A stretch of 64,000 nucleotides of DNA. Source: an uncultured Methanosarcinales archaeon. Lineage in GTDB: Archaea > Nanobdellota > Nanobdellia > Woesearchaeales > CAYZNE01. A program made the position numbers and the translations under genes. The stretch's first letter is position 1, and each line of letters opens with the position of its first letter. The notes beneath the pieces are model-generated. The model was not told where the DNA came from. It made no database searches and saw only the letters and a list, made by a program, of their open reading frames with translations. The stretch is taken from positions 106,422 through 170,421 of the forward strand of contig CAYONI010000001.1 in the NCBI GenBank assembly GCA_964405295.1, in the 5' to 3' direction. Positions 1 to 64,000 of the stretch are shown here, piece by piece.

Positions 1-91
1 AAGAGGAAGATTAGCTGGGTTTGATATAATTTCTGATACAATTCTAAAGAAAATATATTCCAATGCAAAAAATATTAAAGAGTTTTTATTA

Positions 92-364
92 ATGTGTAAT
101 TCTTTAGGGGAATACCTTGCAGATGAAGGAAAGCAAACTGCAAACTTATATGATTTAAAGCACATTGATACTGAGTCGTTTGATAAATTAGAAATTAATG
201 GTTCTGGTGTGTGCGATAATTGTGGTGCAGATCTCATAAAGATTGGTGGATATTGGAGATGCGAGAATTGTGACCAATATTGTTTAAATTGTGGCGCTTT
301 AGTTGAGGAAAAGGATTCTTATTGCCCTGAGTGTGGTGTTGAATTTGAGGAGGAATCAGAATGA
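92..364 (+). CDS. Small zinc-ribbon protein with four CxxC pairs (two predicted Zn ribbons). The reading frame is open back to position 2, so it may be the C-terminus of a longer protein that starts upstream of the window.
   Basis: Cys pairs CDNC, CENC, CLNC and CPEC. Its stop overlaps the next ATG (ATGA). A GAGGAGG Shine-Dalgarno for the downstream gene lies inside its 3' end. Confidence 0.5.
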   Translation: MCNSLGEYLADEGKQTANLYDLKHIDTESFDKLEINGSGVCDNCGADLIKIGGYWRCENCDQYCLNCGALVEEKDSYCPECGVEFEEESE

Positions 365-1068
365 AGAAATTAACTTGGTATCATGAATTAGGGTTCTACA
401 GTAATCCTTTTAGTATAAAACCCGCTGCATTCCATAATGATCTTTTTGGTTATGATATATTAATTGATAAATTAAATGAGCAAGTGTACAACTCAAATAT
501 TTTATTTATTCACGGGGCATATGGAACAGGCAAAACTACAATTCTTAAGAAAATTATTAATGAGTTTAGGGGTAAAAGAAAGGTTATCTATTATAATTGC
601 AACAAGCATGAAGGATCAATAGATTTTGATGGATTATTAATTGGTGCAGGAAACTTTTTTAGCAGATTATTCAAAATTAAAAAGAAGAATATGATAATGT
701 TGCTTGATGAAGCACAAGATTTAAACAAAAAAGATATGGATAATGTAAAAACTTATTTTGAACAAGATTTTTTTAGATCAGTTATTTTTGTTAGTAAGAA
801 AGAAGATATATTCTTACCTGTTGGTATAAAAAAAATTATTGGAAAAAATTATTATGATTTGAATAATATTTCTCAAGATGAAGCAGTTACTATGATAAGG
901 AAACGGATAGGTGACTTGCAGTTTTTATCTGATGAAATGATCATAAGAATTTTCAAAAGAAATAAGAATCCAAGAGCCTTCTTGAAAAATTGTGAAGATG
1001 TGTGCAGAAACACTTTTAATGATGGCGCAGAAAAGGTAACAAGTAAAGATGTTGCTAATTTTATTTAA
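361..1068 (+). CDS. P-loop AAA+ ATPase. The N-terminal region resembles an Orc1/Cdc6 core, but there is no winged-helix domain.
   Basis: Walker A GAYGTGKTT. Walker B-like hhhLDEAQD (MIMLLDEAQDL). The N-terminal pattern F..D.L.G.D..I..L......NILFIHG resembles the Orc1/Cdc6 lead-in. GAGGAGG lies 8 nt upstream of the ATG. Confidence 0.55.
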   Translation: MKKLTWYHELGFYSNPFSIKPAAFHNDLFGYDILIDKLNEQVYNSNILFIHGAYGTGKTTILKKIINEFRGKRKVIYYNCNKHEGSIDFDGLLIGAGNFFSRLFKIKKKNMIMLLDEAQDLNKKDMDNVKTYFEQDFFRSVIFVSKKEDIFLPVGIKKIIGKNYYDLNNISQDEAVTMIRKRIGDLQFLSDEMIIRIFKRNKNPRAFLKNCEDVCRNTFNDGAEKVTSKDVANFI

Positions 1069-1139
1069 TTTTATTTATTTTCTTTCTGAATCGTTCAAAA
1101 ATCCAAAAAATATATGAATTAAACTACCTTTTTCTATTT

Positions 1140-2780
1140 ATGCATCGCTTAGATAAGTCAATTATTGATGCTTTCAAAAAATTTGAAGGCAAGGAGCTTA
1201 CAACATCTGAAGTTGTTAAATTTGTATTTCCAGATGATGCCAATACTTTTGATATTGATTCAGGAGACATTCTTTTTATTGGTGGTGAAAAAAAAGTTAA
1301 AACTTCAGTAAGATATAAGAAATCATTATTGCATAAAAGACTACTTTATCATCTTAATAAGTTAGTTAAACAGAGTCTATTGAAGCTATCAGGGATTGAA
1401 GAATTTGGCGAAAAAAGATTTTCTTTGTCTGAGGATTATGATTTAGAATTAGATAAAAGCAAGAATAATTCTGTTCTTATAAGAAATAATATTAACCCAG
1501 TAACGCCAATTGAGGGATATGAATTAAAAAGAATAGTAAGAAAATTACATTCTACTCATTGGATTAATAGGTTAGATGCAGTTCTTCTAAACTCAAAAAG
1601 GTTTCAAAGTATAACCAAATTATCAGAATTATTAATAGATTTATTTGATGATGTCAATGATTGCATAGCTATAAATTCATTTGAATCACTCTTACAGGAT
1701 AAAGAAGAGAATTCTATAGAAGAGAATGTTAGAAAAATATCTGCGGATTGTACTGATTATAATAAGACTGTAGTATTCATAATTGATGTTGATAATATCT
1801 TTGATAAAGAGAAAGTTAAGGATTTTATAATTTTAATAGCTGATTTAAATAATGATAATATGCAGGTTATTTTCGAGGTTGATTCAGAATCCCTAACAAG
1901 GAATAATGTTGATTTGTTTAAATGTTTAATAGAGGAGTTCTCAAGCAAAAAGATTAAAGTTAATATTAAGAATAAGTCTATTTGTAATGTTCCAGTTTTC
2001 TTTGGTAAAGCAGGTGTTTATTCTTTTGATGAAAGAGAATGGAAACTTTATGAAAAGGAATTTGCAGATAAAACTTTTGGAGCAAGTTGTTGTTCTTCAA
2101 CACTAATAGTGGATGTATTGGAGTTTTTTAATAATTATTCAAATGCTCACGAGTTTAGAGAGTTTATACTAAAAGCAAACAAAGCATTGCTTGTTGCAAC
2201 AGTAAATAAAATAAAAGTTGCCACACATTATTTTAGAACAATAAATAAAGCCAATAAGCCCTATTCAAATGAGTTTTACTCTTTTGAAAGAAATTATATT
2301 CGATTCTGGAACTATAATTTTAAACTACTTGAAGAGGGAAATAATTTGTTAGATTTGTTTAAGACTCTAAAAGAAAAAACAGAAGAGTTTTATCTTAACG
2401 AAGAAACCATTTACAAAGCTTGTGGAATTCCAATAAGGTTTAAGGTAGTGTTCTCTTCTGCATTTAGGAAGTCTGATTTAACTATGACTCAAAGAACATA
2501 TAAGAAAACAACAATTCAGGATATAAGCTATTTTGATTCTCCTGAAACAATATCTTATCTTAAAATAAGAGAACGTCTTTTAAAAGTGTTTACTGGACTT
2601 GATAGAATAAGATTTTTTAGATCAAGTAATCTAACACCAAAAGATGTAATAAATGAATTTAGTTATATTTTACAAAATTTTAACTTGCCATTAGTCACTT
2701 ATGATTTTGCTAATATTAAGGGAAATACTAAACTTACAAGTTTTTTTAATGTGCCTAAGAAGAAAAGGAGAAAAAAATAA
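1140..2780 (+). CDS. Hypothetical 546-aa protein with no recognisable motif and a basic C-terminal tail (KKKRRKK). It is co-operonic with the ATPase and the ThyA-like gene.
   Basis: Long ORF with consistent codon usage. A 1-nt gap separates it from the next gene. Confidence 0.55.
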   Translation: MHRLDKSIIDAFKKFEGKELTTSEVVKFVFPDDANTFDIDSGDILFIGGEKKVKTSVRYKKSLLHKRLLYHLNKLVKQSLLKLSGIEEFGEKRFSLSEDYDLELDKSKNNSVLIRNNINPVTPIEGYELKRIVRKLHSTHWINRLDAVLLNSKRFQSITKLSELLIDLFDDVNDCIAINSFESLLQDKEENSIEENVRKISADCTDYNKTVVFIIDVDNIFDKEKVKDFIILIADLNNDNMQVIFEVDSESLTRNNVDLFKCLIEEFSSKKIKVNIKNKSICNVPVFFGKAGVYSFDEREWKLYEKEFADKTFGASCCSSTLIVDVLEFFNNYSNAHEFREFILKANKALLVATVNKIKVATHYFRTINKANKPYSNEFYSFERNYIRFWNYNFKLLEEGNNLLDLFKTLKEKTEEFYLNEETIYKACGIPIRFKVVFSSAFRKSDLTMTQRTYKKTTIQDISYFDSPETISYLKIRERLLKVFTGLDRIRFFRSSNLTPKDVINEFSYILQNFNLPLVTYDFANIKGNTKLTSFFNVPKKKRRKK

Positions 2781-2781
2781 A

Positions 2782-3429
2782 GTGGAAATAGTTGCTAAAA
2801 AACCAATAACTGCATGGAAAAAAACACTTCAAGCTATAATGGATAATGGTGTTGATTTTGTAGATAGAGACAAAAGGGTTTGTAGAGAGCTATTAAATCT
2901 TTTATTGGTTATAGAGTCCACAGATGATATTGAAGACCCTGTTGATGTAATGAAGAGTTTTAAGGATTTTGTTTATCCTAGTAAAGAAGAAATCGGAAAT
3001 GTTATTCTTGATAAGGTTGGTCGTTCTGGATACGGGTATAATTATGGGCAGAGGTTGTTTAATTATAAGGGTGTTAAAAATCAGATAGATGATTTTGTTT
3101 TGCCCTTATTAAAAAGTAATCCTTCTTCAAGAAGGGCAGTTGCAATTATTTATGATCCTTTAACTGATTCAAAGAAAAATAAAAAATCTATTCCTGCATT
3201 ATTAAGTGTTTATTTCAAGATTTTTAAAGGCGCTTTAGATGTTTCAATTGTAATTAGAAGTAATGATTTTTTTATTGGATGGCCTGCTAATATTCTTCAG
3301 ATTAATTTGTTGCAGAAATATATTGCTGAAAAATTAAAACTTCCAACAGGGAAACTTACTGTATTCTCAAATTCTGCCCATGTATTCCAAGAGAATTTTG
3401 ATAAAATTAACAAAATAATTGAAGATTAA
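2782..3429 (+). CDS. Thymidylate synthase (ThyA)-fold protein of the short archaeal type. The nucleophile Cys appears replaced by Ala.
   Basis: By-eye alignment to E. coli ThyA: [9 protein letters not shown] vs [21 protein letters not shown] vs [32 protein letters not shown] vs [29 protein letters not shown] vs [8 protein letters not shown]. GTG start with GGAG 11 nt upstream. The longer ORF called at 2701 overlaps the upstream gene. Confidence 0.65.
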   Translation: [215 protein letters not shown]

Positions 3430-3468
3430 TAGGTATATTTAAATATGCTTTATTGATTCTGTGGTTAT

Positions 3469-3822
3469 ATGAAAACAAGTCTTGCTGAAAAAATATTGGC
3501 TACTGAGCCTGAATTTCTAAGAATTGAAGATACAGAGTTATTCTTAATTCCAGAAAAATCATACAATAAAGAAATAACTAATAATTTATTAGGATATAAA
3601 ACATCTATTGGTCTTCATAATGTTAATGGGTTTGGAGTGTTATATTATTTAATAGAAAAATTTAAAGATTTATATGAATCCTCTATGTCCATAAATATGT
3701 TTCTAAAAGATATTGTTGATTATGCAGGAGTTGCTGATGATGTGCTTATTAGGAATTCGCCTTATTTAGATTATTCTGATCATGCTACACAATTATTAGA
3801 ACTTTTAGAGCTCAATAATTAA
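3469..3822 (+). CDS. Hypothetical acidic protein, 117 aa.
   Basis: ORF only; no motif recognised. Confidence 0.4.
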   Translation: MKTSLAEKILATEPEFLRIEDTELFLIPEKSYNKEITNNLLGYKTSIGLHNVNGFGVLYYLIEKFKDLYESSMSINMFLKDIVDYAGVADDVLIRNSPYLDYSDHATQLLELLELNN

Positions 3823-3895
3823 AACGATAGATTTATATATATGCAGTATAGACATATGTATATTAAGTTATTTAATAAAATAAGGGTGGTAAAAT

Positions 3896-4165
3896 ATGTT
3901 AAAAGTTAAAAGAATATCTGAAACATACGATATGAGAGTCTTCACTGATTCTGGTGATTATTTTGGTGATGTTGAAGAATCAATCCTTACTCATACTAAA
4001 ATTATTGGCTGGAGAGTAAGAGCGACCAAGAATTCATTTCTAAACAAGGTATTGGGAAATGCAAAAGGAGTTATTGTGCCTCATCAACTTGTAAAAAGTA
4101 TTGGCGACATAATGATTATCAACAAAACTGCAGTTCCTTCATATGCTGGTGATGATGACGATTAG
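3896..4165 (+). CDS. PRC-barrel domain protein.
   Basis: Size (~89 aa) and the pattern V.D..G...G.V.........G..V.......+........VP...V..IGD.MII are typical of archaeal PRC-barrel proteins. GGGTGG Shine-Dalgarno 6 nt upstream. Acidic DDDD C-terminus. Confidence 0.55.
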   Translation: MLKVKRISETYDMRVFTDSGDYFGDVEESILTHTKIIGWRVRATKNSFLNKVLGNAKGVIVPHQLVKSIGDIMIINKTAVPSYAGDDDD

Positions 4166-4230
4166 TTAGTTTTTATTTTTATTTTTCTTAGGCAATATTT
4201 TTTTCTCACTAGTCAAATTCTAATAACATT

Positions 4231-4238
4231 TTTATATA
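4231..4238 (+). promoter_or_regulatory. TATA box (TTTATATA) about 24 bp upstream of the polB ATG, consistent with a leaderless transcript.
   Basis: The sequence tttatata lies at the archaeal -26 to -30 spacing relative to the start codon. Confidence 0.4.
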
Positions 4239-4258
4239 AGCAACTTTTATATTAAATT

Positions 4259-6616
4259 ATGACAAAGCATAATGCATTCATAACCTATTCTACATATGAG
4301 CTTGATGAATACAATCAGGCAAGAATACATCTGTTTGGCAGATTAGAGGATGGTAAGAGTTTTCAAGCAGAGTTTGATTTTAAACCTTATTTTTTCATTA
4401 AGGTTGATCAGCAGAAAGAGGCAAAAAAGTTTGCAAAAAACCTCGCTGCACCAATAGAGTTTGAAGAAGTTGAGCTAACTAATTTTTATGATGAGAAAGT
4501 AATTAAGTTAATAACTGATGTGCCTAAGAGGGTTTCAGAATTAAGAAGAGAGTTTGAGAAGAATAATATTTCTTGTTACGAAGCAGATGTAAGATTTACA
4601 CAAAGATTTCTAATGGATAATAATCTTAAGGCTTCTTGCACTTTGTCAGGTATAGAACAGAAAAGATTTGGTGCAGACGTGGGTTTTGTTAATCCAAAAA
4701 TAGAGCCAATTGATTACTATCCTAAAAATTTAAAATTATTGTCTATAGATATAGAAACCAGTATGGATATGAAAACTCTCTATGCAATCTCGCTTTATTC
4801 TGATGATTTATCTATTGTTTTACTTAATGCTAAAGCAAAAGGATTGAATAATGCAGAAACTTTCTCAACAGAGAGAGAGTTATTGTTGAGATTTAAAGAA
4901 TTAATTTTTGAACAAGACCCTGATATTATTACTGGGTGGAATGTTATAAGTTTTGATTTTAATTTGTTAAAAAAGTTTTTTGAGCGATCTAAAGTTCCGT
5001 TTAATCTTGGGAGATTAGACGAGAAGTGCACTCTAAGAATAGAAGAGTCTTTCCTAAGAGATTCAAGTGCTGATTTTAAAGGACGATTATTAATTGATGG
5101 GTTAAAGCTTGCAAAAGTTTCATTTATTAAGCTTGATGATTATAAATTGAATACTGCTGCAAAAACAATTCTTGGTGATGAAAAACTTCTTACAGGTAGT
5201 CAGAGAGGAGAAGAAATTGAAGAATTATTTTTACACGACCAACAAAAGTTAGTTGATTATAATCTTAAAGATTCTATTCTTGTATATGATATAATCCAAA
5301 AATCTGGAATGCTTAAATTAACAATACAGAGATCTAAGTTGACTGGTATGTTGCTTGATAAAGTTCAGGCAAGCATTGCAACTTTTGATTCAGTTTATCT
5401 GCCAAGGTTAAGAGAAAAAGGTAAGGTTGCATTCTCTTTGTCATTTGCAAATCAACATGATCAAGTTAGAGGAGGGTTTGTCCTATCTTCTAAACCAGGA
5501 ATTTATGATTGGGTTATTGTTTGTGATTTTAAGAGTCTTTACCCTACAATATTTAGAACATTTAATCTAGATCCTTATAGTCATTTTTATGACGATAAAC
5601 AAATTCCTAAAGAATTGCCTAAAGAGAAATTTATTAAAGCACCTAATGGTGCGGTTTTTAAGAATCAAGACGGGATAATGCCTGAGTTACTAAAAGAGTT
5701 TTTTGAAGTAAGGGCTAAGGTTAAAAGAGAAAAGAATGAAATGGCAAGTTTTGCAATAAAAACAGTGATGGCTACTTTTTCAGGTGTTCTAGCAAGTTCT
5801 AATTGTAGGTTCTCAACTTTTAAGGTTGGTGACTCTATAACGAGTTTTGCCCAGATGATAATTAAACATACAATGAAGCTTATTGAAGATAAAGGTTATA
5901 ATGTTATTTATGGAGACACAGATAGTATTTTTATAGATTTACACGTCAATAGTCTTGAAGAAGCAAGAAAAAAGGGTAAAGAAATTGAAAAATATATTAC
6001 TGAGTATTTTACTAAATGGGTGACTGATAATTACGCAAGAAAATCTTATCTTGAGTTAGAGTTTGAAAAAACATATCAGAGATTTTTTATGCCCCGGGTT
6101 AGAGGTTCTGAATCTGGTGCAAAGAAAAGATATGCAGGATTATTAATTGATGATCTGGGCAAGGAGAAAGTCGATTTCACAGGTCTTGAATTTGTTAGAA
6201 GAGATTGGACAGCGGTTTCTAAGGATTTTCAGCTTGGTTTACTTGACAGAGTTTTTCATAAAAAAGAAGTTGTAAATTTTGTGAAGCAATTTGTTGAAGA
6301 TATAAAAAAAGGTAAATATGATGAAAAATTAATCTATAAAAAAGCTCTTAGAAAGAAGCTTGAAGATTATACAAAGACAACACCCCCCCATGTTAAAGCT
6401 GCTCGAAAGCTTAAGAAACTTACTTCTAATATCATTGAGTATTACATGACTGCGGATGGTCCAGAACCAATAGAAGACCTAAAACATTCTATTGATTATA
6501 ATCATTATATTAACAAGCAGATAAAGCCGATTGCAGACTCTGTACTTGTATTCTTTAATCAGAAGTTCGATGATGTTATAGAAGGAGTAGAACAGAAGAG
6601 TTTGTTCGGGTTTTAG
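4259..6616 (+). CDS. polB: Family B DNA polymerase, compact 785-aa form.
   Basis: Exo I DIETS. Motif A DFKSLYPTI. Motif C IYGDTDSIF. A KKRY-like motif GAKKRYAG is present. Confidence 0.9.
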   Translation: MTKHNAFITYSTYELDEYNQARIHLFGRLEDGKSFQAEFDFKPYFFIKVDQQKEAKKFAKNLAAPIEFEEVELTNFYDEKVIKLITDVPKRVSELRREFEKNNISCYEADVRFTQRFLMDNNLKASCTLSGIEQKRFGADVGFVNPKIEPIDYYPKNLKLLSIDIETSMDMKTLYAISLYSDDLSIVLLNAKAKGLNNAETFSTERELLLRFKELIFEQDPDIITGWNVISFDFNLLKKFFERSKVPFNLGRLDEKCTLRIEESFLRDSSADFKGRLLIDGLKLAKVSFIKLDDYKLNTAAKTILGDEKLLTGSQRGEEIEELFLHDQQKLVDYNLKDSILVYDIIQKSGMLKLTIQRSKLTGMLLDKVQASIATFDSVYLPRLREKGKVAFSLSFANQHDQVRGGFVLSSKPGIYDWVIVCDFKSLYPTIFRTFNLDPYSHFYDDKQIPKELPKEKFIKAPNGAVFKNQDGIMPELLKEFFEVRAKVKREKNEMASFAIKTVMATFSGVLASSNCRFSTFKVGDSITSFAQMIIKHTMKLIEDKGYNVIYGDTDSIFIDLHVNSLEEARKKGKEIEKYITEYFTKWVTDNYARKSYLELEFEKTYQRFFMPRVRGSESGAKKRYAGLLIDDLGKEKVDFTGLEFVRRDWTAVSKDFQLGLLDRVFHKKEVVNFVKQFVEDIKKGKYDEKLIYKKALRKKLEDYTKTTPPHVKAARKLKKLTSNIIEYYMTADGPEPIEDLKHSIDYNHYINKQIKPIADSVLVFFNQKFDDVIEGVEQKSLFGF

Positions 6617-6680
6617 GCAGTGAGAACTCTTGTAAATAACTAAATTTATAAATAAAATATAGATTTCTTTTATACATTGC

Positions 6681-6753
6681 AGCCCCGTAGTGTAGCGGCC
6701 AATCATCGAGGATTTTGGGTCCTTGGACTCCAGTTCGAATCTGGGCGGGGCTA
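6681..6753 (+). tRNA. tRNA-Gln (anticodon UUG).
   Basis: 7-bp acceptor stem AGCCCCG/CGGGGCT. T-arm TCCAG-TTCGAAT-CTGGG. Anticodon stem GAGGA/TCCTT with loop TTTTGGG. GG in the D-loop. Discriminator A. Confidence 0.7.
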
Positions 6754-6774
6754 TCAACTCGCGAGCGAATTTGA
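6741..6774 (+). repeat. Copy 1 of the att-like repeat. The core ctgggcggggctat is the tRNA-Gln 3' end. It is followed by right-flank motif A (caactcgcgagcgaatttga).
   Basis: The same core recurs at 7786..7799 and at 8568..8581 (one c>t change). Flank A recurs at 7800..7820. Confidence 0.7.
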
Positions 6775-6923
6775 TGGGTTTAACCTCATTTTTGCTCGTG
6801 AAACTTTTTTCTAAGAATTTTTAGATATAGTTTGTCATAAGGTAAATAAAATGAGGGTGGAAAATGCTCTTTTAGAAAAGTCTTAAGATAACATTTATAT
6901 ATGCTTAATGTTTTTAGTATGTT

Positions 6924-7736
6924 ATGAAATTATTTGTTATATGTATGTTTGTCGTAACTCTTTTTTTGTTAGTGGGTTGTTCTTCTATGCCTCATATTCA
7001 AGAGAATTCTCTTTGGGATAATAATTTAACTTTTGAAAAGTATTCTTCTACAAAAGTTTCTGATGGCTCTTCTAACTATATTTATCATACTTATAGAGTT
7101 CCTGATTCATCCTCTTTAATTGATAGCTTTGAGCTTCCTAATGAAAAAGGCATTATTCATATTAGCGGGTCATCCTATGATTATAATTTGTCTGAAGAAA
7201 TAATGTTTGGCACTTCTACTGGAGGCCCTATGAAGTATTCTTTGAGTTTGCGTTTTGAAAATCCTACTAATTCCAAATCTTATGTCTCATTTAATCTTGA
7301 ATCAACAAGAGCTCTCAAAGAAGATTATTTAATGGTTGAACATTCTAATATGGATTTTAGTATCAGATATTCTGATAATGGGAACAGTAAAACTGTACAA
7401 TTGCCATCTGGTATTGCTGATATAGTCTTCTCTAATGGATATATCTTGTCACATTCAGAGAGTATTGGAGATGGAGATTTTCATGAATTCTTAGATTCCT
7501 ATATTGGTTCTGGTTATATTGTTATCAAAGAGGATTATTATTATGAATGTCCTGAAATAGTAAAGGTTAATGGAAAAGAAATTGGGAAGAGTGATGAAGA
7601 TTATGTTTGTCTTTTTAGTGGATTTTATGTTCCTGCTCAAGTGATTCCTTTCACTTCAAATTTGCTTGAAGGGCCTATCTTCGAAAAGATATGCTATAAT
7701 AATCTTCCACATTCTGAACTCTTAAAGGCCTGTTAG
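6924..7736 (+). CDS. Secreted lipoprotein, 270 aa. It is the cargo of cassette 1.
   Basis: Signal peptide MKLFVICMFVVTLFLLVGCSS with lipobox LVGC. Confidence 0.55.
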   Translation: MKLFVICMFVVTLFLLVGCSSMPHIQENSLWDNNLTFEKYSSTKVSDGSSNYIYHTYRVPDSSSLIDSFELPNEKGIIHISGSSYDYNLSEEIMFGTSTGGPMKYSLSLRFENPTNSKSYVSFNLESTRALKEDYLMVEHSNMDFSIRYSDNGNSKTVQLPSGIADIVFSNGYILSHSESIGDGDFHEFLDSYIGSGYIVIKEDYYYECPEIVKVNGKEIGKSDEDYVCLFSGFYVPAQVIPFTSNLLEGPIFEKICYNNLPHSELLKAC

Positions 7737-7770
7737 TCTATACAATAAGCATAAGCATAGTTTATTAAGA

Positions 7771-7820
7771 TTTACATAATAAAGACTGGGCGGGGCTATT
7801 AACTCGCGAGCGAAGTTTGA
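7771..7820 (+). repeat. Copy 2 of the att-like repeat, attP-like. It has left-flank X (tttacataataaaga), the core and right-flank A. A stem-loop and T-run follow.
   Basis: Left flank X is shared with copy 3. The core and flank A are shared with copy 1. Downstream, agcgaag-tttgagggtgcaaaccc-ttttttattcgct forms a hairpin followed by a T tract. Confidence 0.65.
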
Positions 7821-7905
7821 GGGTGCAAACCCTTTTTTATTCGCTTTTTATCTTTCTAAACATTATTTTTAATTTTTAAAAAAGAGAAGAAGTCAAATGA
7901 AGTTT

Positions 7906-8460
7906 TTATTCTTTCTTACTATATCTTAATATTGCTATTCCTTCTTGAATTGTACATTCAGTTAGATGCAAATCTATGTTGGGATTTTCTTTTAAAAACA
8001 AGGGTATTCCCTCACCTAGAATAATAGGAATAATACCAACAATATACTCATCAATAACATCTGCTTTTACAAATGCATCAATTGACCCAGCACCACCAAA
8101 CAACCAAATATCCTTATCATTTTCTTTTTTTAATTCTAATATTTGACTTACAACATCCCCACTAATAAATTCAACATCATATTTAGTATCTAATTTTTCA
8201 TTACTAGTTACATAAACCTTTTGGGATTTAAACATTTCAATAGTTCCTGGCGGAGCATCTAAGAAAGCCCTTTTCCCCATTACTACAATACTCATATCCG
8301 CTATAAATTCAGGGAAGCTAAATTGTTTTCTTGTATCATGACTTTTATCTCCATCTCCCTTAATCCAATCAAAACCACCATTTTTAGTAGCAATATAACC
8401 ATCCAAACTAATTGCTAAATTGAGTATTATTTTTCCATTCATTTTTATGAAATCCTCCAA
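7906..8460 (-). CDS. Dihydrofolate-reductase-like protein of the RibD C-terminal / YwjB family. It is the cargo of cassette 2.
   Basis: N-terminal motif ILNLAISLDGYIATKNGGFDW. C-terminal motif WLFGGAGS......ID. Length 184 aa. Confidence 0.6.
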   Translation of the reverse strand: MEDFIKMNGKIILNLAISLDGYIATKNGGFDWIKGDGDKSHDTRKQFSFPEFIADMSIVVMGKRAFLDAPPGTIEMFKSQKVYVTSNEKLDTKYDVEFISGDVVSQILELKKENDKDIWLFGGAGSIDAFVKADVIDEYIVGIIPIILGEGIPLFLKENPNIDLHLTECTIQEGIAILRYSKKE

Positions 8461-8551
8461 ATTAAAACCATTTGAATTAATAGTAACTTTAACTATTTAA
8501 ATAATATTGTTATATGACCCCTTACTTTTTGTAATACATTTCTGAGTGTGA

Positions 8552-8581
8552 TTTACATAAATAAAGACTGGGTGGGGCTAT
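8552..8581 (+). repeat. Copy 3 of the att-like repeat, attR-like. It has left-flank X plus the core ctgggtggggctat, followed by a different right flank.
   Basis: The 30 nt tttacataaataaagactgggtggggctat match 7771..7799 with two changes. Confidence 0.65.
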
Positions 8582-8759
8582 TATTTCTTCTAAATAAATC
8601 ACAACAGATTTTCACTTCCGGTTGCATCCAAAAATTTTTTGGGGGAGTGCCTCGAGCAAAGCTCTAGGGAATGCTGATCATAGTTATTGATTTCTGTATA
8701 GGTAGATTAGGTCTGTTGGATTAAATAGAATTAGTTATAACAAAAAGAAAAAAAGCAAA

Positions 8760-8906
8760 TTACTCTAATTTGCCAATTTTAAACATCTTAGTACCACACT
8801 CAGGACAAGTTCCTTTTACGCAGTCTCTTCCGTTTTTCATTTTATCTGCTTTAGCATCTTTCATTACTCTTTTTGCTCTACATTTCATACAATATCCTTC
8901 AACCAT
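8760..8906 (-). CDS. Small zinc-ribbon protein, 48 aa (MVEGYCMKCRAKRVMKDAKADKMKNGRDCVKGTCPECGTKMFKIGKLE). It is below the ORF-track size cutoff.
   Basis: Two CxxC pairs in an uninterrupted 49-codon ORF found by reading the reverse strand by hand. It sits in a 550-bp region that otherwise has no annotation. Confidence 0.4.
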   Translation of the reverse strand: MVEGYCMKCRAKRVMKDAKADKMKNGRDCVKGTCPECGTKMFKIGKLE

Positions 8907-9012
8907 TTTGAGTACCCCACTCGTTTAAAATTCATCTTAAACTTTAGTTTAACTATATAAATCCTTTCTCATTCATAAATATTCTCGTTTTCAAAGCTAT
9001 TTTTAAGCCAAA

Positions 9013-9555
9013 TTAGGTATAAATTGAGTATCTATTAGGTTCGCACATTACGATCATTAAAAGTTTTTCATTGGATTTTTGTGCTTTTTCTAAGGTTTCA
9101 ATGTCCGTTTCTGAAGCTAAGCAGTGCTTAAAGGGGTGTGTGTGTAGCATTACTAATGTTTCTCTAGGGCAGCTACTAAAGCTAACATGCCTAAAGCTTT
9201 GGTCGTGTATCTTAGGGTAATATATTGATTCAACATAGTATCTACTATCTTGTTTAAATCCTAGTAGGCAGGTGCTTGTTTCAACTAGCTTTGTTTCTTG
9301 CTCAGAACTATACATTTCTGATAGTATATGCTCAGTATTATTAAGAAATATTATGCTTAGCTCCTTAAGGATTATTCTGTCCCCTTCTATTGCAGTAGAT
9401 CTTAATTGCCCTTCTATTATGTTGTTTATTGGATATCTCATGAATCCCCAAGATAATATCAACAAAATCATAAAAATTCCTATAACCATTACTATAATCT
9501 TCTTGGACTTTGATTCATCTATTTCTTCCTCTTCAAGCTCAACCCAGTGTTTCAT
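9013..9555 (-). CDS. Membrane-anchored JAMM/MPN+ metalloprotease-like protein.
   Basis: Exact JAMM signature HTHPFKHCLASETD (H-x-H-x7-S-x2-D) with a Glu upstream. One N-terminal TM helix (IIVMVIGIFMILLILSWGF) follows an acidic leader. Confidence 0.55.
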   Translation of the reverse strand: MKHWVELEEEEIDESKSKKIIVMVIGIFMILLILSWGFMRYPINNIIEGQLRSTAIEGDRIILKELSIIFLNNTEHILSEMYSSEQETKLVETSTCLLGFKQDSRYYVESIYYPKIHDQSFRHVSFSSCPRETLVMLHTHPFKHCLASETDIETLEKAQKSNEKLLMIVMCEPNRYSIYT

Positions 9556-9712
9556 ATATTTGTAATTACCTTGTGTTATTAAAAATTTTGCGGAGATATC
9601 GTAAAAATAGTTTTACTCAAACGAATACTGAATCATTCAGAAATAACTGGTTGCAATAGTATATTTAGAACTATGCTAATCTAATTTAATAGATAATTTA
9701 TTGGAGGTTAAA

Positions 9713-10174
9713 ATGCTAAGAAAAAAGGAATTAATGCTTTTAAGTTGCTTGAGAAGTAATGCTAGAGACACTTTAACTAATATCAGTAAGAAGACAAGAA
9801 TTCCAATAAGTACAATTTTTGATAAGCTAAAAGAGTATGAGAAAGGATTTATCCAGAAGTATACTTCTCTTATTGATTTTAAAAAACTTGGATATGATAT
9901 AAGAATGCATTTAATGCTTAAAGTCCCAATAAATAAAAGGGGTGAATTTGAAGAATTTGTAAAGAGCTCTCCTGCAGTAAACAATGTTTTTAGAATAAAT
10001 AATTTTTATGATTATATGGTTGAAACAATATTCAAAGACATAAAAGAGTTTCAAGTATTTGCAGATAAAATTGAGGTTTTTGGGGTTAGTGAGTTAACAG
10101 AACACTTTGTTATTGATGAAATAAAGAGAGAAAGTTTTATGTCTGATAAAAACTATATTGAATTAATACTTTAG
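9713..10174 (+). CDS. Lrp/AsnC-family transcriptional regulator.
   Basis: HTH segment LSCLRSNARDTLTNISKKTRIPISTIFDKLKEY followed by a RAM-like C-terminal half. GGAGG lies 5 nt upstream of the ATG at 9713. The ORF-track start at 9701 is a TTG. Confidence 0.7.
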   Translation: MLRKKELMLLSCLRSNARDTLTNISKKTRIPISTIFDKLKEYEKGFIQKYTSLIDFKKLGYDIRMHLMLKVPINKRGEFEEFVKSSPAVNNVFRINNFYDYMVETIFKDIKEFQVFADKIEVFGVSELTEHFVIDEIKRESFMSDKNYIELIL

Positions 10175-11052
10175 AATATCATTGGTGTAATATAAACTTC
10201 CAAAAATGCTGCAACGATGATTAACCCAATCGCGATTAGAATTAAGTCTGCACTATCTAATAGAACGTGCTCAAATTTTCTCGTGTTAAGATTGTGTTTT
10301 ATTACTGCAATACTAATAATTCCCCCTGCAAGACCTGCAACAAAATATGCTAATATTTCTGGTATTCCATGAATTGTATATTTTAATAATCCTATTGTAA
10401 CAACACTGAGATAGTTGGCGGCTTTTTCTAACCCGACCATATGGGAAAACATTGCAAGATTACTTCTTATAAAGTTTCCAATTGCAACACCTATAACTGA
10501 TGCATTCCATATTAGAATAAATATCGCCCCAACACCATATAGGAAAGAAAAAAGTATGCAAAATATTGTAACATTAAGATTGTTAAATAGTACGCTCCTA
10601 AATAATCCAAATCTTTGTGATACATTTGCAGTTATTCCAACATGCCCTGTTACTGCTGCATTTCCACCTGGATTAATTGTGTTAAGTGTGGCAATTTGTG
10701 ATTCAAATAATACATTTACTGTTGAGCCAGGCATAATAATATATAAAAGTATAATCCCCAGTACTGCACCAAAAAATAAGCACATAAAAAATCTTAAAGC
10801 TTTCCAGTGCTCTTTAAGTAAAAATTTTTCTGAGTGATCTTCTAGATCTTTTTTCTCTTCAAGCTTTATTGTTCTGTAGATTAATGGGACACTAGCAAGA
10901 GTTGTTAGAAATACGAAAACAAGGGTAGAGTATGATTCAAATATCCATAAACTTAGTAATGATGCAACAATTACAATAACAAATCCAAATATAACCAGAT
11001 AAAATGGATGTTTTTCAGCATTTTCAGCATTAAATATTGATTCTAAAACCAT
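10171..11052 (-). CDS. SpoIIM-like (DUF95) polytopic membrane protein.
   Basis: About 6 TM helices. The N-terminal cytoplasmic leader is followed by patterns typical of the stage II sporulation M family. Confidence 0.5.
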   Translation of the reverse strand: MVLESIFNAENAEKHPFYLVIFGFVIVIVASLLSLWIFESYSTLVFVFLTTLASVPLIYRTIKLEEKKDLEDHSEKFLLKEHWKALRFFMCLFFGAVLGIILLYIIMPGSTVNVLFESQIATLNTINPGGNAAVTGHVGITANVSQRFGLFRSVLFNNLNVTIFCILFSFLYGVGAIFILIWNASVIGVAIGNFIRSNLAMFSHMVGLEKAANYLSVVTIGLLKYTIHGIPEILAYFVAGLAGGIISIAVIKHNLNTRKFEHVLLDSADLILIAIGLIIVAAFLEVYITPMIF

Positions 11053-11118
11053 CAGGTTTAAACTTGATTATTTCATTTAAAAAGGTTTTTAAAGAAAGCT
11101 TAGTTTTAATATGGTAAG

Positions 11119-11409
11119 ATGTTCCTTGTAAAGTTTTTTGGAATAATGGATTTTCTGGCTGCGATTATCTTAGTTCTTTCTTTGTTTGGGATTGTACCTT
11201 TTAGGTTCGTGCTCCTTTTTGCAGCTTATTTGTTTATCAAGGGATTTATATTTAAAGGAGATGTTGCAAGCACAATTGACATGATTGCAGCGGTTCTTAT
11301 GCTTCTGATGTATTTTATTGGTTCTTCTTCAGGATTTTTTACAGTTCTTGCAGTTATCATTATAGTTTATCTTGCACAGAAAGCATTTTTTAGTTTTGTT
11401 TCAATTTAA
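11119..11409 (+). CDS. Small membrane protein, 96 aa.
   Basis: Three hydrophobic helices. Confidence 0.35.
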   Translation: MFLVKFFGIMDFLAAIILVLSLFGIVPFRFVLLFAAYLFIKGFIFKGDVASTIDMIAAVLMLLMYFIGSSSGFFTVLAVIIIVYLAQKAFFSFVSI

Positions 11410-11580
11410 ACTAACTTATCTGTGTTGTCTAAGAGTGAGCTGATTGTGATCATATTTTAAGTGCGTTGTTTGGGGTCGCTTCATACGGGAAAGCAGCACT
11501 ATAAAAAATAACAAAGATTCAGCGAAAGGCAACAGATAATTTAAACTAACTTTATAAAACAAACTGGTTTCTCTTGTGTT

Positions 11581-12573
11581 ATGAATTTTCAAGATTTACA
11601 CTACATAGAGAACTTCCAATTTTATCTAGACTTAGCTATAAGAAAAGCTGAAGAAAAAGCAAGACTTCTAAGGCAAAGTATTAAGTTGAGTAGTGTTCCA
11701 AGAATAATTAAATCAAAAAGAATTGAAATAGAAAAATTGCGAGTAATTAGAGATGTTCTAAGTGAAAGATTGGGAGATATTCATCTTAAGTTTCCAAGTG
11801 TTGATAATTTGCCTGAGTTTTATAATCAGCTAATGAAAGTAAATCTTGATGTGGATATGTTAAAGAAGGCTTTGGGAAGTATTGCCTGGGCAAGGGCTAA
11901 TATTACAAAAATAGCTAAGATGTATACAATTAAGATAAAAGGTTCAAACAATCAAGGAGAAGTTTCAAAACTTGGTTCTTCTGCACTCGGAAGAATCTCA
12001 AGTATAATGAGTCAAATCAGCAAGTTTCTTTTATTTGTAGAAGGTGCAAGAAAGATAATGAGAAATTTTCCTGCAGTAAAAACTTCTTTGTTTACAATTT
12101 CAATTGCAGGATTTCCTAATGTTGGTAAATCAACTCTTCTAAAGAAGATAACTTCTTCTGATCCAGAAATTGCTGTTTATGCTTTTACAACAAAGCAATT
12201 AAATACTGGTTATTCTGTGCAGAATAATGTTAAGTTACAATTTATTGATACTCCTGGAACTCTTGCAAGATTTGAGAAAATGAATACTATTGAGCGTCAA
12301 GCGTTTCTTGCAATGAAGTATGCTTCACAGATGATAATTTATGTTTATGATATTACTGAAACTTATCCTATTGAAGATCAAGATAGGCTCCTTGGATTAA
12401 TTGAGGAAATAGATAAGCCAATTATTATTTATATAAGTAAGACTGACATCATCGATAAAAGTAAAGTTGATGAATTTATTAAGAATTTTTCCAAAGACCA
12501 TAAAATTTGTTTAACAGGTGAAGAGTTGTTCACTGAAATTCTGAAAGTTGAAAAGAATGTTTACGAAGAATAA
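11581..12573 (+). CDS. Nog1/Obg-like nucleolar-type GTPase.
   Basis: G1 GFPNVGKST. G3 DTPG. G4 SKTD. The N-terminal helical domain is typical of archaeal Nog1, and the length is ~330 aa. Confidence 0.75.
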   Translation: MNFQDLHYIENFQFYLDLAIRKAEEKARLLRQSIKLSSVPRIIKSKRIEIEKLRVIRDVLSERLGDIHLKFPSVDNLPEFYNQLMKVNLDVDMLKKALGSIAWARANITKIAKMYTIKIKGSNNQGEVSKLGSSALGRISSIMSQISKFLLFVEGARKIMRNFPAVKTSLFTISIAGFPNVGKSTLLKKITSSDPEIAVYAFTTKQLNTGYSVQNNVKLQFIDTPGTLARFEKMNTIERQAFLAMKYASQMIIYVYDITETYPIEDQDRLLGLIEEIDKPIIIYISKTDIIDKSKVDEFIKNFSKDHKICLTGEELFTEILKVEKNVYEE

Positions 12574-13113
12574 TTATTTTTTCTTTTTCAATTTACTTTT
12601 AACTGCTTTGTCAGAAATGATTGCAGAATTTCCAGATGTATCTTCTAGTGTAAGTTTGATTTTATCGTCTCCAGAAAGAACATTTCTTATTTTTTTAAGA
12701 TGATTTTTTGCAGTCTTTCTCTCGGTTTTTCCCTCTGCATTATTTCGTGCAAATTCAATTATTTTTTCAATTCTTCTTATGATTCCCTCAACATTGGTTA
12801 TGTATCCATTTGATGCATCGTTTGCTTCAACTGTTGCAATTCTTCCGAGTTTAATATTTGCATGACTTGACTTAATCACTCTTATTTTCAAATCTTCTTC
12901 AGAGCTTACTTCTATATCAAACTTTGATGGTTCCTGTTGATTATCAAATTCAACATCTGCTTTGTGATAACCGCACCCATTACAGTTCATAGAGAAAATA
13001 TATGCTAACCCAAAAAAAGGGATTTCTCTTTCTGCTTCCATTAGTGTCAAAGTGTTCTTATTGCAGATTGGACATGGTTGTCCTTCTAATATGTCTGGCT
13101 CTTGTCCTGTCAT
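12574..13113 (-). CDS. ZPR1-type zinc-finger protein.
   Basis: CPICNKNTL....CNGCGYHKADVE zinc finger followed by a ZPR1 A-domain-like beta region. The ATG at 13113 (MTGQEPD...) is preferred. The track start at 13212 is a TTG. Confidence 0.7.
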   Translation of the reverse strand: MTGQEPDILEGQPCPICNKNTLTLMEAEREIPFFGLAYIFSMNCNGCGYHKADVEFDNQQEPSKFDIEVSSEEDLKIRVIKSSHANIKLGRIATVEANDASNGYITNVEGIIRRIEKIIEFARNNAEGKTERKTAKNHLKKIRNVLSGDDKIKLTLEDTSGNSAIISDKAVKSKLKKKK

Positions 13114-13296
13114 ATCCTGCTTTGTTTTTTTTGTCTTTAAATAATTATCTAAATAATACACGGGGTAGTTGTTATTGGTGAATAGTAACACAATAGAAAA
13201 CTTTATAAACAAAAGTTACATTCTCTTGTCTAAGTTACCTATTATATAATAGTAACGCTTATTTTAACAAAAATTTCACAAGGGGGATAAAATAAA

Positions 13297-14655
13297 ATGG
13301 AAGCAGATGTACCGGTTGATATTCAACAAACTGTTATTGATTCTTTAAATCAACAAAATCAAGTTATTCTTGAGAGTAATTTAGAGGATAGCGTTAATGT
13401 TAATGATCGTGTTAATACTACTGTAAGATATGATTCAACAGAATTAAGAGCACTTAAATCAAATTTTACTTGGGATTATAAAGGTTTATGGCCTAATAAA
13501 GAAGGTGAAACTGAACGTATATTTTTTGTTAGCCCAAAGGCTAAAACACTCTCTGGTAAGCATTCATGGTTAACTAGATTAGCAGAGAATCTTGGAATTA
13601 AGGATTATGAGCTTCAAAAGGAGTTTTGCAATCAAACTGTTCAGAATACTATTGAATTCTATAAGAGCAATCCTGAAATTGCAGATGCTTTACATATTGA
13701 TCCTATTGCAATTGAAAAAAGATTAAAATTAACAAACGCACAGTATCCTAATAGTAGAGGAGACCCAGAGCTTTTAGGCAATTTACTTGATATTATGCAA
13801 GATTTAGTTGTTAAACCAGCACAATATTCTCAGGAAATACAAAAGGTTTTTTCAGTTTCAGCTGTTGATCCAACCTATATGGTAGACAATCTTGTGCTAT
13901 CATCAGATCTTTTAGAACAAAGACAAAATGACATTGAAGGAACACAGGATAGTCTTGGGGTTGCCCAACAAGAATTTGGAAGAGCATTAAGTAATCTTGA
14001 TTCTTATGTTTCAAACGTATTAAGTAATCTTGATTCAACTATTGGAGATGTAGTAAATGCTGAAAGATCAGATAATTCTAGATGGTCTACTTTTGCAACA
14101 GGGAATTATGTAGAAGGTAAGAAACCAGTTAATGGTCTTGGTATAGGATACAATCTTACTGATGGATTGTTAATGGATGCAAGCGTTTTACATTCTCAAG
14201 GAAATACTAACTCTAATGTAGGTCCTATGACAACAACTCTAATCGGTCCTAATGGTGATGAAGCATTTAGTCAAGAAACTATAACTACAAAAATGGATGA
14301 TGCTCTTGGGATTGGCTTCTCTATGTCTTATTTAGTTGAGTTAAATAAGATTTTGGGTTTTGGTTTTGAAACAGGTTATTTTTTCATACCTAAAGCAGGA
14401 ACTGTTACTTACTCAAAAGAAGAAGGATTTAATTTTGTTGGTGGGAACACGCAATCCAATACTACAACTGTACTTAAGGACAGAAAGTCAAACGAGGAAA
14501 CATTTTATGCTGGCGTAAAAACTTCTGCAAAATTACGTAGAAATTTAGGTTTAGAGTTTGTAGCAGGTGGTTTTTATGACAAACCAAAAGATTTTTTCAA
14601 CAAAAAAGTAAAAGGTAATGTTGGATTATCTGCAAAAGTCAGATATAAGTTTTAA
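13297..14655 (+). CDS. Hypothetical 452-aa protein. The C-terminal third is beta-rich and ends ...KVRYKF. No signal peptide is present.
   Basis: AGGGGGAT Shine-Dalgarno upstream. TAATG overlap with the next gene. Confidence 0.5.
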   Translation: MEADVPVDIQQTVIDSLNQQNQVILESNLEDSVNVNDRVNTTVRYDSTELRALKSNFTWDYKGLWPNKEGETERIFFVSPKAKTLSGKHSWLTRLAENLGIKDYELQKEFCNQTVQNTIEFYKSNPEIADALHIDPIAIEKRLKLTNAQYPNSRGDPELLGNLLDIMQDLVVKPAQYSQEIQKVFSVSAVDPTYMVDNLVLSSDLLEQRQNDIEGTQDSLGVAQQEFGRALSNLDSYVSNVLSNLDSTIGDVVNAERSDNSRWSTFATGNYVEGKKPVNGLGIGYNLTDGLLMDASVLHSQGNTNSNVGPMTTTLIGPNGDEAFSQETITTKMDDALGIGFSMSYLVELNKILGFGFETGYFFIPKAGTVTYSKEEGFNFVGGNTQSNTTTVLKDRKSNEETFYAGVKTSAKLRRNLGLEFVAGGFYDKPKDFFNKKVKGNVGLSAKVRYKF

Positions 14656-14669
14656 TGAGGTCAAATAAA

Positions 14670-17600
14670 ATGAATAAAAAATTACTTATTCCGTTATTTT
14701 TATTGCTTATTTTTATTCCATCAGTTTTTGCAGTTATTACATCAGGTCAATTTGATGGTAATCAGATAATTGTAAATATTGATCAAGGGGATTCAATAGG
14801 TTTTGAAGCTTATGCTTATAGTGGATCATCAAATGTTTGGGGAAGTGTTTTTCTAGAGCATGGTGAATCAACTTATTCTTATGTTTTTGAAGAGTTTGAT
14901 GAGGCAGACGGAAATTATTATAACACTTTCACATTAAGTCCAGATATCTATAATAATGATTGTGGAACTTTTGACATTTATATCCAAGGTTACGATATGT
15001 ACCAAGGAGAAGAGTTTTCATATTCTTTTATGATAAGAGCATATGTTGCTTGTCCTAATCACGAACCAACTTTCAACGGATACATCCAAGGTCAAACTAT
15101 TGACGATGGTGAAGAATTCGTAGATATTACTTTAACTGATTACTTCTCAGATGAAGACGAAGATGATGTTTTAACTTTCACTGCAGACAATGTTGAATTA
15201 GACATTGAATTCAATGATGGTGTTGCAACTATTACTTATGATAATTTTATTGGTGGTGAATTAGTAACTTTCATAGCTTGTGATTTAGCAGGTGAATGTG
15301 CTTACAGTAATCCTGTTTATTTTACTGTTAACGAAGTTGTTACTAATACTGCTCCAACTTTTAGTGGTGTTATTTCAAATCAGGTTATTGATGATGGTGA
15401 AGTATTTGTTGATATTGTTCTTACTGATTATTTTAGTGATGCAGATGAGAATGATGTTTTAACTTTCTCTGCTGATAATGATTTATTTGATATTGAATTT
15501 AATGATGGTATTGCAATTATTACTTATACTGAGATTGGAAGTGAATGTATTACTTTTACTGCTTGTGATTTAGCAGGTGAATGTGTAAATAGTAATGTTG
15601 TTACTTTCACTGTTAACAAAGTTATTGTTAATACTGCTCCAACTTTTAGTGGTGTTATTTCAAATCAGGTTATTGATGATGGTGAAGTATTTGTTGATAT
15701 TGTTCTTACTGATTATTTTAGTGATGCAGATGAGAATGATGTTTTAACTTTCTCTGCTGATAATGATTTATTTGATATTGAATTTAATGATGGTATTGCA
15801 ATTATTACTTATACTGAGATTGGAAGTGAATGTATTACTTTTACTGCTTGTGATTTAGCAGGTGAATGTGTAAATAGTAATGTTGTTACTTTCACTGTTA
15901 ACGAAGTTATTCCAGAAAATAACATTTTAAACTTTGAAAACGATTTTGAAGACATTGAAATGTATATTGGGGAAGAAGTTCAAATTAATCTTTGGGCAAA
16001 CACGGTTTACACAAATGCAAATGGTAACCCTTTGAATTTAGCAACTCTTAATTATAGTATTCAAGATAATACTTGTAACGGAATTGTTTATTTTGAGATT
16101 GACAATGAAGAGTTAACAGTAAGTTCATCTAATGTTATTGATAGTTGTTATTTTGAAATCTATGTTGAAGAGACTGTTTACTCAAATGAAATGCAAGTAA
16201 CTAATAGCAATTCAATTAGTGTTAATGTTATACCAGAACCACAAGTATTTATAGATGATATTAATTGCTTATTTGATCAAGTTCCTGCAAATGGGATACA
16301 AGCTTGTCAAATAAACGTTTTAGATAACTCTGTAATTCCTGTCGCAATAAATGGTGTGACTGTTGAATTGTATTATATGGGTACTAATGAGTTAATTGGA
16401 ACTTGTGTTACTGAAAATTTAGGAACTTGTGGTGTTGAAGATTTTGAAGTCTCAGGAACTCTTGGGATGTACGAAGTTTATGCATACGCATTTTTAGAAA
16501 GTTATATTAATGATACTGATATGGACCCAACTGATATTTTTGAAGTTGTTTCAAACACCTACAATATTCAAGACTTTTTCGTTTATGATGATGTTTCAGG
16601 TTTTGGAACAGGCAACATGGTTGTTGACTTTTTTAGAGGAGACGATGTCTATGTCGAATTTACTGTTTACGAAGATGGAACTCAATTAATGACTGAAATG
16701 GTTTCAAGTGTTAATCTTTATGATCAAACTTCAGGAGAATCTATTGGTATGAATTTAATAGATTTTGATAATGGAGTTTATTATTATGAATTAGATGCAA
16801 TTCCTTTGAGTGATGGTTTCCTAGGGGAAAATCTTGTTTTTTCATACGTTTTAAACAATGGAAATGCTGGCCAGGCAAGTCAACCAATTACTATTTACAA
16901 CAATGTTCCTGTTTGGGATGTAATTCCTGCACAGAATCTTGATGTTGAAGAAACTATTGAAATTGATTTAGCTGGTTATGCTTTTGATTTAGAAGATGGC
17001 GATGACGAATTAATTTTTGACATGGTATCTTATCCTACAAATCTTGTTAATTATACTTTTGACGGTTCAACTTTAGAACTTACTGGATTAAATGCAGGTA
17101 ATGGTGCAATCACTGTTAGTGTTGAAGACACTGAAGGAGATATGGTAACTACTTCATTTAATGTGGCTGTCGAAGATGTTCCTTCGCAAGTTATTGCATA
17201 CTTTGATGCACCTTCAAGAACACATAAGGGAGATGTTGTTATTTTCGATGCGACTGGATCACAGGGAGACATAGTTGAATATGTTTGGAATTTTGGTGAT
17301 GGGTCAACAAGTAGAAAAATCGCTCCAAATTCAGAAAAGATTATAAATAATGTTCAAGCGACTAGAGGTCTCGGCAATAATAATGTAAATACTAACAGGG
17401 AAATTGTAGAACACATTTACGGAACTATTGGTTACTTAACTGTAACTCTAACTGTTTATAATGTTGAGGGAGATAGTGATACTTATTCAAGAGTTATCAA
17501 TGTAGATGCACGTGGAGCTTGCTCTGACGGTCTTGATAACGATGGCGACAATCTTATTGACATGGACGATCCTGGTTGTCAAAATTCAGAAGGAAAAACT

Positions 17601-17951
17601 GAATTTAATTTTAGGTCAGGATTGGAAAGTGGAGTAGTTTTTGACTCAATTACAATTTGGTCAGATAGTGGTTATGATGCTCATCCAGGAGATAATGTTT
17701 ACGTTAATGTTAAGGTTGCTAATAATGCAGGCGAAGAAGCTGAGGATTTGAGAATTGCTCTTATGAGTCTTGATTTAGGTATGAAAATTAAATCATATCA
17801 ATTTGACTTAGATAATGGAGATACAAAGACAGTTAAGATGAGCTTTGAATTACCTCAGGATATTCGAGAAGGGGAGTACCCTTTGAGAGTGAGCGTAGCA
17901 AATGACGACCTTATTCACAGCAATTATTGGTTCTTTTACGTAGAGAACTAA
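14670..17951 (+). CDS. Large secreted surface protein or adhesin with three cadherin-like, acidic, Ca-binding-type tandem domains and a C-terminal CSDGLDNDGDNLIDMDDPGC module.
   Basis: Signal peptide MNKKLLIPLFLLLIFIPSVFA. Three ~95-aa repeats, two of them identical. DxDxD-rich segments. An alternative start is the TAATG-overlap ATG at 14655. Confidence 0.7.
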   Translation: MNKKLLIPLFLLLIFIPSVFAVITSGQFDGNQIIVNIDQGDSIGFEAYAYSGSSNVWGSVFLEHGESTYSYVFEEFDEADGNYYNTFTLSPDIYNNDCGTFDIYIQGYDMYQGEEFSYSFMIRAYVACPNHEPTFNGYIQGQTIDDGEEFVDITLTDYFSDEDEDDVLTFTADNVELDIEFNDGVATITYDNFIGGELVTFIACDLAGECAYSNPVYFTVNEVVTNTAPTFSGVISNQVIDDGEVFVDIVLTDYFSDADENDVLTFSADNDLFDIEFNDGIAIITYTEIGSECITFTACDLAGECVNSNVVTFTVNKVIVNTAPTFSGVISNQVIDDGEVFVDIVLTDYFSDADENDVLTFSADNDLFDIEFNDGIAIITYTEIGSECITFTACDLAGECVNSNVVTFTVNEVIPENNILNFENDFEDIEMYIGEEVQINLWANTVYTNANGNPLNLATLNYSIQDNTCNGIVYFEIDNEELTVSSSNVIDSCYFEIYVEETVYSNEMQVTNSNSISVNVIPEPQVFIDDINCLFDQVPANGIQACQINVLDNSVIPVAINGVTVELYYMGTNELIGTCVTENLGTCGVEDFEVSGTLGMYEVYAYAFLESYINDTDMDPTDIFEVVSNTYNIQDFFVYDDVSGFGTGNMVVDFFRGDDVYVEFTVYEDGTQLMTEMVSSVNLYDQTSGESIGMNLIDFDNGVYYYELDAIPLSDGFLGENLVFSYVLNNGNAGQASQPITIYNNVPVWDVIPAQNLDVEETIEIDLAGYAFDLEDGDDELIFDMVSYPTNLVNYTFDGSTLELTGLNAGNGAITVSVEDTEGDMVTTSFNVAVEDVPSQVIAYFDAPSRTHKGDVVIFDATGSQGDIVEYVWNFGDGSTSRKIAPNSEKIINNVQATRGLGNNNVNTNREIVEHIYGTIGYLTVTLTVYNVEGDSDTYSRVINVDARGACSDGLDNDGDNLIDMDDPGCQNSEGKTEFNFRSGLESGVVFDSITIWSDSGYDAHPGDNVYVNVKVANNAGEEAEDLRIALMSLDLGMKIKSYQFDLDNGDTKTVKMSFELPQDIREGEYPLRVSVANDDLIHSNYWFFYVEN
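15345..15914 (+). repeat. Perfect in-frame tandem duplication of 2 x 285 bp inside the surface-protein gene. A diverged third copy lies at ~15060..15344.
   Basis: 15345..15629 and 15630..15914 are identical apart from one junction base (aacaaagtt vs aacgaagtt). Confidence 0.85.
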
Positions 17952-17993
17952 TTTATATCATATTTTTTTTATTTTGGGTTTATGTCCATAAAT

Positions 17994-18019
17994 TTCAGTG
18001 AAGCAAAGTTTTCACTGAA
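17994..18019 (+). terminator. Perfect 9-bp inverted repeat ttcagtgaa-N8-ttcactgaa. It lies 40 nt after the stop codon and a T8 run.
   Basis: Read directly from the sequence. A function as terminator is inferred. Confidence 0.3.
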
Positions 18020-18157
18020 CAATCGTTAAAAATCCAAAAGATTTATATAGTAGATTACATTTATGGGCAATAACTAAACACAATTTAAGTGTTTTGTTGG
18101 GGTTAATGATCTCAACGATTATATTGACACTTATATAGCAAATTAGGGGGTTAAAGA

Positions 18158-19399
18158 ATGAATACAAAAAATTTTATGTTATTAACACTAAGTTTAATTA
18201 TGTTAGTAAGCTTAGCCGTTAGTGTAAGCGCTGTTGGCGTAGAAGTTGATTATATCAAGGCAAACGGCGAAATGCTTGAGTTAGCTGATGGTACTACAAT
18301 TAATACTGTTTTCGAGCGTGGTGAAGATTTAAATTTAAAGTTTAAAGTAACAGCTTTAGAAGATGTAGAAGATGTTGTTATTGAAGCAGATATCTATGGT
18401 TACAGATATGCAAATAGAGAAGACGGTTTGTCTGACACAACTAATACATTTGATATGGATGAAAACGACACTGATTACCAGGAATTAGAATTAACTGTTC
18501 CTACAAAAATGGATAAAGATTACTATCTATTGAGAATTAGAGTTGCTGATAGATTCGGAACTGTTGCTGATTATGAATACTCAATTCATGTTAAAGGAGT
18601 TGCTGATGAAGATGCTGTTGTAATTAAAGATTACTCATTCTCACCTTCACAAATTGTTGAAGCAGGAAGAGCAATTGTTGCAAACGTAAGAGTAAAAAAC
18701 ATTGGAGATGAAGATTATGACGATGTTAAGGTTACTGTAAGTATACCTGAACTAGGAGTTAATGATTATGAAACTTTAGATGAATTACTTTTCGATACAG
18801 CTGAAACTTTTGAAGAATTAATCTTAAGAATTCCTTCAGATGCTCAACCTGGAGATTACACTGTAAAGATCTTAGTTGAATTCGATGAATACGAAGAAAC
18901 TACTGTAACTGATATTATCACAGTTAAAGGAGCAGACGTTCCTGTTGCTGGTCAAGACTCAGTTATCAATGTTCCAAGTTCAATGGATTTAACTGCAAGT
19001 GGTGTTGCTTTCCCAATATACATCCAAAACAATGGTAATAGTGATTCAGTTTACTCACTAAGTGCCTCTGGAATTAACTGGGGAACATACAACTTTGATC
19101 CTGCAGCTGACGTAATCGTACCGGCTGGATCTTCAAAAACAGTTTACTTATACATCAATACAGACGAAGTTAGTGCTGGAGAAAAATTCTTCAAACTACA
19201 AGTTGTTAATGGTGAAGACGTAAATGAAGTTGCTCTAAGCGTTAATGTTTCAGAACAAGAAGCATCAACTGGTCTAAGAAGCGCTTTAGAAATCGGCTTA
19301 ATTGTTTTAGTTGTTATCTTAATAATCATTGGTTTGATTATTGGATTTAGCAAATTAAAAGGATCTAAAGACGACGAAGAATCTGAAACTTATTATTAA
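18158..19399 (+). CDS. Acidic secreted surface protein with CARDB-like domains and a C-terminal TM anchor.
   Basis: Signal peptide MNTKNFMLLTLSLIMLVSLAVSVSA. CARDB-like segment VANVRVKNIGDEDYDDVKVTVSI. C-terminal TM helix LEIGLIVLVVILIIIGLIIGF followed by a KGSKDDEE tail. Confidence 0.6.
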   Translation: MNTKNFMLLTLSLIMLVSLAVSVSAVGVEVDYIKANGEMLELADGTTINTVFERGEDLNLKFKVTALEDVEDVVIEADIYGYRYANREDGLSDTTNTFDMDENDTDYQELELTVPTKMDKDYYLLRIRVADRFGTVADYEYSIHVKGVADEDAVVIKDYSFSPSQIVEAGRAIVANVRVKNIGDEDYDDVKVTVSIPELGVNDYETLDELLFDTAETFEELILRIPSDAQPGDYTVKILVEFDEYEETTVTDIITVKGADVPVAGQDSVINVPSSMDLTASGVAFPIYIQNNGNSDSVYSLSASGINWGTYNFDPAADVIVPAGSSKTVYLYINTDEVSAGEKFFKLQVVNGEDVNEVALSVNVSEQEASTGLRSALEIGLIVLVVILIIIGLIIGFSKLKGSKDDEESETYY

Positions 19400-19483
19400 G
19401 TTTCTTTTTTTCTTATTTTTTTCTTTTTTATTTTATTTAATTAATGATGATTATATTACTTATTAGATGTCGGAGAGATTTTT

Positions 19484-21850
19484 ATGAATAAAGCTAATAA
19501 AAACAAATTATTAATGATTTTTACTCTGATATCATTATGTTTAATTCTTATTCCTATGTCTGCATTTGCAGAACTTAGTATAAATACATATTCAACAAGT
19601 ACCGATTTTATTGCTTATTTGCCACAAAACATGGATGTTTGTGTTTGTGCAGACACTAGTGGGCAAATTACAATACAAAATACTGGCGCTTATCAAACAA
19701 GTTTTACTATAAGTTCAAGTGATGATGAGTTATTTAATATTGTTGGGAATGAATTTGTAATAGAAAGTGGAAGTCAGTTATCAATACCTTATACTATTTC
19801 TGCAGAATGTAATTTTAATAACAAAGAAATTGATGTTACAATTAGAAATTCTTTGAATATTGAGAAAGAGTTTCAACTTAATGTTCAAGGAACAAACTGT
19901 CAAAATCTGGCAGCAATGGTGTCTTATAATCCGCAGGTTTTAACCCCCTGCACACCTGTTAAATTCAAATTAGAGGTTAGGAATATCGGTAGTTTTGCTG
20001 ATACTTATTATTTTGATTTAGGTGAATTTAGCGAGCATGCATTATCAGAACATGGTAGTGTAACCCTTCAACCTAATCAAATAGGTTATTTTAATGTAAC
20101 ACTTACTTTTCCTTGTAATTACTATGGTAATTATTCTATTCCTGTAAATGTTTATACTATTGGAACAGAAAGAGTTGCTTCTTTTAGTAATGATATTGAA
20201 GTTCTAAGAAAATATGATTTTTCTACTGATTTTTCTTCAGAAATATTTGTTTGCTCAGAAGATTTATCACTAAATACTTTTAACATTATAAACGAGGAAA
20301 ATTTTGAGAATACTTTCAAGATAGAATCTCTTTATCCAGATTTTATAACAATAAAAACAAAAGAATTAATTATTCCTGCAAATTCACAAGTGCAAGTAGA
20401 ATTCCTTGTCATTGGGTCTGAGAAAAGAATTGGTTATCATGATATGGGATTGGTAATAACTTCTGATTTGGGTAATATAGAAAAGAAAATTAATTCTTCT
20501 ATTAATATGGGTATTTGTTATGATATAGGTATCTCTTCAGAATATGATTATTATAATTATTGTGGTAGAGAAACAGGAAGTGTCCCTATAACAATAACAA
20601 ACAATGCTGCAATCAAACAAGATATTAAATTAGATGTAACTGAATGGGGTGGAACTTTTGTTCTAGATAACTATAGTTTTGCATTAGAACCAAATCAGAC
20701 AAAAATTGTTATGATTGATTTATCTAATGTTTCTGACATGAACAAATTATATAAAATACCTATTATTGCAAGCTTGCAGAATAGAGAAGGTTATTTTAAG
20801 AAACTAATTACTTTTGATTTTAAGAGCAGTTCTGATTGTCATAAAACTATTATTGATCCATCAAGTACTAAAATTAATTATGATGCTAATGAAACTTGGT
20901 TTAATATTATTAATCTTGGTGTTAAAACATTAAATTATTCTGTTTTAATAACTCCTATTGATCAGAATACTTCAGCGTGGATTGAATTATTAGATAGTCA
21001 TAATTTTTCGTTAGATCCATATCAAGAAGAATGGATTTATGTTAGATTTAATGAAAATATATCTTTGGCAGAAGAAGGCAATTATGATTTTAATATTACA
21101 ATAATACCAACAAATTCAATTGACAATGTTGGTTCAAATTATATTTTCACTATTACTTTAAGAGATAAAACTTTTTTATATTATTCTTGGATTTGGGTAA
21201 AATCTAATCCCCTAACCCTAGTTGGTATAATCATACTGGCACTATTGTTGCTATTATTACTTTATCTTTGTGTGTCAAGACCAAAAAATATTGACAATAA
21301 GAAAAAAAGAAAGAAAACTTTTAAGAGGTTTTTATTTAGTTTTATTAGTTTAATATTATTACTTTTAATATTGTTATTAATTTTCTGTCCTTTAAAATCA
21401 ATATATCCTGCATTAGATGATAACAATAATCTCAATTTGTCAATGTACTCTGGAGATACAAAGAGGATAGATATGGCTGGTTATTTTAATGATCCAGACA
21501 ATGATGAATTGTCTTATTTTGTGAAATTGCAAACTGTTGGAAATAAAAGCGTTCTAAATTTTAGTATTACTTTTGATGACTCAGCAGCATTTATTACTGC
21601 TGGTGAAGGAACTTCTGGAATTATTCCTTTCTGGTTTTATGCTACTGATTCAGATTATTTTGTTAAGAGTGACATGTTTGTTTTAAAAGTTGTAGAAAAG
21701 CCTTTGTTTACTTTTAATGACTATGTTAATTTTTATATATGTTATATCATCTGGCTAATTTTTGTTGTTATAATCGCAGTATATCTTATTGCCATATTTG
21801 TTTGGTCTAATAAAAAAACAAAGAGACAGCACAAGAATAGTAAAAAATAA
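19484..21850 (+). CDS. Large membrane or surface protein with a signal peptide, two internal TM helices and a C-terminal TM anchor.
   Basis: Signal peptide MNKANKNKLLMIFTLISLCLILIPMSAFA. TM helices near aa 570-640 and at the C-terminus, followed by a basic tail. Confidence 0.55.
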   Translation: MNKANKNKLLMIFTLISLCLILIPMSAFAELSINTYSTSTDFIAYLPQNMDVCVCADTSGQITIQNTGAYQTSFTISSSDDELFNIVGNEFVIESGSQLSIPYTISAECNFNNKEIDVTIRNSLNIEKEFQLNVQGTNCQNLAAMVSYNPQVLTPCTPVKFKLEVRNIGSFADTYYFDLGEFSEHALSEHGSVTLQPNQIGYFNVTLTFPCNYYGNYSIPVNVYTIGTERVASFSNDIEVLRKYDFSTDFSSEIFVCSEDLSLNTFNIINEENFENTFKIESLYPDFITIKTKELIIPANSQVQVEFLVIGSEKRIGYHDMGLVITSDLGNIEKKINSSINMGICYDIGISSEYDYYNYCGRETGSVPITITNNAAIKQDIKLDVTEWGGTFVLDNYSFALEPNQTKIVMIDLSNVSDMNKLYKIPIIASLQNREGYFKKLITFDFKSSSDCHKTIIDPSSTKINYDANETWFNIINLGVKTLNYSVLITPIDQNTSAWIELLDSHNFSLDPYQEEWIYVRFNENISLAEEGNYDFNITIIPTNSIDNVGSNYIFTITLRDKTFLYYSWIWVKSNPLTLVGIIILALLLLLLLYLCVSRPKNIDNKKKRKKTFKRFLFSFISLILLLLILLLIFCPLKSIYPALDDNNNLNLSMYSGDTKRIDMAGYFNDPDNDELSYFVKLQTVGNKSVLNFSITFDDSAAFITAGEGTSGIIPFWFYATDSDYFVKSDMFVLKVVEKPLFTFNDYVNFYICYIIWLIFVVIIAVYLIAIFVWSNKKTKRQHKNSKK

Positions 21851-21902
21851 ATTGTTTTAAACCAAAAGCTTTTAAATCTCTTTCTTATTATTATAAATTA
21901 AA

Positions 21903-23240
21903 ATGGAAAATAAAAAAATAGAAATTATTGCAGTAGGTGGTCATTCTGAAATAGGAAGAAACTGTACTGCGATAGTAGTAGATAATGAAGCAATCCTGCT
22001 TGATATGGGATTGCATATGGAAAATTACATTAATTTTACAGAAGATGAAGATATGCGGAATGCAATGAGTGGTGAAGATCTTATTAAACACGATGCAGTT
22101 CCAAATATTAATAAAATAAAGAATCTTTGGCCGAAAGTAAAGGCGATTCTTGTTACTCATGCACATCTTGATCATATAGGGGCGATTCCTTTTCTGGCTG
22201 ATAGATTTAATGCTCCAATTTATGGTTCTGCATATAGTATTGAAGTTTTAAAGGCAATACTCCATGATGAACGAATAAAGATTGCGAATAAGTTAATAGT
22301 TAAACCAGTAAATAGTAAATTTAGGGTTTCAGATAATTTTAGTATTGAATTTATCAGTATGACTCATTCTGTTCCTCAAACCGTTATGATTCTTGTTAAG
22401 ACTAAGTATGGTGATGTTCTTTATTCCAATGACTTCAAGTTTGATAATAACCCTACTTTGGGTGAGAAACCAAATTATAAAGCTCTTGAGGCTATTGGAA
22501 AAAGTGGGAAATTAAAAGCCTTAATTGTAGATTCTTTATATGCAGATGATCCAAGAAAGACTCCGAGTGAAGCTATTGCAAAGGAAATGCTTAAAGACGT
22601 TCTTCTTGGAACTAACTCCAAAGGAAAAGTTGTTGTTGTTACAACGTTTTCAAGCCATATTGCACGTTTACAGAGTATAGTATCACTTGGTAAGAAGCTA
22701 AATCGTAAGATTGTGCTTATGGGCAGATCTTTAACAAAATATGTTAAGGCTGCAGAAGATGTTGGGCTTGTTAATTTTTCAAAAGATTGTAAGATTGTAA
22801 CTTATGGTTCACAGATAAAAAGTTTCTTTAAGAAAGAGGCCCATCCTGAAAAATATCTTTTTGTGGTAACAGGACATCAGGGTGAACCAAAAGCGGTTCT
22901 TGGGAAGGTTGTTAACAGAAATTGGTTAAAGTTTCATCCAGGAGATCATGTAATATTTTCTTCATCAATAATTCCTGTTGAACAAAATTTTGTTAATCGT
23001 GAAAAACTTGAAAAAGAATTAAGCAAATATAAAGTTAGAATATTCAGAGACGTTCATGTTTCTGGTCACGCAGGAAGAGAAGATTTAAGGGACCTTGTTG
23101 AACTTGTAAAACCAAAATTTGTTATGCCTGCACATGGAAATAAGAAAAAATCTCTTGCAATGAAAGATCTATGTTTACAACTAGGATTTAAGTCTGACAG
23201 AATAAGAATTCTAAAGGATGGAAACAGAATAAAGGTTTAA
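21903..23240 (+). CDS. Beta-CASP metallo-beta-lactamase ribonuclease of the archaeal RNase J-like type.
   Basis: HxHxDH motif VTHAHLDHIGAIP. A beta-CASP region with VSGHAGREDL (His motif C). Length 445 aa. Confidence 0.75.
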   Translation: MENKKIEIIAVGGHSEIGRNCTAIVVDNEAILLDMGLHMENYINFTEDEDMRNAMSGEDLIKHDAVPNINKIKNLWPKVKAILVTHAHLDHIGAIPFLADRFNAPIYGSAYSIEVLKAILHDERIKIANKLIVKPVNSKFRVSDNFSIEFISMTHSVPQTVMILVKTKYGDVLYSNDFKFDNNPTLGEKPNYKALEAIGKSGKLKALIVDSLYADDPRKTPSEAIAKEMLKDVLLGTNSKGKVVVVTTFSSHIARLQSIVSLGKKLNRKIVLMGRSLTKYVKAAEDVGLVNFSKDCKIVTYGSQIKSFFKKEAHPEKYLFVVTGHQGEPKAVLGKVVNRNWLKFHPGDHVIFSSSIIPVEQNFVNREKLEKELSKYKVRIFRDVHVSGHAGREDLRDLVELVKPKFVMPAHGNKKKSLAMKDLCLQLGFKSDRIRILKDGNRIKV

Positions 23241-24520
23241 GTATTTCCTATATTTGTTTTTTTTATTGATTTATTGTTTGGTGCTCTAGTAAAATTAACT
23301 TTTTTATGTTCGTTGCTTGCTTTTTCTTCTATTGCTTCTTCTATTTCAGTTAATTCAATAAATGATTTTGCTGACCATGAGATAAATGTTGAAACAACTA
23401 ATGAATAAATCATTGTTATTAAAGTTAAGTTTACTAATATAGAAATTCCACTTACTTCAATTAATGCAATACTAAAGATTACTGCTGCAACTGCGATCCC
23501 TTTCGGCATATTAAGTGCCATAAATAGGAGTTCTTTTGTTGTTGAGTTTTTCCCAATAGAAATCTTTAAACTAAGATATCTACACAGAATTAAAATAAGA
23601 AATAATGCTAGTGATTTAACAAAAAACCAAATTTCCCAAGGTAGTTCAGTAACAACTCCTATTAAAACGAAAACAAGTATTTCGAGTGAGGTAGATAGAA
23701 TAGAGCTAAATTCACTTAGTCTTGTTTTTTTCTTAACATACATATTGCCAAATAATAATCCTAGTGTTGCAACTGCAAGAACTCCGTTCCCACCAAGATT
23801 CTCAGCTATAATATAGGTTATTAGTGTTGCAGTAAGTAATGCAATTGCGCTGTATTCTTCAGAATATGTTTTCTTCATTATTCTAAATATAATTATTCCA
23901 ATTACTATTCCTGTTCCCACACCTGTGACTATCTGCTGCAAAAATGGCCCTATCTGAGTGAGCACTGAAACTCCTTCTCCTCCTGTAACAAATTCGAGTA
24001 AAACAAAAGGCAGGATGACAATTATAGGTGTATTGACTATTGCTTCGACTTTTAGAAATTCAAATACTTTACTTGTTTTCTTTTTGAACAATATAAATAC
24101 GCTTGCTGGGTCTGTCCCTGCCATAAGAACAGAGAATACTAATGCAAGGATAATATTTGTAATAGTTAGTTTATTAAAGAACAGGATAAATGTTGTGAAT
24201 CCTATAAATATTAAATTAAATATTATTGTAATAAATGTTACTTGAAGAGCTTTGTATGATAATGTATCTAGCTCTTTGAACTTCATTCTTGATGAGCCAT
24301 CAAAAACAATCATTACTAATGCTAATATGGCTATAGATATAAGAAATTCCGGTGAGAATTGGAATATTGCTTGTCCTTTATACTTAATAAATGTTGATGC
24401 AATTCCTGCAAATATTAAAAGTAGAATGTTAGTTATTCTTAATTTGTTTGATAGAATTGATATTAGTAATCCAATTAAGAGAATAACTGCAATGCTTGTT
24501 AAATAAGTTAAAACGTCCAT
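23237..24520 (-). CDS. Cation:proton antiporter of the CPA1 / NhaP type.
   Basis: About 12 TM helices. The N-terminal helices carry the FxxGxxxxxxLxxxP-type pattern typical of Na+/H+ exchangers. Confidence 0.6.
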   Translation of the reverse strand: MDVLTYLTSIAVILLIGLLISILSNKLRITNILLLIFAGIASTFIKYKGQAIFQFSPEFLISIAILALVMIVFDGSSRMKFKELDTLSYKALQVTFITIIFNLIFIGFTTFILFFNKLTITNIILALVFSVLMAGTDPASVFILFKKKTSKVFEFLKVEAIVNTPIIVILPFVLLEFVTGGEGVSVLTQIGPFLQQIVTGVGTGIVIGIIIFRIMKKTYSEEYSAIALLTATLITYIIAENLGGNGVLAVATLGLLFGNMYVKKKTRLSEFSSILSTSLEILVFVLIGVVTELPWEIWFFVKSLALFLILILCRYLSLKISIGKNSTTKELLFMALNMPKGIAVAAVIFSIALIEVSGISILVNLTLITMIYSLVVSTFISWSAKSFIELTEIEEAIEEKASNEHKKVNFTRAPNNKSIKKTNIGNT

Positions 24521-24600
24521 TGATTACTAATTAGGGATATTTATTTAAAAAGATTTCTTATATAAGTGTTAAAATATGTTTAAAATAAGGGTATTTATTA

Positions 24601-26646
24601 TTATAAATTAATATGTGAGCTAACATATGTTAAAACTTTAAATAATGTTGATGTCAATTCATATATTTTTGTCTTATCTTTTTCATTAAGTGATTCATAT
24701 AAACCAATAAGGTTTAAATATGTGTCTTTACCTTCTTTTAGGTGTAGATGTTGTAAATAAATATATGCATTGTTTGTTTTGTTAATTATTTCAAACAAAT
24801 CATTCTTACTTTTTTTTGTTTTTAGTTTTATACTCTTAAACTTAGATATATCTATTTTGTCGCTTATATTGAATATGAAAAATTTTAATGTATTGAAGTC
24901 AAGTATTATTTCATCAATATCTGAGAATATTTCTTTACGCCCATCAAGTTCACTTCTTCCCTCTTTTTCAAGTCTAATAAATCTTTCTGTAAGAGTTATT
25001 ACTATTTCTCTGAACTCTTCTGTAGTCTCTAGTTTTTTAATTTTTTTCATAAATTCTTCTTTAGTAGCTTCAAAATCTAGATCAAGCATTTCTGAAAAAG
25101 ATTTTCTAAATAAAACAAATAGTTTTGATTCTAGCTCATTTAGATCGTCATTTGTGAGATTATCTTTTTTTATTTTCTCAGCAAGGTCTTTTTCATAGTT
25201 TTCTACACTTTTCAAAATCTTCTTTTTTTCTTTGCCACCAAGATAAATTTGTCTATCTGCTTTTTTAACAAGAAGCCATACTAACTTAGAGAATATTCCT
25301 TTAATTTGTTTTCTAAAAACTCTATATAATATAAGGATTGTTACTGCTATAGCAACTAGTATTCCAATAAACCAACTTAAAACTTTATTTGAATCAAAAA
25401 TAATTGAAGGAGACTCTATTGTTTTACATGGTTCACATGGTCCTCCACAATCAATGCCCATTTCATTATTGTTTTTAACTCCATCAGAGCAACTTTCTGA
25501 ATAAACACAGAATTGAGTTATTTCTGGTATTCCAAATCTTATTTGGTCGCTTGTTGGGCATTCATTTAAATCAAAGCATGCTCGTTCTTTAGTTCCATCT
25601 TTTCTACATAATGTCCAATCTGTGCATTCCCATTCAGGATAACACCCTGCAGGAACTCTGTATTCACACTCCCTATACCGCGTTGTCTTATAATTATCTT
25701 CATCACAACTATTTCTATCATAACAAGACATTTTTTGATATCCTGTAATAAATTCTGGTTTATCTGATATGGGGGGATAGCAATCACTCCATTCTAAACA
25801 AGTCCAATCTTCTGTGCAAGGTTCAATAGGAAGCCCTCCTCCTCCACTTGAGGAGGCTTCGTTGTCTTCATCATCACAGTTTATAGTTACTTTTGCTGGG
25901 GGTAAACTAAGTGCATTTGCAGGAGGGGAATATGTGTCTTCTGCCATATATGTAATAGTATAATCCCCACATACATTGTCAAGAGTTCTTATAATAACCT
26001 CACTTGTTCCAGGAATTATATGTACACTCATTGCTCCAGTATTATAACTAAGCAAGCTATATGTTAAAGTATCGCCATCAATATCTCTAAAATAGTCATT
26101 TAAATAATATGCAATCAAGGTTTGTTTCTGATCCATTGTAATATTTGGTAATTCTCTGTAATATTCTGGTGGAGTATTATTAAAGTTGAGTGTAAAGTTA
26201 TATTCATGATAGCTTACATCATGTGGTCCGCAAGCTGCGTCATCAACACCTATCCTGATTGAGTGATCTCCCCAGCTAGAATCATTTGTTGTAAAGCTAA
26301 TGCTGCCATTGCTTGAATCAATTGTAAATAGATATAACTCTGGCTGTGTAATAAATTGTGATGAGAAATATAGTTCATCAGGATCTGCAGCAATATATTC
26401 TAAATCACAGTAAAAGGTTTCATTATTTTTTAAAGTTAGATTATCTCCGCAGACTGAAGCAATATCTGTTAAAATAAATGGTTGTTTAATACAGTATCTT
26501 ATTTCTGCGCTCGTGCTTTGCGCAGTAAGCCTATTTGTACTAAAAATCTTGTGTTCACTTAAGGAAACACCAAATAATATCAAGTTAAATAGTAAAAGAA
26601 ATATAGAAAATACTAGGATAAACTCGTTAAATCTGATTTTTCTCAT
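24601..26646 (-). CDS. Type-I membrane protein. It has a Cys-rich extracellular domain with repeated C-x-(E/D)-W-x-C-x-x-W-(S/T)-x-C modules, one TM helix and a ~240-aa cytoplasmic coiled-coil tail.
   Basis: Signal peptide / TM at the N-terminus. Modules CTEDWTCLEWSDC and CYPEWECTDWTLC. A GGGG linker. TM helix VLSWFIGILVAIAVTILILY. A Lys/Glu-rich helical C-terminus. Confidence 0.5.
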   Translation of the reverse strand: MRKIRFNEFILVFSIFLLLFNLILFGVSLSEHKIFSTNRLTAQSTSAEIRYCIKQPFILTDIASVCGDNLTLKNNETFYCDLEYIAADPDELYFSSQFITQPELYLFTIDSSNGSISFTTNDSSWGDHSIRIGVDDAACGPHDVSYHEYNFTLNFNNTPPEYYRELPNITMDQKQTLIAYYLNDYFRDIDGDTLTYSLLSYNTGAMSVHIIPGTSEVIIRTLDNVCGDYTITYMAEDTYSPPANALSLPPAKVTINCDDEDNEASSSGGGGLPIEPCTEDWTCLEWSDCYPPISDKPEFITGYQKMSCYDRNSCDEDNYKTTRYRECEYRVPAGCYPEWECTDWTLCRKDGTKERACFDLNECPTSDQIRFGIPEITQFCVYSESCSDGVKNNNEMGIDCGGPCEPCKTIESPSIIFDSNKVLSWFIGILVAIAVTILILYRVFRKQIKGIFSKLVWLLVKKADRQIYLGGKEKKKILKSVENYEKDLAEKIKKDNLTNDDLNELESKLFVLFRKSFSEMLDLDFEATKEEFMKKIKKLETTEEFREIVITLTERFIRLEKEGRSELDGRKEIFSDIDEIILDFNTLKFFIFNISDKIDISKFKSIKLKTKKSKNDLFEIINKTNNAYIYLQHLHLKEGKDTYLNLIGLYESLNEKDKTKIYELTSTLFKVLTYVSSHINL

Positions 26647-26705
26647 TATAGAGAATATTCGTACCTATATTTTAAAAACTTTTCTTTAATAGAAGCTATT
26701 AATTT

Positions 26706-27311
26706 TCAATTGGCCACTAGAATGTCGATATTTATAATGTCAAGCCAAGGATCTTGTTCTGGCGCATTTTCATACGTTGCTGCAATCCGAAGTTCATATT
26801 CGCCATTGTTAAATTCTTCAGAATCAAATAAGAATTCTATATCAAATGGATAATCAATAAATTCAATCAAACTTTGATCATCATTTATTGGGTCTTCACT
26901 GTGCTTTGGGCTAATCATAATCAATATTTCTTCTGAAAGAGTTGGGTATTCAAGTATTTCAATGTTTACTATTCCTTTAATTGTTTGGCCATTTATAGGA
27001 TTTATGTTGATTGAAAGATCTCCTTCACTGTGATTTGTGTTATTTGTTGTTGTTTCTAATGGTTCTTCAATCTCGTTTGATTTAAACGCATTACTGATTT
27101 GTTGGAAAATATTTTGAGTTGATTCTTCAGGCGCAGGATCAATTAACTGCCCTTGATTTGTTCTGTTTAATATGTGCCCATTGTCAATAAGGATCGTGTT
27201 TCTTTTGTAGGAGTTTTCATAACTTATAAGAATAATAACAGAAAATATTAATAAAATCACAAGGACTATAAGAAATAATTTAGCTAATAACGTTCGTCTT
27301 TCTTTATTCAT
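26706..27311 (-). CDS. N-terminally anchored secreted protein, 201 aa.
   Basis: TM helix LLAKLFLIVLVILLIFSVIILI after a basic N-terminus. The rest is acidic. Confidence 0.4.
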   Translation of the reverse strand: MNKERRTLLAKLFLIVLVILLIFSVIILISYENSYKRNTILIDNGHILNRTNQGQLIDPAPEESTQNIFQQISNAFKSNEIEEPLETTTNNTNHSEGDLSININPINGQTIKGIVNIEILEYPTLSEEILIMISPKHSEDPINDDQSLIEFIDYPFDIEFLFDSEEFNNGEYELRIAATYENAPEQDPWLDIINIDILVAN

Positions 27312-27384
27312 ATATCCTAAATAGAGATTTTACATTAAAAATGTTTTCATTAATTATTTAAAGAGAGCTATATTCTATAATTCT

Positions 27385-27996
27385 ATGAAAGCAATTGTTT
27401 TATTTAGTTCAGGAATAGATAGCCCTATCGCAGCACATCTTTGTACAGAGAAAGGTATAGAGTTAATTGGATTAAATTTTTATAACAGGACATTAGATGA
27501 GAAATATAAAAAAGGTTTAATTGAACTTGCAAAGCTAGTTGGTATAAAAAAACTTTATTTTGCTGATCATTCTATTTCTCATAAAGCTTATACTGAAAAC
27601 TGCAATCCTAGGTATCAGTGTGTTTTTTGTAAAAGGATTATGATGCAGGTTGCAGATAAATTGTGTGAAAAAGATGGTTGTGATTTTATAGTTACAGGAG
27701 ATAATATTGCACAGGTTGCAACTCAAACTATTCCTAACTTAGAAGTTGTTTCTTCTCTTGCAAATAATAAAATTCTTCGTCCTCTTCTAACATTTGATAA
27801 AAATGAAATTATTAATATTGCAAGAAAAATTGGAACTTATGATATTAATCTTAATTTTAAAGGCGGTTGTCCTTTTTTACCTGATAAACCTGCAACCACT
27901 TCTACTGTTGAAAAGATTAAAAGAGAAGAAGATAAAATAGATGTTGATAATTTAATTAAAGAAATAATAGAAAAAATAATTATTGAGCAAGTTTAA
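27385..27996 (+). CDS. ThiI-like PP-loop ATP pyrophosphatase. It has the adenylation domain only; there is no THUMP domain.
   Basis: PP-loop FSSGIDSPIAAHL (cf. SGGxDSPVAA). The motif CVFCKRIMM resembles the ThiI catalytic Cys region. Confidence 0.5.
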   Translation: MKAIVLFSSGIDSPIAAHLCTEKGIELIGLNFYNRTLDEKYKKGLIELAKLVGIKKLYFADHSISHKAYTENCNPRYQCVFCKRIMMQVADKLCEKDGCDFIVTGDNIAQVATQTIPNLEVVSSLANNKILRPLLTFDKNEIINIARKIGTYDINLNFKGGCPFLPDKPATTSTVEKIKREEDKIDVDNLIKEIIEKIIIEQV

Positions 27997-28241
27997 ATTA
28001 ACTCATCGATTGGAGGTTTGTTGTTGTTTTGATCAGCTTGATTGTTTTGAGAAACAAGTCCTGCTGCTTCTGATTCTAAATCAATACCTTCTTCCTTTAA
28101 TGCAGCAATATGCATTTTCATTATTTCTTCAACAATACCAAGAATTCTTGCTAATTCTTGTCTTTCTTTAGCTAGAGTTGATAATGCTCCTTTATGAAAA
28201 CCAATTTTTTCTTCTTTAGACATATTTTTTTCTTCAACCAT
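27993..28241 (-). CDS. Hypothetical helical protein, 82 aa.
   Basis: ORF only. Confidence 0.35.
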   Translation of the reverse strand: MVEEKNMSKEEKIGFHKGALSTLAKERQELARILGIVEEIMKMHIAALKEEGIDLESEAAGLVSQNNQADQNNNKPPIDELI

Positions 28242-28308
28242 TTATTCCACCTTATACTCAAAAAAGCTTTACTTTTTTGGTTGATATCTTTCTAAATCAA
28301 ATAAGATA

Positions 28309-28578
28309 TCATTTTAATAATCTATCAATAACATTAATGCTTTTGGCAATGTCTTCTCCTTTTTTTGTTAGAGAAATTATTTTTAATCTTCCCTTTTTTT
28401 TGAAAGTTACCATACCATCACTTTCCATCTCTTGCAATATCTTAACAATGTGGCTGTATGTGCAATCTATTTTTTTTGCAATAGTTGATGCATACATTTC
28501 CAGTTGTGTATTGACGAGAACTAAGAGTAATTTTGCTGGTTTTTCTCTAAACACTAAATTGAAATTTGTTTTTGCCAT
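28309..28578 (-). CDS. Small winged-helix DNA-binding regulator (MarR/ArsR-like).
   Basis: wHTH pattern ...MYASTIAKKIDCTYSHIVKILQEMESDGMVTFKKKGR. The start MAKTNF at 28578 is preferred, with a TATA-like tttataaa upstream. The longer track ORF would run into the promoter. Confidence 0.5.
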   Translation of the reverse strand: MAKTNFNLVFREKPAKLLLVLVNTQLEMYASTIAKKIDCTYSHIVKILQEMESDGMVTFKKKGRLKIISLTKKGEDIAKSINVIDRLLK

Positions 28579-28710
28579 AATTTGTCGAAAACTTAATTCT
28601 TTATAAAAGTTTTCATTATATACCTTAACATATATATTAATCAATATATTAGAAATTTCAGCAAAAACTTAATAAATCAACTATAGCTCACCAGGTTATA
28701 ATAACTAATT

Positions 28711-28716
28711 AGGTGG
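28711..28716 (+). promoter_or_regulatory. Shine-Dalgarno AGGTGG, 6 nt upstream of the ileS ATG.
   Basis: Purine-rich motif with appropriate spacing. Confidence 0.4.
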
Positions 28717-28722
28717 TAAAAT

Positions 28723-31700
28723 ATGGATTTGGGAAAATACGGGGCAGAAACACATAAATATATCTTGGAATTTTGGAAGAATAAAGAAATTTATCCTAAA
28801 TCTAAAATTATTTTTAAAAAATCTGAAAATGGAAAACCCTTCTACTTTCTACAAGGTCCACCATATACTTCTGGCACATTTCACATGGGTCACGCATGGA
28901 ATAATTCTATGAAAGATTTCATAATTAGGTACAAGCGAATGCAGGGTTTCGAAGTTTGGGATCGTGGAGGTTATGATATGCATGGGCTTCCGACTGCAAA
29001 AGCTGTTCAGAAATTACACAATCTTAAAACAAAAAAAGATATTGAAAAGTTTGGATTTGAACACTTTGCTAAAGAGTGTATAAAATTATCAACTGGTTTT
29101 GCAAAACAAATGAGTAAGGATTTATGGGATATGGGTATCTGGATGGATCATGAAAATGCGTATAAGCCTATTGAACAAGATTACATTGATGGTGTTTGGT
29201 TTCTCATAAAAACTGCGCATGAAAAAAAGAGGTTGTATGAAGGTCTTAGAACAACAACTTGGTGTAGGGATTGTGGAACTGCACTTGCTAAACATGAACA
29301 GGAATATATACAATTAATTGATAAAAGTATTTATGTTAAATTTCAAAGTCAAGATGATGAGAATCTATATTATATTATTTGGACTACAACTCCCTGGACT
29401 ATAACTTTTAATCTTGGAATAATGGTTCATCCAGAATTTGAATACAATAAAGTAGAAGTTAATATTAATAGCAAAAAAGAATTCTGGATAATTGCTAAAG
29501 AGTTAGTAGAAACTGTTATGAAAAAAACAGAGTTAGAGTATAAAGTTGTTGATACTTTTGTTGGTAAAAACCTTGAAGGAAAAAAGTATAATCATTTCTG
29601 GTCTAAAGATATAAAAGATTTGGCAGATATTGATGCTAAATATGAAAAAGCTCATTCAATTTTGTTAAGTAATAAATTTGTTACTCTGGATTCTGGAACC
29701 GGTCTTGTTCACACTGCACCTGGATGTGGTCCTGAAGATTACGAGATAGGCCACAGAAACGGTTTGCCCCCATTTAATACTATTGACGAGCAGGGAAAAT
29801 TTATTGAGGGTTATTCAGATTTTGTTGGTTTAATTGCAAAGGTTGACGACAAAAAGTTTATTGAGGCAATGGAAAAAATTAATGCAATTATTGCTAAAGA
29901 AGATTATGTTCATGATTATGCAACTTGTGAGAGATGTCATACCCCTGTTGTTTTTAGAACAACTAAGCAATGGTTTTTCAAAGTTGAAGATCTTAAACCA
30001 AGAATGCTTGAGTTTCATAAAAAAACAAATTGGGTTCCTGAAACAGGGGGAAATTCATTTGCCTCTTGGCTTGAAAACCTTAGAGATAATTCTATTACTA
30101 AACAAAGATTTTGGGGAACTCCACTTCCTATCTGGAGATGTGATAAGTGTGGCCAAATAGAGGTTATTGGCAGTCGAGAAGAACTAGAAACAAAAACAGA
30201 TGTTCTTCCTGAAGATCTCCATAAACCTTGGATTGATTCAATTAAGTGGAAGTGTAGAAAGTGTTCTTCTGGAACAATGGAAAGACTTCCAGATATTCTT
30301 GATGTATGGATTGATGCAGGTGCTGCATCTTGGAATTCTTTATATTATCCTAAAACAAAAGAAAATTTTGATAAGTTTTTCCCTGCAGATTTTATTCTTG
30401 AAGGGAGGGAACAGGTTCGTGGATGGTTTAATCTTTTGATGGTTACTTCAACAATTGCATTTGATAAGTGTCCTCTTAAGGCATGTTATATGCATGGTAT
30501 GTTAACTGACGTTGACGGTGTGAAAATGTCTAAATCTATTGGTAATGTTATTAAGCCTGAAGAATTAACAGATAAGTATGGTGCAGACACTTTAAGATTT
30601 TATATGCCAAGAACTAAGGCCGGTCAAGATATTAATTTTTCTTGGTTAGAAGCTGAACTTGCTTATAAGAATTTGATGATTCTTTGGAATGTTCATAAAT
30701 TAATAATTAATTATGCAGATGAAATTGGTGAAACACCCTCTTTGGTTGTTGATGGGGAGTTAGGTATATCTGCTAAATATATTATGAGCCGTTTGCATTC
30801 AACTATTAAATCTGTTACAGGGAAGTTTGATAAATATTATCTTGATCAGATTCCTAAAGAAATTGAAGAATTATTCTTGGAGTTATCTAGAACTTATATT
30901 CAGTTAAATAGAGAATCTATGGCTCTTGGCTCTGGATCTGATAAGAAAAAAATCTTAGATGTTTTATTTACTGTTCTTTATGAAATTGTAAAGATGTTAA
31001 ATCCTATTTGTCCTTTTATTTCAGAAAAAATATATCAAAATTTTGTTGAGAAAGATTTTGTTAAGGAAGAATCTATTAATTTAGAATTTTGGTCTAAGTT
31101 CGATGAAAAATTTATTGATGTTGAATTCGAGAAAGAGTTTTCTCTTGCAATGACTGTTGTTGAAGCAGGTCTTAATACTAGAGATAAAGCACAGATTGGT
31201 GTTCGATGGCCACTAATGAATCTAATGGTTGATACTGATAAAAAAGAGATCATTGAGAAGTTTCAGGATATAATAAAAACTCAGCTTAATATTAAAAATA
31301 TTAAGTTTGCTACACCTGAGTTTAATATTAAGGTTAAAGTTAATTACAGGGCATTTGGTGTGAAGTTTGGTACTGAAACAGGTGATGTTCTTTCTATGAT
31401 TAAAGGCAAAGAAGAAGAAATTGCCAAAGTTTTCCAGTTGGGTAAAGATTATTCAATTGATTTAGGTAAAGAACCACTGGTTTTACCTAAGGAGTTATTT
31501 GAAATTACAAAAGTTTGTGAAACACATGAAGTTGCAAAATCTAAACTTGGTGAGGTTTACCTTGATAAAACTCCAAGTAAAGAACTTGAGTCAGAAGGAT
31601 TTTCTAGAGAGATAACTAGAAGAATTCAATCTTTAAGGAAAAGGGTAGATATGCAAAAATCAGATAGAATTGAATTGTTTTTGCAATTACCAGGTGATCT

Positions 31701-31842
31701 GAATATTAAAGAATTTGAAGATAATCTTAAGATAAAGGTCGGTGCAGATATAATTAATTATTCTGCAACTAAGAGTTGTGAGTTTAAATCTGATGAAAAA
31801 ATTAAGGGTAAACTTATTAGTATTGGGTTTAATAAAAAGTAA
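28723..31842 (+). CDS. ileS: Isoleucyl-tRNA synthetase.
   Basis: HIGH motif HMGHAWN. KMSKS motif KMSKSIGN. An editing-domain region is present. Length 1039 aa. Confidence 0.9.
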   Translation: MDLGKYGAETHKYILEFWKNKEIYPKSKIIFKKSENGKPFYFLQGPPYTSGTFHMGHAWNNSMKDFIIRYKRMQGFEVWDRGGYDMHGLPTAKAVQKLHNLKTKKDIEKFGFEHFAKECIKLSTGFAKQMSKDLWDMGIWMDHENAYKPIEQDYIDGVWFLIKTAHEKKRLYEGLRTTTWCRDCGTALAKHEQEYIQLIDKSIYVKFQSQDDENLYYIIWTTTPWTITFNLGIMVHPEFEYNKVEVNINSKKEFWIIAKELVETVMKKTELEYKVVDTFVGKNLEGKKYNHFWSKDIKDLADIDAKYEKAHSILLSNKFVTLDSGTGLVHTAPGCGPEDYEIGHRNGLPPFNTIDEQGKFIEGYSDFVGLIAKVDDKKFIEAMEKINAIIAKEDYVHDYATCERCHTPVVFRTTKQWFFKVEDLKPRMLEFHKKTNWVPETGGNSFASWLENLRDNSITKQRFWGTPLPIWRCDKCGQIEVIGSREELETKTDVLPEDLHKPWIDSIKWKCRKCSSGTMERLPDILDVWIDAGAASWNSLYYPKTKENFDKFFPADFILEGREQVRGWFNLLMVTSTIAFDKCPLKACYMHGMLTDVDGVKMSKSIGNVIKPEELTDKYGADTLRFYMPRTKAGQDINFSWLEAELAYKNLMILWNVHKLIINYADEIGETPSLVVDGELGISAKYIMSRLHSTIKSVTGKFDKYYLDQIPKEIEELFLELSRTYIQLNRESMALGSGSDKKKILDVLFTVLYEIVKMLNPICPFISEKIYQNFVEKDFVKEESINLEFWSKFDEKFIDVEFEKEFSLAMTVVEAGLNTRDKAQIGVRWPLMNLMVDTDKKEIIEKFQDIIKTQLNIKNIKFATPEFNIKVKVNYRAFGVKFGTETGDVLSMIKGKEEEIAKVFQLGKDYSIDLGKEPLVLPKELFEITKVCETHEVAKSKLGEVYLDKTPSKELESEGFSREITRRIQSLRKRVDMQKSDRIELFLQLPGDLNIKEFEDNLKIKVGADIINYSATKSCEFKSDEKIKGKLISIGFNKK

Positions 31843-31860
31843 AATTTGGTAATAGGTAAA

Positions 31861-32019
31861 AATGACTAAAATAAAAAAAGCATTATCAATATTATTAATT
31901 ATTCTTCTAGTTGCAAACATTGTATTACTTGCATTGAGAAAGATTGAAGTTTTATTTTTCTGGATAGTAATAATTGTGATTGCAGCATTGGTTCATTGGG
32001 GTTTGCCTAGAATAAAGTA
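31861..32019 (+). CDS. Small membrane protein, 52 aa (MTKIKKALSILLIILLVANIVLLALRKIEVLFFWIVIIVIAALVHWGLPRIK).
   Basis: Two hydrophobic helices. Read by hand; it is below the track cutoff. Confidence 0.3.
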
Positions 32020-32020
32020 A

Positions 32021-32767
32021 TTATTTTTTCTTCTTTTTCTTAAACAAAGAAAATTTCTTTTTTACTTTGGTTTTTTTAGCTTTTTTAACAGGTTTCACTT
32101 TTTTTGGCTTTTTGGCTTTAACTGCTTTATTCAACTTTTTTGTTTTTTTTACTTCTTTCTTTTTTGGTGAAACTTTTTTCACAACTTTCTTTTTTACTTC
32201 TGCTTTCTTAGGTTTAGATTCTTCAGTTTCTTCTTTTTTTGATTTTTTTGGTTTTCTTGAAAGAACATTTGCTTCAATCTCTTTTTCAAATTTTTCAATA
32301 CGTTTTGTTAAGAATTCTTTAGTTCTTTGATTATCTTGCTGGTTCATAATTTCGCCACAATCAGGACATTTAAAGTTAAGTTCAAATGCAGTGTCAAAAT
32401 TCATTCTTGTACAGGCGTTTCTGCACATATAAAAGTCATCTGTTGTTTCTTGATTAAGTCTTTCTTTTAGTTTATCTACCTTTATTTTCTTTATTTTCTT
32501 TGCAATATAGGGTATTTCTGGGATGTTTAGTGACCAATAACAAATATACCATCCTTTAACTTTATCTTTTTTTCTTATAAATATTACTATATTATCTTCT
32601 AGTAATTTGTAGAATATCTTCCTAACCCGGTGTATTTCAATATCCAAATCTTTTGCTATTACAAATTCTGAAATATTTTCTTTGCCAATTAGGTATAATG
32701 CGATAGGAAGAGCTTCAGGGCCAAATGTTTCGTTGATGACATACTCAATCTCTTTTTTTGTAGCCAT
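32021..32767 (-). CDS. tfe: Transcription factor E (TFIIE-alpha homologue) with a ~70-aa lysine-rich C-terminal tail.
   Basis: N-terminal winged helix (ALPIALYLIGKENISEFVIAKDLDIEIHRVRKIFYKL). Zinc ribbon CRNAC...CPDCGEIM. A tail of KKxxKK repeats. Confidence 0.7.
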   Translation of the reverse strand: MATKKEIEYVINETFGPEALPIALYLIGKENISEFVIAKDLDIEIHRVRKIFYKLLEDNIVIFIRKKDKVKGWYICYWSLNIPEIPYIAKKIKKIKVDKLKERLNQETTDDFYMCRNACTRMNFDTAFELNFKCPDCGEIMNQQDNQRTKEFLTKRIEKFEKEIEANVLSRKPKKSKKEETEESKPKKAEVKKKVVKKVSPKKKEVKKTKKLNKAVKAKKPKKVKPVKKAKKTKVKKKFSLFKKKKKK

Positions 32768-32982
32768 TTTGTTTTTTAGGTTAGTTTATTGGGTTTTGGA
32801 TTTTTAAACTTTGCGTTTGTTTTAAAAAGACCTTGTTATTACTTTTGAGTTTCAAAGTTTATATAGTTTTCTATTGTTTAGTATATACTATTTATAAATG
32901 GTGGCGTGAATTTCCCTATTTTGATTATTTTTGATTAATAGAATCACTGAAAATCAACAATAATTCATAAGTGTAATTTAAA

Positions 32983-33056
32983 TGGGCCCGCCCAGATTTG
33001 AACTGGGGACATCCACCAAGTCAGGGTGGCGTCATACCGGACTAGACCACGAGCCC
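32983..33056 (-). tRNA. tRNA-Val (anticodon GAC).
   Basis: Reverse complement GGGCTCG...CGGGCCCA. Anticodon stem CCACC/GGTGG with loop CTGACTT. T-arm CCCAG-TTCAAAT-CTGGG. Confidence 0.65.
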
Positions 33057-33078
33057 GTTTGCTTTTTAAATTCGCTTC

Positions 33079-33090
33079 GATATATAAATC
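33079..33090 (+). promoter_or_regulatory. TATA-like element (cgatatataaat) upstream of the hydrogenase operon.
   Basis: AT-rich TATA consensus 50-100 bp upstream of the first hydrogenase gene. Confidence 0.3.
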
Positions 33091-33139
33091 TATTCAAAAG
33101 CTTTATAAAACTCATACAGCAATATCTCTATTAAAGGGT

Positions 33140-33583
33140 GTGAGAGTGGAAAACAACAGTATTCTATCAAAAGAATCATCTGAATTGCTATTAATGCGAT
33201 TAAAGAAGATACAAGAAAAAGATAGTTACATCTCTGAGCAAGCTGTAAAAGCTCTTTCTAAAGAACTAAACATATCAGGCATCCAAATATACGAAGTTAT
33301 AACCTTTTATTCGTTTCTTAGTCACAAGGCTAAAGGAAAATATGTAATTAGGGTTTGTCATTCACCTTCATGCTATCTTAAGGGATCAACCAATATCTTC
33401 GAAGAATTAGAAAAGATTCTTGGGATTAAAGTTGGGGAAATAACAAAAGACGGTAAATTCTCAATCGAATACACTTCTTGCATAGGTTGTTGCAATGAGT
33501 CACCTGCTATTTTGATTAATAATATCCCTCATACTAAGCTAACTACTGAAAAACTAGCTAAAATATTAAAAAAATGCAAGTAA
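33140..33583 (+). CDS. HydC/NuoE-like thioredoxin-fold [2Fe-2S] subunit (24-kDa subunit family).
   Basis: Cys ligands in VCHSPSC ... TSCIGCC. The track ORF start at 33026 would overlap tRNA-Val, so an internal start is preferred: GTG at 33140 or 33146, or ATG at 33194. Confidence 0.65.
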   Translation: MRVENNSILSKESSELLLMRLKKIQEKDSYISEQAVKALSKELNISGIQIYEVITFYSFLSHKAKGKYVIRVCHSPSCYLKGSTNIFEELEKILGIKVGEITKDGKFSIEYTSCIGCCNESPAILINNIPHTKLTTEKLAKILKKCK

Positions 33584-34683
33584 TTAAAAAAACTAAATTC
33601 AAATCATTTGAAACTGCAGTTAGATTTAAGCCAGAAGAATTAATAGAAACAATAAAAGATTCTGGGCTTCATGGCAGAGGCGGTGCTAATTTTCTTACTG
33701 CACTCAAGCTAGATTTTTCTAGAAAAGCTGAAAAAGAAAAAGTTCTTATCTGTAATGCAGATGAAGGAGAACCTGGAACTTTCAAAGACAAATTTATTAT
33801 AACAGAAAACCCTGCACTCTTAATTGAAGGAATTGCTATTGCTTCATATATTATTGGTGCTAAAAGGGCTTATATTTATCTTAGGGCAGAATATGAATAT
33901 TTAAAAGAAAGTTTAGATAAAACTATTGCAAAATATAAAAAACAACTTTCTAAAATTAATTTGCAACTTGATGTTTTCATGGGTGAAGGAGCTTATGTAT
34001 GTGGAGATGAAACAGCTATTATGAACTCCATTGAGGGGAAAAGAGGTGAACCTCGACATAAGCCGCCTTATCCAGCTGAATATGGGGTTTTTGGTTATTC
34101 AACTTGTATTGATAATGTTGAAACTCTAAGTAATATTCCTTTGATAATTAAAGGAAAATGGAAGCATTTGAGATTGTTTTCTTTATCAGGGGATATTGAG
34201 AACCCTGGTGTTTACGAATTACAATTTGGAACTACGCTTGGAGATCTAATTAAACATTGCCATTTCAAAAGAACAGTTAAAGCAATATTTTTTGGTTGTG
34301 CAGGTGGCTGCATTCCTTTTGATCCTTCAACAGTTTTAGATGCAGAGCATATTAAAGAATTAGATGCAATGCTTGGCTCATGCACAATGATATTTGTTGA
34401 TACAAGTAGAAGTATTGTTGATATTTGTAAAAATATTGCAGAGTTCTTTGTTCATGAAAGTTGTGGGCACTGCACACCTTGTCGAGAAGGTAATTATAGA
34501 GTTTTAGAATTATTAAATAAATTAGTTGATGGGAAAGGTTCAATTGAAGATATTGAAATGCTTGAAGAACTTGCAGTTTTTATGAACGCAACTTCATTTT
34601 GTGGTCTAGGCCAAACAGCAGGTAACCATATTTTAACTGCACTTAAATATTTTAGAGAGGAGTTTGAAGAATTATGCAAATAG
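33574..34683 (+). CDS. HydB/NuoF-like NADH-binding flavoprotein subunit (51-kDa family), compact 369-aa form.
   Basis: GRGGANF. FMN-binding motif GEPGTFKDK. 4Fe-4S motif ESCGHCTPCREG. 10-nt overlap with the upstream gene. Confidence 0.8.
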   Translation: MQVIKKTKFKSFETAVRFKPEELIETIKDSGLHGRGGANFLTALKLDFSRKAEKEKVLICNADEGEPGTFKDKFIITENPALLIEGIAIASYIIGAKRAYIYLRAEYEYLKESLDKTIAKYKKQLSKINLQLDVFMGEGAYVCGDETAIMNSIEGKRGEPRHKPPYPAEYGVFGYSTCIDNVETLSNIPLIIKGKWKHLRLFSLSGDIENPGVYELQFGTTLGDLIKHCHFKRTVKAIFFGCAGGCIPFDPSTVLDAEHIKELDAMLGSCTMIFVDTSRSIVDICKNIAEFFVHESCGHCTPCREGNYRVLELLNKLVDGKGSIEDIEMLEELAVFMNATSFCGLGQTAGNHILTALKYFREEFEELCK

Positions 34684-36371
34684 AAATTAACGGTAAGAGG
34701 TATGGTGTAGAGGAAGGTAAAAGTATTTTGCAAGTTTGTGAAGAAAATAATATTTATATTCCTCATCTATGTTATCATCCTGATTTAGAACCTCAAGCTA
34801 AGTGTAGATTATGTTTAGTTGAGATTAATGGCAAGATAGATACTTCATGTAACAATAAAGTTAGGAAAGGCTTAATTATTAAAACAGACACTCCTGAAAT
34901 TATCAAGTTTAGAAAACTTAATTTAGAATTATTATTAGCAAACAAAAAAGAATTATTAGAAGAAGATAATGAAGTTTCAGAATTAGCTCGTAAGTTTGGA
35001 GTTACAACAGAACCTTTATTCAAAAAAAAAGAATTAAGAAAAGTTGCATTTTGCACATCTTTATGTAGAGACAATAGTAAATGTATTCATTGTGGTAAAT
35101 GTGTTCAGAAGTGTAGAGAAATTCAAGGTGTTGACGCTATAGGTATAGGCGGTCGAAGCCACGAAACACAGGTAACGTCTGTTTTTGATGAAACCATTGG
35201 TGATGTTGCATGTACATTCTGTGGTCAATGCACTAATGTTTGCCCAACAGGTGCAATAAAAGAACATGATTACACAGAAGAAGTTAAGAATGCAATAAGA
35301 GATTCAAATAAAATAGTTCTTGTTCAAACAGCACCTGCTACTCGTGCTACTGTAGGTGAAACCCAGGGAATGCCTCCAGGATCATTAGTTACAGGAAAAA
35401 TGGTTGCAGGATTAAGAAGACTTGGTTTTAATAAGGTTCTAGATACTAATTTTGGTGCAGATTTAACTATAATGGAAGAAGGAATAGAATTAATTGGTCG
35501 TATACAAAATAAAGGAATCTTTCCAATGATCACTTCTTGTTGCCCTGGATGGGTAAAATTTATTGAACATTTTTTCCCAGAACAATTAGAACATCTAAGT
35601 TCTTGTAAAAGCCCCCATCAAATGTTTGGTGCAATAGCTAAAACATATTATGCTAAAAAAAATAATTTTGATCCTAAAAACATAGTTGTGGTTAGCATAA
35701 TGCCTTGCACAGCTAAAAAGTTTGAAGCAGAAAGACCAGAAATGAAAAATCTTGGTCTAAAAGATGTTGATTATGTTCTTACAACAAGAGAATTAGGAAA
35801 CTGGTTGAATTCTGAAAACATAAAATTATCAGAGTTAGCTGATGAAGATTATGATCCCATAATGGGTTTGAGTACAGGGGCAGGAGCAGTATTTGGTGCA
35901 ACAGGAGGAGTAATGGAAGCTGCTTTGCGAACAGTAGCAGATGTTCTCGAAAGAAAAGATTTAGACAAAATAGATTACCATGAAGTTAGAGGAATGCAAG
36001 GAATAAGAGAAGCATCACTTAAAATTGCAGGAATGGATATCAATGTTGCAATTGCACATGACTTAAAGAATGCTAGAAAGATTATGCAAGACGTAAAAGA
36101 TGGTAAAAGTAAATATCACTTCATTGAAATAATGGCATGCCCTGGTGGCTGCATTGGAGGAGGTGGACAACCAATTCCAACAACAAAAGAAATAATAAAG
36201 AAAAGAGCTTCTGCAATTTATCACCAAGATAAAATACTTCCTATCCGTAAATCACATAAAAACCCAGAGATAAATACATTATATAAAGAATTCTTAGGCA
36301 AACCAGGTTCTGAAATTGCACATAAAATGCTACACACTTCTTACACGAAACGGAATAAGTGGGGAAATTAG
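34674..36371 (+). CDS. hydA: [FeFe]-hydrogenase catalytic subunit HydA of the multidomain M3 type.
   Basis: N-terminal 2Fe-2S (CYHPDLEPQAKCRLC). Two ferredoxin-type clusters (CIHCGKCVQKC; CTFCGQCTNVCPTGA). H-cluster motifs L1 TSCCPGW, L2 MPCTAKKFE and L3 EIMACPGGCIGGGGQP. Confidence 0.85.
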   Translation: MQIEINGKRYGVEEGKSILQVCEENNIYIPHLCYHPDLEPQAKCRLCLVEINGKIDTSCNNKVRKGLIIKTDTPEIIKFRKLNLELLLANKKELLEEDNEVSELARKFGVTTEPLFKKKELRKVAFCTSLCRDNSKCIHCGKCVQKCREIQGVDAIGIGGRSHETQVTSVFDETIGDVACTFCGQCTNVCPTGAIKEHDYTEEVKNAIRDSNKIVLVQTAPATRATVGETQGMPPGSLVTGKMVAGLRRLGFNKVLDTNFGADLTIMEEGIELIGRIQNKGIFPMITSCCPGWVKFIEHFFPEQLEHLSSCKSPHQMFGAIAKTYYAKKNNFDPKNIVVVSIMPCTAKKFEAERPEMKNLGLKDVDYVLTTRELGNWLNSENIKLSELADEDYDPIMGLSTGAGAVFGATGGVMEAALRTVADVLERKDLDKIDYHEVRGMQGIREASLKIAGMDINVAIAHDLKNARKIMQDVKDGKSKYHFIEIMACPGGCIGGGGQPIPTTKEIIKKRASAIYHQDKILPIRKSHKNPEINTLYKEFLGKPGSEIAHKMLHTSYTKRNKWGN

Positions 36372-36432
36372 AAGATAGTTTTATATATTTCAGGTTCATT
36401 CTATATAATATTATATTTATTAGGGGGTTATA

Positions 36433-36699
36433 ATGGTAAGAAAAACAACTAAAAGAGCAAATAAGAAAGTAAAAGAGACTATTGAAGTTAAAATTAAGAA
36501 AGGTGTTGATCGTAAGTTTAAGAGTTGTTATTCTCATAAACACAGTGGCGGATGTTTTTACTTTCTAGGTTTTCTTGGTGCATTAATATACTTTATATCT
36601 ACAGCAACAGGTTTCTGGGGCGTAGTTTTAGGAGTTTTGAAGTCTATTGTTTGGCCAGTATTTATTATTCATGGACTACTTAAGTTTCTAGGATTGTAA
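36433..36699 (+). CDS. Small protein with a basic N-terminus and two TM helices, 88 aa.
   Basis: ORF preceded by the Shine-Dalgarno GGGGGT. Confidence 0.35.
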   Translation: MVRKTTKRANKKVKETIEVKIKKGVDRKFKSCYSHKHSGGCFYFLGFLGALIYFISTATGFWGVVLGVLKSIVWPVFIIHGLLKFLGL

Positions 36700-36803
36700 T
36701 TCCGTTTTTCTTTTTATTTTATTTTTTATTTTTCTCCAAAACCTTTATATATAAATAACATAAATTCCTACATATAACTATATTATGTTTATGAGGTGCA
36801 ATC

Positions 36804-37781
36804 ATGCAAGAATTTATGCAGTCAATTAAAGCAAAAGCAAAAGCTGACAAAAAAACAATCGTATTTCCAGAATCACAAGATGAAAGAATTCTAAAAGCTA
36901 CAGATGAAATTTTAAAACAGGGAATTGCAAACATTATTCTTCTAGGTAATGAAGAAACAATAAAATCTAAAGCAAATGAGTTAAATATTAACCTGGATGT
37001 AGCAAGAATTATAGATCCAAACTCTTTCGAAAAGTTTGACGAATACGCAAACACTTATTTTGAACTAAGAAAACATAAAGGGATAACCTTAGAACAAGCA
37101 AAAGAAGCTTTAATGCACACAACTTATTTTGGAACTATGTTGGTTCATATGAATGAAGCTGATGGTCTAGTTTCAGGTGCAACACATACTACTGCAGAAA
37201 CAATAAGGCCTGCACTACAAATTATTAAGACAAAAGAGGAGTATCACAAAGTATCTTCTTTCTTTTTTATGCAATTAAAAGATAAAATATTTATTTTCGC
37301 AGATTGTGCAGTTATCATTAATCCTGACGCAGAAGAATTAGCTCATATAGCTATAGATTCAGCGAGAAATGCAAAGAAATTTGGTATAGATCCAAGGGTT
37401 GCAATGCTTTCTTTTTCAACTAAGGGTTCTGCAAAGCACGAATTAGTAGATAAAGTAACAACTGCACTAAAACTTGCAAGAGAATTACAGCCTGATTTAA
37501 TTATTGACGGTGAAATGCAAGTTGATGCAGCAATAGTTCCTGCTATTTGTGAAAAGAAATGCAAAGATTGCTATTTACATGGTGATGCTAATGTTTTAAT
37601 TTTTCCAGACTTACAGAGTGGAAATATTGCATATAAGTTAGTTGAAAGATTAGCTAGAGCAAATGCAATTGGCCCAATTATGCAGGGATTTAACAAACCA
37701 ATAAACGACCTTTCAAGAGGTTGTGATGTGGATGATGTTATTGATGTTACTGCAATAACGGTTGTTGAGGCACAGAAATGA
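36804..37781 (+). CDS. pta: Phosphate acetyltransferase (phosphotransacetylase), short ~325-aa form.
   Basis: Length and pattern typical of Pta (…GLVSGA.HTTA…RP.L…; C-terminal …DLSRG…). GAGGTG Shine-Dalgarno. ATGA overlap with ackA. Confidence 0.8.
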   Translation: MQEFMQSIKAKAKADKKTIVFPESQDERILKATDEILKQGIANIILLGNEETIKSKANELNINLDVARIIDPNSFEKFDEYANTYFELRKHKGITLEQAKEALMHTTYFGTMLVHMNEADGLVSGATHTTAETIRPALQIIKTKEEYHKVSSFFFMQLKDKIFIFADCAVIINPDAEELAHIAIDSARNAKKFGIDPRVAMLSFSTKGSAKHELVDKVTTALKLARELQPDLIIDGEMQVDAAIVPAICEKKCKDCYLHGDANVLIFPDLQSGNIAYKLVERLARANAIGPIMQGFNKPINDLSRGCDVDDVIDVTAITVVEAQK

Positions 37782-38929
37782 ATATTTTAGTTCTAAACTC
37801 AGGAAGTTCTTCTTTAAAATATCAATTAATTAATATGAATACCAATAAGCCTATTCTGAAAGGCCATATTGATGGTATTGGTTTAAAGACTTGTAAAATT
37901 GACTTTGCAAGTAAAAAAGGAAACCTAAGTAAAGAATTAAAAATAAAAAATCATAAAGCTGCAGTTAAGTTAGCAATTGAATCTTTAGAAGGATATAAAA
38001 TTAAAGCAATTGGTCATAGAGTTGTTCATGGTGGAGAACTTTACAGTGATGCAACCCTAATAGATAAAAAGGTAATACAGGCAATAGATAAGTTGAGCGA
38101 GTTAGCTCCTCTACACAATCCCCCTAATCTTGCAGGAATTAAAGCTTGCAAAAAACTTTTTCCTAATCTTACTCAGGTTGCAGTTTTTGATACTGCATTT
38201 CACCAAACTATTCCTGAAAAAGCTTACCTATACGGTATTCCATTAGAATACTATAAAAAATATGGAATAAGAAAATATGGTTTTCATGGAACATCTCATA
38301 AATATGTTATGCTTGAAGCTCAAAAACATTTTCATAAAAAGAAATATATTAATGTGATTACTTGTCATCTTGGTAATGGCGCTAGTATTGCTGCTATTGA
38401 AAAAAATAAGTCTGTTGATACTTCTATGGGGTTTACTCCTCTACCAGGTTTAATTATGGGAACTCGTTCTGGTGATATTGATCCTGCAATTGTATCATTT
38501 TTAATGACAAATCTAAAAAAGAAATCTGGTGATGTTATTCAAATACTAAATAAGCAATCTGGTTTACTGGGTATTTCTGGTTATTCTGATATGAGAACAA
38601 TTCATAAAAAAGCTTCAAAGAATAAGTTTTGTCGTATAGCATTGGATATGTTTGTATACAGGGTTGTTCAGTATATTGGAAGTTATTTTGCTGTTCTTAA
38701 AAAGGTTGATGCAATTGTTTTCACAGCGGGATTAGGTGAAGAAGCTTATTATGTTAGAGAAAAAGTTTGTAAATCTCTTGTTAATTTTGGTGTAATACTT
38801 AATAAAACTAAAAATAAGAAAAATGCAAGAGTAATTTCATCAGCCAAGTCTGATGTAAAAGTCTTAGTGATTTCTACAAATGAAGAGTTGATGATTGCCA
38901 AGGAAACTTTAGAAATAATAAAAAACTAA
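37778..38929 (+). CDS. ackA: Acetate kinase.
   Basis: N-terminal motif MNILVLNSGSSSLKYQL. Internal motifs HRVVHGG and VTCHLGNGASI. Confidence 0.85.
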   Translation: MNILVLNSGSSSLKYQLINMNTNKPILKGHIDGIGLKTCKIDFASKKGNLSKELKIKNHKAAVKLAIESLEGYKIKAIGHRVVHGGELYSDATLIDKKVIQAIDKLSELAPLHNPPNLAGIKACKKLFPNLTQVAVFDTAFHQTIPEKAYLYGIPLEYYKKYGIRKYGFHGTSHKYVMLEAQKHFHKKKYINVITCHLGNGASIAAIEKNKSVDTSMGFTPLPGLIMGTRSGDIDPAIVSFLMTNLKKKSGDVIQILNKQSGLLGISGYSDMRTIHKKASKNKFCRIALDMFVYRVVQYIGSYFAVLKKVDAIVFTAGLGEEAYYVREKVCKSLVNFGVILNKTKNKKNARVISSAKSDVKVLVISTNEELMIAKETLEIIKN

Positions 38930-39411
38930 TAATCTTCAGCATCAAGATTAAACTCTGCACTCTCTACCCATTGATTAGGTTCTTGTAAATAATTTAGAAT
39001 TTCTTGCAGAATCTTTTTATGTTTTAATTCTTCGTCTGCAATCATTAATACTTCTTTTTTTACAGTTTCATCTGCAATCTCTGCAGCAATTTCTTTGTAA
39101 TAGTTTGCAGATTTTATCTCAACATTAATAGCTTCTTCATAGAAAGCAATTTGTTCTGAAATATGATCTGGTGCATTAATATTTTTTAGAGAGCTAAATA
39201 TTTTTTTTACTTCTTCAGTCGTTGCTTTCTTAACTTCAATTAAATCTGCTTCTTGTTGCATTGCATCAAAGATTATGTAATGATTGTCTTCCCATTCTGC
39301 CAATCTTCTAAGAATATTTTTTAGTGCAGGATTAGTTGTTTTCTCAAGCATTTCTAGATAAGCTTGTTTCCCTTCTAATTCCATTTTCTTTGCGATTTCA
39401 AATACATCCAT
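38926..39411 (-). CDS. Rubrerythrin-like / ferritin-like diiron protein with no rubredoxin domain.
   Basis: Two ExxH motifs (EDNH; EELKH) in a four-helix-bundle-sized protein. Confidence 0.55.
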   Translation of the reverse strand: MDVFEIAKKMELEGKQAYLEMLEKTTNPALKNILRRLAEWEDNHYIIFDAMQQEADLIEVKKATTEEVKKIFSSLKNINAPDHISEQIAFYEEAINVEIKSANYYKEIAAEIADETVKKEVLMIADEELKHKKILQEILNYLQEPNQWVESAEFNLDAEDY

Positions 39412-39432
39412 TTTTAATTTCCTCCATTAATA

Positions 39433-42400
39433 TTATTCTTTACTCATCTTTTCATATTCTGCAGCTCTAAACTTTGCATCTTCTTCTGCAAGTTTAAATA
39501 GCTTATCTGCAATATCTGGAAATTGTATTGTAAGACTTTTATATCTTCGTTCTTTATGTAAAAAATTAGTGTAAGGAACTTTGCCAGTTACATGGTAATC
39601 TAATTGCATTGGGTTTTTACCTTCTTCACACAATCTAGGATCATATCTATACAATGGCCAATACCCTGAAGTAACTGCTAATTTTTGTTCTTGAGGAGTT
39701 TTCTTCATATTTCCTCCATGTGCAATACACGGTGAATAAGCAATTATTATTGAAGGTCCATCATATTCTTCTGCTTCTTTAAAAGCTTTAATTGCCTGCA
39801 TCATATTCGCGCCTAGAGAAATAGATGCGACATAGATGTTTCCATAAGTTGTAAACATTCTTCCTAAATCTTTTTTAGGTTGTTTTTTACCTGAAACAGC
39901 AAACTTTGCAGTTGCAGCACGAGGTGTTGCTTTAGAACATTGTCCTCCTGTATTAGAATAAACTTCTGTATCTAAAACAAGAACATTAACATTTTCTCCT
40001 GAAGCAAGAACATGATCTAAACCACCAAAACCAATATCATAAGCCCATCCATCACCACCAATAACCCATACAGATTTGTCAACTAAGTAATCTTTAAGCT
40101 CATCTATTTTCTTAAGAATGGGTTCACTTTCTCCGTGAACACAACTTATTGCTTCTGGTAAATGTTTAATAATTTCTTCTGCAGCATTCTTAGCAGAATC
40201 ATCAACTTTATCCCAAACTTTTAACATATTATCGAGATGGACTTTCAACCCATTGGTTGTTCCAGTATTCAACAATCTTTCAATGTTAGATTGCAACAAT
40301 TTACGATTAGCATCAATTGCAAGTCTAAAGCCCATCCCGTATTCTGCATTATCTTCAAACAAGGAGTTTGCCCATGCAGGACCTTTGCCTTCTTTGTTTT
40401 TAGCAAAAGGAATTACTGGAAATGTTCCACCGTAAATAGATGAACAGCCAGTTGCATTTGCAATTATCATTCTATCTCCAAATAATTGAGTAACAAGTTT
40501 AACGTAGGGTGTTTCTCCACACCCAGCACATGCTCCTGAAAACTCAAATAAAGGCGTTCTTAATTGCGTTCCTTTAATACTATATAGTGGGGTTTTACCT
40601 AAAACATTATCTGGTAGGGAGTCAAAGAATTTAGCATTCTCAACTTCGCCTGCAGTCCTTGCTTCTGATAATGTTTGTGTAGTTAATGCTCCAACAGGAC
40701 AAGTAGCAACACAGTTATTACACGCATCACACCCAGTGCAATCTTCTGGATAAATTTGTATTCTAAACTTTAAGCCAGATTCGGGGTTTGCGTCTATAAC
40801 ATTAAATGTTGAAGGTGCATTCTTTAAATCCTCAGGATTAATTTGTTTCATTCTAATTGATGCATGTGGACAAACCATTGCGCACATTCCACACTGAGTA
40901 CACTTCTCAGGTATCCATTTAGGAACATTATTTGCAATACCCCTCTTTTCAAGTTTACTAGTTGCTGTTGGTATTGCACCATCTAGTGGCATTTTTGAAA
41001 CAGGAATCGTATCTCCTTTTAGTTTCATTACTGGTTCAACAACATCTTTTGCAAATTGAGATGCATTGTCTGGTAAGAATTTAAATTCAGCAACATGTAT
41101 TCCAGAAAAGTTTTCAACTTTTGAAACAGCATTCTTAGATGCTTCTATTGCATCCCAATTCATCTTAACTATATCTTCACCTTTTTTAGAGAATTGTTTT
41201 TTAATAGCTTCTTTCATTAACTTAAATGCTTCTTCTGCAGGGATAATTTTTGCTAATTTAAAGAATGCAGTCTGCATAATAGTATTAATTCTTATGCCTA
41301 AACCAACTTCTTTTGCTATTTTATTAGCATCAATAACATAAAAACTAATTTTTTTATCAACAATAGTTTTCTGCATTTTTTCTGTTAAATGAGAAAATGC
41401 TTCATCTTTATTCCAAGGGCAATTAAATAAGAATGTTCCCCCTTCTACAATGCCTTCCAAAATATCATAGTGTCCAATATAAGAGGGCTTATGTAGTGCA
41501 ATGAAGTCTGAATGAACTAGCTGATATTCTGATCTTATCTGATTATCACCAAATCTTAGATGAGAAACAGTTACTCCACCTGATTTGTGTGAATCATAAG
41601 CAAAGTATGCTTGAACATGTTTGTCTGTTGCAGCACCAATAATTTTTATGGAATTCTTATTTGCACTAACTGTTCCATCAGAACCATATCCCCAAAATTT
41701 ACATCTAACAACAGATTCAGGTTCTGTATCAATTTCACCAACTTCTAATGATTTGTGTGTTACATCATCAATTATTCCAACAGTAAAATCATGAGTGCAC
41801 TTATTATCTAAATGGTCAAATACTGCTTTAACCATTGCAGGACTAAATTCTTTTGATGATAATCCATATCGTCCACCAATAATCTTTATATTTTTGTCTT
41901 TAAGTGCAGCAACTGTATCCATGTAGAGAGGCTCACCAATACTTCCAGGCTCTTTTGTTCTATCAAGAACTGCAATCTTTTTAACAGTTGATGGGATTAT
42001 ATCAATAAAATCTTTAACACTAAAAGGCCTATATAGACGAACTTTAATTAGTCCAACTTTTTCACCCTTTTTATTAAGGTAATCAACAACTTCATGTATT
42101 GTTTCATTAGAAGATGTCATCGAAATTATTATTTTTTCAGCATCAGGCGCGCCAACATAATCAAATAAATTATATTCTCGTCCAAATTTCTCTTTAAACA
42201 TTCTCATATATTTTTTTACAATACCTGGACAAGCATCATAATATTTGTTAACTGTTTCTCTGCCTTGAAAATAAACATCAGGATTTTCTGCACCAACTTT
42301 GCACATTGGTCTTTCAGGACTTAAAGAATTAAGTTTAAAATTTTTAATAGCTTCTAAATTAAGCATAGATTTAACTATTTCTTCATCAATTGCCTCTATC

Positions 42401-42942
42401 TTTTTGATTGAATGAGAAGTTCTAAACCCATCAAAAAAGTTTAAGAAAGGAACTCGTGATTCCATTGTAGCTAAATGTGAAATTACACCAAGATCTTGAA
42501 CTTCTTGGATAGATGCTGCAGCCATTAAAGCAAAACCAGTATTCCTGGTTGACATAACATCAGAATGATCTGCAAAAATGGATAATGCTTGGCAAGCAAG
42601 TGATCTTGCTGCAACATGGAAAACCGTTGGTAACATTTCTCCTGCAATCTTATGCATGTTAGGAATCATTAATAATAATCCTTGTGATGCAGTAAATGTT
42701 GTTGTCATTGCACCTGCAGATAGAGAACCATGAATTGCTCCAGAAGCTCCTCCTTCTGATTGCATTTCGATAACTCTTACTGTTTCCCCAAAAAGATTCT
42801 TTTTTCCTTTCGCAGAATTAAAATCTGCTAATTCTCCCATTGAAGAAGACGGGGTTATAGGATATATTGCTGCAACTTCACTAAACATATATGATGTATT
42901 AGATGCTGCTGTGTTTCCGTCAATTGTGATATATTTCTTCAT
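39433..42942 (-). CDS. nifJ: Pyruvate:ferredoxin (flavodoxin) oxidoreductase, single-polypeptide NifJ/PorA type.
   Basis: Length 1169 aa. Ferredoxin motifs CTQCGMCAMVCP and CTGCDACNNCVATCP. TPP motif GDGWAYDIGFGG...NTGGQ. Confidence 0.9.
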   Translation of the reverse strand: MKKYITIDGNTAASNTSYMFSEVAAIYPITPSSSMGELADFNSAKGKKNLFGETVRVIEMQSEGGASGAIHGSLSAGAMTTTFTASQGLLLMIPNMHKIAGEMLPTVFHVAARSLACQALSIFADHSDVMSTRNTGFALMAAASIQEVQDLGVISHLATMESRVPFLNFFDGFRTSHSIKKIEAIDEEIVKSMLNLEAIKNFKLNSLSPERPMCKVGAENPDVYFQGRETVNKYYDACPGIVKKYMRMFKEKFGREYNLFDYVGAPDAEKIIISMTSSNETIHEVVDYLNKKGEKVGLIKVRLYRPFSVKDFIDIIPSTVKKIAVLDRTKEPGSIGEPLYMDTVAALKDKNIKIIGGRYGLSSKEFSPAMVKAVFDHLDNKCTHDFTVGIIDDVTHKSLEVGEIDTEPESVVRCKFWGYGSDGTVSANKNSIKIIGAATDKHVQAYFAYDSHKSGGVTVSHLRFGDNQIRSEYQLVHSDFIALHKPSYIGHYDILEGIVEGGTFLFNCPWNKDEAFSHLTEKMQKTIVDKKISFYVIDANKIAKEVGLGIRINTIMQTAFFKLAKIIPAEEAFKLMKEAIKKQFSKKGEDIVKMNWDAIEASKNAVSKVENFSGIHVAEFKFLPDNASQFAKDVVEPVMKLKGDTIPVSKMPLDGAIPTATSKLEKRGIANNVPKWIPEKCTQCGMCAMVCPHASIRMKQINPEDLKNAPSTFNVIDANPESGLKFRIQIYPEDCTGCDACNNCVATCPVGALTTQTLSEARTAGEVENAKFFDSLPDNVLGKTPLYSIKGTQLRTPLFEFSGACAGCGETPYVKLVTQLFGDRMIIANATGCSSIYGGTFPVIPFAKNKEGKGPAWANSLFEDNAEYGMGFRLAIDANRKLLQSNIERLLNTGTTNGLKVHLDNMLKVWDKVDDSAKNAAEEIIKHLPEAISCVHGESEPILKKIDELKDYLVDKSVWVIGGDGWAYDIGFGGLDHVLASGENVNVLVLDTEVYSNTGGQCSKATPRAATAKFAVSGKKQPKKDLGRMFTTYGNIYVASISLGANMMQAIKAFKEAEEYDGPSIIIAYSPCIAHGGNMKKTPQEQKLAVTSGYWPLYRYDPRLCEEGKNPMQLDYHVTGKVPYTNFLHKERRYKSLTIQFPDIADKLFKLAEEDAKFRAAEYEKMSKE

Positions 42943-44810
42943 TTAAATGCCTCATTTTGTCCATTAAGTACTTGTTGCCAATATTCTTTCGCAGCAGAAA
43001 CTTTATCTTTATTAAATTTATTAACTAACTTTTTTAATTCTTGGTTATCTGGTTCTCCAGTAAAAATCTTTTCAAGATATATTTTAATAATATCAATATT
43101 CTTCTCAGATTCCCAGAAAATTGGTTGATTGCCAAGATTAATTTTTTGTGCTAATTTTTTGTGATGAGCAAAATAATCAATATTTTCATTAAATAATTTA
43201 TTAATTAATTTTTCTATTAATTTTTCTACCCATTTTCTATGAAATCTACAAATTCCAGAATTATCAGAATAAAGTTCTTTTATCATTCTTTCAACATTCT
43301 TTTTTCCAAGATCGAATGGATTTAAATAATCTGATCCATAATATTCAAAGTATTTGCCCATTATTGGCATTGGTGAAAACATTCCAGGTACCCAGTACTG
43401 ATTTGGGACCATGCAGCCTTCTTTTCCAAACGCATTAAAGACTGAAAGATCAATAGTGTTTGTACCATATTTTATATCAATTTCTTTAGCAGCATTTCTT
43501 ATACCTTTTCTAAAAATTGCACACTTATCACTATTTATTATCCTATCAATAATTTGGCAGGCCATATCTGCATTGTGATTAGAATCATTAACTAAATCAA
43601 AAGTCTTATAGTCCCATTTTGGAATCATGTCAATATCAAAATCTTCTTTAGGAAATTTATTTTTAGAAATACATTCCATTATCCAAGAAACTAAGGATCC
43701 TGCTTGAATTGCATCAAAAGCCATTGAATCAACATAGTGATTAATTTTTTCTGCTGCTCTCTGATCAAAAACACCAATATTTGGTCCTAGGGCTTCGTAT
43801 GGTTCATAATCTTTTTTGAATTTACCATTCATCTTTTTGCAAACTGCAGAACAGGGTTCACCACAATTCTTAAATTGCTTCTTATCAATTGTTTCTTCAT
43901 TAAATTGTTTAAGGTAATGAGCTAAAATAAATCTATTGTGTATATCAATTCTTTCTTGTTCTGTAAAATAGATTGATTGATAATTAAAAGAAAACATCCA
44001 TCCTTTTAATCTGGTGAAATTAACTCCGAATGTTCCTCCAGAGTGTAGTTCAGGATTGTATCTGTACTTAATTGTTTCTGCAATATCTTCTTGGATCATA
44101 TTCTTATGAAATTCTTTTTCAAATATTTCATTTATTTCATCTCTATCATTTAGAGGTGAGTCTGTAGGTTCTTTAAAATCACCACCATAAATAATTGCTG
44201 CAATTCCATGTTCTTGAAGTAATTTTGATCCGATGCCTCCTCTGCCAGCCCAACAGTCAACAGCAGTTATTTCCCCATTGGTAATTGGTGCAGAACCAAT
44301 TGCTCCTGTTCTTGTTTTAAGTGCAGCAGGGCCTGTTGAAAGAATTCTGCAAGAATTAAAATCTTTACCATAATTATCATAAACATGTTGCTGTAGAGCA
44401 TAAATGCCTTTTTCTTCTTTATATCCTGACCATATCTTCAGATTAACAGGATAAAACGCAACAGTTAAATTTGAATTCTGCCTTTTTATTTCTAAAACAG
44501 AGATTTCATTACATTTTCCTTTAATATTAACATAATTTATTCCTAAGTGATGAAAAATGTGTGCTGCCCCACCCATTGTTGAGATATAGAAATGGCCCCA
44601 TAAAGGGGATAATCCTGTAAACATCATTCTTTTTGTTCCCGGTATTTTAGAACCTGCTAGAATTCCTTTACCAAAACAAAAGTTATTTTTATCTTCATTA
44701 AATTTCTTAATACCATAATCAATTGGTCCAATAATAGTTTTATCTTCAATTTTTCTAACTTCAAATTTTTGGTTTGAAGCATCTATTATAAGTTCGTTTT
44801 GATTTATCAT
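42939..44810 (-). CDS. Tungsten-type aldehyde:ferredoxin oxidoreductase (AOR family).
   Basis: The N-terminal AOR domain pattern (GILAGSKIPGTKRMMFTGLSPLWG...NIKGK) and the ~620-aa length fit the AOR family. Cys cluster CGEPCSAVC. ATGA overlap with PFOR. Confidence 0.75.
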   Translation of the reverse strand: MINQNELIIDASNQKFEVRKIEDKTIIGPIDYGIKKFNEDKNNFCFGKGILAGSKIPGTKRMMFTGLSPLWGHFYISTMGGAAHIFHHLGINYVNIKGKCNEISVLEIKRQNSNLTVAFYPVNLKIWSGYKEEKGIYALQQHVYDNYGKDFNSCRILSTGPAALKTRTGAIGSAPITNGEITAVDCWAGRGGIGSKLLQEHGIAAIIYGGDFKEPTDSPLNDRDEINEIFEKEFHKNMIQEDIAETIKYRYNPELHSGGTFGVNFTRLKGWMFSFNYQSIYFTEQERIDIHNRFILAHYLKQFNEETIDKKQFKNCGEPCSAVCKKMNGKFKKDYEPYEALGPNIGVFDQRAAEKINHYVDSMAFDAIQAGSLVSWIMECISKNKFPKEDFDIDMIPKWDYKTFDLVNDSNHNADMACQIIDRIINSDKCAIFRKGIRNAAKEIDIKYGTNTIDLSVFNAFGKEGCMVPNQYWVPGMFSPMPIMGKYFEYYGSDYLNPFDLGKKNVERMIKELYSDNSGICRFHRKWVEKLIEKLINKLFNENIDYFAHHKKLAQKINLGNQPIFWESEKNIDIIKIYLEKIFTGEPDNQELKKLVNKFNKDKVSAAKEYWQQVLNGQNEAFK

Positions 44811-44831
44811 TTTAATATAAAAAGAAATTAA

Positions 44832-45329
44832 TTAGGTAGTACATGTCTGTCCACAAAAACAACCACTTATATTCAATTCGTCACCACCAAATCCATAAAT
44901 AACCTGAGGATAATTGGATGTACTGTCCATTACAATAATTCTGTTATTAGAATCTTCTAGAACAATACAGAAATCTCCTGTAATCCCGAGTTCACTTCTA
45001 ATTAAATCATAGTCTCCACTATTATATAAGTTTTCAAGTGCAGTTGTATTGACTGTGTTGCCATTTAAGATAACATTATCAGAATCACTTTTACTTGCAT
45101 CAAAATAATTCATGATTCTACCTGCATTGCTTTTCATAGCATCTACATCTGAATTGCTGCCTTTACTTATTAACATATAAAATATGGACAGTATAAGTAC
45201 AAATATTACAATTCCTAGTATAAGATCTAATGACCAATTCTGCCCTTTCTTAAGAAGTTTTTTAACCATCTTTTTCCCCTCTTTTTTATCTAAATTTTTA
45301 GGATTTTTATTCATTTTTTGATTAAACAC
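44832..45329 (-). CDS. Type IV pilin-like protein with a class III signal peptide. The true start is probably the internal Met (MVKKLLKKGQ...) near 45270.
   Basis: KKGQNWSLDLILGIVIFVLILSIFYML has a basic stretch, a G/Q cleavage site and a hydrophobic helix. The track start is a GTG. Confidence 0.45.
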   Translation of the reverse strand: MFNQKMNKNPKNLDKKEGKKMVKKLLKKGQNWSLDLILGIVIFVLILSIFYMLISKGSNSDVDAMKSNAGRIMNYFDASKSDSDNVILNGNTVNTTALENLYNSGDYDLIRSELGITGDFCIVLEDSNNRIIVMDSTSNYPQVIYGFGGDELNISGCFCGQTCTT

Positions 45330-45442
45330 CCAATATAACCCTTAATAAGGTTATTTTAGTGAGATTTCTTTAAAAAGGTTTTTGCTATAAGTCTAAACAT
45401 TATATGAAAACTTTTAAAAAGACACTATTATATACTAATAAT

Positions 45443-48133
45443 ATGGAAAAGAAATCATTCAAAAATATACAAGAAAAATGGCAAAAGAAATGGAATGATA
45501 AAGATATTTTCAAAACAAGTTCGAACTCAAAGAAAAAGAAATTCTATTGTTTAGAAATGTTTCCCTATCCTTCTGGACAAATGCATATGGGACATGTAAG
45601 AAATTATGCTATTGGAGATTATTTTGCAAGATTTAAAACAATGAATGGTTTTAATGTTCTACACCCAATGGGGTTTGACTCTTTTGGTTTACCTGCAGAA
45701 AATGCTGCAATCAAAAAAGGTATTCCACCTGAGCAGTCTACAAACGAAAATATTCAAGGAATAAAGTCACAATTTAAATTATTAGGTTGCAGTCATGATT
45801 GGTCAAGAGAAGTGGCAACTTCTAACATAAATTATTACAAATGGAACCAATGGATATTTATTCAAATGTTCAAAAAGGGTCTTGCATATAGAAAAGCAGG
45901 ATTAATCAATTGGTGTCCTTCTTGTGAAACTGTTCTTGCCAATGAGCAAGTTGAAAATGGTAAATGTTGGAGATGTAAATCCGAGGTTCAACAAAAACCT
46001 CTGGAACAATGGTATCTTAAAATTAAAGATTATGCAGATGAATTACTTAATGATATTCCTAAATTAAAAAACTGGCCAGAGAGAGTTAAGATTATGCAAA
46101 AAAACTGGATTGGTAGAAGTGAAGGAACAATAATTAAGTTTAAAATTAAAGATATGGATAAAACTATTGAAACATTTACAACAAGAGTTGATACTATTTA
46201 TGGTATTACATATCTTGTTCTTGCACCTGAACATCCTCTTGTATTAGAGCTTGTAAAAGGAACAGAACAAGAACAAGCAGTTAATAATTTCATAAAAAAG
46301 GTTTCTAAACAATCTGCTATCGAAAGAACTGCAGAAGGAAAAGAAAAGAACGGAGTTTTTACAGGAAGATATGTTATTAATCCTGTTAATAACGAAGAAG
46401 TTCCTTTGTGGATTGCAGATTATGCTCTTGTGGATTATGGAACAGGGATTGTAATGGCAGTTCCAACTCATGATCAAAGAGATTTCGAGTTTGCAAAAAA
46501 ATATGATCTTCCTATGCGAGTTGTTATTAGCCCTGAAGATGATCACGAATTAAATCACGAAAAAATGCCGAGAGCATTTGTTGATGATGGATTAATGATT
46601 AATTCAGATAGGTTTAATGGTCTAAGAAACAGAGATGCAATACCCAACATACAAAAATATCTTAAAGAAAAAGATTGGGGTTATACAACTATTAACTATA
46701 AGTTAAGAGATTGGCTTGTTTCTCGTCAGCGTTATTGGGGAACACCAATTCCTATGGTTTATTGTGATAAGTGTGGTATTGTTCCAGAAAAAGAAGAAAA
46801 CCTTCCACTAGAATTACCTAAAGATGTTGATATTAATGGGCAAGGAAATCCTATTGCAACAAGTAAATCTTTTATTAAGTGTAAATGTCCTAAATGCGGT
46901 GCAGATGCAAAAAGAGAAACAGATACTATGGATACCTTCTTTGATAGTTCATGGTACTTCCTAAGATTTACTGATTCAACTAATAATAAAGAAGTATTTG
47001 TTAAAGATAAAGCAAATTATTGGATGCCTGTTGATCAATATATTGGTGGAATAGAACATGCAATCTTACATTTGCTATATGCAAGATTCTTTACTAAAGT
47101 TCTTAGAGATCTTGGCCTAATTAATTTTGGTGAACCGTTTAACAATCTTCTAACTCAAGGAATGGTAAATAAAGATGGTGCGAAGATGTCTAAATCTTTG
47201 GGCAATACTGTTGATCCGATAGAGTTAATTAACAAATACGGTTCCGATACTGTAAGAGTTTTTATTCTATTTATGGCACTTCCTGAAAAAGAATTTGAAT
47301 GGTCAGATGAAGGTGTTGATGGATCTTACAGATTCTTGCAGAGAATTTATGGGTTGTTAAATTTATTAGAAGAAAAATCTAGAGACACAGAAACAATTGC
47401 AGATAAAAGAATTATTTCTAAACTAAATAAAACTATTAAACTTGTAACCATAAGATCAGAAGTATTAAAGCCAAATATTGCAATAGGTAGTTTAATTGAA
47501 TTTGTGAATGCAGTTTATCGTTATAAAGAAAAAGATTACAACAATAAAACTATTAAGACAATTATTGAGAAATTATCACTATTAATATGCCCTTTTGCAC
47601 CACATTTAGCAGAAGAAATATGGGGAACACTTGGAAATAAAGACTTTGCTTCATTAGAAAAATGGCCAACTTACGACGAATCTCTAATAGATGAAGCTGC
47701 AGAGTTTGAAGAGGATTATATTAAATCAATAATTAATGATATTAACAAAGTTAAAGGTTTTGCAAAAATAGATAAAATAAATAAAGTTACATTATTCTTA
47801 AGTGCAGATTGGAAATATGAATTCATAAAAATAATTAAAGAACAATTAGAAAAAACACGTAATGGCTCAGAAATAATCAAGGCGATTATGTCGACTGATT
47901 TAAAAAAACAAGGTCAAAATGTTACTAAACTTGTTCCCAAAATTTTGAAAGACCCAAGCAAGCTTCCAGCTATTTCTCTGAATAAAAAACAGGAAAAGGC
48001 TTGGTTAGATGAGAATATTACAAATATCAAATTAGAACTGAATTGTGAAGTTGAGATTGTAGATGAAGAATCTGCAAAAGATTCTAAGGCATCTGCTGCA
48101 TTCCCTGCAAAACCTGCTATTAAAATTGAGTAA
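45443..48133 (+). CDS. leuS: Leucyl-tRNA synthetase, archaeal type.
   Basis: HIGH motif HMGHVRN. KMSKS motif KMSKSLGN. The start MEKKSF...IQEKWQKKW is preferred over the upstream Met at 45404. Confidence 0.9.
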   Translation: MEKKSFKNIQEKWQKKWNDKDIFKTSSNSKKKKFYCLEMFPYPSGQMHMGHVRNYAIGDYFARFKTMNGFNVLHPMGFDSFGLPAENAAIKKGIPPEQSTNENIQGIKSQFKLLGCSHDWSREVATSNINYYKWNQWIFIQMFKKGLAYRKAGLINWCPSCETVLANEQVENGKCWRCKSEVQQKPLEQWYLKIKDYADELLNDIPKLKNWPERVKIMQKNWIGRSEGTIIKFKIKDMDKTIETFTTRVDTIYGITYLVLAPEHPLVLELVKGTEQEQAVNNFIKKVSKQSAIERTAEGKEKNGVFTGRYVINPVNNEEVPLWIADYALVDYGTGIVMAVPTHDQRDFEFAKKYDLPMRVVISPEDDHELNHEKMPRAFVDDGLMINSDRFNGLRNRDAIPNIQKYLKEKDWGYTTINYKLRDWLVSRQRYWGTPIPMVYCDKCGIVPEKEENLPLELPKDVDINGQGNPIATSKSFIKCKCPKCGADAKRETDTMDTFFDSSWYFLRFTDSTNNKEVFVKDKANYWMPVDQYIGGIEHAILHLLYARFFTKVLRDLGLINFGEPFNNLLTQGMVNKDGAKMSKSLGNTVDPIELINKYGSDTVRVFILFMALPEKEFEWSDEGVDGSYRFLQRIYGLLNLLEEKSRDTETIADKRIISKLNKTIKLVTIRSEVLKPNIAIGSLIEFVNAVYRYKEKDYNNKTIKTIIEKLSLLICPFAPHLAEEIWGTLGNKDFASLEKWPTYDESLIDEAAEFEEDYIKSIINDINKVKGFAKIDKINKVTLFLSADWKYEFIKIIKEQLEKTRNGSEIIKAIMSTDLKKQGQNVTKLVPKILKDPSKLPAISLNKKQEKAWLDENITNIKLELNCEVEIVDEESAKDSKASAAFPAKPAIKIE

Positions 48134-48176
48134 TTCTTGCAAAATGTTTATTAAGTAATAAAGATTTTTCTTCATT

Positions 48177-49277
48177 ATGATTAAATTAGACTTTGAAAGA
48201 CTTAAAAGCAAAAAGTTTGCATTTAAGAAACCTGAGAATGAATTATTAGCAGATGATCTTGAAGAATTAAGATTGCAAGATAAGTTATTAATTATTGATT
48301 CTAGGACGAGCAATGAATTCAACAAATTTAGAATACTTGATTCATATAATTTTCCAATACAGGACAATGATGAAAGAGCAATTATAGGAACTCTATACAA
48401 AGAAAAAGGGCAATTGTCAGCCATAGAAAAAGGATGGGAGTTGTTAATTCCTAGAATAAATCAGTATTTAGATAAATTGAGTGAGTTTCTTAAAAAAAAT
48501 CTTAAAGATAAGAAATTAGTTATTTATTGTTCGCGAGGAGGTCTTAGAAGTGGAATTCTTTCTAATATATTAGAACTTCTAGGTTACAAACCCCATAGAT
48601 TAATAGGTGGTTTTAAAGAATATAAACATGTTCTAACAAAATATTTAACACAAGAAATAAATTCATATAAAGGACGTTTTATTATACTCGAAGGCTTAAC
48701 AGGAACTCGCAAAACAGAATTACTAAAAAAATCAGGTTTACCTTTCTTAGATTTAGAAGGTTGTGCCCAACATAAATCATCTATATTCGGAGATGTTGGT
48801 CTTAATCCCAATTCTCAAAAAATGTTTATTGCAAGATTATACGAACAGCTTATTAAACTAAGAGAAAAACAAATAATTCTAATTGAGGGTGAAGCAAGAA
48901 GAATTGGGAACGTATTTCTTCCAAAAAGTTTATGGGAAAGAATGCAAAAAGCTAAAAGAATAACTATTACTGCTTCAATAAAAACAAGGGTTACTATAAC
49001 TACTAAAGACTACTGTGATAAAAGTACTAAAGTGACTCAAATAATTGAAAGACTTGACAGATTAACAAAATACATAGGTAAAAGTAATGTTCAAGAATTG
49101 ATAACTCAGTTCAAAAATAAAGAATTTAATACTGCCATAGAATGGCTTCTAACAAATTATTACGACAAATGCTACAAGTTTGCAAAGAACAAAAACGAAA
49201 TTTCTATTTGCACAGACAACTTAGATGTTGCAATTAAAGAGTTGAATAAGATTTATGAGAAACTTATATCTAATTAA
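48177..49277 (+). CDS. tRNA 2-selenouridine synthase-like protein (SelU/MnmH architecture: rhodanese domain plus P-loop domain).
   Basis: Rhodanese active-site motif YCSRGGLRSG. P-loop GLTGTRKTELL. Confidence 0.55.
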   Translation: MIKLDFERLKSKKFAFKKPENELLADDLEELRLQDKLLIIDSRTSNEFNKFRILDSYNFPIQDNDERAIIGTLYKEKGQLSAIEKGWELLIPRINQYLDKLSEFLKKNLKDKKLVIYCSRGGLRSGILSNILELLGYKPHRLIGGFKEYKHVLTKYLTQEINSYKGRFIILEGLTGTRKTELLKKSGLPFLDLEGCAQHKSSIFGDVGLNPNSQKMFIARLYEQLIKLREKQIILIEGEARRIGNVFLPKSLWERMQKAKRITITASIKTRVTITTKDYCDKSTKVTQIIERLDRLTKYIGKSNVQELITQFKNKEFNTAIEWLLTNYYDKCYKFAKNKNEISICTDNLDVAIKELNKIYEKLISN

Positions 49278-51390
49278 TTAACTCTAATATATCATCACCA
49301 AACTTATTGAGTTTAGTTACACTCATCCCGGGTATTGCTTCTAATTCTTGAAAATCTTTAGGTTTAATCTTAGAGATTTGTAACAATACTCTATCTGATA
49401 ATATTTGGAATGCAGGAACATGGTAGAGTTTTGCAGTATCTCTTCTCCATTCACGTAGTTCAGAATAAAGATCTTTTTTGAAATATTGTGTTAAGGTTTT
49501 ATTTTTTAATGCAAAAGGAAAATTATTTTCTAGGTAATGTTTTGGAATAAATTTTGTAATATTACCATAATAACTTACAATTAATTTAGATTTTGCTCTT
49601 GTTAGTGCAACATAAAATAATCTTAACTCTTCACTATCTTTATTATAATCATCACCTGCTTTAATTAATTCAAGAACAGGGTGTTCTGATGTTCTACAGG
49701 GATAATTAAAGTTGTTTGCACCAACAACAAATACAATTTCTGCTTCTAATCCTTTTATTGCATGAACTGTTGAAAGTACAACTTCGTCACTATTCGCTTC
49801 TCTACTCACATTTTCAATGTCTGTACTTTTTTTAATATACTTTATCTTGTTTCTATCAAAATAAGATGCAATAATATCTAGTTGTTTATTTGTTCTTGTC
49901 AAAACAAATATTTTATTTCGTTGAATTTGTTGAGCTAAGATGCTATGAGCTAAGAAGAGGCATTCTGCATCTTCTGACCCATGATTAACAATAAGTATAG
50001 AGTTTTCTTTGGATTCCTTTACAGAATCTAAATCAGGAAGTTTTAGTGGTTCAATAATTTGGTTTGCTAATTCTAAGATATTTTTTGTTGATCTATAATT
50101 TATCCTTAATTGCAATATCTCTGCATTCTCATATTTTGCAGTAAAACCTAAGATATGTTCTATTCTTGCATTTCTCCACTCATAAATACTTTGTCTTGGA
50201 TCTCCAACAACAAATAAATTTTCACATCCTAGAAGATCTATTAATTGTATTTGTAAGTCATTAACATCTTGATACTCATCTATTAATATATATTCAAATT
50301 CAGGAATCTTATCTTTATTTTTTTCAAAGAAAGTTATTGTATGCATAATTTGTTCTGTATATTCTCTAAGATTATTTTTTTCTTTTAATTTTTCAATTGT
50401 TTTCAATATTTTATAGATCATGATCGCTTTTTGTTTATCTTGATAAGAGAAATCATCAATAATCTTATTTATTTCATCAGAGGTTTGCCATCTATTCTTG
50501 TAGTAATCACTGATCATAAATACATCGTTAATCAGCGAGAATAAGAGCGTTGTATGATCTTTTGATCTTATTTTTTTATCACTAAAATAAGTGTTAATTG
50601 CTTTATCCGGCTCAATTTCCAAAAGATCAAGTGCTTTTATGAACAACTTTGTCCTTAGCTTATTATCTACGACTTTAGATTCACCGTTATAAATCTCTTT
50701 TTCATATTTTCTTAATATTTTTTCTGAGAAAGAATTAAATGTTTCTATCTGGACAGTGTGATTTGGAATAGATTTATCTAACCTTAATTGCATTTCCCTT
50801 CTGGCTTTTCTAGTAAATGTTATTGCTAAAATTTTATTTTGTGGAACTGACTTATACTTTACTAAATATTCTATTCTTTTTATGAGTACAGAAGTTTTTC
50901 CACTGCCTGCACCAGCAATACACAGGGTTTTATCTGAATTACCTATAACTGCCTTTTTTTGTTCATCATTTAATCCATCAAGAAAAGTGTCTAATAATTT
51001 GAAATTTCTCTTGTCTTCTTCAGAAATACCTTTAATTTCACCAAAGTATCTTTCTATACCTTTACCAGTTGCAAGAGATAATTTTGGCATGATAAGCTCA
51101 TTTAGGCCTTTTTTGGTGATTTTAAGCACTTTGATAAATTTATTAGTTCGTAATGGTTGAATCTCAATAAGCTTGTTAAATTTCATTACTTCAAGTAGTT
51201 CATCTACTTCTTTGGCATTCATTAGTTCTAGGCAGCCGAATCCCTTGCTTTTCTCCAGCCTTAGCTTTAGAATCCTTGCCGTAGCATCTCCTAGAAGTAC
51301 TTCTGCAAATAGCTTTGAGCCTATCTGAAATCGTATATTATTTAGGGTTTCAAGCACTTTTAGATGTGGTTTTGCTTCTTTCACTAGCAA
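49270..51390 (-). CDS. UvrD/PcrA-like SF1 DNA helicase with a C-terminal HRDC domain.
   Basis: Walker A AGAGSGKTSVL. Motif VLIDEYQD. Motif VGDPRQSIY. C-terminal ...LREWRRDTAKLYHVPAFQILSDRVLLQI...PGMSVTKLNKFGDDIL matches an HRDC pattern. Confidence 0.8.
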   Translation of the reverse strand: MLVKEAKPHLKVLETLNNIRFQIGSKLFAEVLLGDATARILKLRLEKSKGFGCLELMNAKEVDELLEVMKFNKLIEIQPLRTNKFIKVLKITKKGLNELIMPKLSLATGKGIERYFGEIKGISEEDKRNFKLLDTFLDGLNDEQKKAVIGNSDKTLCIAGAGSGKTSVLIKRIEYLVKYKSVPQNKILAITFTRKARREMQLRLDKSIPNHTVQIETFNSFSEKILRKYEKEIYNGESKVVDNKLRTKLFIKALDLLEIEPDKAINTYFSDKKIRSKDHTTLLFSLINDVFMISDYYKNRWQTSDEINKIIDDFSYQDKQKAIMIYKILKTIEKLKEKNNLREYTEQIMHTITFFEKNKDKIPEFEYILIDEYQDVNDLQIQLIDLLGCENLFVVGDPRQSIYEWRNARIEHILGFTAKYENAEILQLRINYRSTKNILELANQIIEPLKLPDLDSVKESKENSILIVNHGSEDAECLFLAHSILAQQIQRNKIFVLTRTNKQLDIIASYFDRNKIKYIKKSTDIENVSREANSDEVVLSTVHAIKGLEAEIVFVVGANNFNYPCRTSEHPVLELIKAGDDYNKDSEELRLFYVALTRAKSKLIVSYYGNITKFIPKHYLENNFPFALKNKTLTQYFKKDLYSELREWRRDTAKLYHVPAFQILSDRVLLQISKIKPKDFQELEAIPGMSVTKLNKFGDDILELIN

Positions 51391-51518
51391 ATCTGGATAA
51401 TTCGATGTTTATAATTCTTTGCCTTTGAATCGTTTACTACTATAAAGAGACAACAAAACCAAAAAGTTTATAAAAACTAATAATATGATTACATTATAAT
51501 CTTAAAAAGAGGTCAAAA

Positions 51519-51743
51519 ATGAAAATAAAACTACGAAAACAAACATCTGATGGTTTAATCAAATTTGAAAATAAAACTCAAATAAAAGATGTTCTTGTTA
51601 ATGCAGAAGCAGTTGATTCTAAAAAAGAATCTATTGCAATCGCATTCAAAGGAACAAATGACTCTGGTTTTATTGAATTAAGCAGGGATGAAATTAATTT
51701 CTTTTTAAATAAATTAAACAAACAAAGACATTTAATGCAATAA
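51519..51743 (+). CDS. Hypothetical protein, 74 aa.
   Basis: ORF with a GAGGTCA Shine-Dalgarno-like motif upstream. Confidence 0.3.
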   Translation: MKIKLRKQTSDGLIKFENKTQIKDVLVNAEAVDSKKESIAIAFKGTNDSGFIELSRDEINFFLNKLNKQRHLMQ

Positions 51744-51811
51744 ATTTTTATTTTTTTACTCTTCACAAATAGTTAGAAAGATTAATATATATTCTTATTA
51801 ATTACACAGAT

Positions 51812-52120
51812 ATGTTCCGAGAAGGCACGCTAAATAAGAGAATTCTAGAAGATTGCTCAGGTGAAGAATCATTCTGGGTTAATTATGGCCCGATAATAAA
51901 CAATCTTACAAGTCTTGTTGAAGCAATAGAGAAAATGAGACTATATACTTTCAGATATCACGTTAATCAAGATAATAACAAGAATGATTTTGCTGATTGG
52001 ATTAGAACATCACTTGAAGACAAAGATCTCGCAATGAGATTAGAAGGAGTAACTGACAAAGATAAGTATCTTGAAATTCTCAAACACAGAAAAGATGAAC
52101 TAAAACTTCTAAAATCATAA
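51812..52120 (+). CDS. Hypothetical protein, 102 aa. It carries a helical domain shared with the C-terminus of the ABC-2 permease at 55171..57135.
   Basis: Shared pattern F..WI..SL.DK.LA.+...VTDKDK....I (see findings). Confidence 0.45.
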   Translation: MFREGTLNKRILEDCSGEESFWVNYGPIINNLTSLVEAIEKMRLYTFRYHVNQDNNKNDFADWIRTSLEDKDLAMRLEGVTDKDKYLEILKHRKDELKLLKS

Positions 52121-52172
52121 AAATGAACGATTTGTGATGCCAAGAAAGCAGATTACTTTTTTGTTCACAAGA

Positions 52173-52835
52173 TTAATAAATAATACCTATCAAAATTCCA
52201 ACTATATCAGAATATCTTACTTTAATTGCATCCTCATTAGGATTACTATCACCTTTTGTAATAAAATATTTGCCGCCAGAATCAGAACTAATATCAATTA
52301 CTCTATGAACAATCGTTGTTTCAGAACTATGTGAATTAAAAAAAATTATATCTCCTATTCCAATACCCTCATCAGAAATTGGTTCTGTAGTTAATAAAGT
52401 TGCGCCTTCATCCATGATAGGGACCATAGAATTTGTGTCTAATACATACCACTTATTCACATTATTAACATTCAGAACAACCCTATTATTCATTACCTGC
52501 ACTTGGCCATCATCAATACGATCTTGTGGAGAATTAAAACCTCCATTTAATGTCTCTGTAAGTAAATCATCCAAATTAGGTCTTTTATTTATTTGTTCAA
52601 TTAAACCAACCATTTCTTCTTGATAAAATTCAATATTACCTTTTAATTGTAAATTTTGATCAATCAAACTTAATTGTTCTTCTTCTGCATCAATCATGTT
52701 CTCTTGAAGCTTTAGAAATGCAGGATAATTCGGAATATCTGGCTCAGAATAACCTTGAAAAACATCTGTGATAAAAAGTCCATATACAAACAATACAAGT
52801 ATTATAATAACAAAATAAATCGGTTTAAGTTTCAT
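52173..52835 (-). CDS. Signal peptidase I of the archaeal Sec11/S26B type.
   Basis: N-terminal TM helix. Ser motif NSMVP. HRV. ITKGDSNPNED box. Confidence 0.65.
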   Translation of the reverse strand: MKLKPIYFVIIILVLFVYGLFITDVFQGYSEPDIPNYPAFLKLQENMIDAEEEQLSLIDQNLQLKGNIEFYQEEMVGLIEQINKRPNLDDLLTETLNGGFNSPQDRIDDGQVQVMNNRVVLNVNNVNKWYVLDTNSMVPIMDEGATLLTTEPISDEGIGIGDIIFFNSHSSETTIVHRVIDISSDSGGKYFITKGDSNPNEDAIKVRYSDIVGILIGIIY

Positions 52836-54091
52836 TTTCTCTTTTTATTTGATTTTCTTGAATTTCCAGAAACACTTATTCTAGATTTATTCTCTAATTT
52901 TTTTAATTTGTGTCTCATGTTTCTTATTAGAATATTATAGTGCTTAGCCAGCTCATTCATCTCACTAAACCACTTAATTTTCATCCCCTGTTTAAGATTA
53001 CCATTACTTGCCTGATTCATGGACTTAATCAATTCAGTTATCGGCTTAATAAACAAATCTGACATTGCCACTGCGAAAAATACAGACATTAAGAGTGCAA
53101 TTAGTGTAGAAATAAATATTACTTGATTTATATCAAGATTCTGAGATAAAAAGCTTATTTCTCTAAAATCTTTCTCAGCCATATCAACTGCCAATGCTCC
53201 GACAATTTCTGATTTATAATTATGTAAAGGAATATATATTGCTCTAAACCAATTCTGTTTTGTCCAAATTCTACCGAAGAAAATTTCGTTTTCAACAAAA
53301 ACTTTGTTGAATGCAGGTTCAGGAAACAATGTTCCTATCTGAGGATTTTCTCTTTGCGTAAGAATGGATGTTGAAATGGTAGCATCCTCCTGATAGATTG
53401 AAGACTCTAAGCCTAAACTGTTAGATATTTGTTTTGGAATTGAGTAATCTCTATTCAATAAATTAATAATCATTATTCCTCCAATAATTTCATCATTTTT
53501 ACTAATAGGAACAATAACAACTTGGCCCAGCCCGTCAATTCCATAAACTTCTTTTACAATTTCTTTTTGATATATAGAAGGAATTCTTCTTGTTTTAGTT
53601 AGGAGAATAAACTCTTGATCATCCAAAAACAATTCTCCTGAAGGAACAATTTCCGTTGAAACTACAGGAATTTTATTTTCAAAAGAATATTCAACCAGAT
53701 CCAAAAGCATAGTTTTTCCTTTATTATTAACATTGTTTGCACTCAACAGAACATTTTTATCCTGATCTAAAAATATGGCAACATCTGCTTCTTCAGATTC
53801 CTTGAGATTATGTAATAATATATCTAAAGATTCTAAATCTCTTTCTTCAACAGCATTAATAACAAACGGATTATTTGAAAGTGCATAACCTGCTTTAAAT
53901 AAATCCTCTTGATTGGACGAATAAATTGCATCTACAACTTGGGAATATTTTAACAACTCTTGCTCTAGTATACTTTCAATATTCTTGTCTACTGCAGATT
54001 TAATCAAAAGAGATGAAAAAATTAGAACAAGAGCTATGGATATAAATATAAATGCGAACATATACGTTCTAAAACTCACCTGTTTTTTCAT
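52832..54091 (-). CDS. Membrane sensor-like protein: TM – extracytoplasmic Cache-like domain – TM – HAMP. No output domain follows.
   Basis: Two TM helices flank a ~290-aa domain. A HAMP-like amphipathic segment (IKPITELIKSMNQASNGNLKQGMKIKWFSEMNELAKHYNILIRNM) ends the protein. ATGA overlap with the signal peptidase gene. Confidence 0.5.
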   Translation of the reverse strand: MKKQVSFRTYMFAFIFISIALVLIFSSLLIKSAVDKNIESILEQELLKYSQVVDAIYSSNQEDLFKAGYALSNNPFVINAVEERDLESLDILLHNLKESEEADVAIFLDQDKNVLLSANNVNNKGKTMLLDLVEYSFENKIPVVSTEIVPSGELFLDDQEFILLTKTRRIPSIYQKEIVKEVYGIDGLGQVVIVPISKNDEIIGGIMIINLLNRDYSIPKQISNSLGLESSIYQEDATISTSILTQRENPQIGTLFPEPAFNKVFVENEIFFGRIWTKQNWFRAIYIPLHNYKSEIVGALAVDMAEKDFREISFLSQNLDINQVIFISTLIALLMSVFFAVAMSDLFIKPITELIKSMNQASNGNLKQGMKIKWFSEMNELAKHYNILIRNMRHKLKKLENKSRISVSGNSRKSNKKRK

Positions 54092-54263
54092 AATAATCTA
54101 TCTTAGGAACGCTATTTTAAAAAGTTTATCAGAAAATAATGATAATCCAATTGAAATGTTAATCATGTGCTTGGGGAATTCGTGCTCAAACAAAGTTTGA
54201 CATGTCCTTAATTGATGAAATTCGTTTGAATTCATATATTCAAATCTCTATTAAAGAAATAAA

Positions 54264-54281
54264 CAGGCCTGACGGGATCCG
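54264..54281 (-). repeat. 18-nt duplicate of the tRNA-Arg 3' end (caggcctgacgggat[c/t]cg), 55 bp beyond the tRNA 3' end.
   Basis: 15/15 identity plus 2 of the 3 following bases, compared with 54336..54353. Confidence 0.6.
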
Positions 54282-54335
54282 TAGCAATTTCTGCGAGGCG
54301 CCAATAAGCTTTGCTTATTGAGTGTCTTCGAATTA

Positions 54336-54427
54336 CAGGCCTGACGGGATTCGAACCCGCGATCTACAGCTCTCTCTGAAATTAATCATAGGAGGCTGTC
54401 GCCTTATCCAGGCTAGGCTACAGGCCT
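54336..54427 (-). tRNA. tRNA-Arg (anticodon CCU) with a putative 17-nt intron at position 37/38.
   Basis: Acceptor AGGCCTG/CAGGCCT. D-arm GCCT/AGGC. T-arm GCGGG-TTCGAAT-CCCGT. Anticodon stem ACAGC/GCTGT encloses a 24-nt loop, read as CTCCTA + intron + A. Confidence 0.55.
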
Positions 54428-54479
54428 ATATTTAGTAAGAAACAATAATGTTTTAAAAAACTAATTATTCTTTAACATT

Positions 54480-55187
54480 ATGAATAAAGAAATACTTGAT
54501 CAGCATTTTATGATTGATAATAGTCTTATAAAGAGAATAATTGGTTATTCTGAGTTAAAAGAAAAAGATGTTGTTTTAGAAATTGGTCCTGGCAAGGGGG
54601 TATTAACAGATAAAATACTAGAACAAGCTAGAGTTATTGCTGTTGAATTAGATAAAGATTTATACTATGAACTTAAAGATAAATATAAAGAAAATAGTAA
54701 TATAAGACTAATAAATAGCAATGCATTAAAAGAAATTCTTAAGTGGGACTTTAATAAAATAGTTTCAAACATTCCTTATTCTATATCAGAACCTTTAATC
54801 ATTAAGATATTAATTAAACAACCAGAAATAGTTGTTATAACTACTGGGATAAATTTTAAAACTTATTTAGAAGCAAACAAGTTATTGAATATGTTATATG
54901 AATATGAAATAAAAGAAGAAGTTCCTAAGAAATCATTTTATCCATCACCGAATACAGAATCTATAGTGGTTAAATTAAAACTGAAACACACAAAAGAGTC
55001 AGGATTATTTAAAGAACTATTAGTTCAATATGATAAGAAATTAAAGAACGCTTTAATAAATATATTTAATGGCAAATTTACAAAAAATCAAGTAAGAGAT
55101 AAAATAAGTTCTTTTAAGTCAAAAAATAAATCTATACTAAATATGCCTGATGAAGAAATAGACTCTTTAACTAAAATCTTCTGTTAG
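54480..55187 (+). CDS. ksgA: 16S rRNA (adenine-N6,N6)-dimethyltransferase KsgA/Dim1.
   Basis: SAM motif LEIGPGKGVLT. Catalytic motif NIPYSIS. Confidence 0.8.
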   Translation: MNKEILDQHFMIDNSLIKRIIGYSELKEKDVVLEIGPGKGVLTDKILEQARVIAVELDKDLYYELKDKYKENSNIRLINSNALKEILKWDFNKIVSNIPYSISEPLIIKILIKQPEIVVITTGINFKTYLEANKLLNMLYEYEIKEEVPKKSFYPSPNTESIVVKLKLKHTKESGLFKELLVQYDKKLKNALINIFNGKFTKNQVRDKISSFKSKNKSILNMPDEEIDSLTKIFC

Positions 55188-57135
55188 TTGCCCCTCTTGC
55201 AATATACTCTTCTATAATTCTAACAACCTTATCTTTATCAGTTACTTTTCTTATTTTCCTAGCTAATCTTTTATCATTAAGAGAATCTTTTATCCAGATA
55301 GAAAACTTATTTCTTTCATGATCTACAAATTCCCTAAATTCTTCATTAGAACAATTTTCTAGAAACTTCAATAAATCTCTTTTATCTTTTAACACTCTTC
55401 CATTTTGTAATTTAAAGTATTGGTTGTTTGTTAGAATAAGGTTTTTACTTCTTATTCTTGGCATTTTCTTAAAATAAATCATTTTTGACAATCTTTGTAT
55501 TATTAATATTAATATAAAAATAAGAATAATATATCCAATAATTAAACCCAGATCAGGAATTATCTCAATAATATTAGCATTGAATATCATCACTTTTTTA
55601 AGAATATCCGAGAGAATCATATAAGGATTGTATCTTGCAATTTGTTGAACCAATAAAGGAGTTGTTTCTAAAGGGATAATCAAGTTTGATACAAAAAGAA
55701 GTACTGAAGCAAAACTTAAAGATGCGATGGTTACACCTTCTTGGCTTTGGAAAAGATAACCAAATCCCATTCCTATGAAAATAAACAATGAACAAGCTAA
55801 GAAGATAATCAAAAATGCCAATGGCAAATTGCTTAATGCTGAGAATTTTAAGAAATAAATGGCCAATCCGCCAATAACCATTATTTGAATTAATAATACT
55901 ATTATATTTGTTATGTAATAACTAATTAAATAAAAGGAATCTTTTGTTGGAGCAGTAAAATTTCTAAATGAAGCAGAAGACATTTTATCTATAATAATAC
56001 TTGTTCCTGATAACATTATACCAATAAACATAATTATTAAAATAATTAATGATGGGATTAAATATGTTGAGGCTTGGGCTGTTGTACCAACAGGTTTTAT
56101 CGTTGTAGTTATTGGGTTAACAATGCTCTCTGCACTAAAAACTTTTATTTCAGATATACTTGTACTAATTGATTCAAGAGAACTTTTTAATTGGGTGATG
56201 TCAGATTTCACTGATCCTAGATCAGACTTAATATCATCAATCTTTGATACTATATTTGCTCTTTTGTTATCTGCAGAAGAAATTTTGTCTTCCATATCTT
56301 CTAAATCATCATTAGCATCATCTAATTTAGATATAACACTTTGATAAGATGCATTAATATCTGAATCGTTAATATCAGTGTAATAACCTTGAAATGCAAG
56401 GTATTCTGTTGAATTTGTATCGTACCCTAAATCAATAAGAAGAGATTTTACTTCATCAATTGCATCAAGAGCATCATCTTTAATTGAATCAGCTTTTGAA
56501 TAAAGAGAATCCACTTTTGAATCAACTGATCCTATATCAACACTACCCATGTCGAGATCCATTGAAGAAATATCCGTGCTTACAGATTCTGAATCAGATA
56601 TTAAAGAATCTGTGTTCTGTTTAATATTCACCGCTCTAAACAAATTACTTTCCAGTTCGGTTTTTGTTAAAGTTATTGTTGTTAAAAGAGAAGATGTTAA
56701 ATCTTTACTTGTAGATTCTGCACTGATACCAATAATGCTAGAAATTCTACTTATAACTGTATCAACCAAATTTATTCTAGATTCATCTACATAAAGATGG
56801 ATATCATCTTGCACTTCATCATCTAAAACCAGCCCTCCCGGGAAAATTATACAAATATTAGTTGTTCCCTTCTTAACTGAATCAATACATAAGTTCTCAG
56901 ATTCAAATTCATTAACTTCATACTTATCTTCAAGTCCAAAAATAAACGCGTCTGTTGCGTTTGTATGCGATTCTGTATAATACCCTATTGAAAGAGAATA
57001 ATCAGAACCACTATTATTAAATGCTAAACCAATTAACAAAATTATTAATAAAGGACCTAGAAGTACAACTATCGCAGAAGTTTTATTTCTCAATAAAAGT
57101 TTAAAATTTTTCTTGATAACACTTACTAATTTCAT
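55171..57135 (-). CDS. ABC-2-type permease with a large extracytoplasmic coiled-coil, Ser/Asp-rich (YhgE/Pip-like) domain and a ~65-aa C-terminal cytoplasmic extension.
   Basis: The N-terminus MKLVSVIKKNFKLLLRNKTSAIVVLLGPLL is typical of ABC-2 permeases. There are 5-6 C-terminal TM helices. The tail shares a domain with the protein at 51812..52120. Confidence 0.6.
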   Translation of the reverse strand: MKLVSVIKKNFKLLLRNKTSAIVVLLGPLLIILLIGLAFNNSGSDYSLSIGYYTESHTNATDAFIFGLEDKYEVNEFESENLCIDSVKKGTTNICIIFPGGLVLDDEVQDDIHLYVDESRINLVDTVISRISSIIGISAESTSKDLTSSLLTTITLTKTELESNLFRAVNIKQNTDSLISDSESVSTDISSMDLDMGSVDIGSVDSKVDSLYSKADSIKDDALDAIDEVKSLLIDLGYDTNSTEYLAFQGYYTDINDSDINASYQSVISKLDDANDDLEDMEDKISSADNKRANIVSKIDDIKSDLGSVKSDITQLKSSLESISTSISEIKVFSAESIVNPITTTIKPVGTTAQASTYLIPSLIILIIMFIGIMLSGTSIIIDKMSSASFRNFTAPTKDSFYLISYYITNIIVLLIQIMVIGGLAIYFLKFSALSNLPLAFLIIFLACSLFIFIGMGFGYLFQSQEGVTIASLSFASVLLFVSNLIIPLETTPLLVQQIARYNPYMILSDILKKVMIFNANIIEIIPDLGLIIGYIILIFILILIIQRLSKMIYFKKMPRIRSKNLILTNNQYFKLQNGRVLKDKRDLLKFLENCSNEEFREFVDHERNKFSIWIKDSLNDKRLARKIRKVTDKDKVVRIIEEYIARGATNRRF

Positions 57136-57141
57136 TTTGGA

Positions 57142-58323
57142 TTATTTATATATAAATACACTTTCTCGTTTTGCTAAGTTATTAGTTTTCTTATCCTTTT
57201 TGATTTTCTTGGTTTTTTTATTCTTTTTAGGTTCTCTTCTATTCTTTTTTCTATTTTTTCTAGATAAATCACTCATCTTGCTTATTTCCTCTGTTGCAAG
57301 TGCATCATAATCTAAATCATCTTTTATAATTGCTTTTTCATCTTCATCCTTAGAAATAGAAACAAATATTTCATCAAGATTAGGATTTGCAACTGCAAGA
57401 TTAATAATTTCGTCTTTAAGTGATTCAGCTCGCCTAATCAAAGTACTTATCAACTTAGTTGGGTTTTTTGTTGTAATTATTAATTCATTATCTTGAACAA
57501 TTTGATTTTTGACTAATTTTATTGGAACTCTTTTTAGTAATCTATCATAATTCTTTGATTTAATTTCAATATTAACTTTTTTATGTTTAATATATTTCTT
57601 TTTAATATAATCAAACGTATTAATTTCTACAAAAGTTCCACCTTTTAATACAGCAAGTCTATCACATAAATGTTCTATCTCAGTTAAATGATGGCTAGAA
57701 AGAATAATTGTTGTTCCCTTGCTTCTAATTATCTTAATCAATTCCCATACGTGTTTTCTTAAAATTGGATCTAAATCAGATGTTGGCTCATCAAGTATTA
57801 AGATTTTTGGATCATGAACTAAAGAACAAGCAATATCTAATCTTCTTTGCATTCCACCTGATAGGTTTTTTGCTAATAAAAATCTGTTTGGTTTAAGTTC
57901 CATTAGATTAAGAAGAGCTTCAATATTTGATAATAATGCATCTCTAGACAAATTAAATAAAGAGCCAAAATATTCCATATTTTCTTGAACTGTAAGGTTA
58001 GGATAAAAACTTGGTTTTTGAGCTGCAAAGCCAACCATTTTTTTTATTTCAATTGTTTTCTCACTAACCTCTCTGTAAACTTGGGTATTCTTAAAACTAA
58101 GAAGATGCTCAAATCTAAACAATAAAGATCCCTTATCTGCACGCAAGAAACCAACCAATATGTTTAATAAAGTTGTTTTTCCAGTTCCAGATGCGCCAAT
58201 AATACCAAGTATCTCTCCTGGCATAATATCAAATGAAATATTACTAAGAACTTTCTTATTTCCAAAATACTTAGATATGTTTTTTATTCTAAATAATGGT
58301 TCAGCTGGCATATAATCACACAC
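57142..58323 (-). CDS. ABC transporter ATP-binding protein with a ~140-aa C-terminal extension ending in a Lys/Arg-rich tail.
   Basis: Walker A GASGTGKTT. Signature LSGGMQRRL. Walker B LILDEPTSDLD. H-loop. Confidence 0.8.
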   Translation of the reverse strand: MCDYMPAEPLFRIKNISKYFGNKKVLSNISFDIMPGEILGIIGASGTGKTTLLNILVGFLRADKGSLLFRFEHLLSFKNTQVYREVSEKTIEIKKMVGFAAQKPSFYPNLTVQENMEYFGSLFNLSRDALLSNIEALLNLMELKPNRFLLAKNLSGGMQRRLDIACSLVHDPKILILDEPTSDLDPILRKHVWELIKIIRSKGTTIILSSHHLTEIEHLCDRLAVLKGGTFVEINTFDYIKKKYIKHKKVNIEIKSKNYDRLLKRVPIKLVKNQIVQDNELIITTKNPTKLISTLIRRAESLKDEIINLAVANPNLDEIFVSISKDEDEKAIIKDDLDYDALATEEISKMSDLSRKNRKKNRREPKKNKKTKKIKKDKKTNNLAKRESVFIYK

Positions 58324-58544
58324 GTTTTTATATTCTATAAAATAGAAATAAGTAACAAATTTACAACCCTAATTTGACTTCACCTCTATTTTTTATTAAT
58401 TTACAAGTTTAACATTTAAAAAACTTACTAATTTGTAAAGCAAAAACGATTTAATATACAATTTTTGAAATCTCAAGGTTATAGCATTAGTAAAACTTTA
58501 TAAAAAGAGAAAAACGCTCTAATAAAAAAAGGTTTTGAACTAAA

Positions 58545-59300
58545 ATGTCAATTGTTGATCCACTATTAAACTGGCTATTAATATTTAATCCATTCGTAAG
58601 TATATTAATTATATCTATAATTCTTGGTGTTATTACAACCTTAGTTTACAAATACGCATCTAATCAAAAAAAGATAAAAGAATTAAAAGATGAAACTAAA
58701 GCACTTCAGAAAAAGATAAAAGCGATTTCTAAAACAAATCCTGAAAAAATGATGGAACTGAATTCAAAAATGATGAAGTTGAATGGTCCATTAATGAAAG
58801 AAACAATGAAGCCAACTTTATGGACAATTATTCCATCACTATTAATATTAACTTGGATGGCTGCTAATCTCGCATTTATGCCAATTATTCCAGGACAAAC
58901 ATTTGAGGTAATAACAGAATTTAATGAAGGTATAACTGGGAATGTTTCAATGTTTGCTATTCCCGAAGGATTAGAATTTATTAATGGTGCAACACAAGAA
59001 ATATCTGATGGTCAAGCAAGATGGGTTCTTAAGTCTTCAGATGAAAATACCTATACCCTAACTATAAATTACAAAGATCTTGATTTTAATCAAGATGTTA
59101 TAATAACTAACGCTAGAGAATATATAAATCCTGAACAAATAGTTAAAAAAGAAGGATTAAACAAAATAATTGTTGGTAACGAAAAAATTAAGCCATTCAA
59201 AGGTGCACCAATAATAGGTAATTTAAATTGGTTATGGTCATATATTCTTCTAACAATGATCTTTACTACAGTTCTAAGAAAACTATTAAAGGTATACTAA
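58545..59300 (+). CDS. DUF106-like membrane protein (archaeal YidC/Oxa1/EMC3-like insertase fold) with an extra C-terminal soluble domain.
   Basis: TM1, then a coiled coil (KELKDETKALQKKIKA...PEKMMELNSKMMKLNGPLM), then TM2. This architecture is characteristic of DUF106. Confidence 0.45.
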   Translation: MSIVDPLLNWLLIFNPFVSILIISIILGVITTLVYKYASNQKKIKELKDETKALQKKIKAISKTNPEKMMELNSKMMKLNGPLMKETMKPTLWTIIPSLLILTWMAANLAFMPIIPGQTFEVITEFNEGITGNVSMFAIPEGLEFINGATQEISDGQARWVLKSSDENTYTLTINYKDLDFNQDVIITNAREYINPEQIVKKEGLNKIIVGNEKIKPFKGAPIIGNLNWLWSYILLTMIFTTVLRKLLKVY

Positions 59301-59494
59301 TTGAATTTATGTGCTTAAAGTAAGCTGATTAGAATTATAAAATAGGGTCTGGTTAATAAAGTTTAATACTACAGACAGCCCAGGCCATCTAGGAACATTC
59401 TGGTTTAGCGAAAGCATATTAATAATATAGCAATAAGTTTATAAATAGTTTATGAATACTTTAATATAAATTTTTTATTTTTTGGAGGTTAAAA

Positions 59495-59725
59495 ATGGAA
59501 CAAAGTAGACCATTAGATGCATTAAATAATGCAAGAAACAAAAGAGTAATTGTAGAATTAAAAAACCATAAAAGATACATTGGTAAGCTTAATGCTTTTG
59601 ATATTCACATAAATGTAGTTCTCTATGAAGCTGAGGAATACAATGAAAACGGTGAATTAACAAGAAAACTAGGAATTGTCTTCCTAAGAGGAGACACAAT
59701 AACACTTATTTCCCCAGCAGTTTAA
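59495..59725 (+). CDS. Sm-like archaeal protein (LSm).
   Basis: Sm1 and Sm2 pattern RVIVELKNHKRYIGKLNAFDIHINVVL...IVFLRGDTITLI. GGAGGT Shine-Dalgarno. Confidence 0.8.
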   Translation: MEQSRPLDALNNARNKRVIVELKNHKRYIGKLNAFDIHINVVLYEAEEYNENGELTRKLGIVFLRGDTITLISPAV

Positions 59726-59733
59726 GGTAGAAA

Positions 59734-59886
59734 ATGACAAAAGGAACACCCTCTATGGGTAAACATTCAGGGAAAAAAACTCACATTAAATGTAGACGAT
59801 GTGGTAAGGTAACTTATCATGCATCACATAAGGTGTGTAGTAGTTGTGGCTATGGTAATTCTGCAAAGCTAAGAAAACACATTTAA
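59734..59886 (+). CDS. rpl37e: Ribosomal protein L37e (eL37), 50 aa.
   Basis: [40 protein letters not shown] matches the eL37 zinc-ribbon consensus. It lies immediately downstream of LSm, the conserved archaeal pairing. Confidence 0.75.
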
Positions 59887-59912
59887 ATTTTTATTATTTT
59901 TATACTTTTTTT

Positions 59913-59996
59913 GTGGGAGTGCCGGAGCGGTCAAACGGGATAGGCTTAGGACCTATTGGCTTAGTGCCTACACGTGTTCAAATCACGTCTCCCACA
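59913..59996 (+). tRNA. tRNA-Leu (anticodon UAG), class II with a long variable arm.
   Basis: Acceptor GTGGGAG/CTCCCAC. 3-bp D-stem. Anticodon stem ATAGG/CCTAT with loop CTTAGGA. Variable arm GGC-TTAGT-GCC. T-arm ACGTG-TTCAAAT-CACGT. Confidence 0.7.
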
Positions 59997-60089
59997 TTGT
60001 TCTATACATTTATAATATTCTCTTTAAAAGCACTTAGAAAGATTTAAATAAGTCTAAACAATTACAATAGTTATTTGGGGGTTATAAAT

Positions 60090-61205
60090 ATGAATAAAAA
60101 ATTACTAGTATTTCTCATACTTTTCACATTACTACTAAGCTTTAATGTTTCTGCAGCAATATTTATTACTAGTAGCGACCTTAATATCACTGAAGAAGTT
60201 ACGCAAAATCTATACGCAATTGGAGGGAATATAAACATTTCTGCACCAATAGAAAGAGATTTAGTGTTAATTGGTGGAGAAATAGAGATAAATTCTCCTG
60301 TTAAACGAGATTTTTCTGCAATTGGATCAAATATTGTAATTAATAAAGACATAAAAGAAGATCTTAGAATTATCGGATCAAACATCAATATTAATAGTGA
60401 TCTTGAGGGTGATGTTATTATTATTGGAGCTAAAGTATTTATCTCAAAAGATGTAAAAATAGATAAAAAAGCAATAATTATTGCAGGTGAAGTTGAAATT
60501 AATGGTGTTCTGATTGACGGTGTAAAAATTACTGCCTCAAAGGTTATTATTAATGGAGAAATTTACGGTGACAATGTAATCAATACAGATAAATTAGTTT
60601 TTGGTAATAATGGTTTAATTAAAGGGACATTAAATGTTAGTAAAAATGCAGATTTTAACGACATAGAAAAAGTTCAAGGAACAATTAATTTTATTGAAAA
60701 ACAAGTAAAAGAACGATCTACTTTTGCGAGTATATATAACTTCTTAGCATTATTTGTATTTGGCTTAGTATTTATGTGGTTATTTGGCAAGGTGATTGAT
60801 AGATCAGACGCTTTTATCGTTAATAATACCTTAAAATCACTAATCGTAGGATTAATTGCTTTTATTTTTATACCAATTCTTGCATTTATTTTATTAATAA
60901 CAATCATTGGTTTACCTATAGCACTAATATTATTTGCATTATATTTAGTTATGATTTTGTTTAGTTTTATCATAATTCCTTATAGAATTGGCAGAATTAT
61001 AATGGGATTATTTAATGTAAATAACAGGATTTTATGCTTGCTTGTTGGTCTAGTAATATTCTTAATTCTTATAGCATTACCTTACCTTGGAGGACTAGTT
61101 GTGTTCTTAAGTCTAATTATTGGAAGTGGAAGTTTTATCTTATTATTCACTAAGCAATCGGTGACGAAGAAAAAGTCCAAAAGAAAAAAGACAAAAAGAA
61201 AATAA
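60090..61205 (+). CDS. Secreted bactofilin-like (beta-helical repeat) domain anchored by a C-terminal 4-TM bundle with a Lys-rich tail.
   Basis: Signal peptide MNKKLLVFLILFTLLLSFNVSA. Repeats IGGNINISAPIERDLVLIGGEIEINSPVKRDFSAIGSNIVINKDIKEDLRIIGSNININSDLEGDVIIIG. TM helices after aa ~215. GGGGGT Shine-Dalgarno. The track start at 60075 is a TTG. Confidence 0.55.
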   Translation: MNKKLLVFLILFTLLLSFNVSAAIFITSSDLNITEEVTQNLYAIGGNINISAPIERDLVLIGGEIEINSPVKRDFSAIGSNIVINKDIKEDLRIIGSNININSDLEGDVIIIGAKVFISKDVKIDKKAIIIAGEVEINGVLIDGVKITASKVIINGEIYGDNVINTDKLVFGNNGLIKGTLNVSKNADFNDIEKVQGTINFIEKQVKERSTFASIYNFLALFVFGLVFMWLFGKVIDRSDAFIVNNTLKSLIVGLIAFIFIPILAFILLITIIGLPIALILFALYLVMILFSFIIIPYRIGRIIMGLFNVNNRILCLLVGLVIFLILIALPYLGGLVVFLSLIIGSGSFILLFTKQSVTKKKSKRKKTKRK

Positions 61206-61490
61206 TTCCATTTTTCGGTGCCAATAAATTAAAATTTATTGAGCATTTTATTTTTGATTTTTGATTAAAACCTTTAAGCGATCTTTTTTATATCTAACAA
61301 TCAATATATTGTTAGACCAATAAATAGTATAATCAATAAATAGATTAACCAATAAATCAACAATTTTTCTGCGCTTAAAACTTTTAGTTTTTTATTAAAA
61401 CTTTTAGAATCAAATTTTTAGAGAAAACATATTGGTTAATCGATACATTTAAAAACAAAAACACATTAAATAAAAGATAGGGGTTTTAAT

Positions 61491-61820
61491 TTGAGTACAA
61501 AAAAAGAATCTAAAGACGAAGATAACGACCAATTAATAGAATTTAAAGGATTTCTAAGTTTTTTTATACTACATGAATTAAACAAAAAGAGTTTATGCGG
61601 TGATGAACTTGCACTAATGATTGGCAACAGAAAGAAAGACAAATTAACCCCTGGAACAATCTACCCAACACTAAAGAGATTAAGAAAATTAAAGTTATTA
61701 AAGTATAAAAAAGACGGTAGAAAAAAGAACTATTTCTTAACAGATCTCGGTAAGCAAGAGCTTGAAAAGATGTATAAAGTTTTAAAACACTATTTCAAAG
61801 GTATTAAGGCGAAGCTTTAA
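61491..61820 (+). CDS. PadR-family winged-helix transcriptional regulator.
   Basis: FLSFFILHELNKKSLCGDELALMI....LTPGTIYPTLKRLRKLKLLK matches the PadR consensus. Confidence 0.55.
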   Translation: MSTKKESKDEDNDQLIEFKGFLSFFILHELNKKSLCGDELALMIGNRKKDKLTPGTIYPTLKRLRKLKLLKYKKDGRKKNYFLTDLGKQELEKMYKVLKHYFKGIKAKL

Positions 61821-61845
61821 ATATACATTCTAATTCTCGCAGTTT

Positions 61846-62520
61846 ATGGCAGAAACAAAAAAAACACCAGATTTTACAATTACAGTACAAACTATTTTTC
61901 CATATAAACTTCTTCCATACTTTGTAGATAAACATCTAGATAACCTATATCTTGGGTTTGCATTAAACAAAAAACATCCAATAAAAAAAGGGTTGGAAAG
62001 TATATATACTGGGATAGGAGATTCTTTTAATACTAAATATAAAAGTGAACTATTCTATCTTGAACTTAAATATAATGCAGAAGGAATATTAAGAATACAC
62101 AACAGATTATTAAAAAACCCTGAAGATATAGGAATTGTAGTTGCACAATATGTAAATAATATTGCAGATGCAGGTATATTAATTGGTGAAGAATGTGATC
62201 CTAAACTGATTAGAGAAAGAATAGAAAGAAGTATATCTGGGGCTGAACACATAATAAAACAGATTAATCAAGGAATTGATTATGAGCTACCAATTGCTTG
62301 TTTGTTAAAACAGGGCATTGAACATTTAGCTGAACTTACTGAGACTAATGAAGAATTCAAAGAATGTAGTGAAATTTTAAATAAAATCAAAAAAGGATAT
62401 GATTACAGAAGCAAAATTCATAGTAGAATTTGCACAACAAAACCAAAAATACAAAATGGGCCAGAAGTTGGACTTCATTGTTATATAATTCCACGAAGTT
62501 GGGTTTACCAAAATAAATAA
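61846..62520 (+). CDS. Hypothetical protein, 224 aa.
   Basis: ORF only. Confidence 0.4.
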   Translation: MAETKKTPDFTITVQTIFPYKLLPYFVDKHLDNLYLGFALNKKHPIKKGLESIYTGIGDSFNTKYKSELFYLELKYNAEGILRIHNRLLKNPEDIGIVVAQYVNNIADAGILIGEECDPKLIRERIERSISGAEHIIKQINQGIDYELPIACLLKQGIEHLAELTETNEEFKECSEILNKIKKGYDYRSKIHSRICTTKPKIQNGPEVGLHCYIIPRSWVYQNK

Positions 62521-62668
62521 CCAAATCTTATCAAATAACCCCTCCCTTTTCATACGAATATTGTATTTGAGCAAGTTTCTTGATTTTATTTATAAAAGAA
62601 CAGCTCTTTTCTTATAATTTTTACTATGCTTCAGAAAATAGTTCTGATAATGTATATTATGCGAAGTA

Positions 62669-63466
62669 TTATGGTATTCTTAAATTTTCAGGAACATATT
62701 TATACGAGTTTCTAATTTTACCCATATTGCTCAAAGTAACATCTTGGGGTTTTCCTAAAATATCTGAAACCCTATTAAGAAAATCAATATACTCAGAACT
62801 AACACTAAATTGATCAACAATAGGCAAGTAAACAACATTATTTTCGGAATCTTTAGCTTCCTTGTATCTAGCTGGAAAAAATCCAGGCCGATCCATTGTT
62901 ACAATATGTTTTGTAGGTATTGGAATAACAATTCCTTTATTAATAATTTCTTTATAAGAATCATTTAAGGGTTGATTCCTTCTTTTAAGTTTTGAATCCT
63001 CAATACCAATAGTTTTGTATTCAATAGAGTTATATATTTGATTTCTAAAATTCTCAATATTATCTTTGGTAAAATCAACATTAAGACCATAAGTTTCAAT
63101 TGTTTTATCATTAGCATATTGCATTTTTGCTGCATTAAACTGCTTGTAAACCCTACATAAAGAATTCCCACTAATAACTTCATCTATAGACAAGAAACGT
63201 CCTCCATCAGGAGCTTCATCATGAATGATATTCTTAAAAACTCCTCTTAAAACTTCTCTTAATTTATGAACTTTATTTGATGCAGGAACATATTTTACTT
63301 TCTCATTAGGAAAATCAGAATCAATTATATTCATAACATCAATAAAAGGAATGCTTCCAAACATAGGCGCAATTATTATGTCTGGATTTTCTTTGATTAT
63401 TTTATTATTAGCAATAGATAAAGATTTTACAAAATCTTCAACTATATCATAATTATTTGGGTCCAT
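62669..63466 (-). CDS. Hypothetical protein with a phosphoribosyltransferase-like motif.
   Basis: FLSIDEVISGNSL resembles the type-I PRTase PRPP loop (hhhhDDvhtTGxT). The rest is unassigned. Confidence 0.35.
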   Translation of the reverse strand: MDPNNYDIVEDFVKSLSIANNKIIKENPDIIIAPMFGSIPFIDVMNIIDSDFPNEKVKYVPASNKVHKLREVLRGVFKNIIHDEAPDGGRFLSIDEVISGNSLCRVYKQFNAAKMQYANDKTIETYGLNVDFTKDNIENFRNQIYNSIEYKTIGIEDSKLKRRNQPLNDSYKEIINKGIVIPIPTKHIVTMDRPGFFPARYKEAKDSENNVVYLPIVDQFSVSSEYIDFLNRVSDILGKPQDVTLSNMGKIRNSYKYVPENLRIP

Positions 63467-63570
63467 CTTTAATAAATAATCTTACTTATTTATAAACTTT
63501 TCTATTAATAACCACTATAAAGTAGTAAAATAAAATATTTATAAATAAGCTAGGATATAGAAAAATTACA

Positions 63571-63804
63571 ATGAATTATGCAATAATAAAAAACTATCTA
63601 AAAGAAGCAAGAATTGTAATTCCTGAGACAAAATTAGTTAATATAGGAGGACAAGAAATAACAATAACTGATTTCAAATCACAAGTTTACAAAGACTTTA
63701 AATCATATTCCTCATTAGATTTAAGAAATCTTGAATCTGGAAAAGAAATTTGCGTTACTTGTAAGTATAACAATTCAAAGATAGATATAACACACAAATT
63801 ATAA
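63571..63804 (+). CDS. Hypothetical small protein, 77 aa.
   Basis: ORF only. Confidence 0.3.
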   Translation: MNYAIIKNYLKEARIVIPETKLVNIGGQEITITDFKSQVYKDFKSYSSLDLRNLESGKEICVTCKYNNSKIDITHKL

Positions 63805-63849
63805 TCTAAAACAAACAACCTTTATAAATAAACTTCGCATAATAATGAT

Positions 63850-64000
63850 AATGAGCGAACAATACAATGATCATATGCAGAAATTAGATGTAGAACTTAA
63901 ACTCAGAGGATTCTCACCACACACAATAAGAGCATATCTGAGATACAACAAACAATTCCTAGAATTCATTAAAAAAGACCCAAAAACTATCAATAATGAT
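63850..64000 (+). CDS. Tyrosine recombinase (XerA/XerC/D-like integrase). Only the N-terminus is present; the gene is truncated by the window end.
   Basis: MSEQYNDHMQKLDVELKLRGFSPHTIRAYLRYNKQFLEFI matches the integrase N-terminal SAM-like core-binding motif (S..T..aY...l..F). Confidence 0.5.

Follow-up and report, generated by a model that had tools for sequence, protein, structure and literature searches.

Integrase-less units in a probable tandem accretion array at a tRNA-Gln(UUG) attachment site of a DPANN archaeon

In the 64-kb window (the whole stretch of DNA analyzed here), a tRNA-Gln(UUG) gene is followed by two short inserts, units E1 and E2, and the locus is very probably a tandem accretion array at a re-used tRNA-Gln(UUG) att site of a Woesearchaeota/Nanoarchaeota-type DPANN archaeon, with E1 and E2 as integrase-less derivatives. 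What is seen here are stripped-down relatives of ordinary integrase-bearing mobile elements that occupy the same site, not a new gene-capture system. An earlier reading of this DNA made from the letters alone (the sequence-only reading) had proposed an undescribed, recombinase-less cassette-acquisition system; this proposal is not supported: a conventional tyrosine integrase family uses the exact core (in L027, L031, and L014; L-numbers denote the compared contigs or loci, and PolB identity is 92% for L015/L016 and 79% for L022).

The 14-nt 3′ end of the tRNA-Gln occurs three times, exactly where the sequence-only reading had placed it (Table 1). A search of the window for this core with up to two mismatches returned the three copies and the 3′ end of an unrelated tRNA-Val; 0.05 matches were expected by chance and 0 of 100 shuffles reached the observed count. 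The start-to-start core spacings of 1045 and 782 nt yield inserts of 1031 and 768 nt, in keeping with the earlier estimates of about 1.03 and 0.77 kb and of one gene in each. Across the three copies the flanks run tRNA-core-A, X-core-A, and X-core-B, and each insert lies between direct repeats of the tRNA 3′ end, the tRNA itself being restored whole. This arrangement supports the earlier interpretation of the three copies as the attL, the hybrid attP-like junction, and the attR of two tandem site-specific insertions. The tRNA-Gln was missed by the whole-window Rfam gathering scan; because a local Rfam scan recovers it at 46.4 bits, the miss is a filter effect and the tRNA-Gln itself is without defect. 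A split tRNA or 3′-half gene was also considered and rejected, as the core copies are only 14 nt long and include no T-loop or anticodon arm.

Table 1. Features of the tRNA-Gln(UUG) locus, in window coordinates
Feature	Position	Strand	Remarks
tRNA-Gln(UUG), intact	6681..6753	+	Integration target, attB left half; ARAGORN, Rfam RF00005 46.4 bits
Core copy 1, attL	6741..6754	+	CTGGGCGGGGCTAT; T-stem 3′ strand, acceptor 3′ strand, discriminator, and T
Unit E1, 1031 nt, integrase-less	6755..7785	+	Lies between core copies 1 and 2; not present in L015, L022, L017, L019
A arm of E1	6755..6815	+	CTCGCGAG palindrome, stem-loop 6759-6801, T-run; z=-6.2
E1 cargo, 270-aa secreted or lipoprotein-like protein, near-orphan	6924..7736	+	Signal peptide and Cys
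X arm of E1	7769..7785	+	GATTTACATAATAAAGA; p=0.0004 vs X arm of E2
Core copy 2, hybrid attR(E1)/attL(E2)	7786..7799	+	CTGGGCGGGGCTAT; attP-like X-core-A
Unit E2, 768 nt, integrase-less	7800..8567	+	Lies between core copies 2 and 3; not present in relatives
A arm of E2	7800..7860	+	Same CTCGCGAG palindrome, variant stem-loop 7808-7846, T-run; z=-3.3
E2 cargo, RibD_C / DHFR-like reductase, 178 aa (ATG start)	7906..8442	-	PF01872, 67.2 bits
X arm of E2	8550..8567	+	GATTTACATAAATAAAGA
Core copy 3, attR	8568..8581	+	CTGGGTGGGGCTAT, single C>T change
B flank, displaced native tRNA-Gln trailer	8582..8612	+	Homology to post-tRNA sequence: L015 p=0, L022 p=0.006

The sequences around the cores fall into three flank families (A, X, and B) that are statistically separate. 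Flank A, which consists of YAACTCGCGAGCGAA and a stem-loop, follows copies 1 and 2 with 79% identity over 58 nt (Smith-Waterman p=0 in 1000 shuffles), and flank X, GATTTACATAA(A)TAAAGA, stands before copies 2 and 3 with a 17/18 match and one indel (p=0.0004). The A arm of E1 is homologous to A arms in L014 and L019, and A lies directly 3′ of tRNA-Gln in three organisms (the window, L019, and L014). The CTCGCGAG palindrome is unchanged in four of four A arms although the adjoining stem-loop has diverged, and the stem-loop itself is kept in four instances, with changes that are either one-sided or re-paired. The hairpins noticed earlier after copies 1 and 2 are real (z scores in Table 1), but their suggested likeness to attC is not, and an attC identity was rejected on motif grounds: no attC R″/R′ pair was found at junctions 2 and 3, and junction 1 holds a single RYYYAAC. 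The A-arm hairpin is a terminator-like stem-loop with a U-run. Scans of metagenomes and genomes for core plus A retrieved L010/L011/L014, which represent one further organism, and two bacterial matches due to chance; the metagenome collection evidently misses some contigs that bear the motif, so that absence there is weak evidence. These scans placed no A motif anywhere but at the end of a tRNA-Gln or at a duplicate of that end, and the objection that the motif might be a generic terminator does not apply.

Empty sites, which the sequence-only reading had proposed to look for, are present in relatives as tRNA-core-B in L015/L016 and in L022; in L015 the segment that contains it is locally inverted. 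B of these loci is homologous to the flank that follows copy 3 in the window. Because the tRNA joins a B-type flank directly in the relatives, B is the native trailer of tRNA-Gln. Flank A, in turn, is element DNA, and in L014 it adjoins a decayed integrase. The gene content from tRNA-Gln to DUF5679 differs in every relative.

Cargo of the two units is unrelated. The 270-aa protein of E1 has no Pfam or NCBIfam match and only three homologues among 1.84e9 representative proteins, and the exact RibD_C product of E2 is on record on seven contigs. The two genes are oppositely oriented, each with its own upstream region, and the GC content of both units equals that of the host. Homologues of the lipoprotein or of the RibD_C protein were not detected by tblastn in the loci of relatives. 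In agreement with the earlier reading, no integrase of any kind lies between the core copies; tblastn detected no integrase remnant in E1 or E2, nor did it find the relevant integrase family anywhere in the 64-kb window. The recombinase fragment that had been pointed out at the window edge (63851-64000) is real; it comprises only an Xer-type N-terminal SAM-like domain, lies 55 kb from the array, and is unrelated to the element integrase described below. No allele with loss of E1 only or E2 only, and no circular X-core-A junction, was found in the assemblies examined.

A recombinase that co-occurs with the motif, which the sequence-only reading had suggested seeking, was found in a variant of the same species. 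Contig L027 is identical to window positions 1-6754 (0 mismatches in 6,754 nt) and diverges right after the core, where an A′ arm is followed by a PF00589 tyrosine integrase gene. L008/L003, from the same sample (ERZ27316756), carry foreign DNA-core-A-E1-E2, with 1 mismatch in 8887 nt; L025 is contiguous without the foreign insert. By parsimony, L027 and L008 represent the two ends of one element, E0, with its interior unassembled and with arms (A′/Z) distinct from the A/X arms of E1 and E2. L008 also contains a 65-bp unit with only A′-like and Z-like arm remnants between two cores. The presence/absence polymorphism of E0 at the exact core edge is indirect evidence that the site is active in one population. 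E0 is the only integrase element found in the host species and its action on E1 and E2 is conjectural; an intact A-type integrase element was not among the sequences recovered.

The integrase belongs to a DPANN-attributed family of 63 members that is only distantly Xer-like (72 bits with the XerA model vs a cutoff of 220) and scores 24 bits with the IntI-type model TIGR02249 vs a cutoff of 265. The family is found beside tRNA-Gln in other genomes too. L031 has tRNA-Gln with a homologous A′ arm and a family integrase, and in L014 tRNA-Gln-A is followed, about 380 nt on, by a 62-aa integrase fragment (E=4e-18). In L034, a distant member, three tandem cores delimit two units, one of 5.1 kb with an integrase and one of 0.6 kb that has none. 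The core lies upstream of the integrase ATG by 107 nt in L027 and by about 94-95 nt in L031, and in L034 alone the predicted integrase ORF start overlaps the core. P0123 (L032/L033) had been a candidate for a complete 8-kb element and was rejected, its integrase adjoining neither a tRNA nor a core. In IMG/VR, searches with four patterns (core plus A, A stem-loop, X plus core, and A′ motif) returned either 0 matches or 15 chance matches without a nearby tRNA core, and protein and profile searches with the family integrase returned nothing related.

Under the accretion reading, an element with an Xer-like tyrosine integrase would bear an attP that contains the tRNA's final 14 nt, and recombination inside the core would restore the tRNA and leave the native trailer B beyond the distal end of the insert. 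Repeated use of the site would pile up elements and thereby create hybrid X-core-A junctions. E1 and E2 would be diverged members of one A/X arm family, each with both arms and one cargo gene, and most likely derive from an integrase-bearing parent by internal deletion, before or after insertion; we infer this origin rather than see it, because no integrase remnant is detectable in either unit. The A arm would place a stem-loop and T-run directly after the tRNA and probably stands in for the displaced terminator. Both units may still be movable, either in cis, joined in a composite to a neighboring integrase element, or in trans.

The last of these possibilities leads to a different view of the locus, in which E1 and E2 are live single-gene cassettes mobilized in trans, with circles that carry one X-core-A and with the tRNA-Gln end acting as an integron-like capture platform. 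We consider this unlikely. It is favored by the complete, near-identical att-proximal arms that both units keep around unrelated single genes, by the palindrome held constant in four A arms despite stem-loop divergence, by the intact hybrid junction, by the circulation of a suitable integrase family in the same population, and by the further short integrase-less unit in L034. Units of this kind are, however, by definition recognized only if both cores remain, and only two X-core-A-type units are known. The gene-less 65-bp unit shows that such arrays also hold pure deletion relics, neither a single-unit-loss allele nor a circular junction appeared in the assemblies examined, and IMG/VR does not contain the motif. 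The attC motifs are missing, and the opposite gene orientations and separate upstream regions are unlike promoterless integron cassettes. The more specific proposal that the A/X units are miniature integrative cassettes (a gene plus about 45 nt of X-core-A) moved in trans by an Xer-like DPANN integrase that needs little beyond the 14-nt core seems to us, if anything, slightly more doubtful.

Two further explanations dispense with accretion altogether. Flank A could be a conserved native trailer, with copies 2 and 3 produced by local segmental duplication, and its occurrence after tRNA-Gln in the window, L019, and L014, folded as a terminator-like hairpin, would fit. Nevertheless, the closest relative L015 and also L022 have B after the tRNA, the window keeps B after copy 3, A in L014 is followed by an integrase fragment, a duplication leaves the shared X arm and the unrelated cargo unexplained, and the same-species polymorphism breaks at the exact core edge; we regard this explanation as highly improbable, and the B-type empty sites contradict A as the native trailer. 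Even less credible is an artefact of assembly or binning in which a short GC-rich repeat gave rise to a chimeric join. The DNA does come from a metagenome, and in one sample contigs break near the site, but these breaks coincide with a genuine alternative allele, and the 14-nt repeat is far shorter than the k-mer of 141 that the contig names imply for the assembler. Because the identical arrangement is present in at least four independent assemblies (ENA, JGI, and Logan), it is not an assembly artefact.

The accretion reading has close parallels elsewhere. Pavlovic (2004) and Bellanger (2011) reportedly described CIMEs and site-specific accretion at Streptococcus ICE/IME att sites. Both tandem arrays and att-bounded remnants that lack an integrase are well established (PMC5704250, PMC6563490, PMC8371274). 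CIMEs have lost their integration genes and kept attL and attR, and at the 3′ end of a target gene they can form tandems with a related element that carries an integrase; their accretion gives chimeric internal att sites, as at Streptococcus ICE/IME att sites (PMC5704250). The window and the L027/L008 variant repeat this layout: E1 and E2 keep attL and attR without integration or transfer genes, and an integrase-bearing element stands in tandem at the same site (L027 and L008/L003, ERZ27316756, with the contig linkage deduced). Here, however, the host is archaeal and a conjugation module is not known, E1 and E2 are much smaller (about 0.8-1.0 kb with one gene each), and both their origin from a larger parent and their mobilization in cis are putative. 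In Thaumarchaeota, iMGEs carry a tyrosine integrase, insert at tRNA 3′ ends with a direct-repeat duplication, and form arrays by site re-use; integrase-less integrated archaeal elements are put down to post-integration loss, and the smallest cryptic element that these papers report is 2.6 kb and still encodes its integrase (PMC6563490, PMC8371274). E1 and E2 share the tRNA 3′ end target, the tRNA-end direct repeat, the array, and the integrase-less state, but are smaller than 2.6 kb, and the integrase family is only distantly Xer-like. The part of a review of archaeal tyrosine recombinases that we searched makes no mention of DPANN lineages (PMC8371274).

Other systems share some of these features. 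As in an integron, the array runs head to tail, with short, mostly single-gene units, recombination sites between them, and no recombinase within them. Integrons have an IntI-type integrase by attI, attC sites with inverted R″(RYYYAAC)/R′(GTTRRRY) cores, and promoterless cassettes. In contrast, the repeats here are simple tRNA-end duplications, gene orientation is mixed with separate upstream regions, and neither an IntI-type integrase beside the window array nor attC motif pairs were found. In SSV-type ("suicidal") archaeal integrases attP lies inside the int ORF, which is split on integration. The archaeal host, the tRNA gene target, and the tyrosine recombinase are shared with these, but the integrase genes of L027 and L031 are not split because the core lies upstream of the start codon, and a partitioned integrase flanking the tRNA was rejected, as E1 and E2 contain no integrase-like ORFs or remnants. 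IMEX integrate at the chromosomal dif site by means of host Xer; the target here is a tRNA 3′ end served by a dedicated, element-encoded integrase, with the Xer-like gene at 63851 lying 55 kb off.

DPANN archaea have, to our knowledge, very few characterized mobile elements and not one characterized integration system. The locus brings to light no new class of recombination system. It defines an attB, namely the final 14 nt of tRNA-Gln(UUG), and identifies a family of about 60 integrases tied to that site. By way of stripped-down islets at one hot spot, these reduced genomes take up and retain accessory genes, here those of a RibD_C reductase and of a surface protein that is nearly an orphan, and if the units were cassettes shuttled in trans, the tRNA-Gln end would be an integron-like gene-capture platform in genome-reduced archaea. 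The pair of integrase and core is a candidate genetic tool for this uncultivated and genetically intractable group.

The window is a 30% GC, AT-rich archaeal chromosome segment that carries genes for a family-B DNA polymerase (PolB), TFIIE, Lrp/AsnC, NOG1 and ZPR1, and its placement among Woesearchaeota/Nanoarchaeota-type DPANN archaea follows from the PolB homologues. The core sequence CTGGGCGGGGCTAT consists of the final 13 nt of the tRNA-Gln gene and the following T, starts exactly at the 3' strand of the T stem, and is found again at 7786 and, with a single C>T change, at 8568. With up to two mismatches allowed, 0.05 matches would be expected by chance in the window, and the observed count was reached in 0 of 100 shuffles; the three-core structure is also present in several independent assemblies. 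Flank A (YAACTCGCGAGCGAA followed by a stem-loop) lies 3' of core copies 1 and 2, and flank X (GATTTACATAA(A)TAAAGA) lies 5' of copies 2 and 3, with the A-A and X-X likeness each significant against shuffles. The sequence-only reading had described the three cores and their flanks accurately.

Features of the tRNA-Gln locus in window coordinates
Feature	Position	Remark
tRNA-Gln(UUG)	6681-6753	Rfam 46.4 bits
Unit E1	6755-7785	one gene
Unit E2	7800-8567	one gene

The E1 product, 270 aa long, bears a signal peptide and Cys and is a near-orphan, with 3 homologues in a search of 1.84e9 representative proteins; E2 encodes, on the opposite strand, a RibD_C-family reductase (PF01872); neither cargo gene was found at any relative's locus. 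E1 and E2 have in common near-perfect core-proximal arm sequence (~15 nt in A, ~17 nt in X) and differ in the stem-loop, whose stem is re-paired in another register, and in their whole interior. The units are therefore two diverged members of one arm family, and the dimer that had been offered as an alternative to two insertions is set aside. With z = -3.3 to -6.2, the stem-loop of the A arm is a stable fold, and it is kept in four instances, each followed by a U/T-run; no comparable stem-loop was predicted when flank B, which follows copy 3, and A', a flank of the L027 type, were folded. The suggestion that it resembles attC does not hold, since it contains no R''/R' motifs. Most economically, it can be read as a terminator or insulator supplied by the element and standing in for the displaced tRNA trailer. 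An invariant palindrome, CTCGCGAG, 3 nt past the tRNA end, could be a protein-binding site.

The PolB neighbourhoods of relatives, graded by relatedness, were then compared. The empty site expected under site-specific integration, with the tRNA-Gln 3' end joined directly to B, was found in the closest relative (L015/L016, PolB 92%) and in L022 (79%), and the homology of their B to the window sequence after copy 3 gave p=0 (L015) and p=0.006 (L022) in 1000 shuffles. Between the tRNA and the conserved DUF5679 gene, gene content is different in every lineage compared. Flank A was seen only directly after a tRNA-Gln end or its duplicate (two instances in the window, one in L019, a 79% relative whose synteny is broken, and one in the unrelated DPANN-like MAG L014, whose tRNA-Gln differs in sequence), which speaks against a generic motif. 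Pairwise tests yielded three flank families, A, B and A', without cross-similarity. The empty sites, the flank distribution and the separateness of these families together indicate that B is chromosomal and that A and X are element ends.

Several further features of these loci were observed. The L015 tRNA lies together with its promoter and trailer in a locally inverted segment, the junction itself being unoccupied. This inversion (L015 12359-13186, versus window 6617-6755 and 8727-8760; tRNA-Gln promoter, tRNA, B trailer and ~600 bp) is relative to the window and all 79% relatives, and is local to the hot spot of integration; in Thermococcales, integrases reportedly drive inversions between tRNA-like sites. 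The B trailer (L015 12952-13056 minus; L022 12498-12572) holds an imperfect inverted copy of the tRNA-Gln T-arm (GGACTCCAGTT..AATCTG..GGGC) that follows the host tRNA's own difference (GGACTCC in L015 vs GGACCCC in L022) and is predicted to pair with the 3' half of the tRNA in a long hairpin; in the window's B (8582-8620), parted from the tRNA by E1 and E2, the copy is degraded. It may serve in processing or termination, or be a recombination relic. At L019 12497-14700, the A arm after tRNA-Gln is followed by an NYN-domain gene, a DDE_Tnp_1 transposase and giant Big_12 proteins; the DUF5679/AsnC synteny is gone and no attR was found within 10 kb. The locus is an A-type insertion that is larger or has been rearranged, or else the product of an IS-mediated rearrangement. 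In the 79% relative L017, a 5.4-kb block (12603-17752) from tRNA-Gln to DUF5679 encodes an 853-aa RNase_H_2-like protein, a 645-aa DnaG/Toprim primase-like protein and a 143-aa ORF. It has no core repeat, shows weak integrase-like tblastn matches (E about 1-3) directly 3' of the tRNA, and looks like the replication module of another mobile element.

Contig L027 (sample ERZ27316756), found through a protein exactly matching the window's PolB, shares window 1-6754 at 100% identity, and the two sequences part at the first base past the core. In L027 a new flank, A', follows the core, and 107 nt further on lies an ORF that reaches the edge of the contig with ...NRALMMFLFDSGL. Facing it, and assembled from that sample too, is L008/L003, which agrees with the window from position 6740 on (1 mismatch in 8887 nt), and its first 441 nt are foreign DNA ending ...cagtct/CTGGGCGGGGCTAT/CAACTCGCGAG, that is, the right end of another element joined to the core-A start of E1. 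We infer that both ends belong to one element, E0, whose interior is unassembled. Contigs from other samples are without the insert (e.g., L025, 100% identical over 12,616 nt), so E0 lies between the tRNA core and E1 in one population and is absent in another, with the breakpoint exactly at the core. This polymorphism is the strongest available evidence that the tRNA-Gln core is a live att site. In L008, another variant of the core, CTGGGCAGGGCTAT, precedes the core by 79 nt; part of the intervening 65 nt aligns to the A' arm and part to the right arm of the element itself, indicating a unit shrunk to its arms only. Within this right end (L008 300-456 = L003 11689-11845 minus), CTGGGCAGGGCTAT is identical to the L017 tRNA-Gln core and is followed by TTTACTATCAAAC, like the native L017 trailer (p=0.015), which may reflect past residence in a host like L017. 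A 66-aa ORF preceded by a GGAGG motif runs through both cores (LSGQGY / VSGRGY).

Homologues of the L027 ORF (n=63 at E<=1e-8) are PF00589 tyrosine recombinases of 370-445 aa, mostly on short metagenomic contigs and labelled, where named, as Woesearchaeota or archaeon. The family is only distantly Xer-like (NCBIfam XerA 72 bits vs a cutoff of 220), and its best PDB match is 4a8e (E=2e-6). L031, from a different MAG, has a tRNA-Gln(UUG) gene with an intron and, directly behind it, a homologous A' arm and P0125, the closest full-length integrase to the L027 fragment (71% identity). L014 retains a 62-aa integrase catalytic-domain fragment ~380 nt past its A arm (53% identity to the integrase P0121, E=4e-18; 81% to P0157), so A-armed elements formerly carried this family. 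In L034, a distant family member in a GC-richer host, three tandem tRNA-Gln-like ends bound a 5.1-kb unit that has an integrase and a 0.6-kb unit that lacks one and holds two tiny ORFs; multi-core arrays with shrunken units, seen also in L008, are thus typical of the family. The predicted L034 integrase ORF (9929-11248; MSKNPGGAIER...) begins upstream of the att core and reads through it, and integration would thus swap its first codons, a mildly SSV-like overlap that does not occur in L027 or L031.

Elsewhere in the window, an Xer-type tyrosine recombinase N-terminus cut by the window end (63851-64000; Phage_int_SAM_4, 25 bits; ...LRGFSPHTIRAYLRYN...) is probably the chromosomal XerA, no kin of the element integrases. 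An intron-containing tRNA-Arg(CCU) (54336-54427 minus) was detected by Rfam and intron-aware ARAGORN but not by default ARAGORN; the tRNA-Gln genes of L022 and L031 have introns, and that of the window has none. A PKD-type surface protein of 1098 aa with near-identical ~100-aa internal repeats (14655-17951) has a 998-aa orthologue on other same-species contigs, and L008 matches the window there at only 97.9%, with indels, indicating repeat copy-number polymorphism.

The observed facts fit the standard model of site-specific integration, which the empty site and the cognate integrase family both support. Recombination of attP (X-core-A) with attB (tRNA-core-B) would give tRNA-core-A...X-core-B, and a second insertion at either product site would create the hybrid X-core-A junction. 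E1 and E2 would each descend from an integrase-bearing parent by internal deletion, with a useful cargo gene kept; a single deletion per unit suffices because the family integrase lies directly behind the left arm (L014, L027, L031). The order may alternatively have been reversed, with units already minimal when inserted in trans. That both arms are retained is in part a matter of ascertainment: once a unit loses a core, it merges into its neighbour. The sequence-only reading had gone further and proposed an undescribed recombinase-less cassette system; with a PF00589 integrase at the core in the same species (L027) and a family dedicated to tRNA-Gln, that proposal is not supported, and we consider a genuinely cassette-like, trans-mobilised system improbable.

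In archaea, tandem arrays that arise when tyrosine integrases re-use an att site are on record, as are integrase-less integrated elements ascribed to post-integration gene loss (PMC6563490, PMC8371274). Bacterial CIMEs are integrase-less, keep attL and attR, and are cis-mobilisable when accreted with a functional element (PMC5704250), a layout matched by the window and its E0-bearing variant. The array is not an integron by either integrase or attC, not SSV-type because the core is upstream of int, and not an IMEX, given its tRNA-gene target and the existence of a dedicated integrase. The novelty is modest: DPANN archaea have an integrase family specific to tRNA-Gln and an active att hot spot, to which E1 and E2 add single-gene att-bounded units that are, at 0.8-1.0 kb, unusually small.

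Follow-up and report, generated by a model that had tools for sequence, protein, structure and literature searches.

A compact [FeFe]-hydrogenase of probable NADH-dependent, non-bifurcating type among fermentation genes of a Woesearchaeota/Nanoarchaeota archaeon

DPANN archaea, Woesearchaeota among them, have been described with a trimeric [FeFe]-hydrogenase, Pta-Ack and PFOR and with HydEFG missing (Huang et al. 2021, PMC8421398; Greening et al. 2024, PMC11216029). HydABC is reported as the only hydrogenase in most archaeal genomes (Greening et al., PMC11216029), and transcripts of Woesearchaeota [FeFe]-hydrogenases occur in situ for the same MAGs as transcripts of fermentation genes (PMC11606122). 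All three papers place the DPANN hydrogenases in the bifurcating group A3 (PMC8421398, PMC11216029, PMC11606122). Structural work has tied the terminal cluster domains of HydB, a Zn hinge and a His-ligated cluster, which sits outside the chain from FMN to the H-cluster, to bifurcation; the C-terminal clusters of HydB are present in all characterised bifurcating [FeFe] enzymes and absent from non-bifurcating ones (PMC9499530). Hyd1ABC of Syntrophomonas wolfei is by experiment an NADH-dependent, non-bifurcating [FeFe]-hydrogenase (PMC5626996, PMC7311640), and the hydrogenosomal Hyd, NuoE and NuoF of Caecomyces churrovis make H2 from NADH without ferredoxin (PMC13556243).

We analysed a window, by which we mean the whole stretch of DNA of 64,000 nt. 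The initial annotation had proposed a fermentative gene cluster at 33026-44810. All of the genes it named were found, in the order it gave, and profile matches and gene overlaps confirm them, with three corrections that concern the start of hydC, the AOR and the rubrerythrin. The features are:

32021..32767, minus strand: TFE-alpha (archaeal transcription factor E), PF02002 E 5.5e-15, left-flank marker of the archaeal host
32983..33056, minus strand: tRNA-Val(GAC), ARAGORN, Rfam RF00005 55.9 bits
33146..33583, plus strand: hydC, NuoE-like thioredoxin-fold [2Fe-2S] subunit, 145 aa, GTG start, PF01257 146 bits
33574..34683, plus strand: hydB, minimal NuoF-like FMN/NADH subunit, 369 aa, single [4Fe-4S] (N3-type), Complex1_51K and NADH_4Fe-4S
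34674..36371, plus strand: hydA, catalytic group A [FeFe]-hydrogenase, 565 aa, L1/L2/L3 motifs, matches to Pfam and NCBIfam exceeding cut-offs
36433..36699, plus strand: orf88, small protein, from translation
36804..37781, plus strand: pta, phosphate acetyltransferase, 325 aa, PF01515 451 bits, TIGR00651 421.6 bits (cut-off 311.2)
37778..38929, plus strand: ackA, acetate kinase, 383 aa, PF00871 474.8 bits, TIGR00016 473.8 bits (cut-off 293.4)
38926..39411, minus strand: rubrerythrin-like di-iron protein, 161 aa, PF02915 41.3 bits (cut-off 22.8)
39433..42942, minus strand: single-polypeptide pyruvate:ferredoxin (flavodoxin) oxidoreductase (PFOR), 1169 aa, TIGR02176 1693 bits (cut-off 911)
42939..44810, minus strand: AOR-family tungsto/molybdopterin oxidoreductase, GAPOR-like, 623 aa, AFOR_N and AFOR_C domains
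44832..45329, minus strand: orf165, from translation
45404..48133, plus strand: leucyl-tRNA synthetase, Pfam, housekeeping gene of the right flank

Overlaps join hydC to hydB (10 nt), hydB to hydA (10 nt), pta to ackA (4 nt) and the AOR-family gene to PFOR (4 nt), and ackA meets the rubrerythrin-like gene convergently with a 4-nt overlap. The hydC gene itself stands, but GTG 33026, from which it was first delimited, lies inside tRNA-Val(GAC), which covers the first 31 nt of that ORF. Because the longer ORF overlaps the tRNA, the start is taken to be near 33146; an alignment with four orthologues of 145-147 aa places it at GTG 33146. The HydC Cys ligands C74, C79, C115 and C119 (numbering on the translation from 33137) are invariant in the orthologue alignment, and a TATA-like TTTATAAA lies about 45 nt upstream of hydC. 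Two small proteins have no Pfam or NCBIfam match. One, orf88, is basic at its N-terminus and hydrophobic in its C-terminal half, judged by eye to form membrane helices, with a T-rich stretch 3' of the gene, and is kept in contigs L001, L002 and L003 (85% identity in L003). The other, orf165, also occurs in L087 and L088; its N-terminus is basic and leads into a single hydrophobic stretch (KKGQNWSLDLILGIVIFVLIL), much like an archaeal class III (pilin-type) signal peptide, and the protein is probably unrelated to the pathway.

HydA matches Fe_hyd_lg_C (334 bits), Fe_hyd_SSU, TIGR02512 (521 bits; cut-off 406) and NF040763 (798.8 bits; cut-off 765). The three H-cluster motifs first reported for it (TSCCPGW, MPCTAKKFE and EIMACPGGCIGGGGQP) can be read directly in the translation, and it is a catalytic group A enzyme with its Cys ligands rather than a sensory or non-catalytic homologue. 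Besides the H-domain it has a [2Fe-2S] part, two [4Fe-4S] clusters and a tail that resembles the small subunit. [quoted passage not shown] HydAs that lack this cluster form one clade of 53 sequences with a bootstrap of 100/100 in a neighbour-joining tree whose sample is biased toward close matches. The complete HydBs recovered beside them are all compact, at 359-374 aa (L001, L005, L009, L026, L033, L038, L053 and L083-L086).

The HydB of the window was correctly described as compact; with 369 aa it falls short of even the complex I subunit NuoF (418-445 aa). It aligns only to residues ~140-525 of HydB/NfnB chains of ~600 aa (the core of 7q4v_B, 7p5h_B and 9n5u_B). Both terminal cluster domains, the N-terminal [2Fe-2S] and the C-terminal 2x[4Fe-4S], are missing, as is the Zn site. 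Its motifs are EGEPGTFKD, GEGAYVCGDE and GCAGG. Losey et al. 2020 (PMC7311640) gave four criteria for non-bifurcating HydB, which were built on few characterised enzymes and also fit a third enzyme that is non-bifurcating by experiment, the fungal Hyd-NuoEF (PMC13556243). The window HydB agrees with all four: it is without extra Fe-S domains, it has PGTFKD (T, K) where bifurcating enzymes have PGAFMD (A, M), it has Y instead of F in GAYVCG, and it has GCAGG in place of GGPSG. The Zn-hinge positions are C, H, C and C in bifurcating-type HydBs; here the first two are S280 and L367, as Nqo1 also has Ser and Leu, and the protein stops before the last two. Overall scores are 286-294 bits against bifurcating HydB/NfnB chains and 264-272 bits against NuoF. 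These are nearly equal, and the non-bifurcating call is therefore drawn from domain content and signature residues rather than from a clear phylogenetic placement. The earlier suggestion that the enzyme is possibly bifurcating thus finds no support in either HydB or HydA.

S. wolfei Hyd1ABC resembles the window enzyme in having three subunits, the T/K, Y and no-GGPSG signatures and a short HydB (407 aa) with no N-terminal [2Fe-2S] domain, and the chemistry predicted for the window enzyme, interconversion of NADH and H2 without ferredoxin, is the same. However, the window HydB is leaner (one [4Fe-4S] cluster against two), its HydA is without the His-ligated cluster, and the predicted accessory [4Fe-4S] totals are three and five. 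The hosts also differ, in that the window belongs to an archaeon with ferredoxin-reducing neighbour genes whereas S. wolfei metabolism yields NADH and little ferredoxin. The C. churrovis Hyd-NuoEF has the same minimal NuoE/NuoF cofactors ([2Fe-2S], FMN and one [4Fe-4S]) and relies on H2-consuming partners, as the window enzyme would. Its NuoEF derives from mitochondrial complex I and is encoded apart from the hydrogenase, whereas the window genes form one overlapping operon of the prokaryotic HydBC lineage, so the resemblance is functional and not one of family membership. The bifurcating HydABC enzymes of Thermotoga maritima, Acetobacterium woodii and Thermoanaerobacter kivui (7p5h, 7q4v, 8a6t) share the FMN-to-H-cluster wire, and their structures include the best solved match of HydA and close matches of HydB, but the window lacks their N- and C-terminal HydB cluster domains, Zn hinge and protomer-joining His-ligated cluster. 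With the published Woesearchaeota/DPANN group A3 enzymes (PMC8421398, PMC11216029) the window shares lineage, hydC/hydB/hydA organisation, co-occurrence of PFOR-type and Pta-Ack genes, lack of HydEFG and membership of a DPANN-rich HydA clade; in contrast to their assignment as bifurcating, the window enzyme and its clade lack all of the sequence and domain criteria of bifurcation.

The fermentation genes encode a complete route from pyruvate through acetyl-CoA and acetyl-P to acetate and ATP, as the initial annotation stated, with PFOR, Pta and Ack all above cut-offs. PFOR matches TIGR02176 over model positions 2-1166 of 1167 and has the domains POR_N, PFOR_II, POR, EKR, Fer4 and TPP_enzyme_C. 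The closest named relatives of Ack include many from Woesearchaeota at 55-60% identity. Methanosarcina, the classic archaeal example of the bacterial-type Pta-Ack pair, likewise has both genes. The label AOR could not be upheld for the gene co-oriented with PFOR (a pair kept in the relative L083). The only NCBIfam match of this protein is GAPOR_Arch, nearly full length (positions 6-644 of 654; E 1e-125) at 420.6 bits, which is below the cut-off of 1300 bits; among solved structures FOR is barely matched (E 6e-5) and no AOR is. JGI names a member of the same 90%-identity cluster GAPOR. Judging by these matches, it is probably GAPOR-like. This reading takes the route back to glyceraldehyde-3-phosphate, and ferredoxin-linked glycolysis (GAPOR) with pyruvate oxidation is classic among archaea in the Thermococcales, which the window matches insofar as a GAPOR assignment below the NCBIfam cut-off allows. 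The Thermococcales make acetate with an ADP-forming acetyl-CoA synthetase and have a membrane-bound [NiFe] hydrogenase, whereas the window has Pta-Ack and a soluble [FeFe] enzyme. The rubrerythrin-like protein has the di-iron four-helix domain, with E...ExxH twice, but in its 161 aa there is no CxxC pair and no rubredoxin domain; a role in peroxide/O2 defence is putative.

The best explanation, to which we give a probability of about 0.6, is a native Woesearchaeota neighbourhood that gathers the terminal steps of sugar fermentation, with a ferredoxin-independent, non-bifurcating NADH hydrogenase and genes of ancient origin. The GAPOR-like enzyme would oxidise glyceraldehyde-3-phosphate and PFOR would oxidise pyruvate, both passing electrons to ferredoxin, while Pta and Ack would convert acetyl-CoA to acetate with one ATP. 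The small di-iron protein probably shields the oxygen-sensitive enzymes. The hydCBA operon encodes a minimal three-subunit [FeFe]-hydrogenase that, from its sequence, most likely produces H2 from NADH without ferredoxin. Modelled on S. wolfei Hyd1ABC and the fungal Hyd-NuoEF, it would be a reversible NADH:H+ oxidoreductase with a straight wire from NADH to FMN and [4Fe-4S] in HydB and then through [2Fe-2S], [4Fe-4S] and [4Fe-4S] to the H-cluster in HydA, and the HydC [2Fe-2S] cluster would lie off the main path. Reduced ferredoxin may feed HydCBA by way of an Fd:NAD+ oxidoreductase, for instance Rnf, whose genes would lie elsewhere. Genes for an Fd:NAD+ oxidoreductase, GAPDH or ferredoxin were not found in the window or within 10 kb on either side, nor, in agreement with the initial annotation of the window, were hydE, hydF or hydG. 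With no ferredoxin-to-NAD+ route in this region, the organism therefore needs a ferredoxin sink beyond it.

The adjoining PFOR and GAPOR-like genes yield reduced ferredoxin, not NADH, which counts against an NADH-only reading. Having HydABC as sole hydrogenase, as in most archaeal genomes, would favour some ferredoxin input.

In the published reading, HydCBA belongs to the electron-confurcating group A3 enzymes; it would couple the oxidation of NADH to that of reduced ferredoxin in making H2 and so directly drain the ferredoxin of PFOR and the GAPOR-like enzyme. We consider this rather unlikely. The three-gene organisation does define HydDB group A3 (PMC8421398, PMC11216029), the two ferredoxin-reducing enzymes adjoin the hydrogenase with no other ferredoxin sink seen in the window or 10 kb either side, and the HydB scores are a little better with bifurcating HydB/NfnB chains than with NuoF. 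However, HydB is without the C-terminal 2x[4Fe-4S] domain of all characterised bifurcating [FeFe] enzymes (PMC9499530) and without the N-terminal [2Fe-2S] domain, Zn hinge and A/M, F and GGPSG signatures (PMC7311640, PMC9499530), and HydA lacks the protomer-linking cluster. Some DPANN relatives (L086, probably L004) additionally carry a canonical-type operon. In L086 it directly follows the compact one; its HydB (577 aa) has PGAFMN, GAFVCG, GGPAGG and C-terminal Fer4 domains, and its HydA retains FS4C. That both are kept side by side speaks against redundancy between the two types.

It is doubtful that HydA is instead fed directly by ferredoxin, like the monomeric clostridial enzyme, with HydBC as an NAD(H) side branch, so that the complex would be a ferredoxin hydrogenase plus a ferredoxin:NAD+ oxidoreductase without energetic coupling. 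The genomic context produces ferredoxin, the NuoEF pair of trichomonad hydrogenosomes is reported to exchange electrons with ferredoxin, and loss of the FS4C subdomain might, speculatively, expose the next cluster; yet the HydA [2Fe-2S] cluster should lie buried where HydA meets HydB, and S. wolfei Hyd1ABC gave no H2 from reduced ferredoxin (PMC5626996). A mainly uptake role, in which H2 from neighbours would supply NADH to a cell short of reducing power independently of the pyruvate-to-acetate/ATP route, seems very improbable. NADH-linked non-bifurcating enzymes are reversible, with transfer from H2 to NAD+ downhill at ordinary H2 (PMC5626996, PMC13556243), and hydCBA forms a transcription unit of its own, convergent to that of the PFOR operon. 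But a fermenter with two ferredoxin-reducing steps needs an electron outlet rather than more input, and the Woesearchaeota hydrogenase and fermentation genes are transcribed in the same MAGs in situ (PMC11606122).

The host is a Woesearchaeota/Nanoarchaeota (DPANN) archaeon, in line with the DPANN-like archaeon first proposed: among the genes of the window are TFE-alpha, NOG1, family-B DNA polymerase (PolB), EMC3/DUF106 and an intron-bearing tRNA, almost all named PolB relatives are from Woesearchaeota, Nanoarchaeota or DPANN, and the flanks beyond the window also carry archaeal housekeeping genes. Independent assemblies match the window at 99.99% over 24674..42796 (L001, JGI, with TFE-alpha beside the cluster) and at 100% over 33735..40431 (L002, Logan) and 42802..47112 (L087, ENA, and L088, JGI, both joining leucyl-tRNA synthetase to the AOR-family gene at 100% identity). 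Because these cross both borders of the cluster, it is not a chimera. Comparison with the flanks gave no compositional signal of an island; GC3 is 0.16-0.27 within the cluster and 0.12-0.33 outside, and correlations are r = 0.99 for synonymous codon fractions and r = 0.97 for tetranucleotide frequencies. HydA has relatives named as Nanoarchaeota or Woesearchaeota, and both Ack and HydABC occur across Woesearchaeota with divergences similar to those of PolB. A relative with 79% HydA identity (L083) has the same neighbourhood, IleRS and TFE included; beyond close relatives (HydA at least 79% identical), only hydCBA is kept as an operon. The matching composition and wide spread therefore indicate that the bacterial-type genes are old residents and not the horizontally acquired island first suggested. 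Pta-Ack, single-chain PFOR and [FeFe]-hydrogenase are typically bacterial, and bacterial sequences share the HydA clade (L005, L009), but with three independent assemblies across both borders, flank-like composition, a cluster and immediate surroundings free of integrase and transposase genes, the neighbourhood shared with L083 and genes widespread in Woesearchaeota, a recent bacterial island or a bacterial-archaeal assembly chimera is extremely improbable. The bacterial-type genes would be ancient, fully ameliorated acquisitions, widespread in the lineage. Any transfer was probably ancient, and its direction is unclear for HydABC because the bacterial sequences nest among archaeal ones.

The idea that such genes are rare in archaea holds for cultured archaea, but the gene set is already known from Woesearchaeota and other DPANN and the window is a further example of it (PMC8421398, PMC11216029). 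What is added is the type of hydrogenase, which from its sequence looks compact and NADH-only rather than bifurcating. Such an enzyme would make H2 from NADH only if a partner holds H2 very low, and this need would suit a DPANN symbiont with H2 consumers around it.

ORF listing and profile searches bore out the gene content that the initial annotation had read from this region, as well as its gene overlaps of 10, 10, 4 and 4 nt. The genes are:

from the GTG start at 33146, + strand: hydC, NuoE-like (PF01257)
33574..34683, + strand: hydB, NuoF-like, 369 aa
34674..36371, + strand: hydA, group A [FeFe]-hydrogenase, 565 aa
36433..36699, + strand: small gene between hydA and pta, 88 aa with a hydrophobic C-terminal half
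36804..37781, + strand: pta, TIGR00651 at 421.6 bits (cut-off 311.2)
37778..38929, + strand: ackA, TIGR00016 at 473.8 bits (cut-off 293.4)
38926..39411, - strand: rubrerythrin-like gene converging on ackA, 161 aa, PF02915 at 41.3 bits
39433..42942, - strand: single-chain PFOR, TIGR02176 at 1693 bits (cut-off 911)
42939..44810, - strand: AOR-family gene, GAPOR-like, GAPOR_Arch at 420.6 bits
44832..45329, - strand: gene for a protein of 165 aa, no family match

The hydrogenase genes overlap in the order hydC-hydB-hydA. The pta and ackA genes adjoin with a 4-nt overlap and both products score above their family cut-offs, and the match of PFOR to the fused model TIGR02176 spans positions 2-1166/1167. 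A few details of the first description changed. The start of hydC had been placed at 33026, which we ruled out because an ORF read from there overlaps tRNA-Val(GAC) (32983..33056, on the strand opposite hydC) and because the orthologues are 145-147 aa long, with the alignment beginning at the GTG at 33146. The gene first called AOR does encode the AFOR_N and AFOR_C domains of the AOR family and a CGEPCSAVC motif, but the name in its strict sense was dropped. The only NCBIfam match is GAPOR_Arch, over the full length, whereas a solved FOR matches at an E value of only 6e-5; a protein in the same 90%-identity cluster carries the JGI name GAPOR. Since 420.6 bits is below the equivalog cut-off of 1300, we use the term GAPOR-like rather than GAPOR. 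The rubrerythrin-like protein likewise keeps part of its label, namely the di-iron domain, but profile search and translation found neither a rubredoxin domain nor a CxxC pair in its 161 residues. A related locus (L085) has a rubrerythrin with a rubredoxin-type (RUBY_RBDX) domain after hydA. The 88-aa protein has a basic N-terminus and is conserved (85% identical on contig L003), with no family match, and an oligo-T stretch follows its gene. The gene for the 165-aa protein lies a short distance 5' of the GAPOR-like/PFOR pair. In this protein, KKGQ and a single hydrophobic stretch come after a basic N-terminal part, a layout reminiscent of the class III (pilin-type) signal peptides of archaea.

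Archaeal markers in the window include TFE-alpha, a NOG1-type GTPase, a family B DNA polymerase (PolB), a beta-CASP RNase J and an EMC3/DUF106 insertase, and ScpB, GatD/GatE and an LSM protein are also present in the 10 kb past either window end. Nearly all named relatives of PolB, at 50-54% identity, belong to Candidatus Woesearchaeota, Nanoarchaeota or DPANN archaea. Therefore, the host is a Woesearchaeota-type DPANN archaeon, in agreement with the DPANN-like host first proposed. A tRNA-Arg(CCT) (54336-54427, -) with a 17-nt intron, found by Rfam and by ARAGORN in intron mode and missed by default ARAGORN, fits an archaeal host. A chimeric bacterial/archaeal assembly, which the initial annotation had considered as a way in which it might be wrong, was excluded by JGI, Logan and ENA contigs that together cross both borders of the cluster at 99.99-100% identity. 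One of these (L001, JGI 3300031657) is 99.99% identical to 24674..42796 and spans the left border (IleRS, TFE, tRNA, hydC). Two others (L087 from ENA and L088 from JGI) are 100% identical to 42802..47112 and span the right border into LeuRS, and a Logan contig (L002) of the same 99.99-100% match class covers 33735..40431. The exact HydA and AOR-family proteins recur on independently assembled contigs. Our confidence is high both in what the genes encode and in their being native to an archaeon.

The initial annotation suggested that the cluster is a horizontally acquired bacterial module. A recent acquisition was ruled out by its composition and synteny. The comparison of GC content and codon usage that had been suggested along with this claim found no deviation between cluster and flanks. 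The GC fraction is about 0.30-0.34 for the cluster against 0.26-0.34 for its surroundings, GC3 of the cluster genes (0.16-0.27) lies inside the flank range (0.12-0.33), and correlations between cluster and flanks are r = 0.99 for synonymous codon fractions and r = 0.97 for tetranucleotides. Profile searches found no integrase or transposase genes in or adjoining the cluster. A related locus with a HydA 79% identical to ours (L083) keeps IleRS, TFE, hydCBA, pta-ack, PFOR and the AOR-family gene. In three more distant loci (L084, L085 and L086; HydA 61-66% identical), only hydCBA stays together, and the tight clustering in the window is a local arrangement. Many Woesearchaeota relatives of Ack, at 55-60% identity, come ahead of the first bacterial names (Carboxydothermus and Peregrinibacteria at 53-55%), and the divergence of Ack within Woesearchaeota is similar to that of PolB. 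From the flank-like composition and the distribution in Woesearchaeota, these bacterial-type enzymes are old, ameliorated residents.

Several other features of the window were recorded. LeuRS (45404-48133, +) matches the Pfam editing-domain model PF13603 at 244 bits, a model typical of bacterial-type LeuRS; the genome would then have a further old gene of bacterial type. At the right window edge (about 63845-64000), some 19 kb from the cluster, begins a gene for a tyrosine recombinase of the phage-integrase family. It is seen on contig L090 (8774-9622) and may simply be an archaeal Xer-type recombinase. A helicase of 706 aa (49270-51390, -) has a UvrD/REP core flanked by an RQC domain at its N-terminus and an HRDC domain at its C-terminus, two domains usually found on RecQ helicases. 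PKD, Big_9 or NEW3-like domains occur in a run of large proteins (1098, 413, 788 and 681 aa; 14655-21850, +; 24601-26646, -), which are candidates for surface or adhesion proteins of a sort often found in DPANN genomes. ARAGORN calls a tRNA-Gln(TTG) at 6681-6753 (+) with an irregular D-arm in its cloverleaf, and this scores below the gathering score of the Rfam tRNA model. Read from its first ATG, a thymidylate synthase-like ORF (2701-3429, +) overlaps the preceding 546-aa ORF by 80 nt. The ENA call on contig L089 starts later and gives 215 aa; the long start is therefore likely to be an error.

The translation of hydA contains all three H-cluster motifs, as first reported: L1 TSCCPGW, L2 MPCTAKKFE and L3 EIMACPGGCIGGGGQP. 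The criteria for group A were L1 TSCCPxW, L2 MPCxxKxxE, L3 ExMxCxxGCxxGGGQP and the proton-relay Cys. The protein also scores 521 bits with TIGR02512 (cut-off 406) and 798.8 bits with NF040763 (cut-off 765). A sensory or non-catalytic HydA, which the initial annotation had named as an outcome that would overturn its reading, is ruled out by the presence of all motifs and the scores with the group A models. A full M3 accessory set consists of a [2Fe-2S], a His-ligated [4Fe-4S] and two further [4Fe-4S] clusters. HydA has the [2Fe-2S] motif and both CxxCxxCxxxC motifs, but the set is incomplete in that H-x3-C-x2-C-x5-C is deleted or replaced. In the alignment with A. woodii HydA1 (7q4v_A), the site of the His-ligated cluster, HNRECTTCIRSENC, becomes KKE----LLEEDNE in the window HydA. 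In the T. maritima structure this cluster lies off the chain from FMN to the H-cluster and electrically joins two protomers (PMC9499530).

None of the 40 best HydA database matches (53-89% identical) has an intact motif, and neither do several further matches and loci. We entered 59 sequences without the motif in a neighbour-joining tree of HydA, and 53 of them formed one clade (bootstrap 100/100), with the other six outside it. Woesearchaeota, Nanoarchaeota and Micrarchaeia are among the names in the clade, which further contains sequences from a Parachlamydiales MAG (L005, compact hydCBA at 8533-11692) and from a truly bacterial contig carrying RF-1 and ComEC (L009, compact hydCBA at 8437-11695). 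The Parachlamydiales HydA nests among archaeal sequences in a 34-member subclade (bootstrap 99). Transfer of hydCBA between the domains has happened and may have run in either direction. The NCBIfam name 'NADH-dependent [FeFe] hydrogenase, group A6' was set aside as evidence of mechanism, because HydA relatives that are similarly close (47-52% identical) and keep the His-ligated cluster adjoin full-length HydBs with the bifurcating signature; the model is thus unlikely to separate the two types.

The HydB partner differs from those of bifurcating enzymes in domain content and signature residues. The initial annotation was right that it is compact and lacks extra ferredoxin domains; the protein aligns to the NuoF core only, at about residues 140-525 of the roughly 600-aa HydB/NfnB chains in solved bifurcating complexes, and ends 2-3 residues past this core. 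Alignment to the structure chains showed that the N-terminal [2Fe-2S] domain and the C-terminal 2x[4Fe-4S] domain are absent. The latter ferredoxin-like domain occurs in all characterised bifurcating [FeFe] enzymes (PMC9499530). To place this protein among its relatives, HydA and HydB were extracted from 80 genome loci with HydA relatives, which gave 65 complete HydBs. These fall cleanly into two types. The first (52 of the 65) has PGAFMD (PGAYMN in two) and GAFVCG, and its members are mostly 595-630 aa, with a few shorter or fused to about 1000 aa. By contrast, the other 13, including that of the window, have PGTFKD (PGRFKD in two) and G(A/S)Y(V/I)CG, and eight of these are compact (359-412 aa). 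The C-terminal Cys columns that are invariant in the 52 are gaps in the window HydB. [quoted passage not shown] (PMC9499530). At these positions the window HydB has Ser280 and Leu367, and the last two fall beyond its end; Nqo1 also has Ser and Leu at the first two positions (PMC9499530).

According to Losey (2020), the NADH site of bifurcating enzymes carries A/E and M, their FMN site carries F, and GGPSG is present. In non-bifurcating enzymes the NADH site has T/S and K/S/A and the FMN site has Y, GGPSG is missing, and HydB contains fewer Fe-S domains (PMC7311640). The window HydB agrees with the non-bifurcating pattern at every point, with PGTFKD, GAYVCG and GCAGG where bifurcating enzymes have GGPSG. 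The complete HydBs encoded beside HydAs of the motif-less clade (11 loci, among them L001, L083 and the Parachlamydiales MAG) are 359-374 aa long and carry the same non-bifurcating signature, and the nearest HydB representatives in a 50%-identity library are 355-382 aa long, plus one HydC-HydB fusion. By overall score the window HydB is about as close to bifurcating HydB/NfnB chains (286-294 bits) as it is to NuoF (264-272 bits), and we therefore base the non-bifurcating call on signature residues and domain make-up.

What each enzyme is, and which cofactor-binding residues it has or lacks, are direct observations. Since HydCBA lacks every element tied to bifurcation or ferredoxin binding, we read it as a probable reversible, ferredoxin-independent NADH:H+ oxidoreductase, and from these sequence features we put the probability of a non-bifurcating mechanism at about 0.55. 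Electrons would pass along a linear wire from NADH to FMN and a [4Fe-4S] cluster in HydB, then through the [2Fe-2S] and two [4Fe-4S] clusters to the H-cluster in HydA, and the [2Fe-2S] cluster of HydC would be off this path. The models for this reading are Hyd1ABC of S. wolfei, with a HydB of 407 aa (PMC5626996), and the fungal hydrogenosomal Hyd-NuoEF, which fits the Losey criteria and is non-bifurcating by experiment (PMC13556243). The published reading, in which NADH and ferredoxin are used together, follows the bifurcating group A3 label given to these enzymes in three papers (PMC8421398, PMC11216029, PMC11606122), a group to which the overlapping hydC-hydB-hydA genes do conform in their organisation, and the initial annotation also called the enzyme possibly bifurcating; with a HydB devoid of the bifurcation domains, Zn hinge and signature residues, we regard confurcation as unlikely here.

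The neighbouring genes bear on where the electrons come from. Pyruvate would be converted to acetyl-CoA by PFOR, to acetyl phosphate by Pta and to acetate plus ATP by Ack, and the GAPOR-like enzyme would probably convert glyceraldehyde-3-phosphate to 3-phosphoglycerate. Both oxidoreductases adjoining the hydrogenase reduce ferredoxin, not NAD+. A six-frame scan for CxxCxxCxxxC[PGAS] found no ferredoxin gene in the window, the motif occurring in HydA and PFOR only. We found no ferredoxin gene, hydEFG, rnf, Nfn, GAPDH or second hydrogenase in the window, as had been noted for HydE/F/G, or in the 10 kb beyond either end. Rnf is found in some Woesearchaeota (PMC8421398, PMC11606122); if this genome encodes it, the loop from ferredoxin to NADH would be closed. 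Were such a link missing from the genome, ferredoxin would have to feed the hydrogenase by one means or another. Direct input of ferredoxin to the hydrogenase, with NAD(H) as a side branch, would suit the reduced ferredoxin made by the neighbours and the lack of a ferredoxin:NAD+ link within 10 kb on either side, but it seems quite improbable for an enzyme lacking the elements tied to ferredoxin binding. Enzymes of the NADH-linked, non-bifurcating kind that we favour release H2 from NADH only at H2 activities corresponding to about 1-10 Pa (PMC13556243). Such a need for low H2 would suit a DPANN cell with hydrogen consumers around it.

Both operon types occur together on one archaeal contig (L086; GCA_964510025.1, CAZDZV010000007.1), which carries Nop10, eIF2-alpha and ribosomal protein S27e. 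At 8473-16222 it has tandem hydCBA operons, a compact one (146/366/563 aa) with the non-bifurcating signature and no His-ligated cluster, and directly after it a canonical one (197/577/567 aa) whose HydA keeps that cluster and whose HydB has PGAFMN, GAFVCG, GGPAGG and C-terminal Fer4 domains. Genes for GAPDH, a proton pyrophosphatase and PGK come after the operons. On another contig (L004), the compact hydA is followed, before the contig ends, by a further HydC and the beginning of a further HydB, which may be of either type. The keeping of two operon types side by side argues for different jobs, and the tandem pair lends itself to a natural comparison of the parts that enable bifurcation.

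The gene set itself is known. Huang et al. [quoted passage not shown] Greening et al. (2024) extended these hydrogenases to at least six DPANN phyla, with oxoacid:ferredoxin oxidoreductases and acetate kinase as neighbours, and found a full HydEFG set in only five of 130 archaeal genomes (PMC11216029). In a 2024 study, such genes were found to be transcribed in situ (PMC11606122). The presence of a bacterial-type set in an archaeon, the central surprise of the initial annotation, is thus already in the literature, and the cluster is a clean, well-assembled example of known Woesearchaeota H2 and acetate fermentation that leaves this picture unchanged. A full-text literature search found no paper with both 'non-bifurcating' and 'DPANN'.

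We propose the non-bifurcating reassignment, drawn from sequence comparison, as a modest refinement. More tentatively, and at somewhat less than even odds, DPANN 'group A3' would include a distinct, monophyletic, ultra-minimal class with a HydA that lacks the His-ligated cluster and a HydB of about 365 aa that lacks extra clusters and the Zn hinge. This class would be ferredoxin-independent and NADH-linked, common to DPANN archaea, Chlamydiota and a few other bacteria, and in some archaea would have a truly bifurcating enzyme as its neighbour. The DPANN metabolism drawn up in three papers is balanced by assuming that NADH and ferredoxin are confurcated (PMC8421398, PMC11216029, PMC11606122). 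If the clade is NADH-only, it would contain the smallest known natural wire from NADH to H2, which is of some interest for enzyme engineering, and the cells would need a separate ferredoxin:NAD+ link and very low H2, hence H2-consuming neighbours. If such a class exists, the redox balances drawn for these archaea would change, their release of H2 would be thermodynamically possible only beside an H2 consumer, and there would be a concrete enzymatic reason for their dependence on partners.
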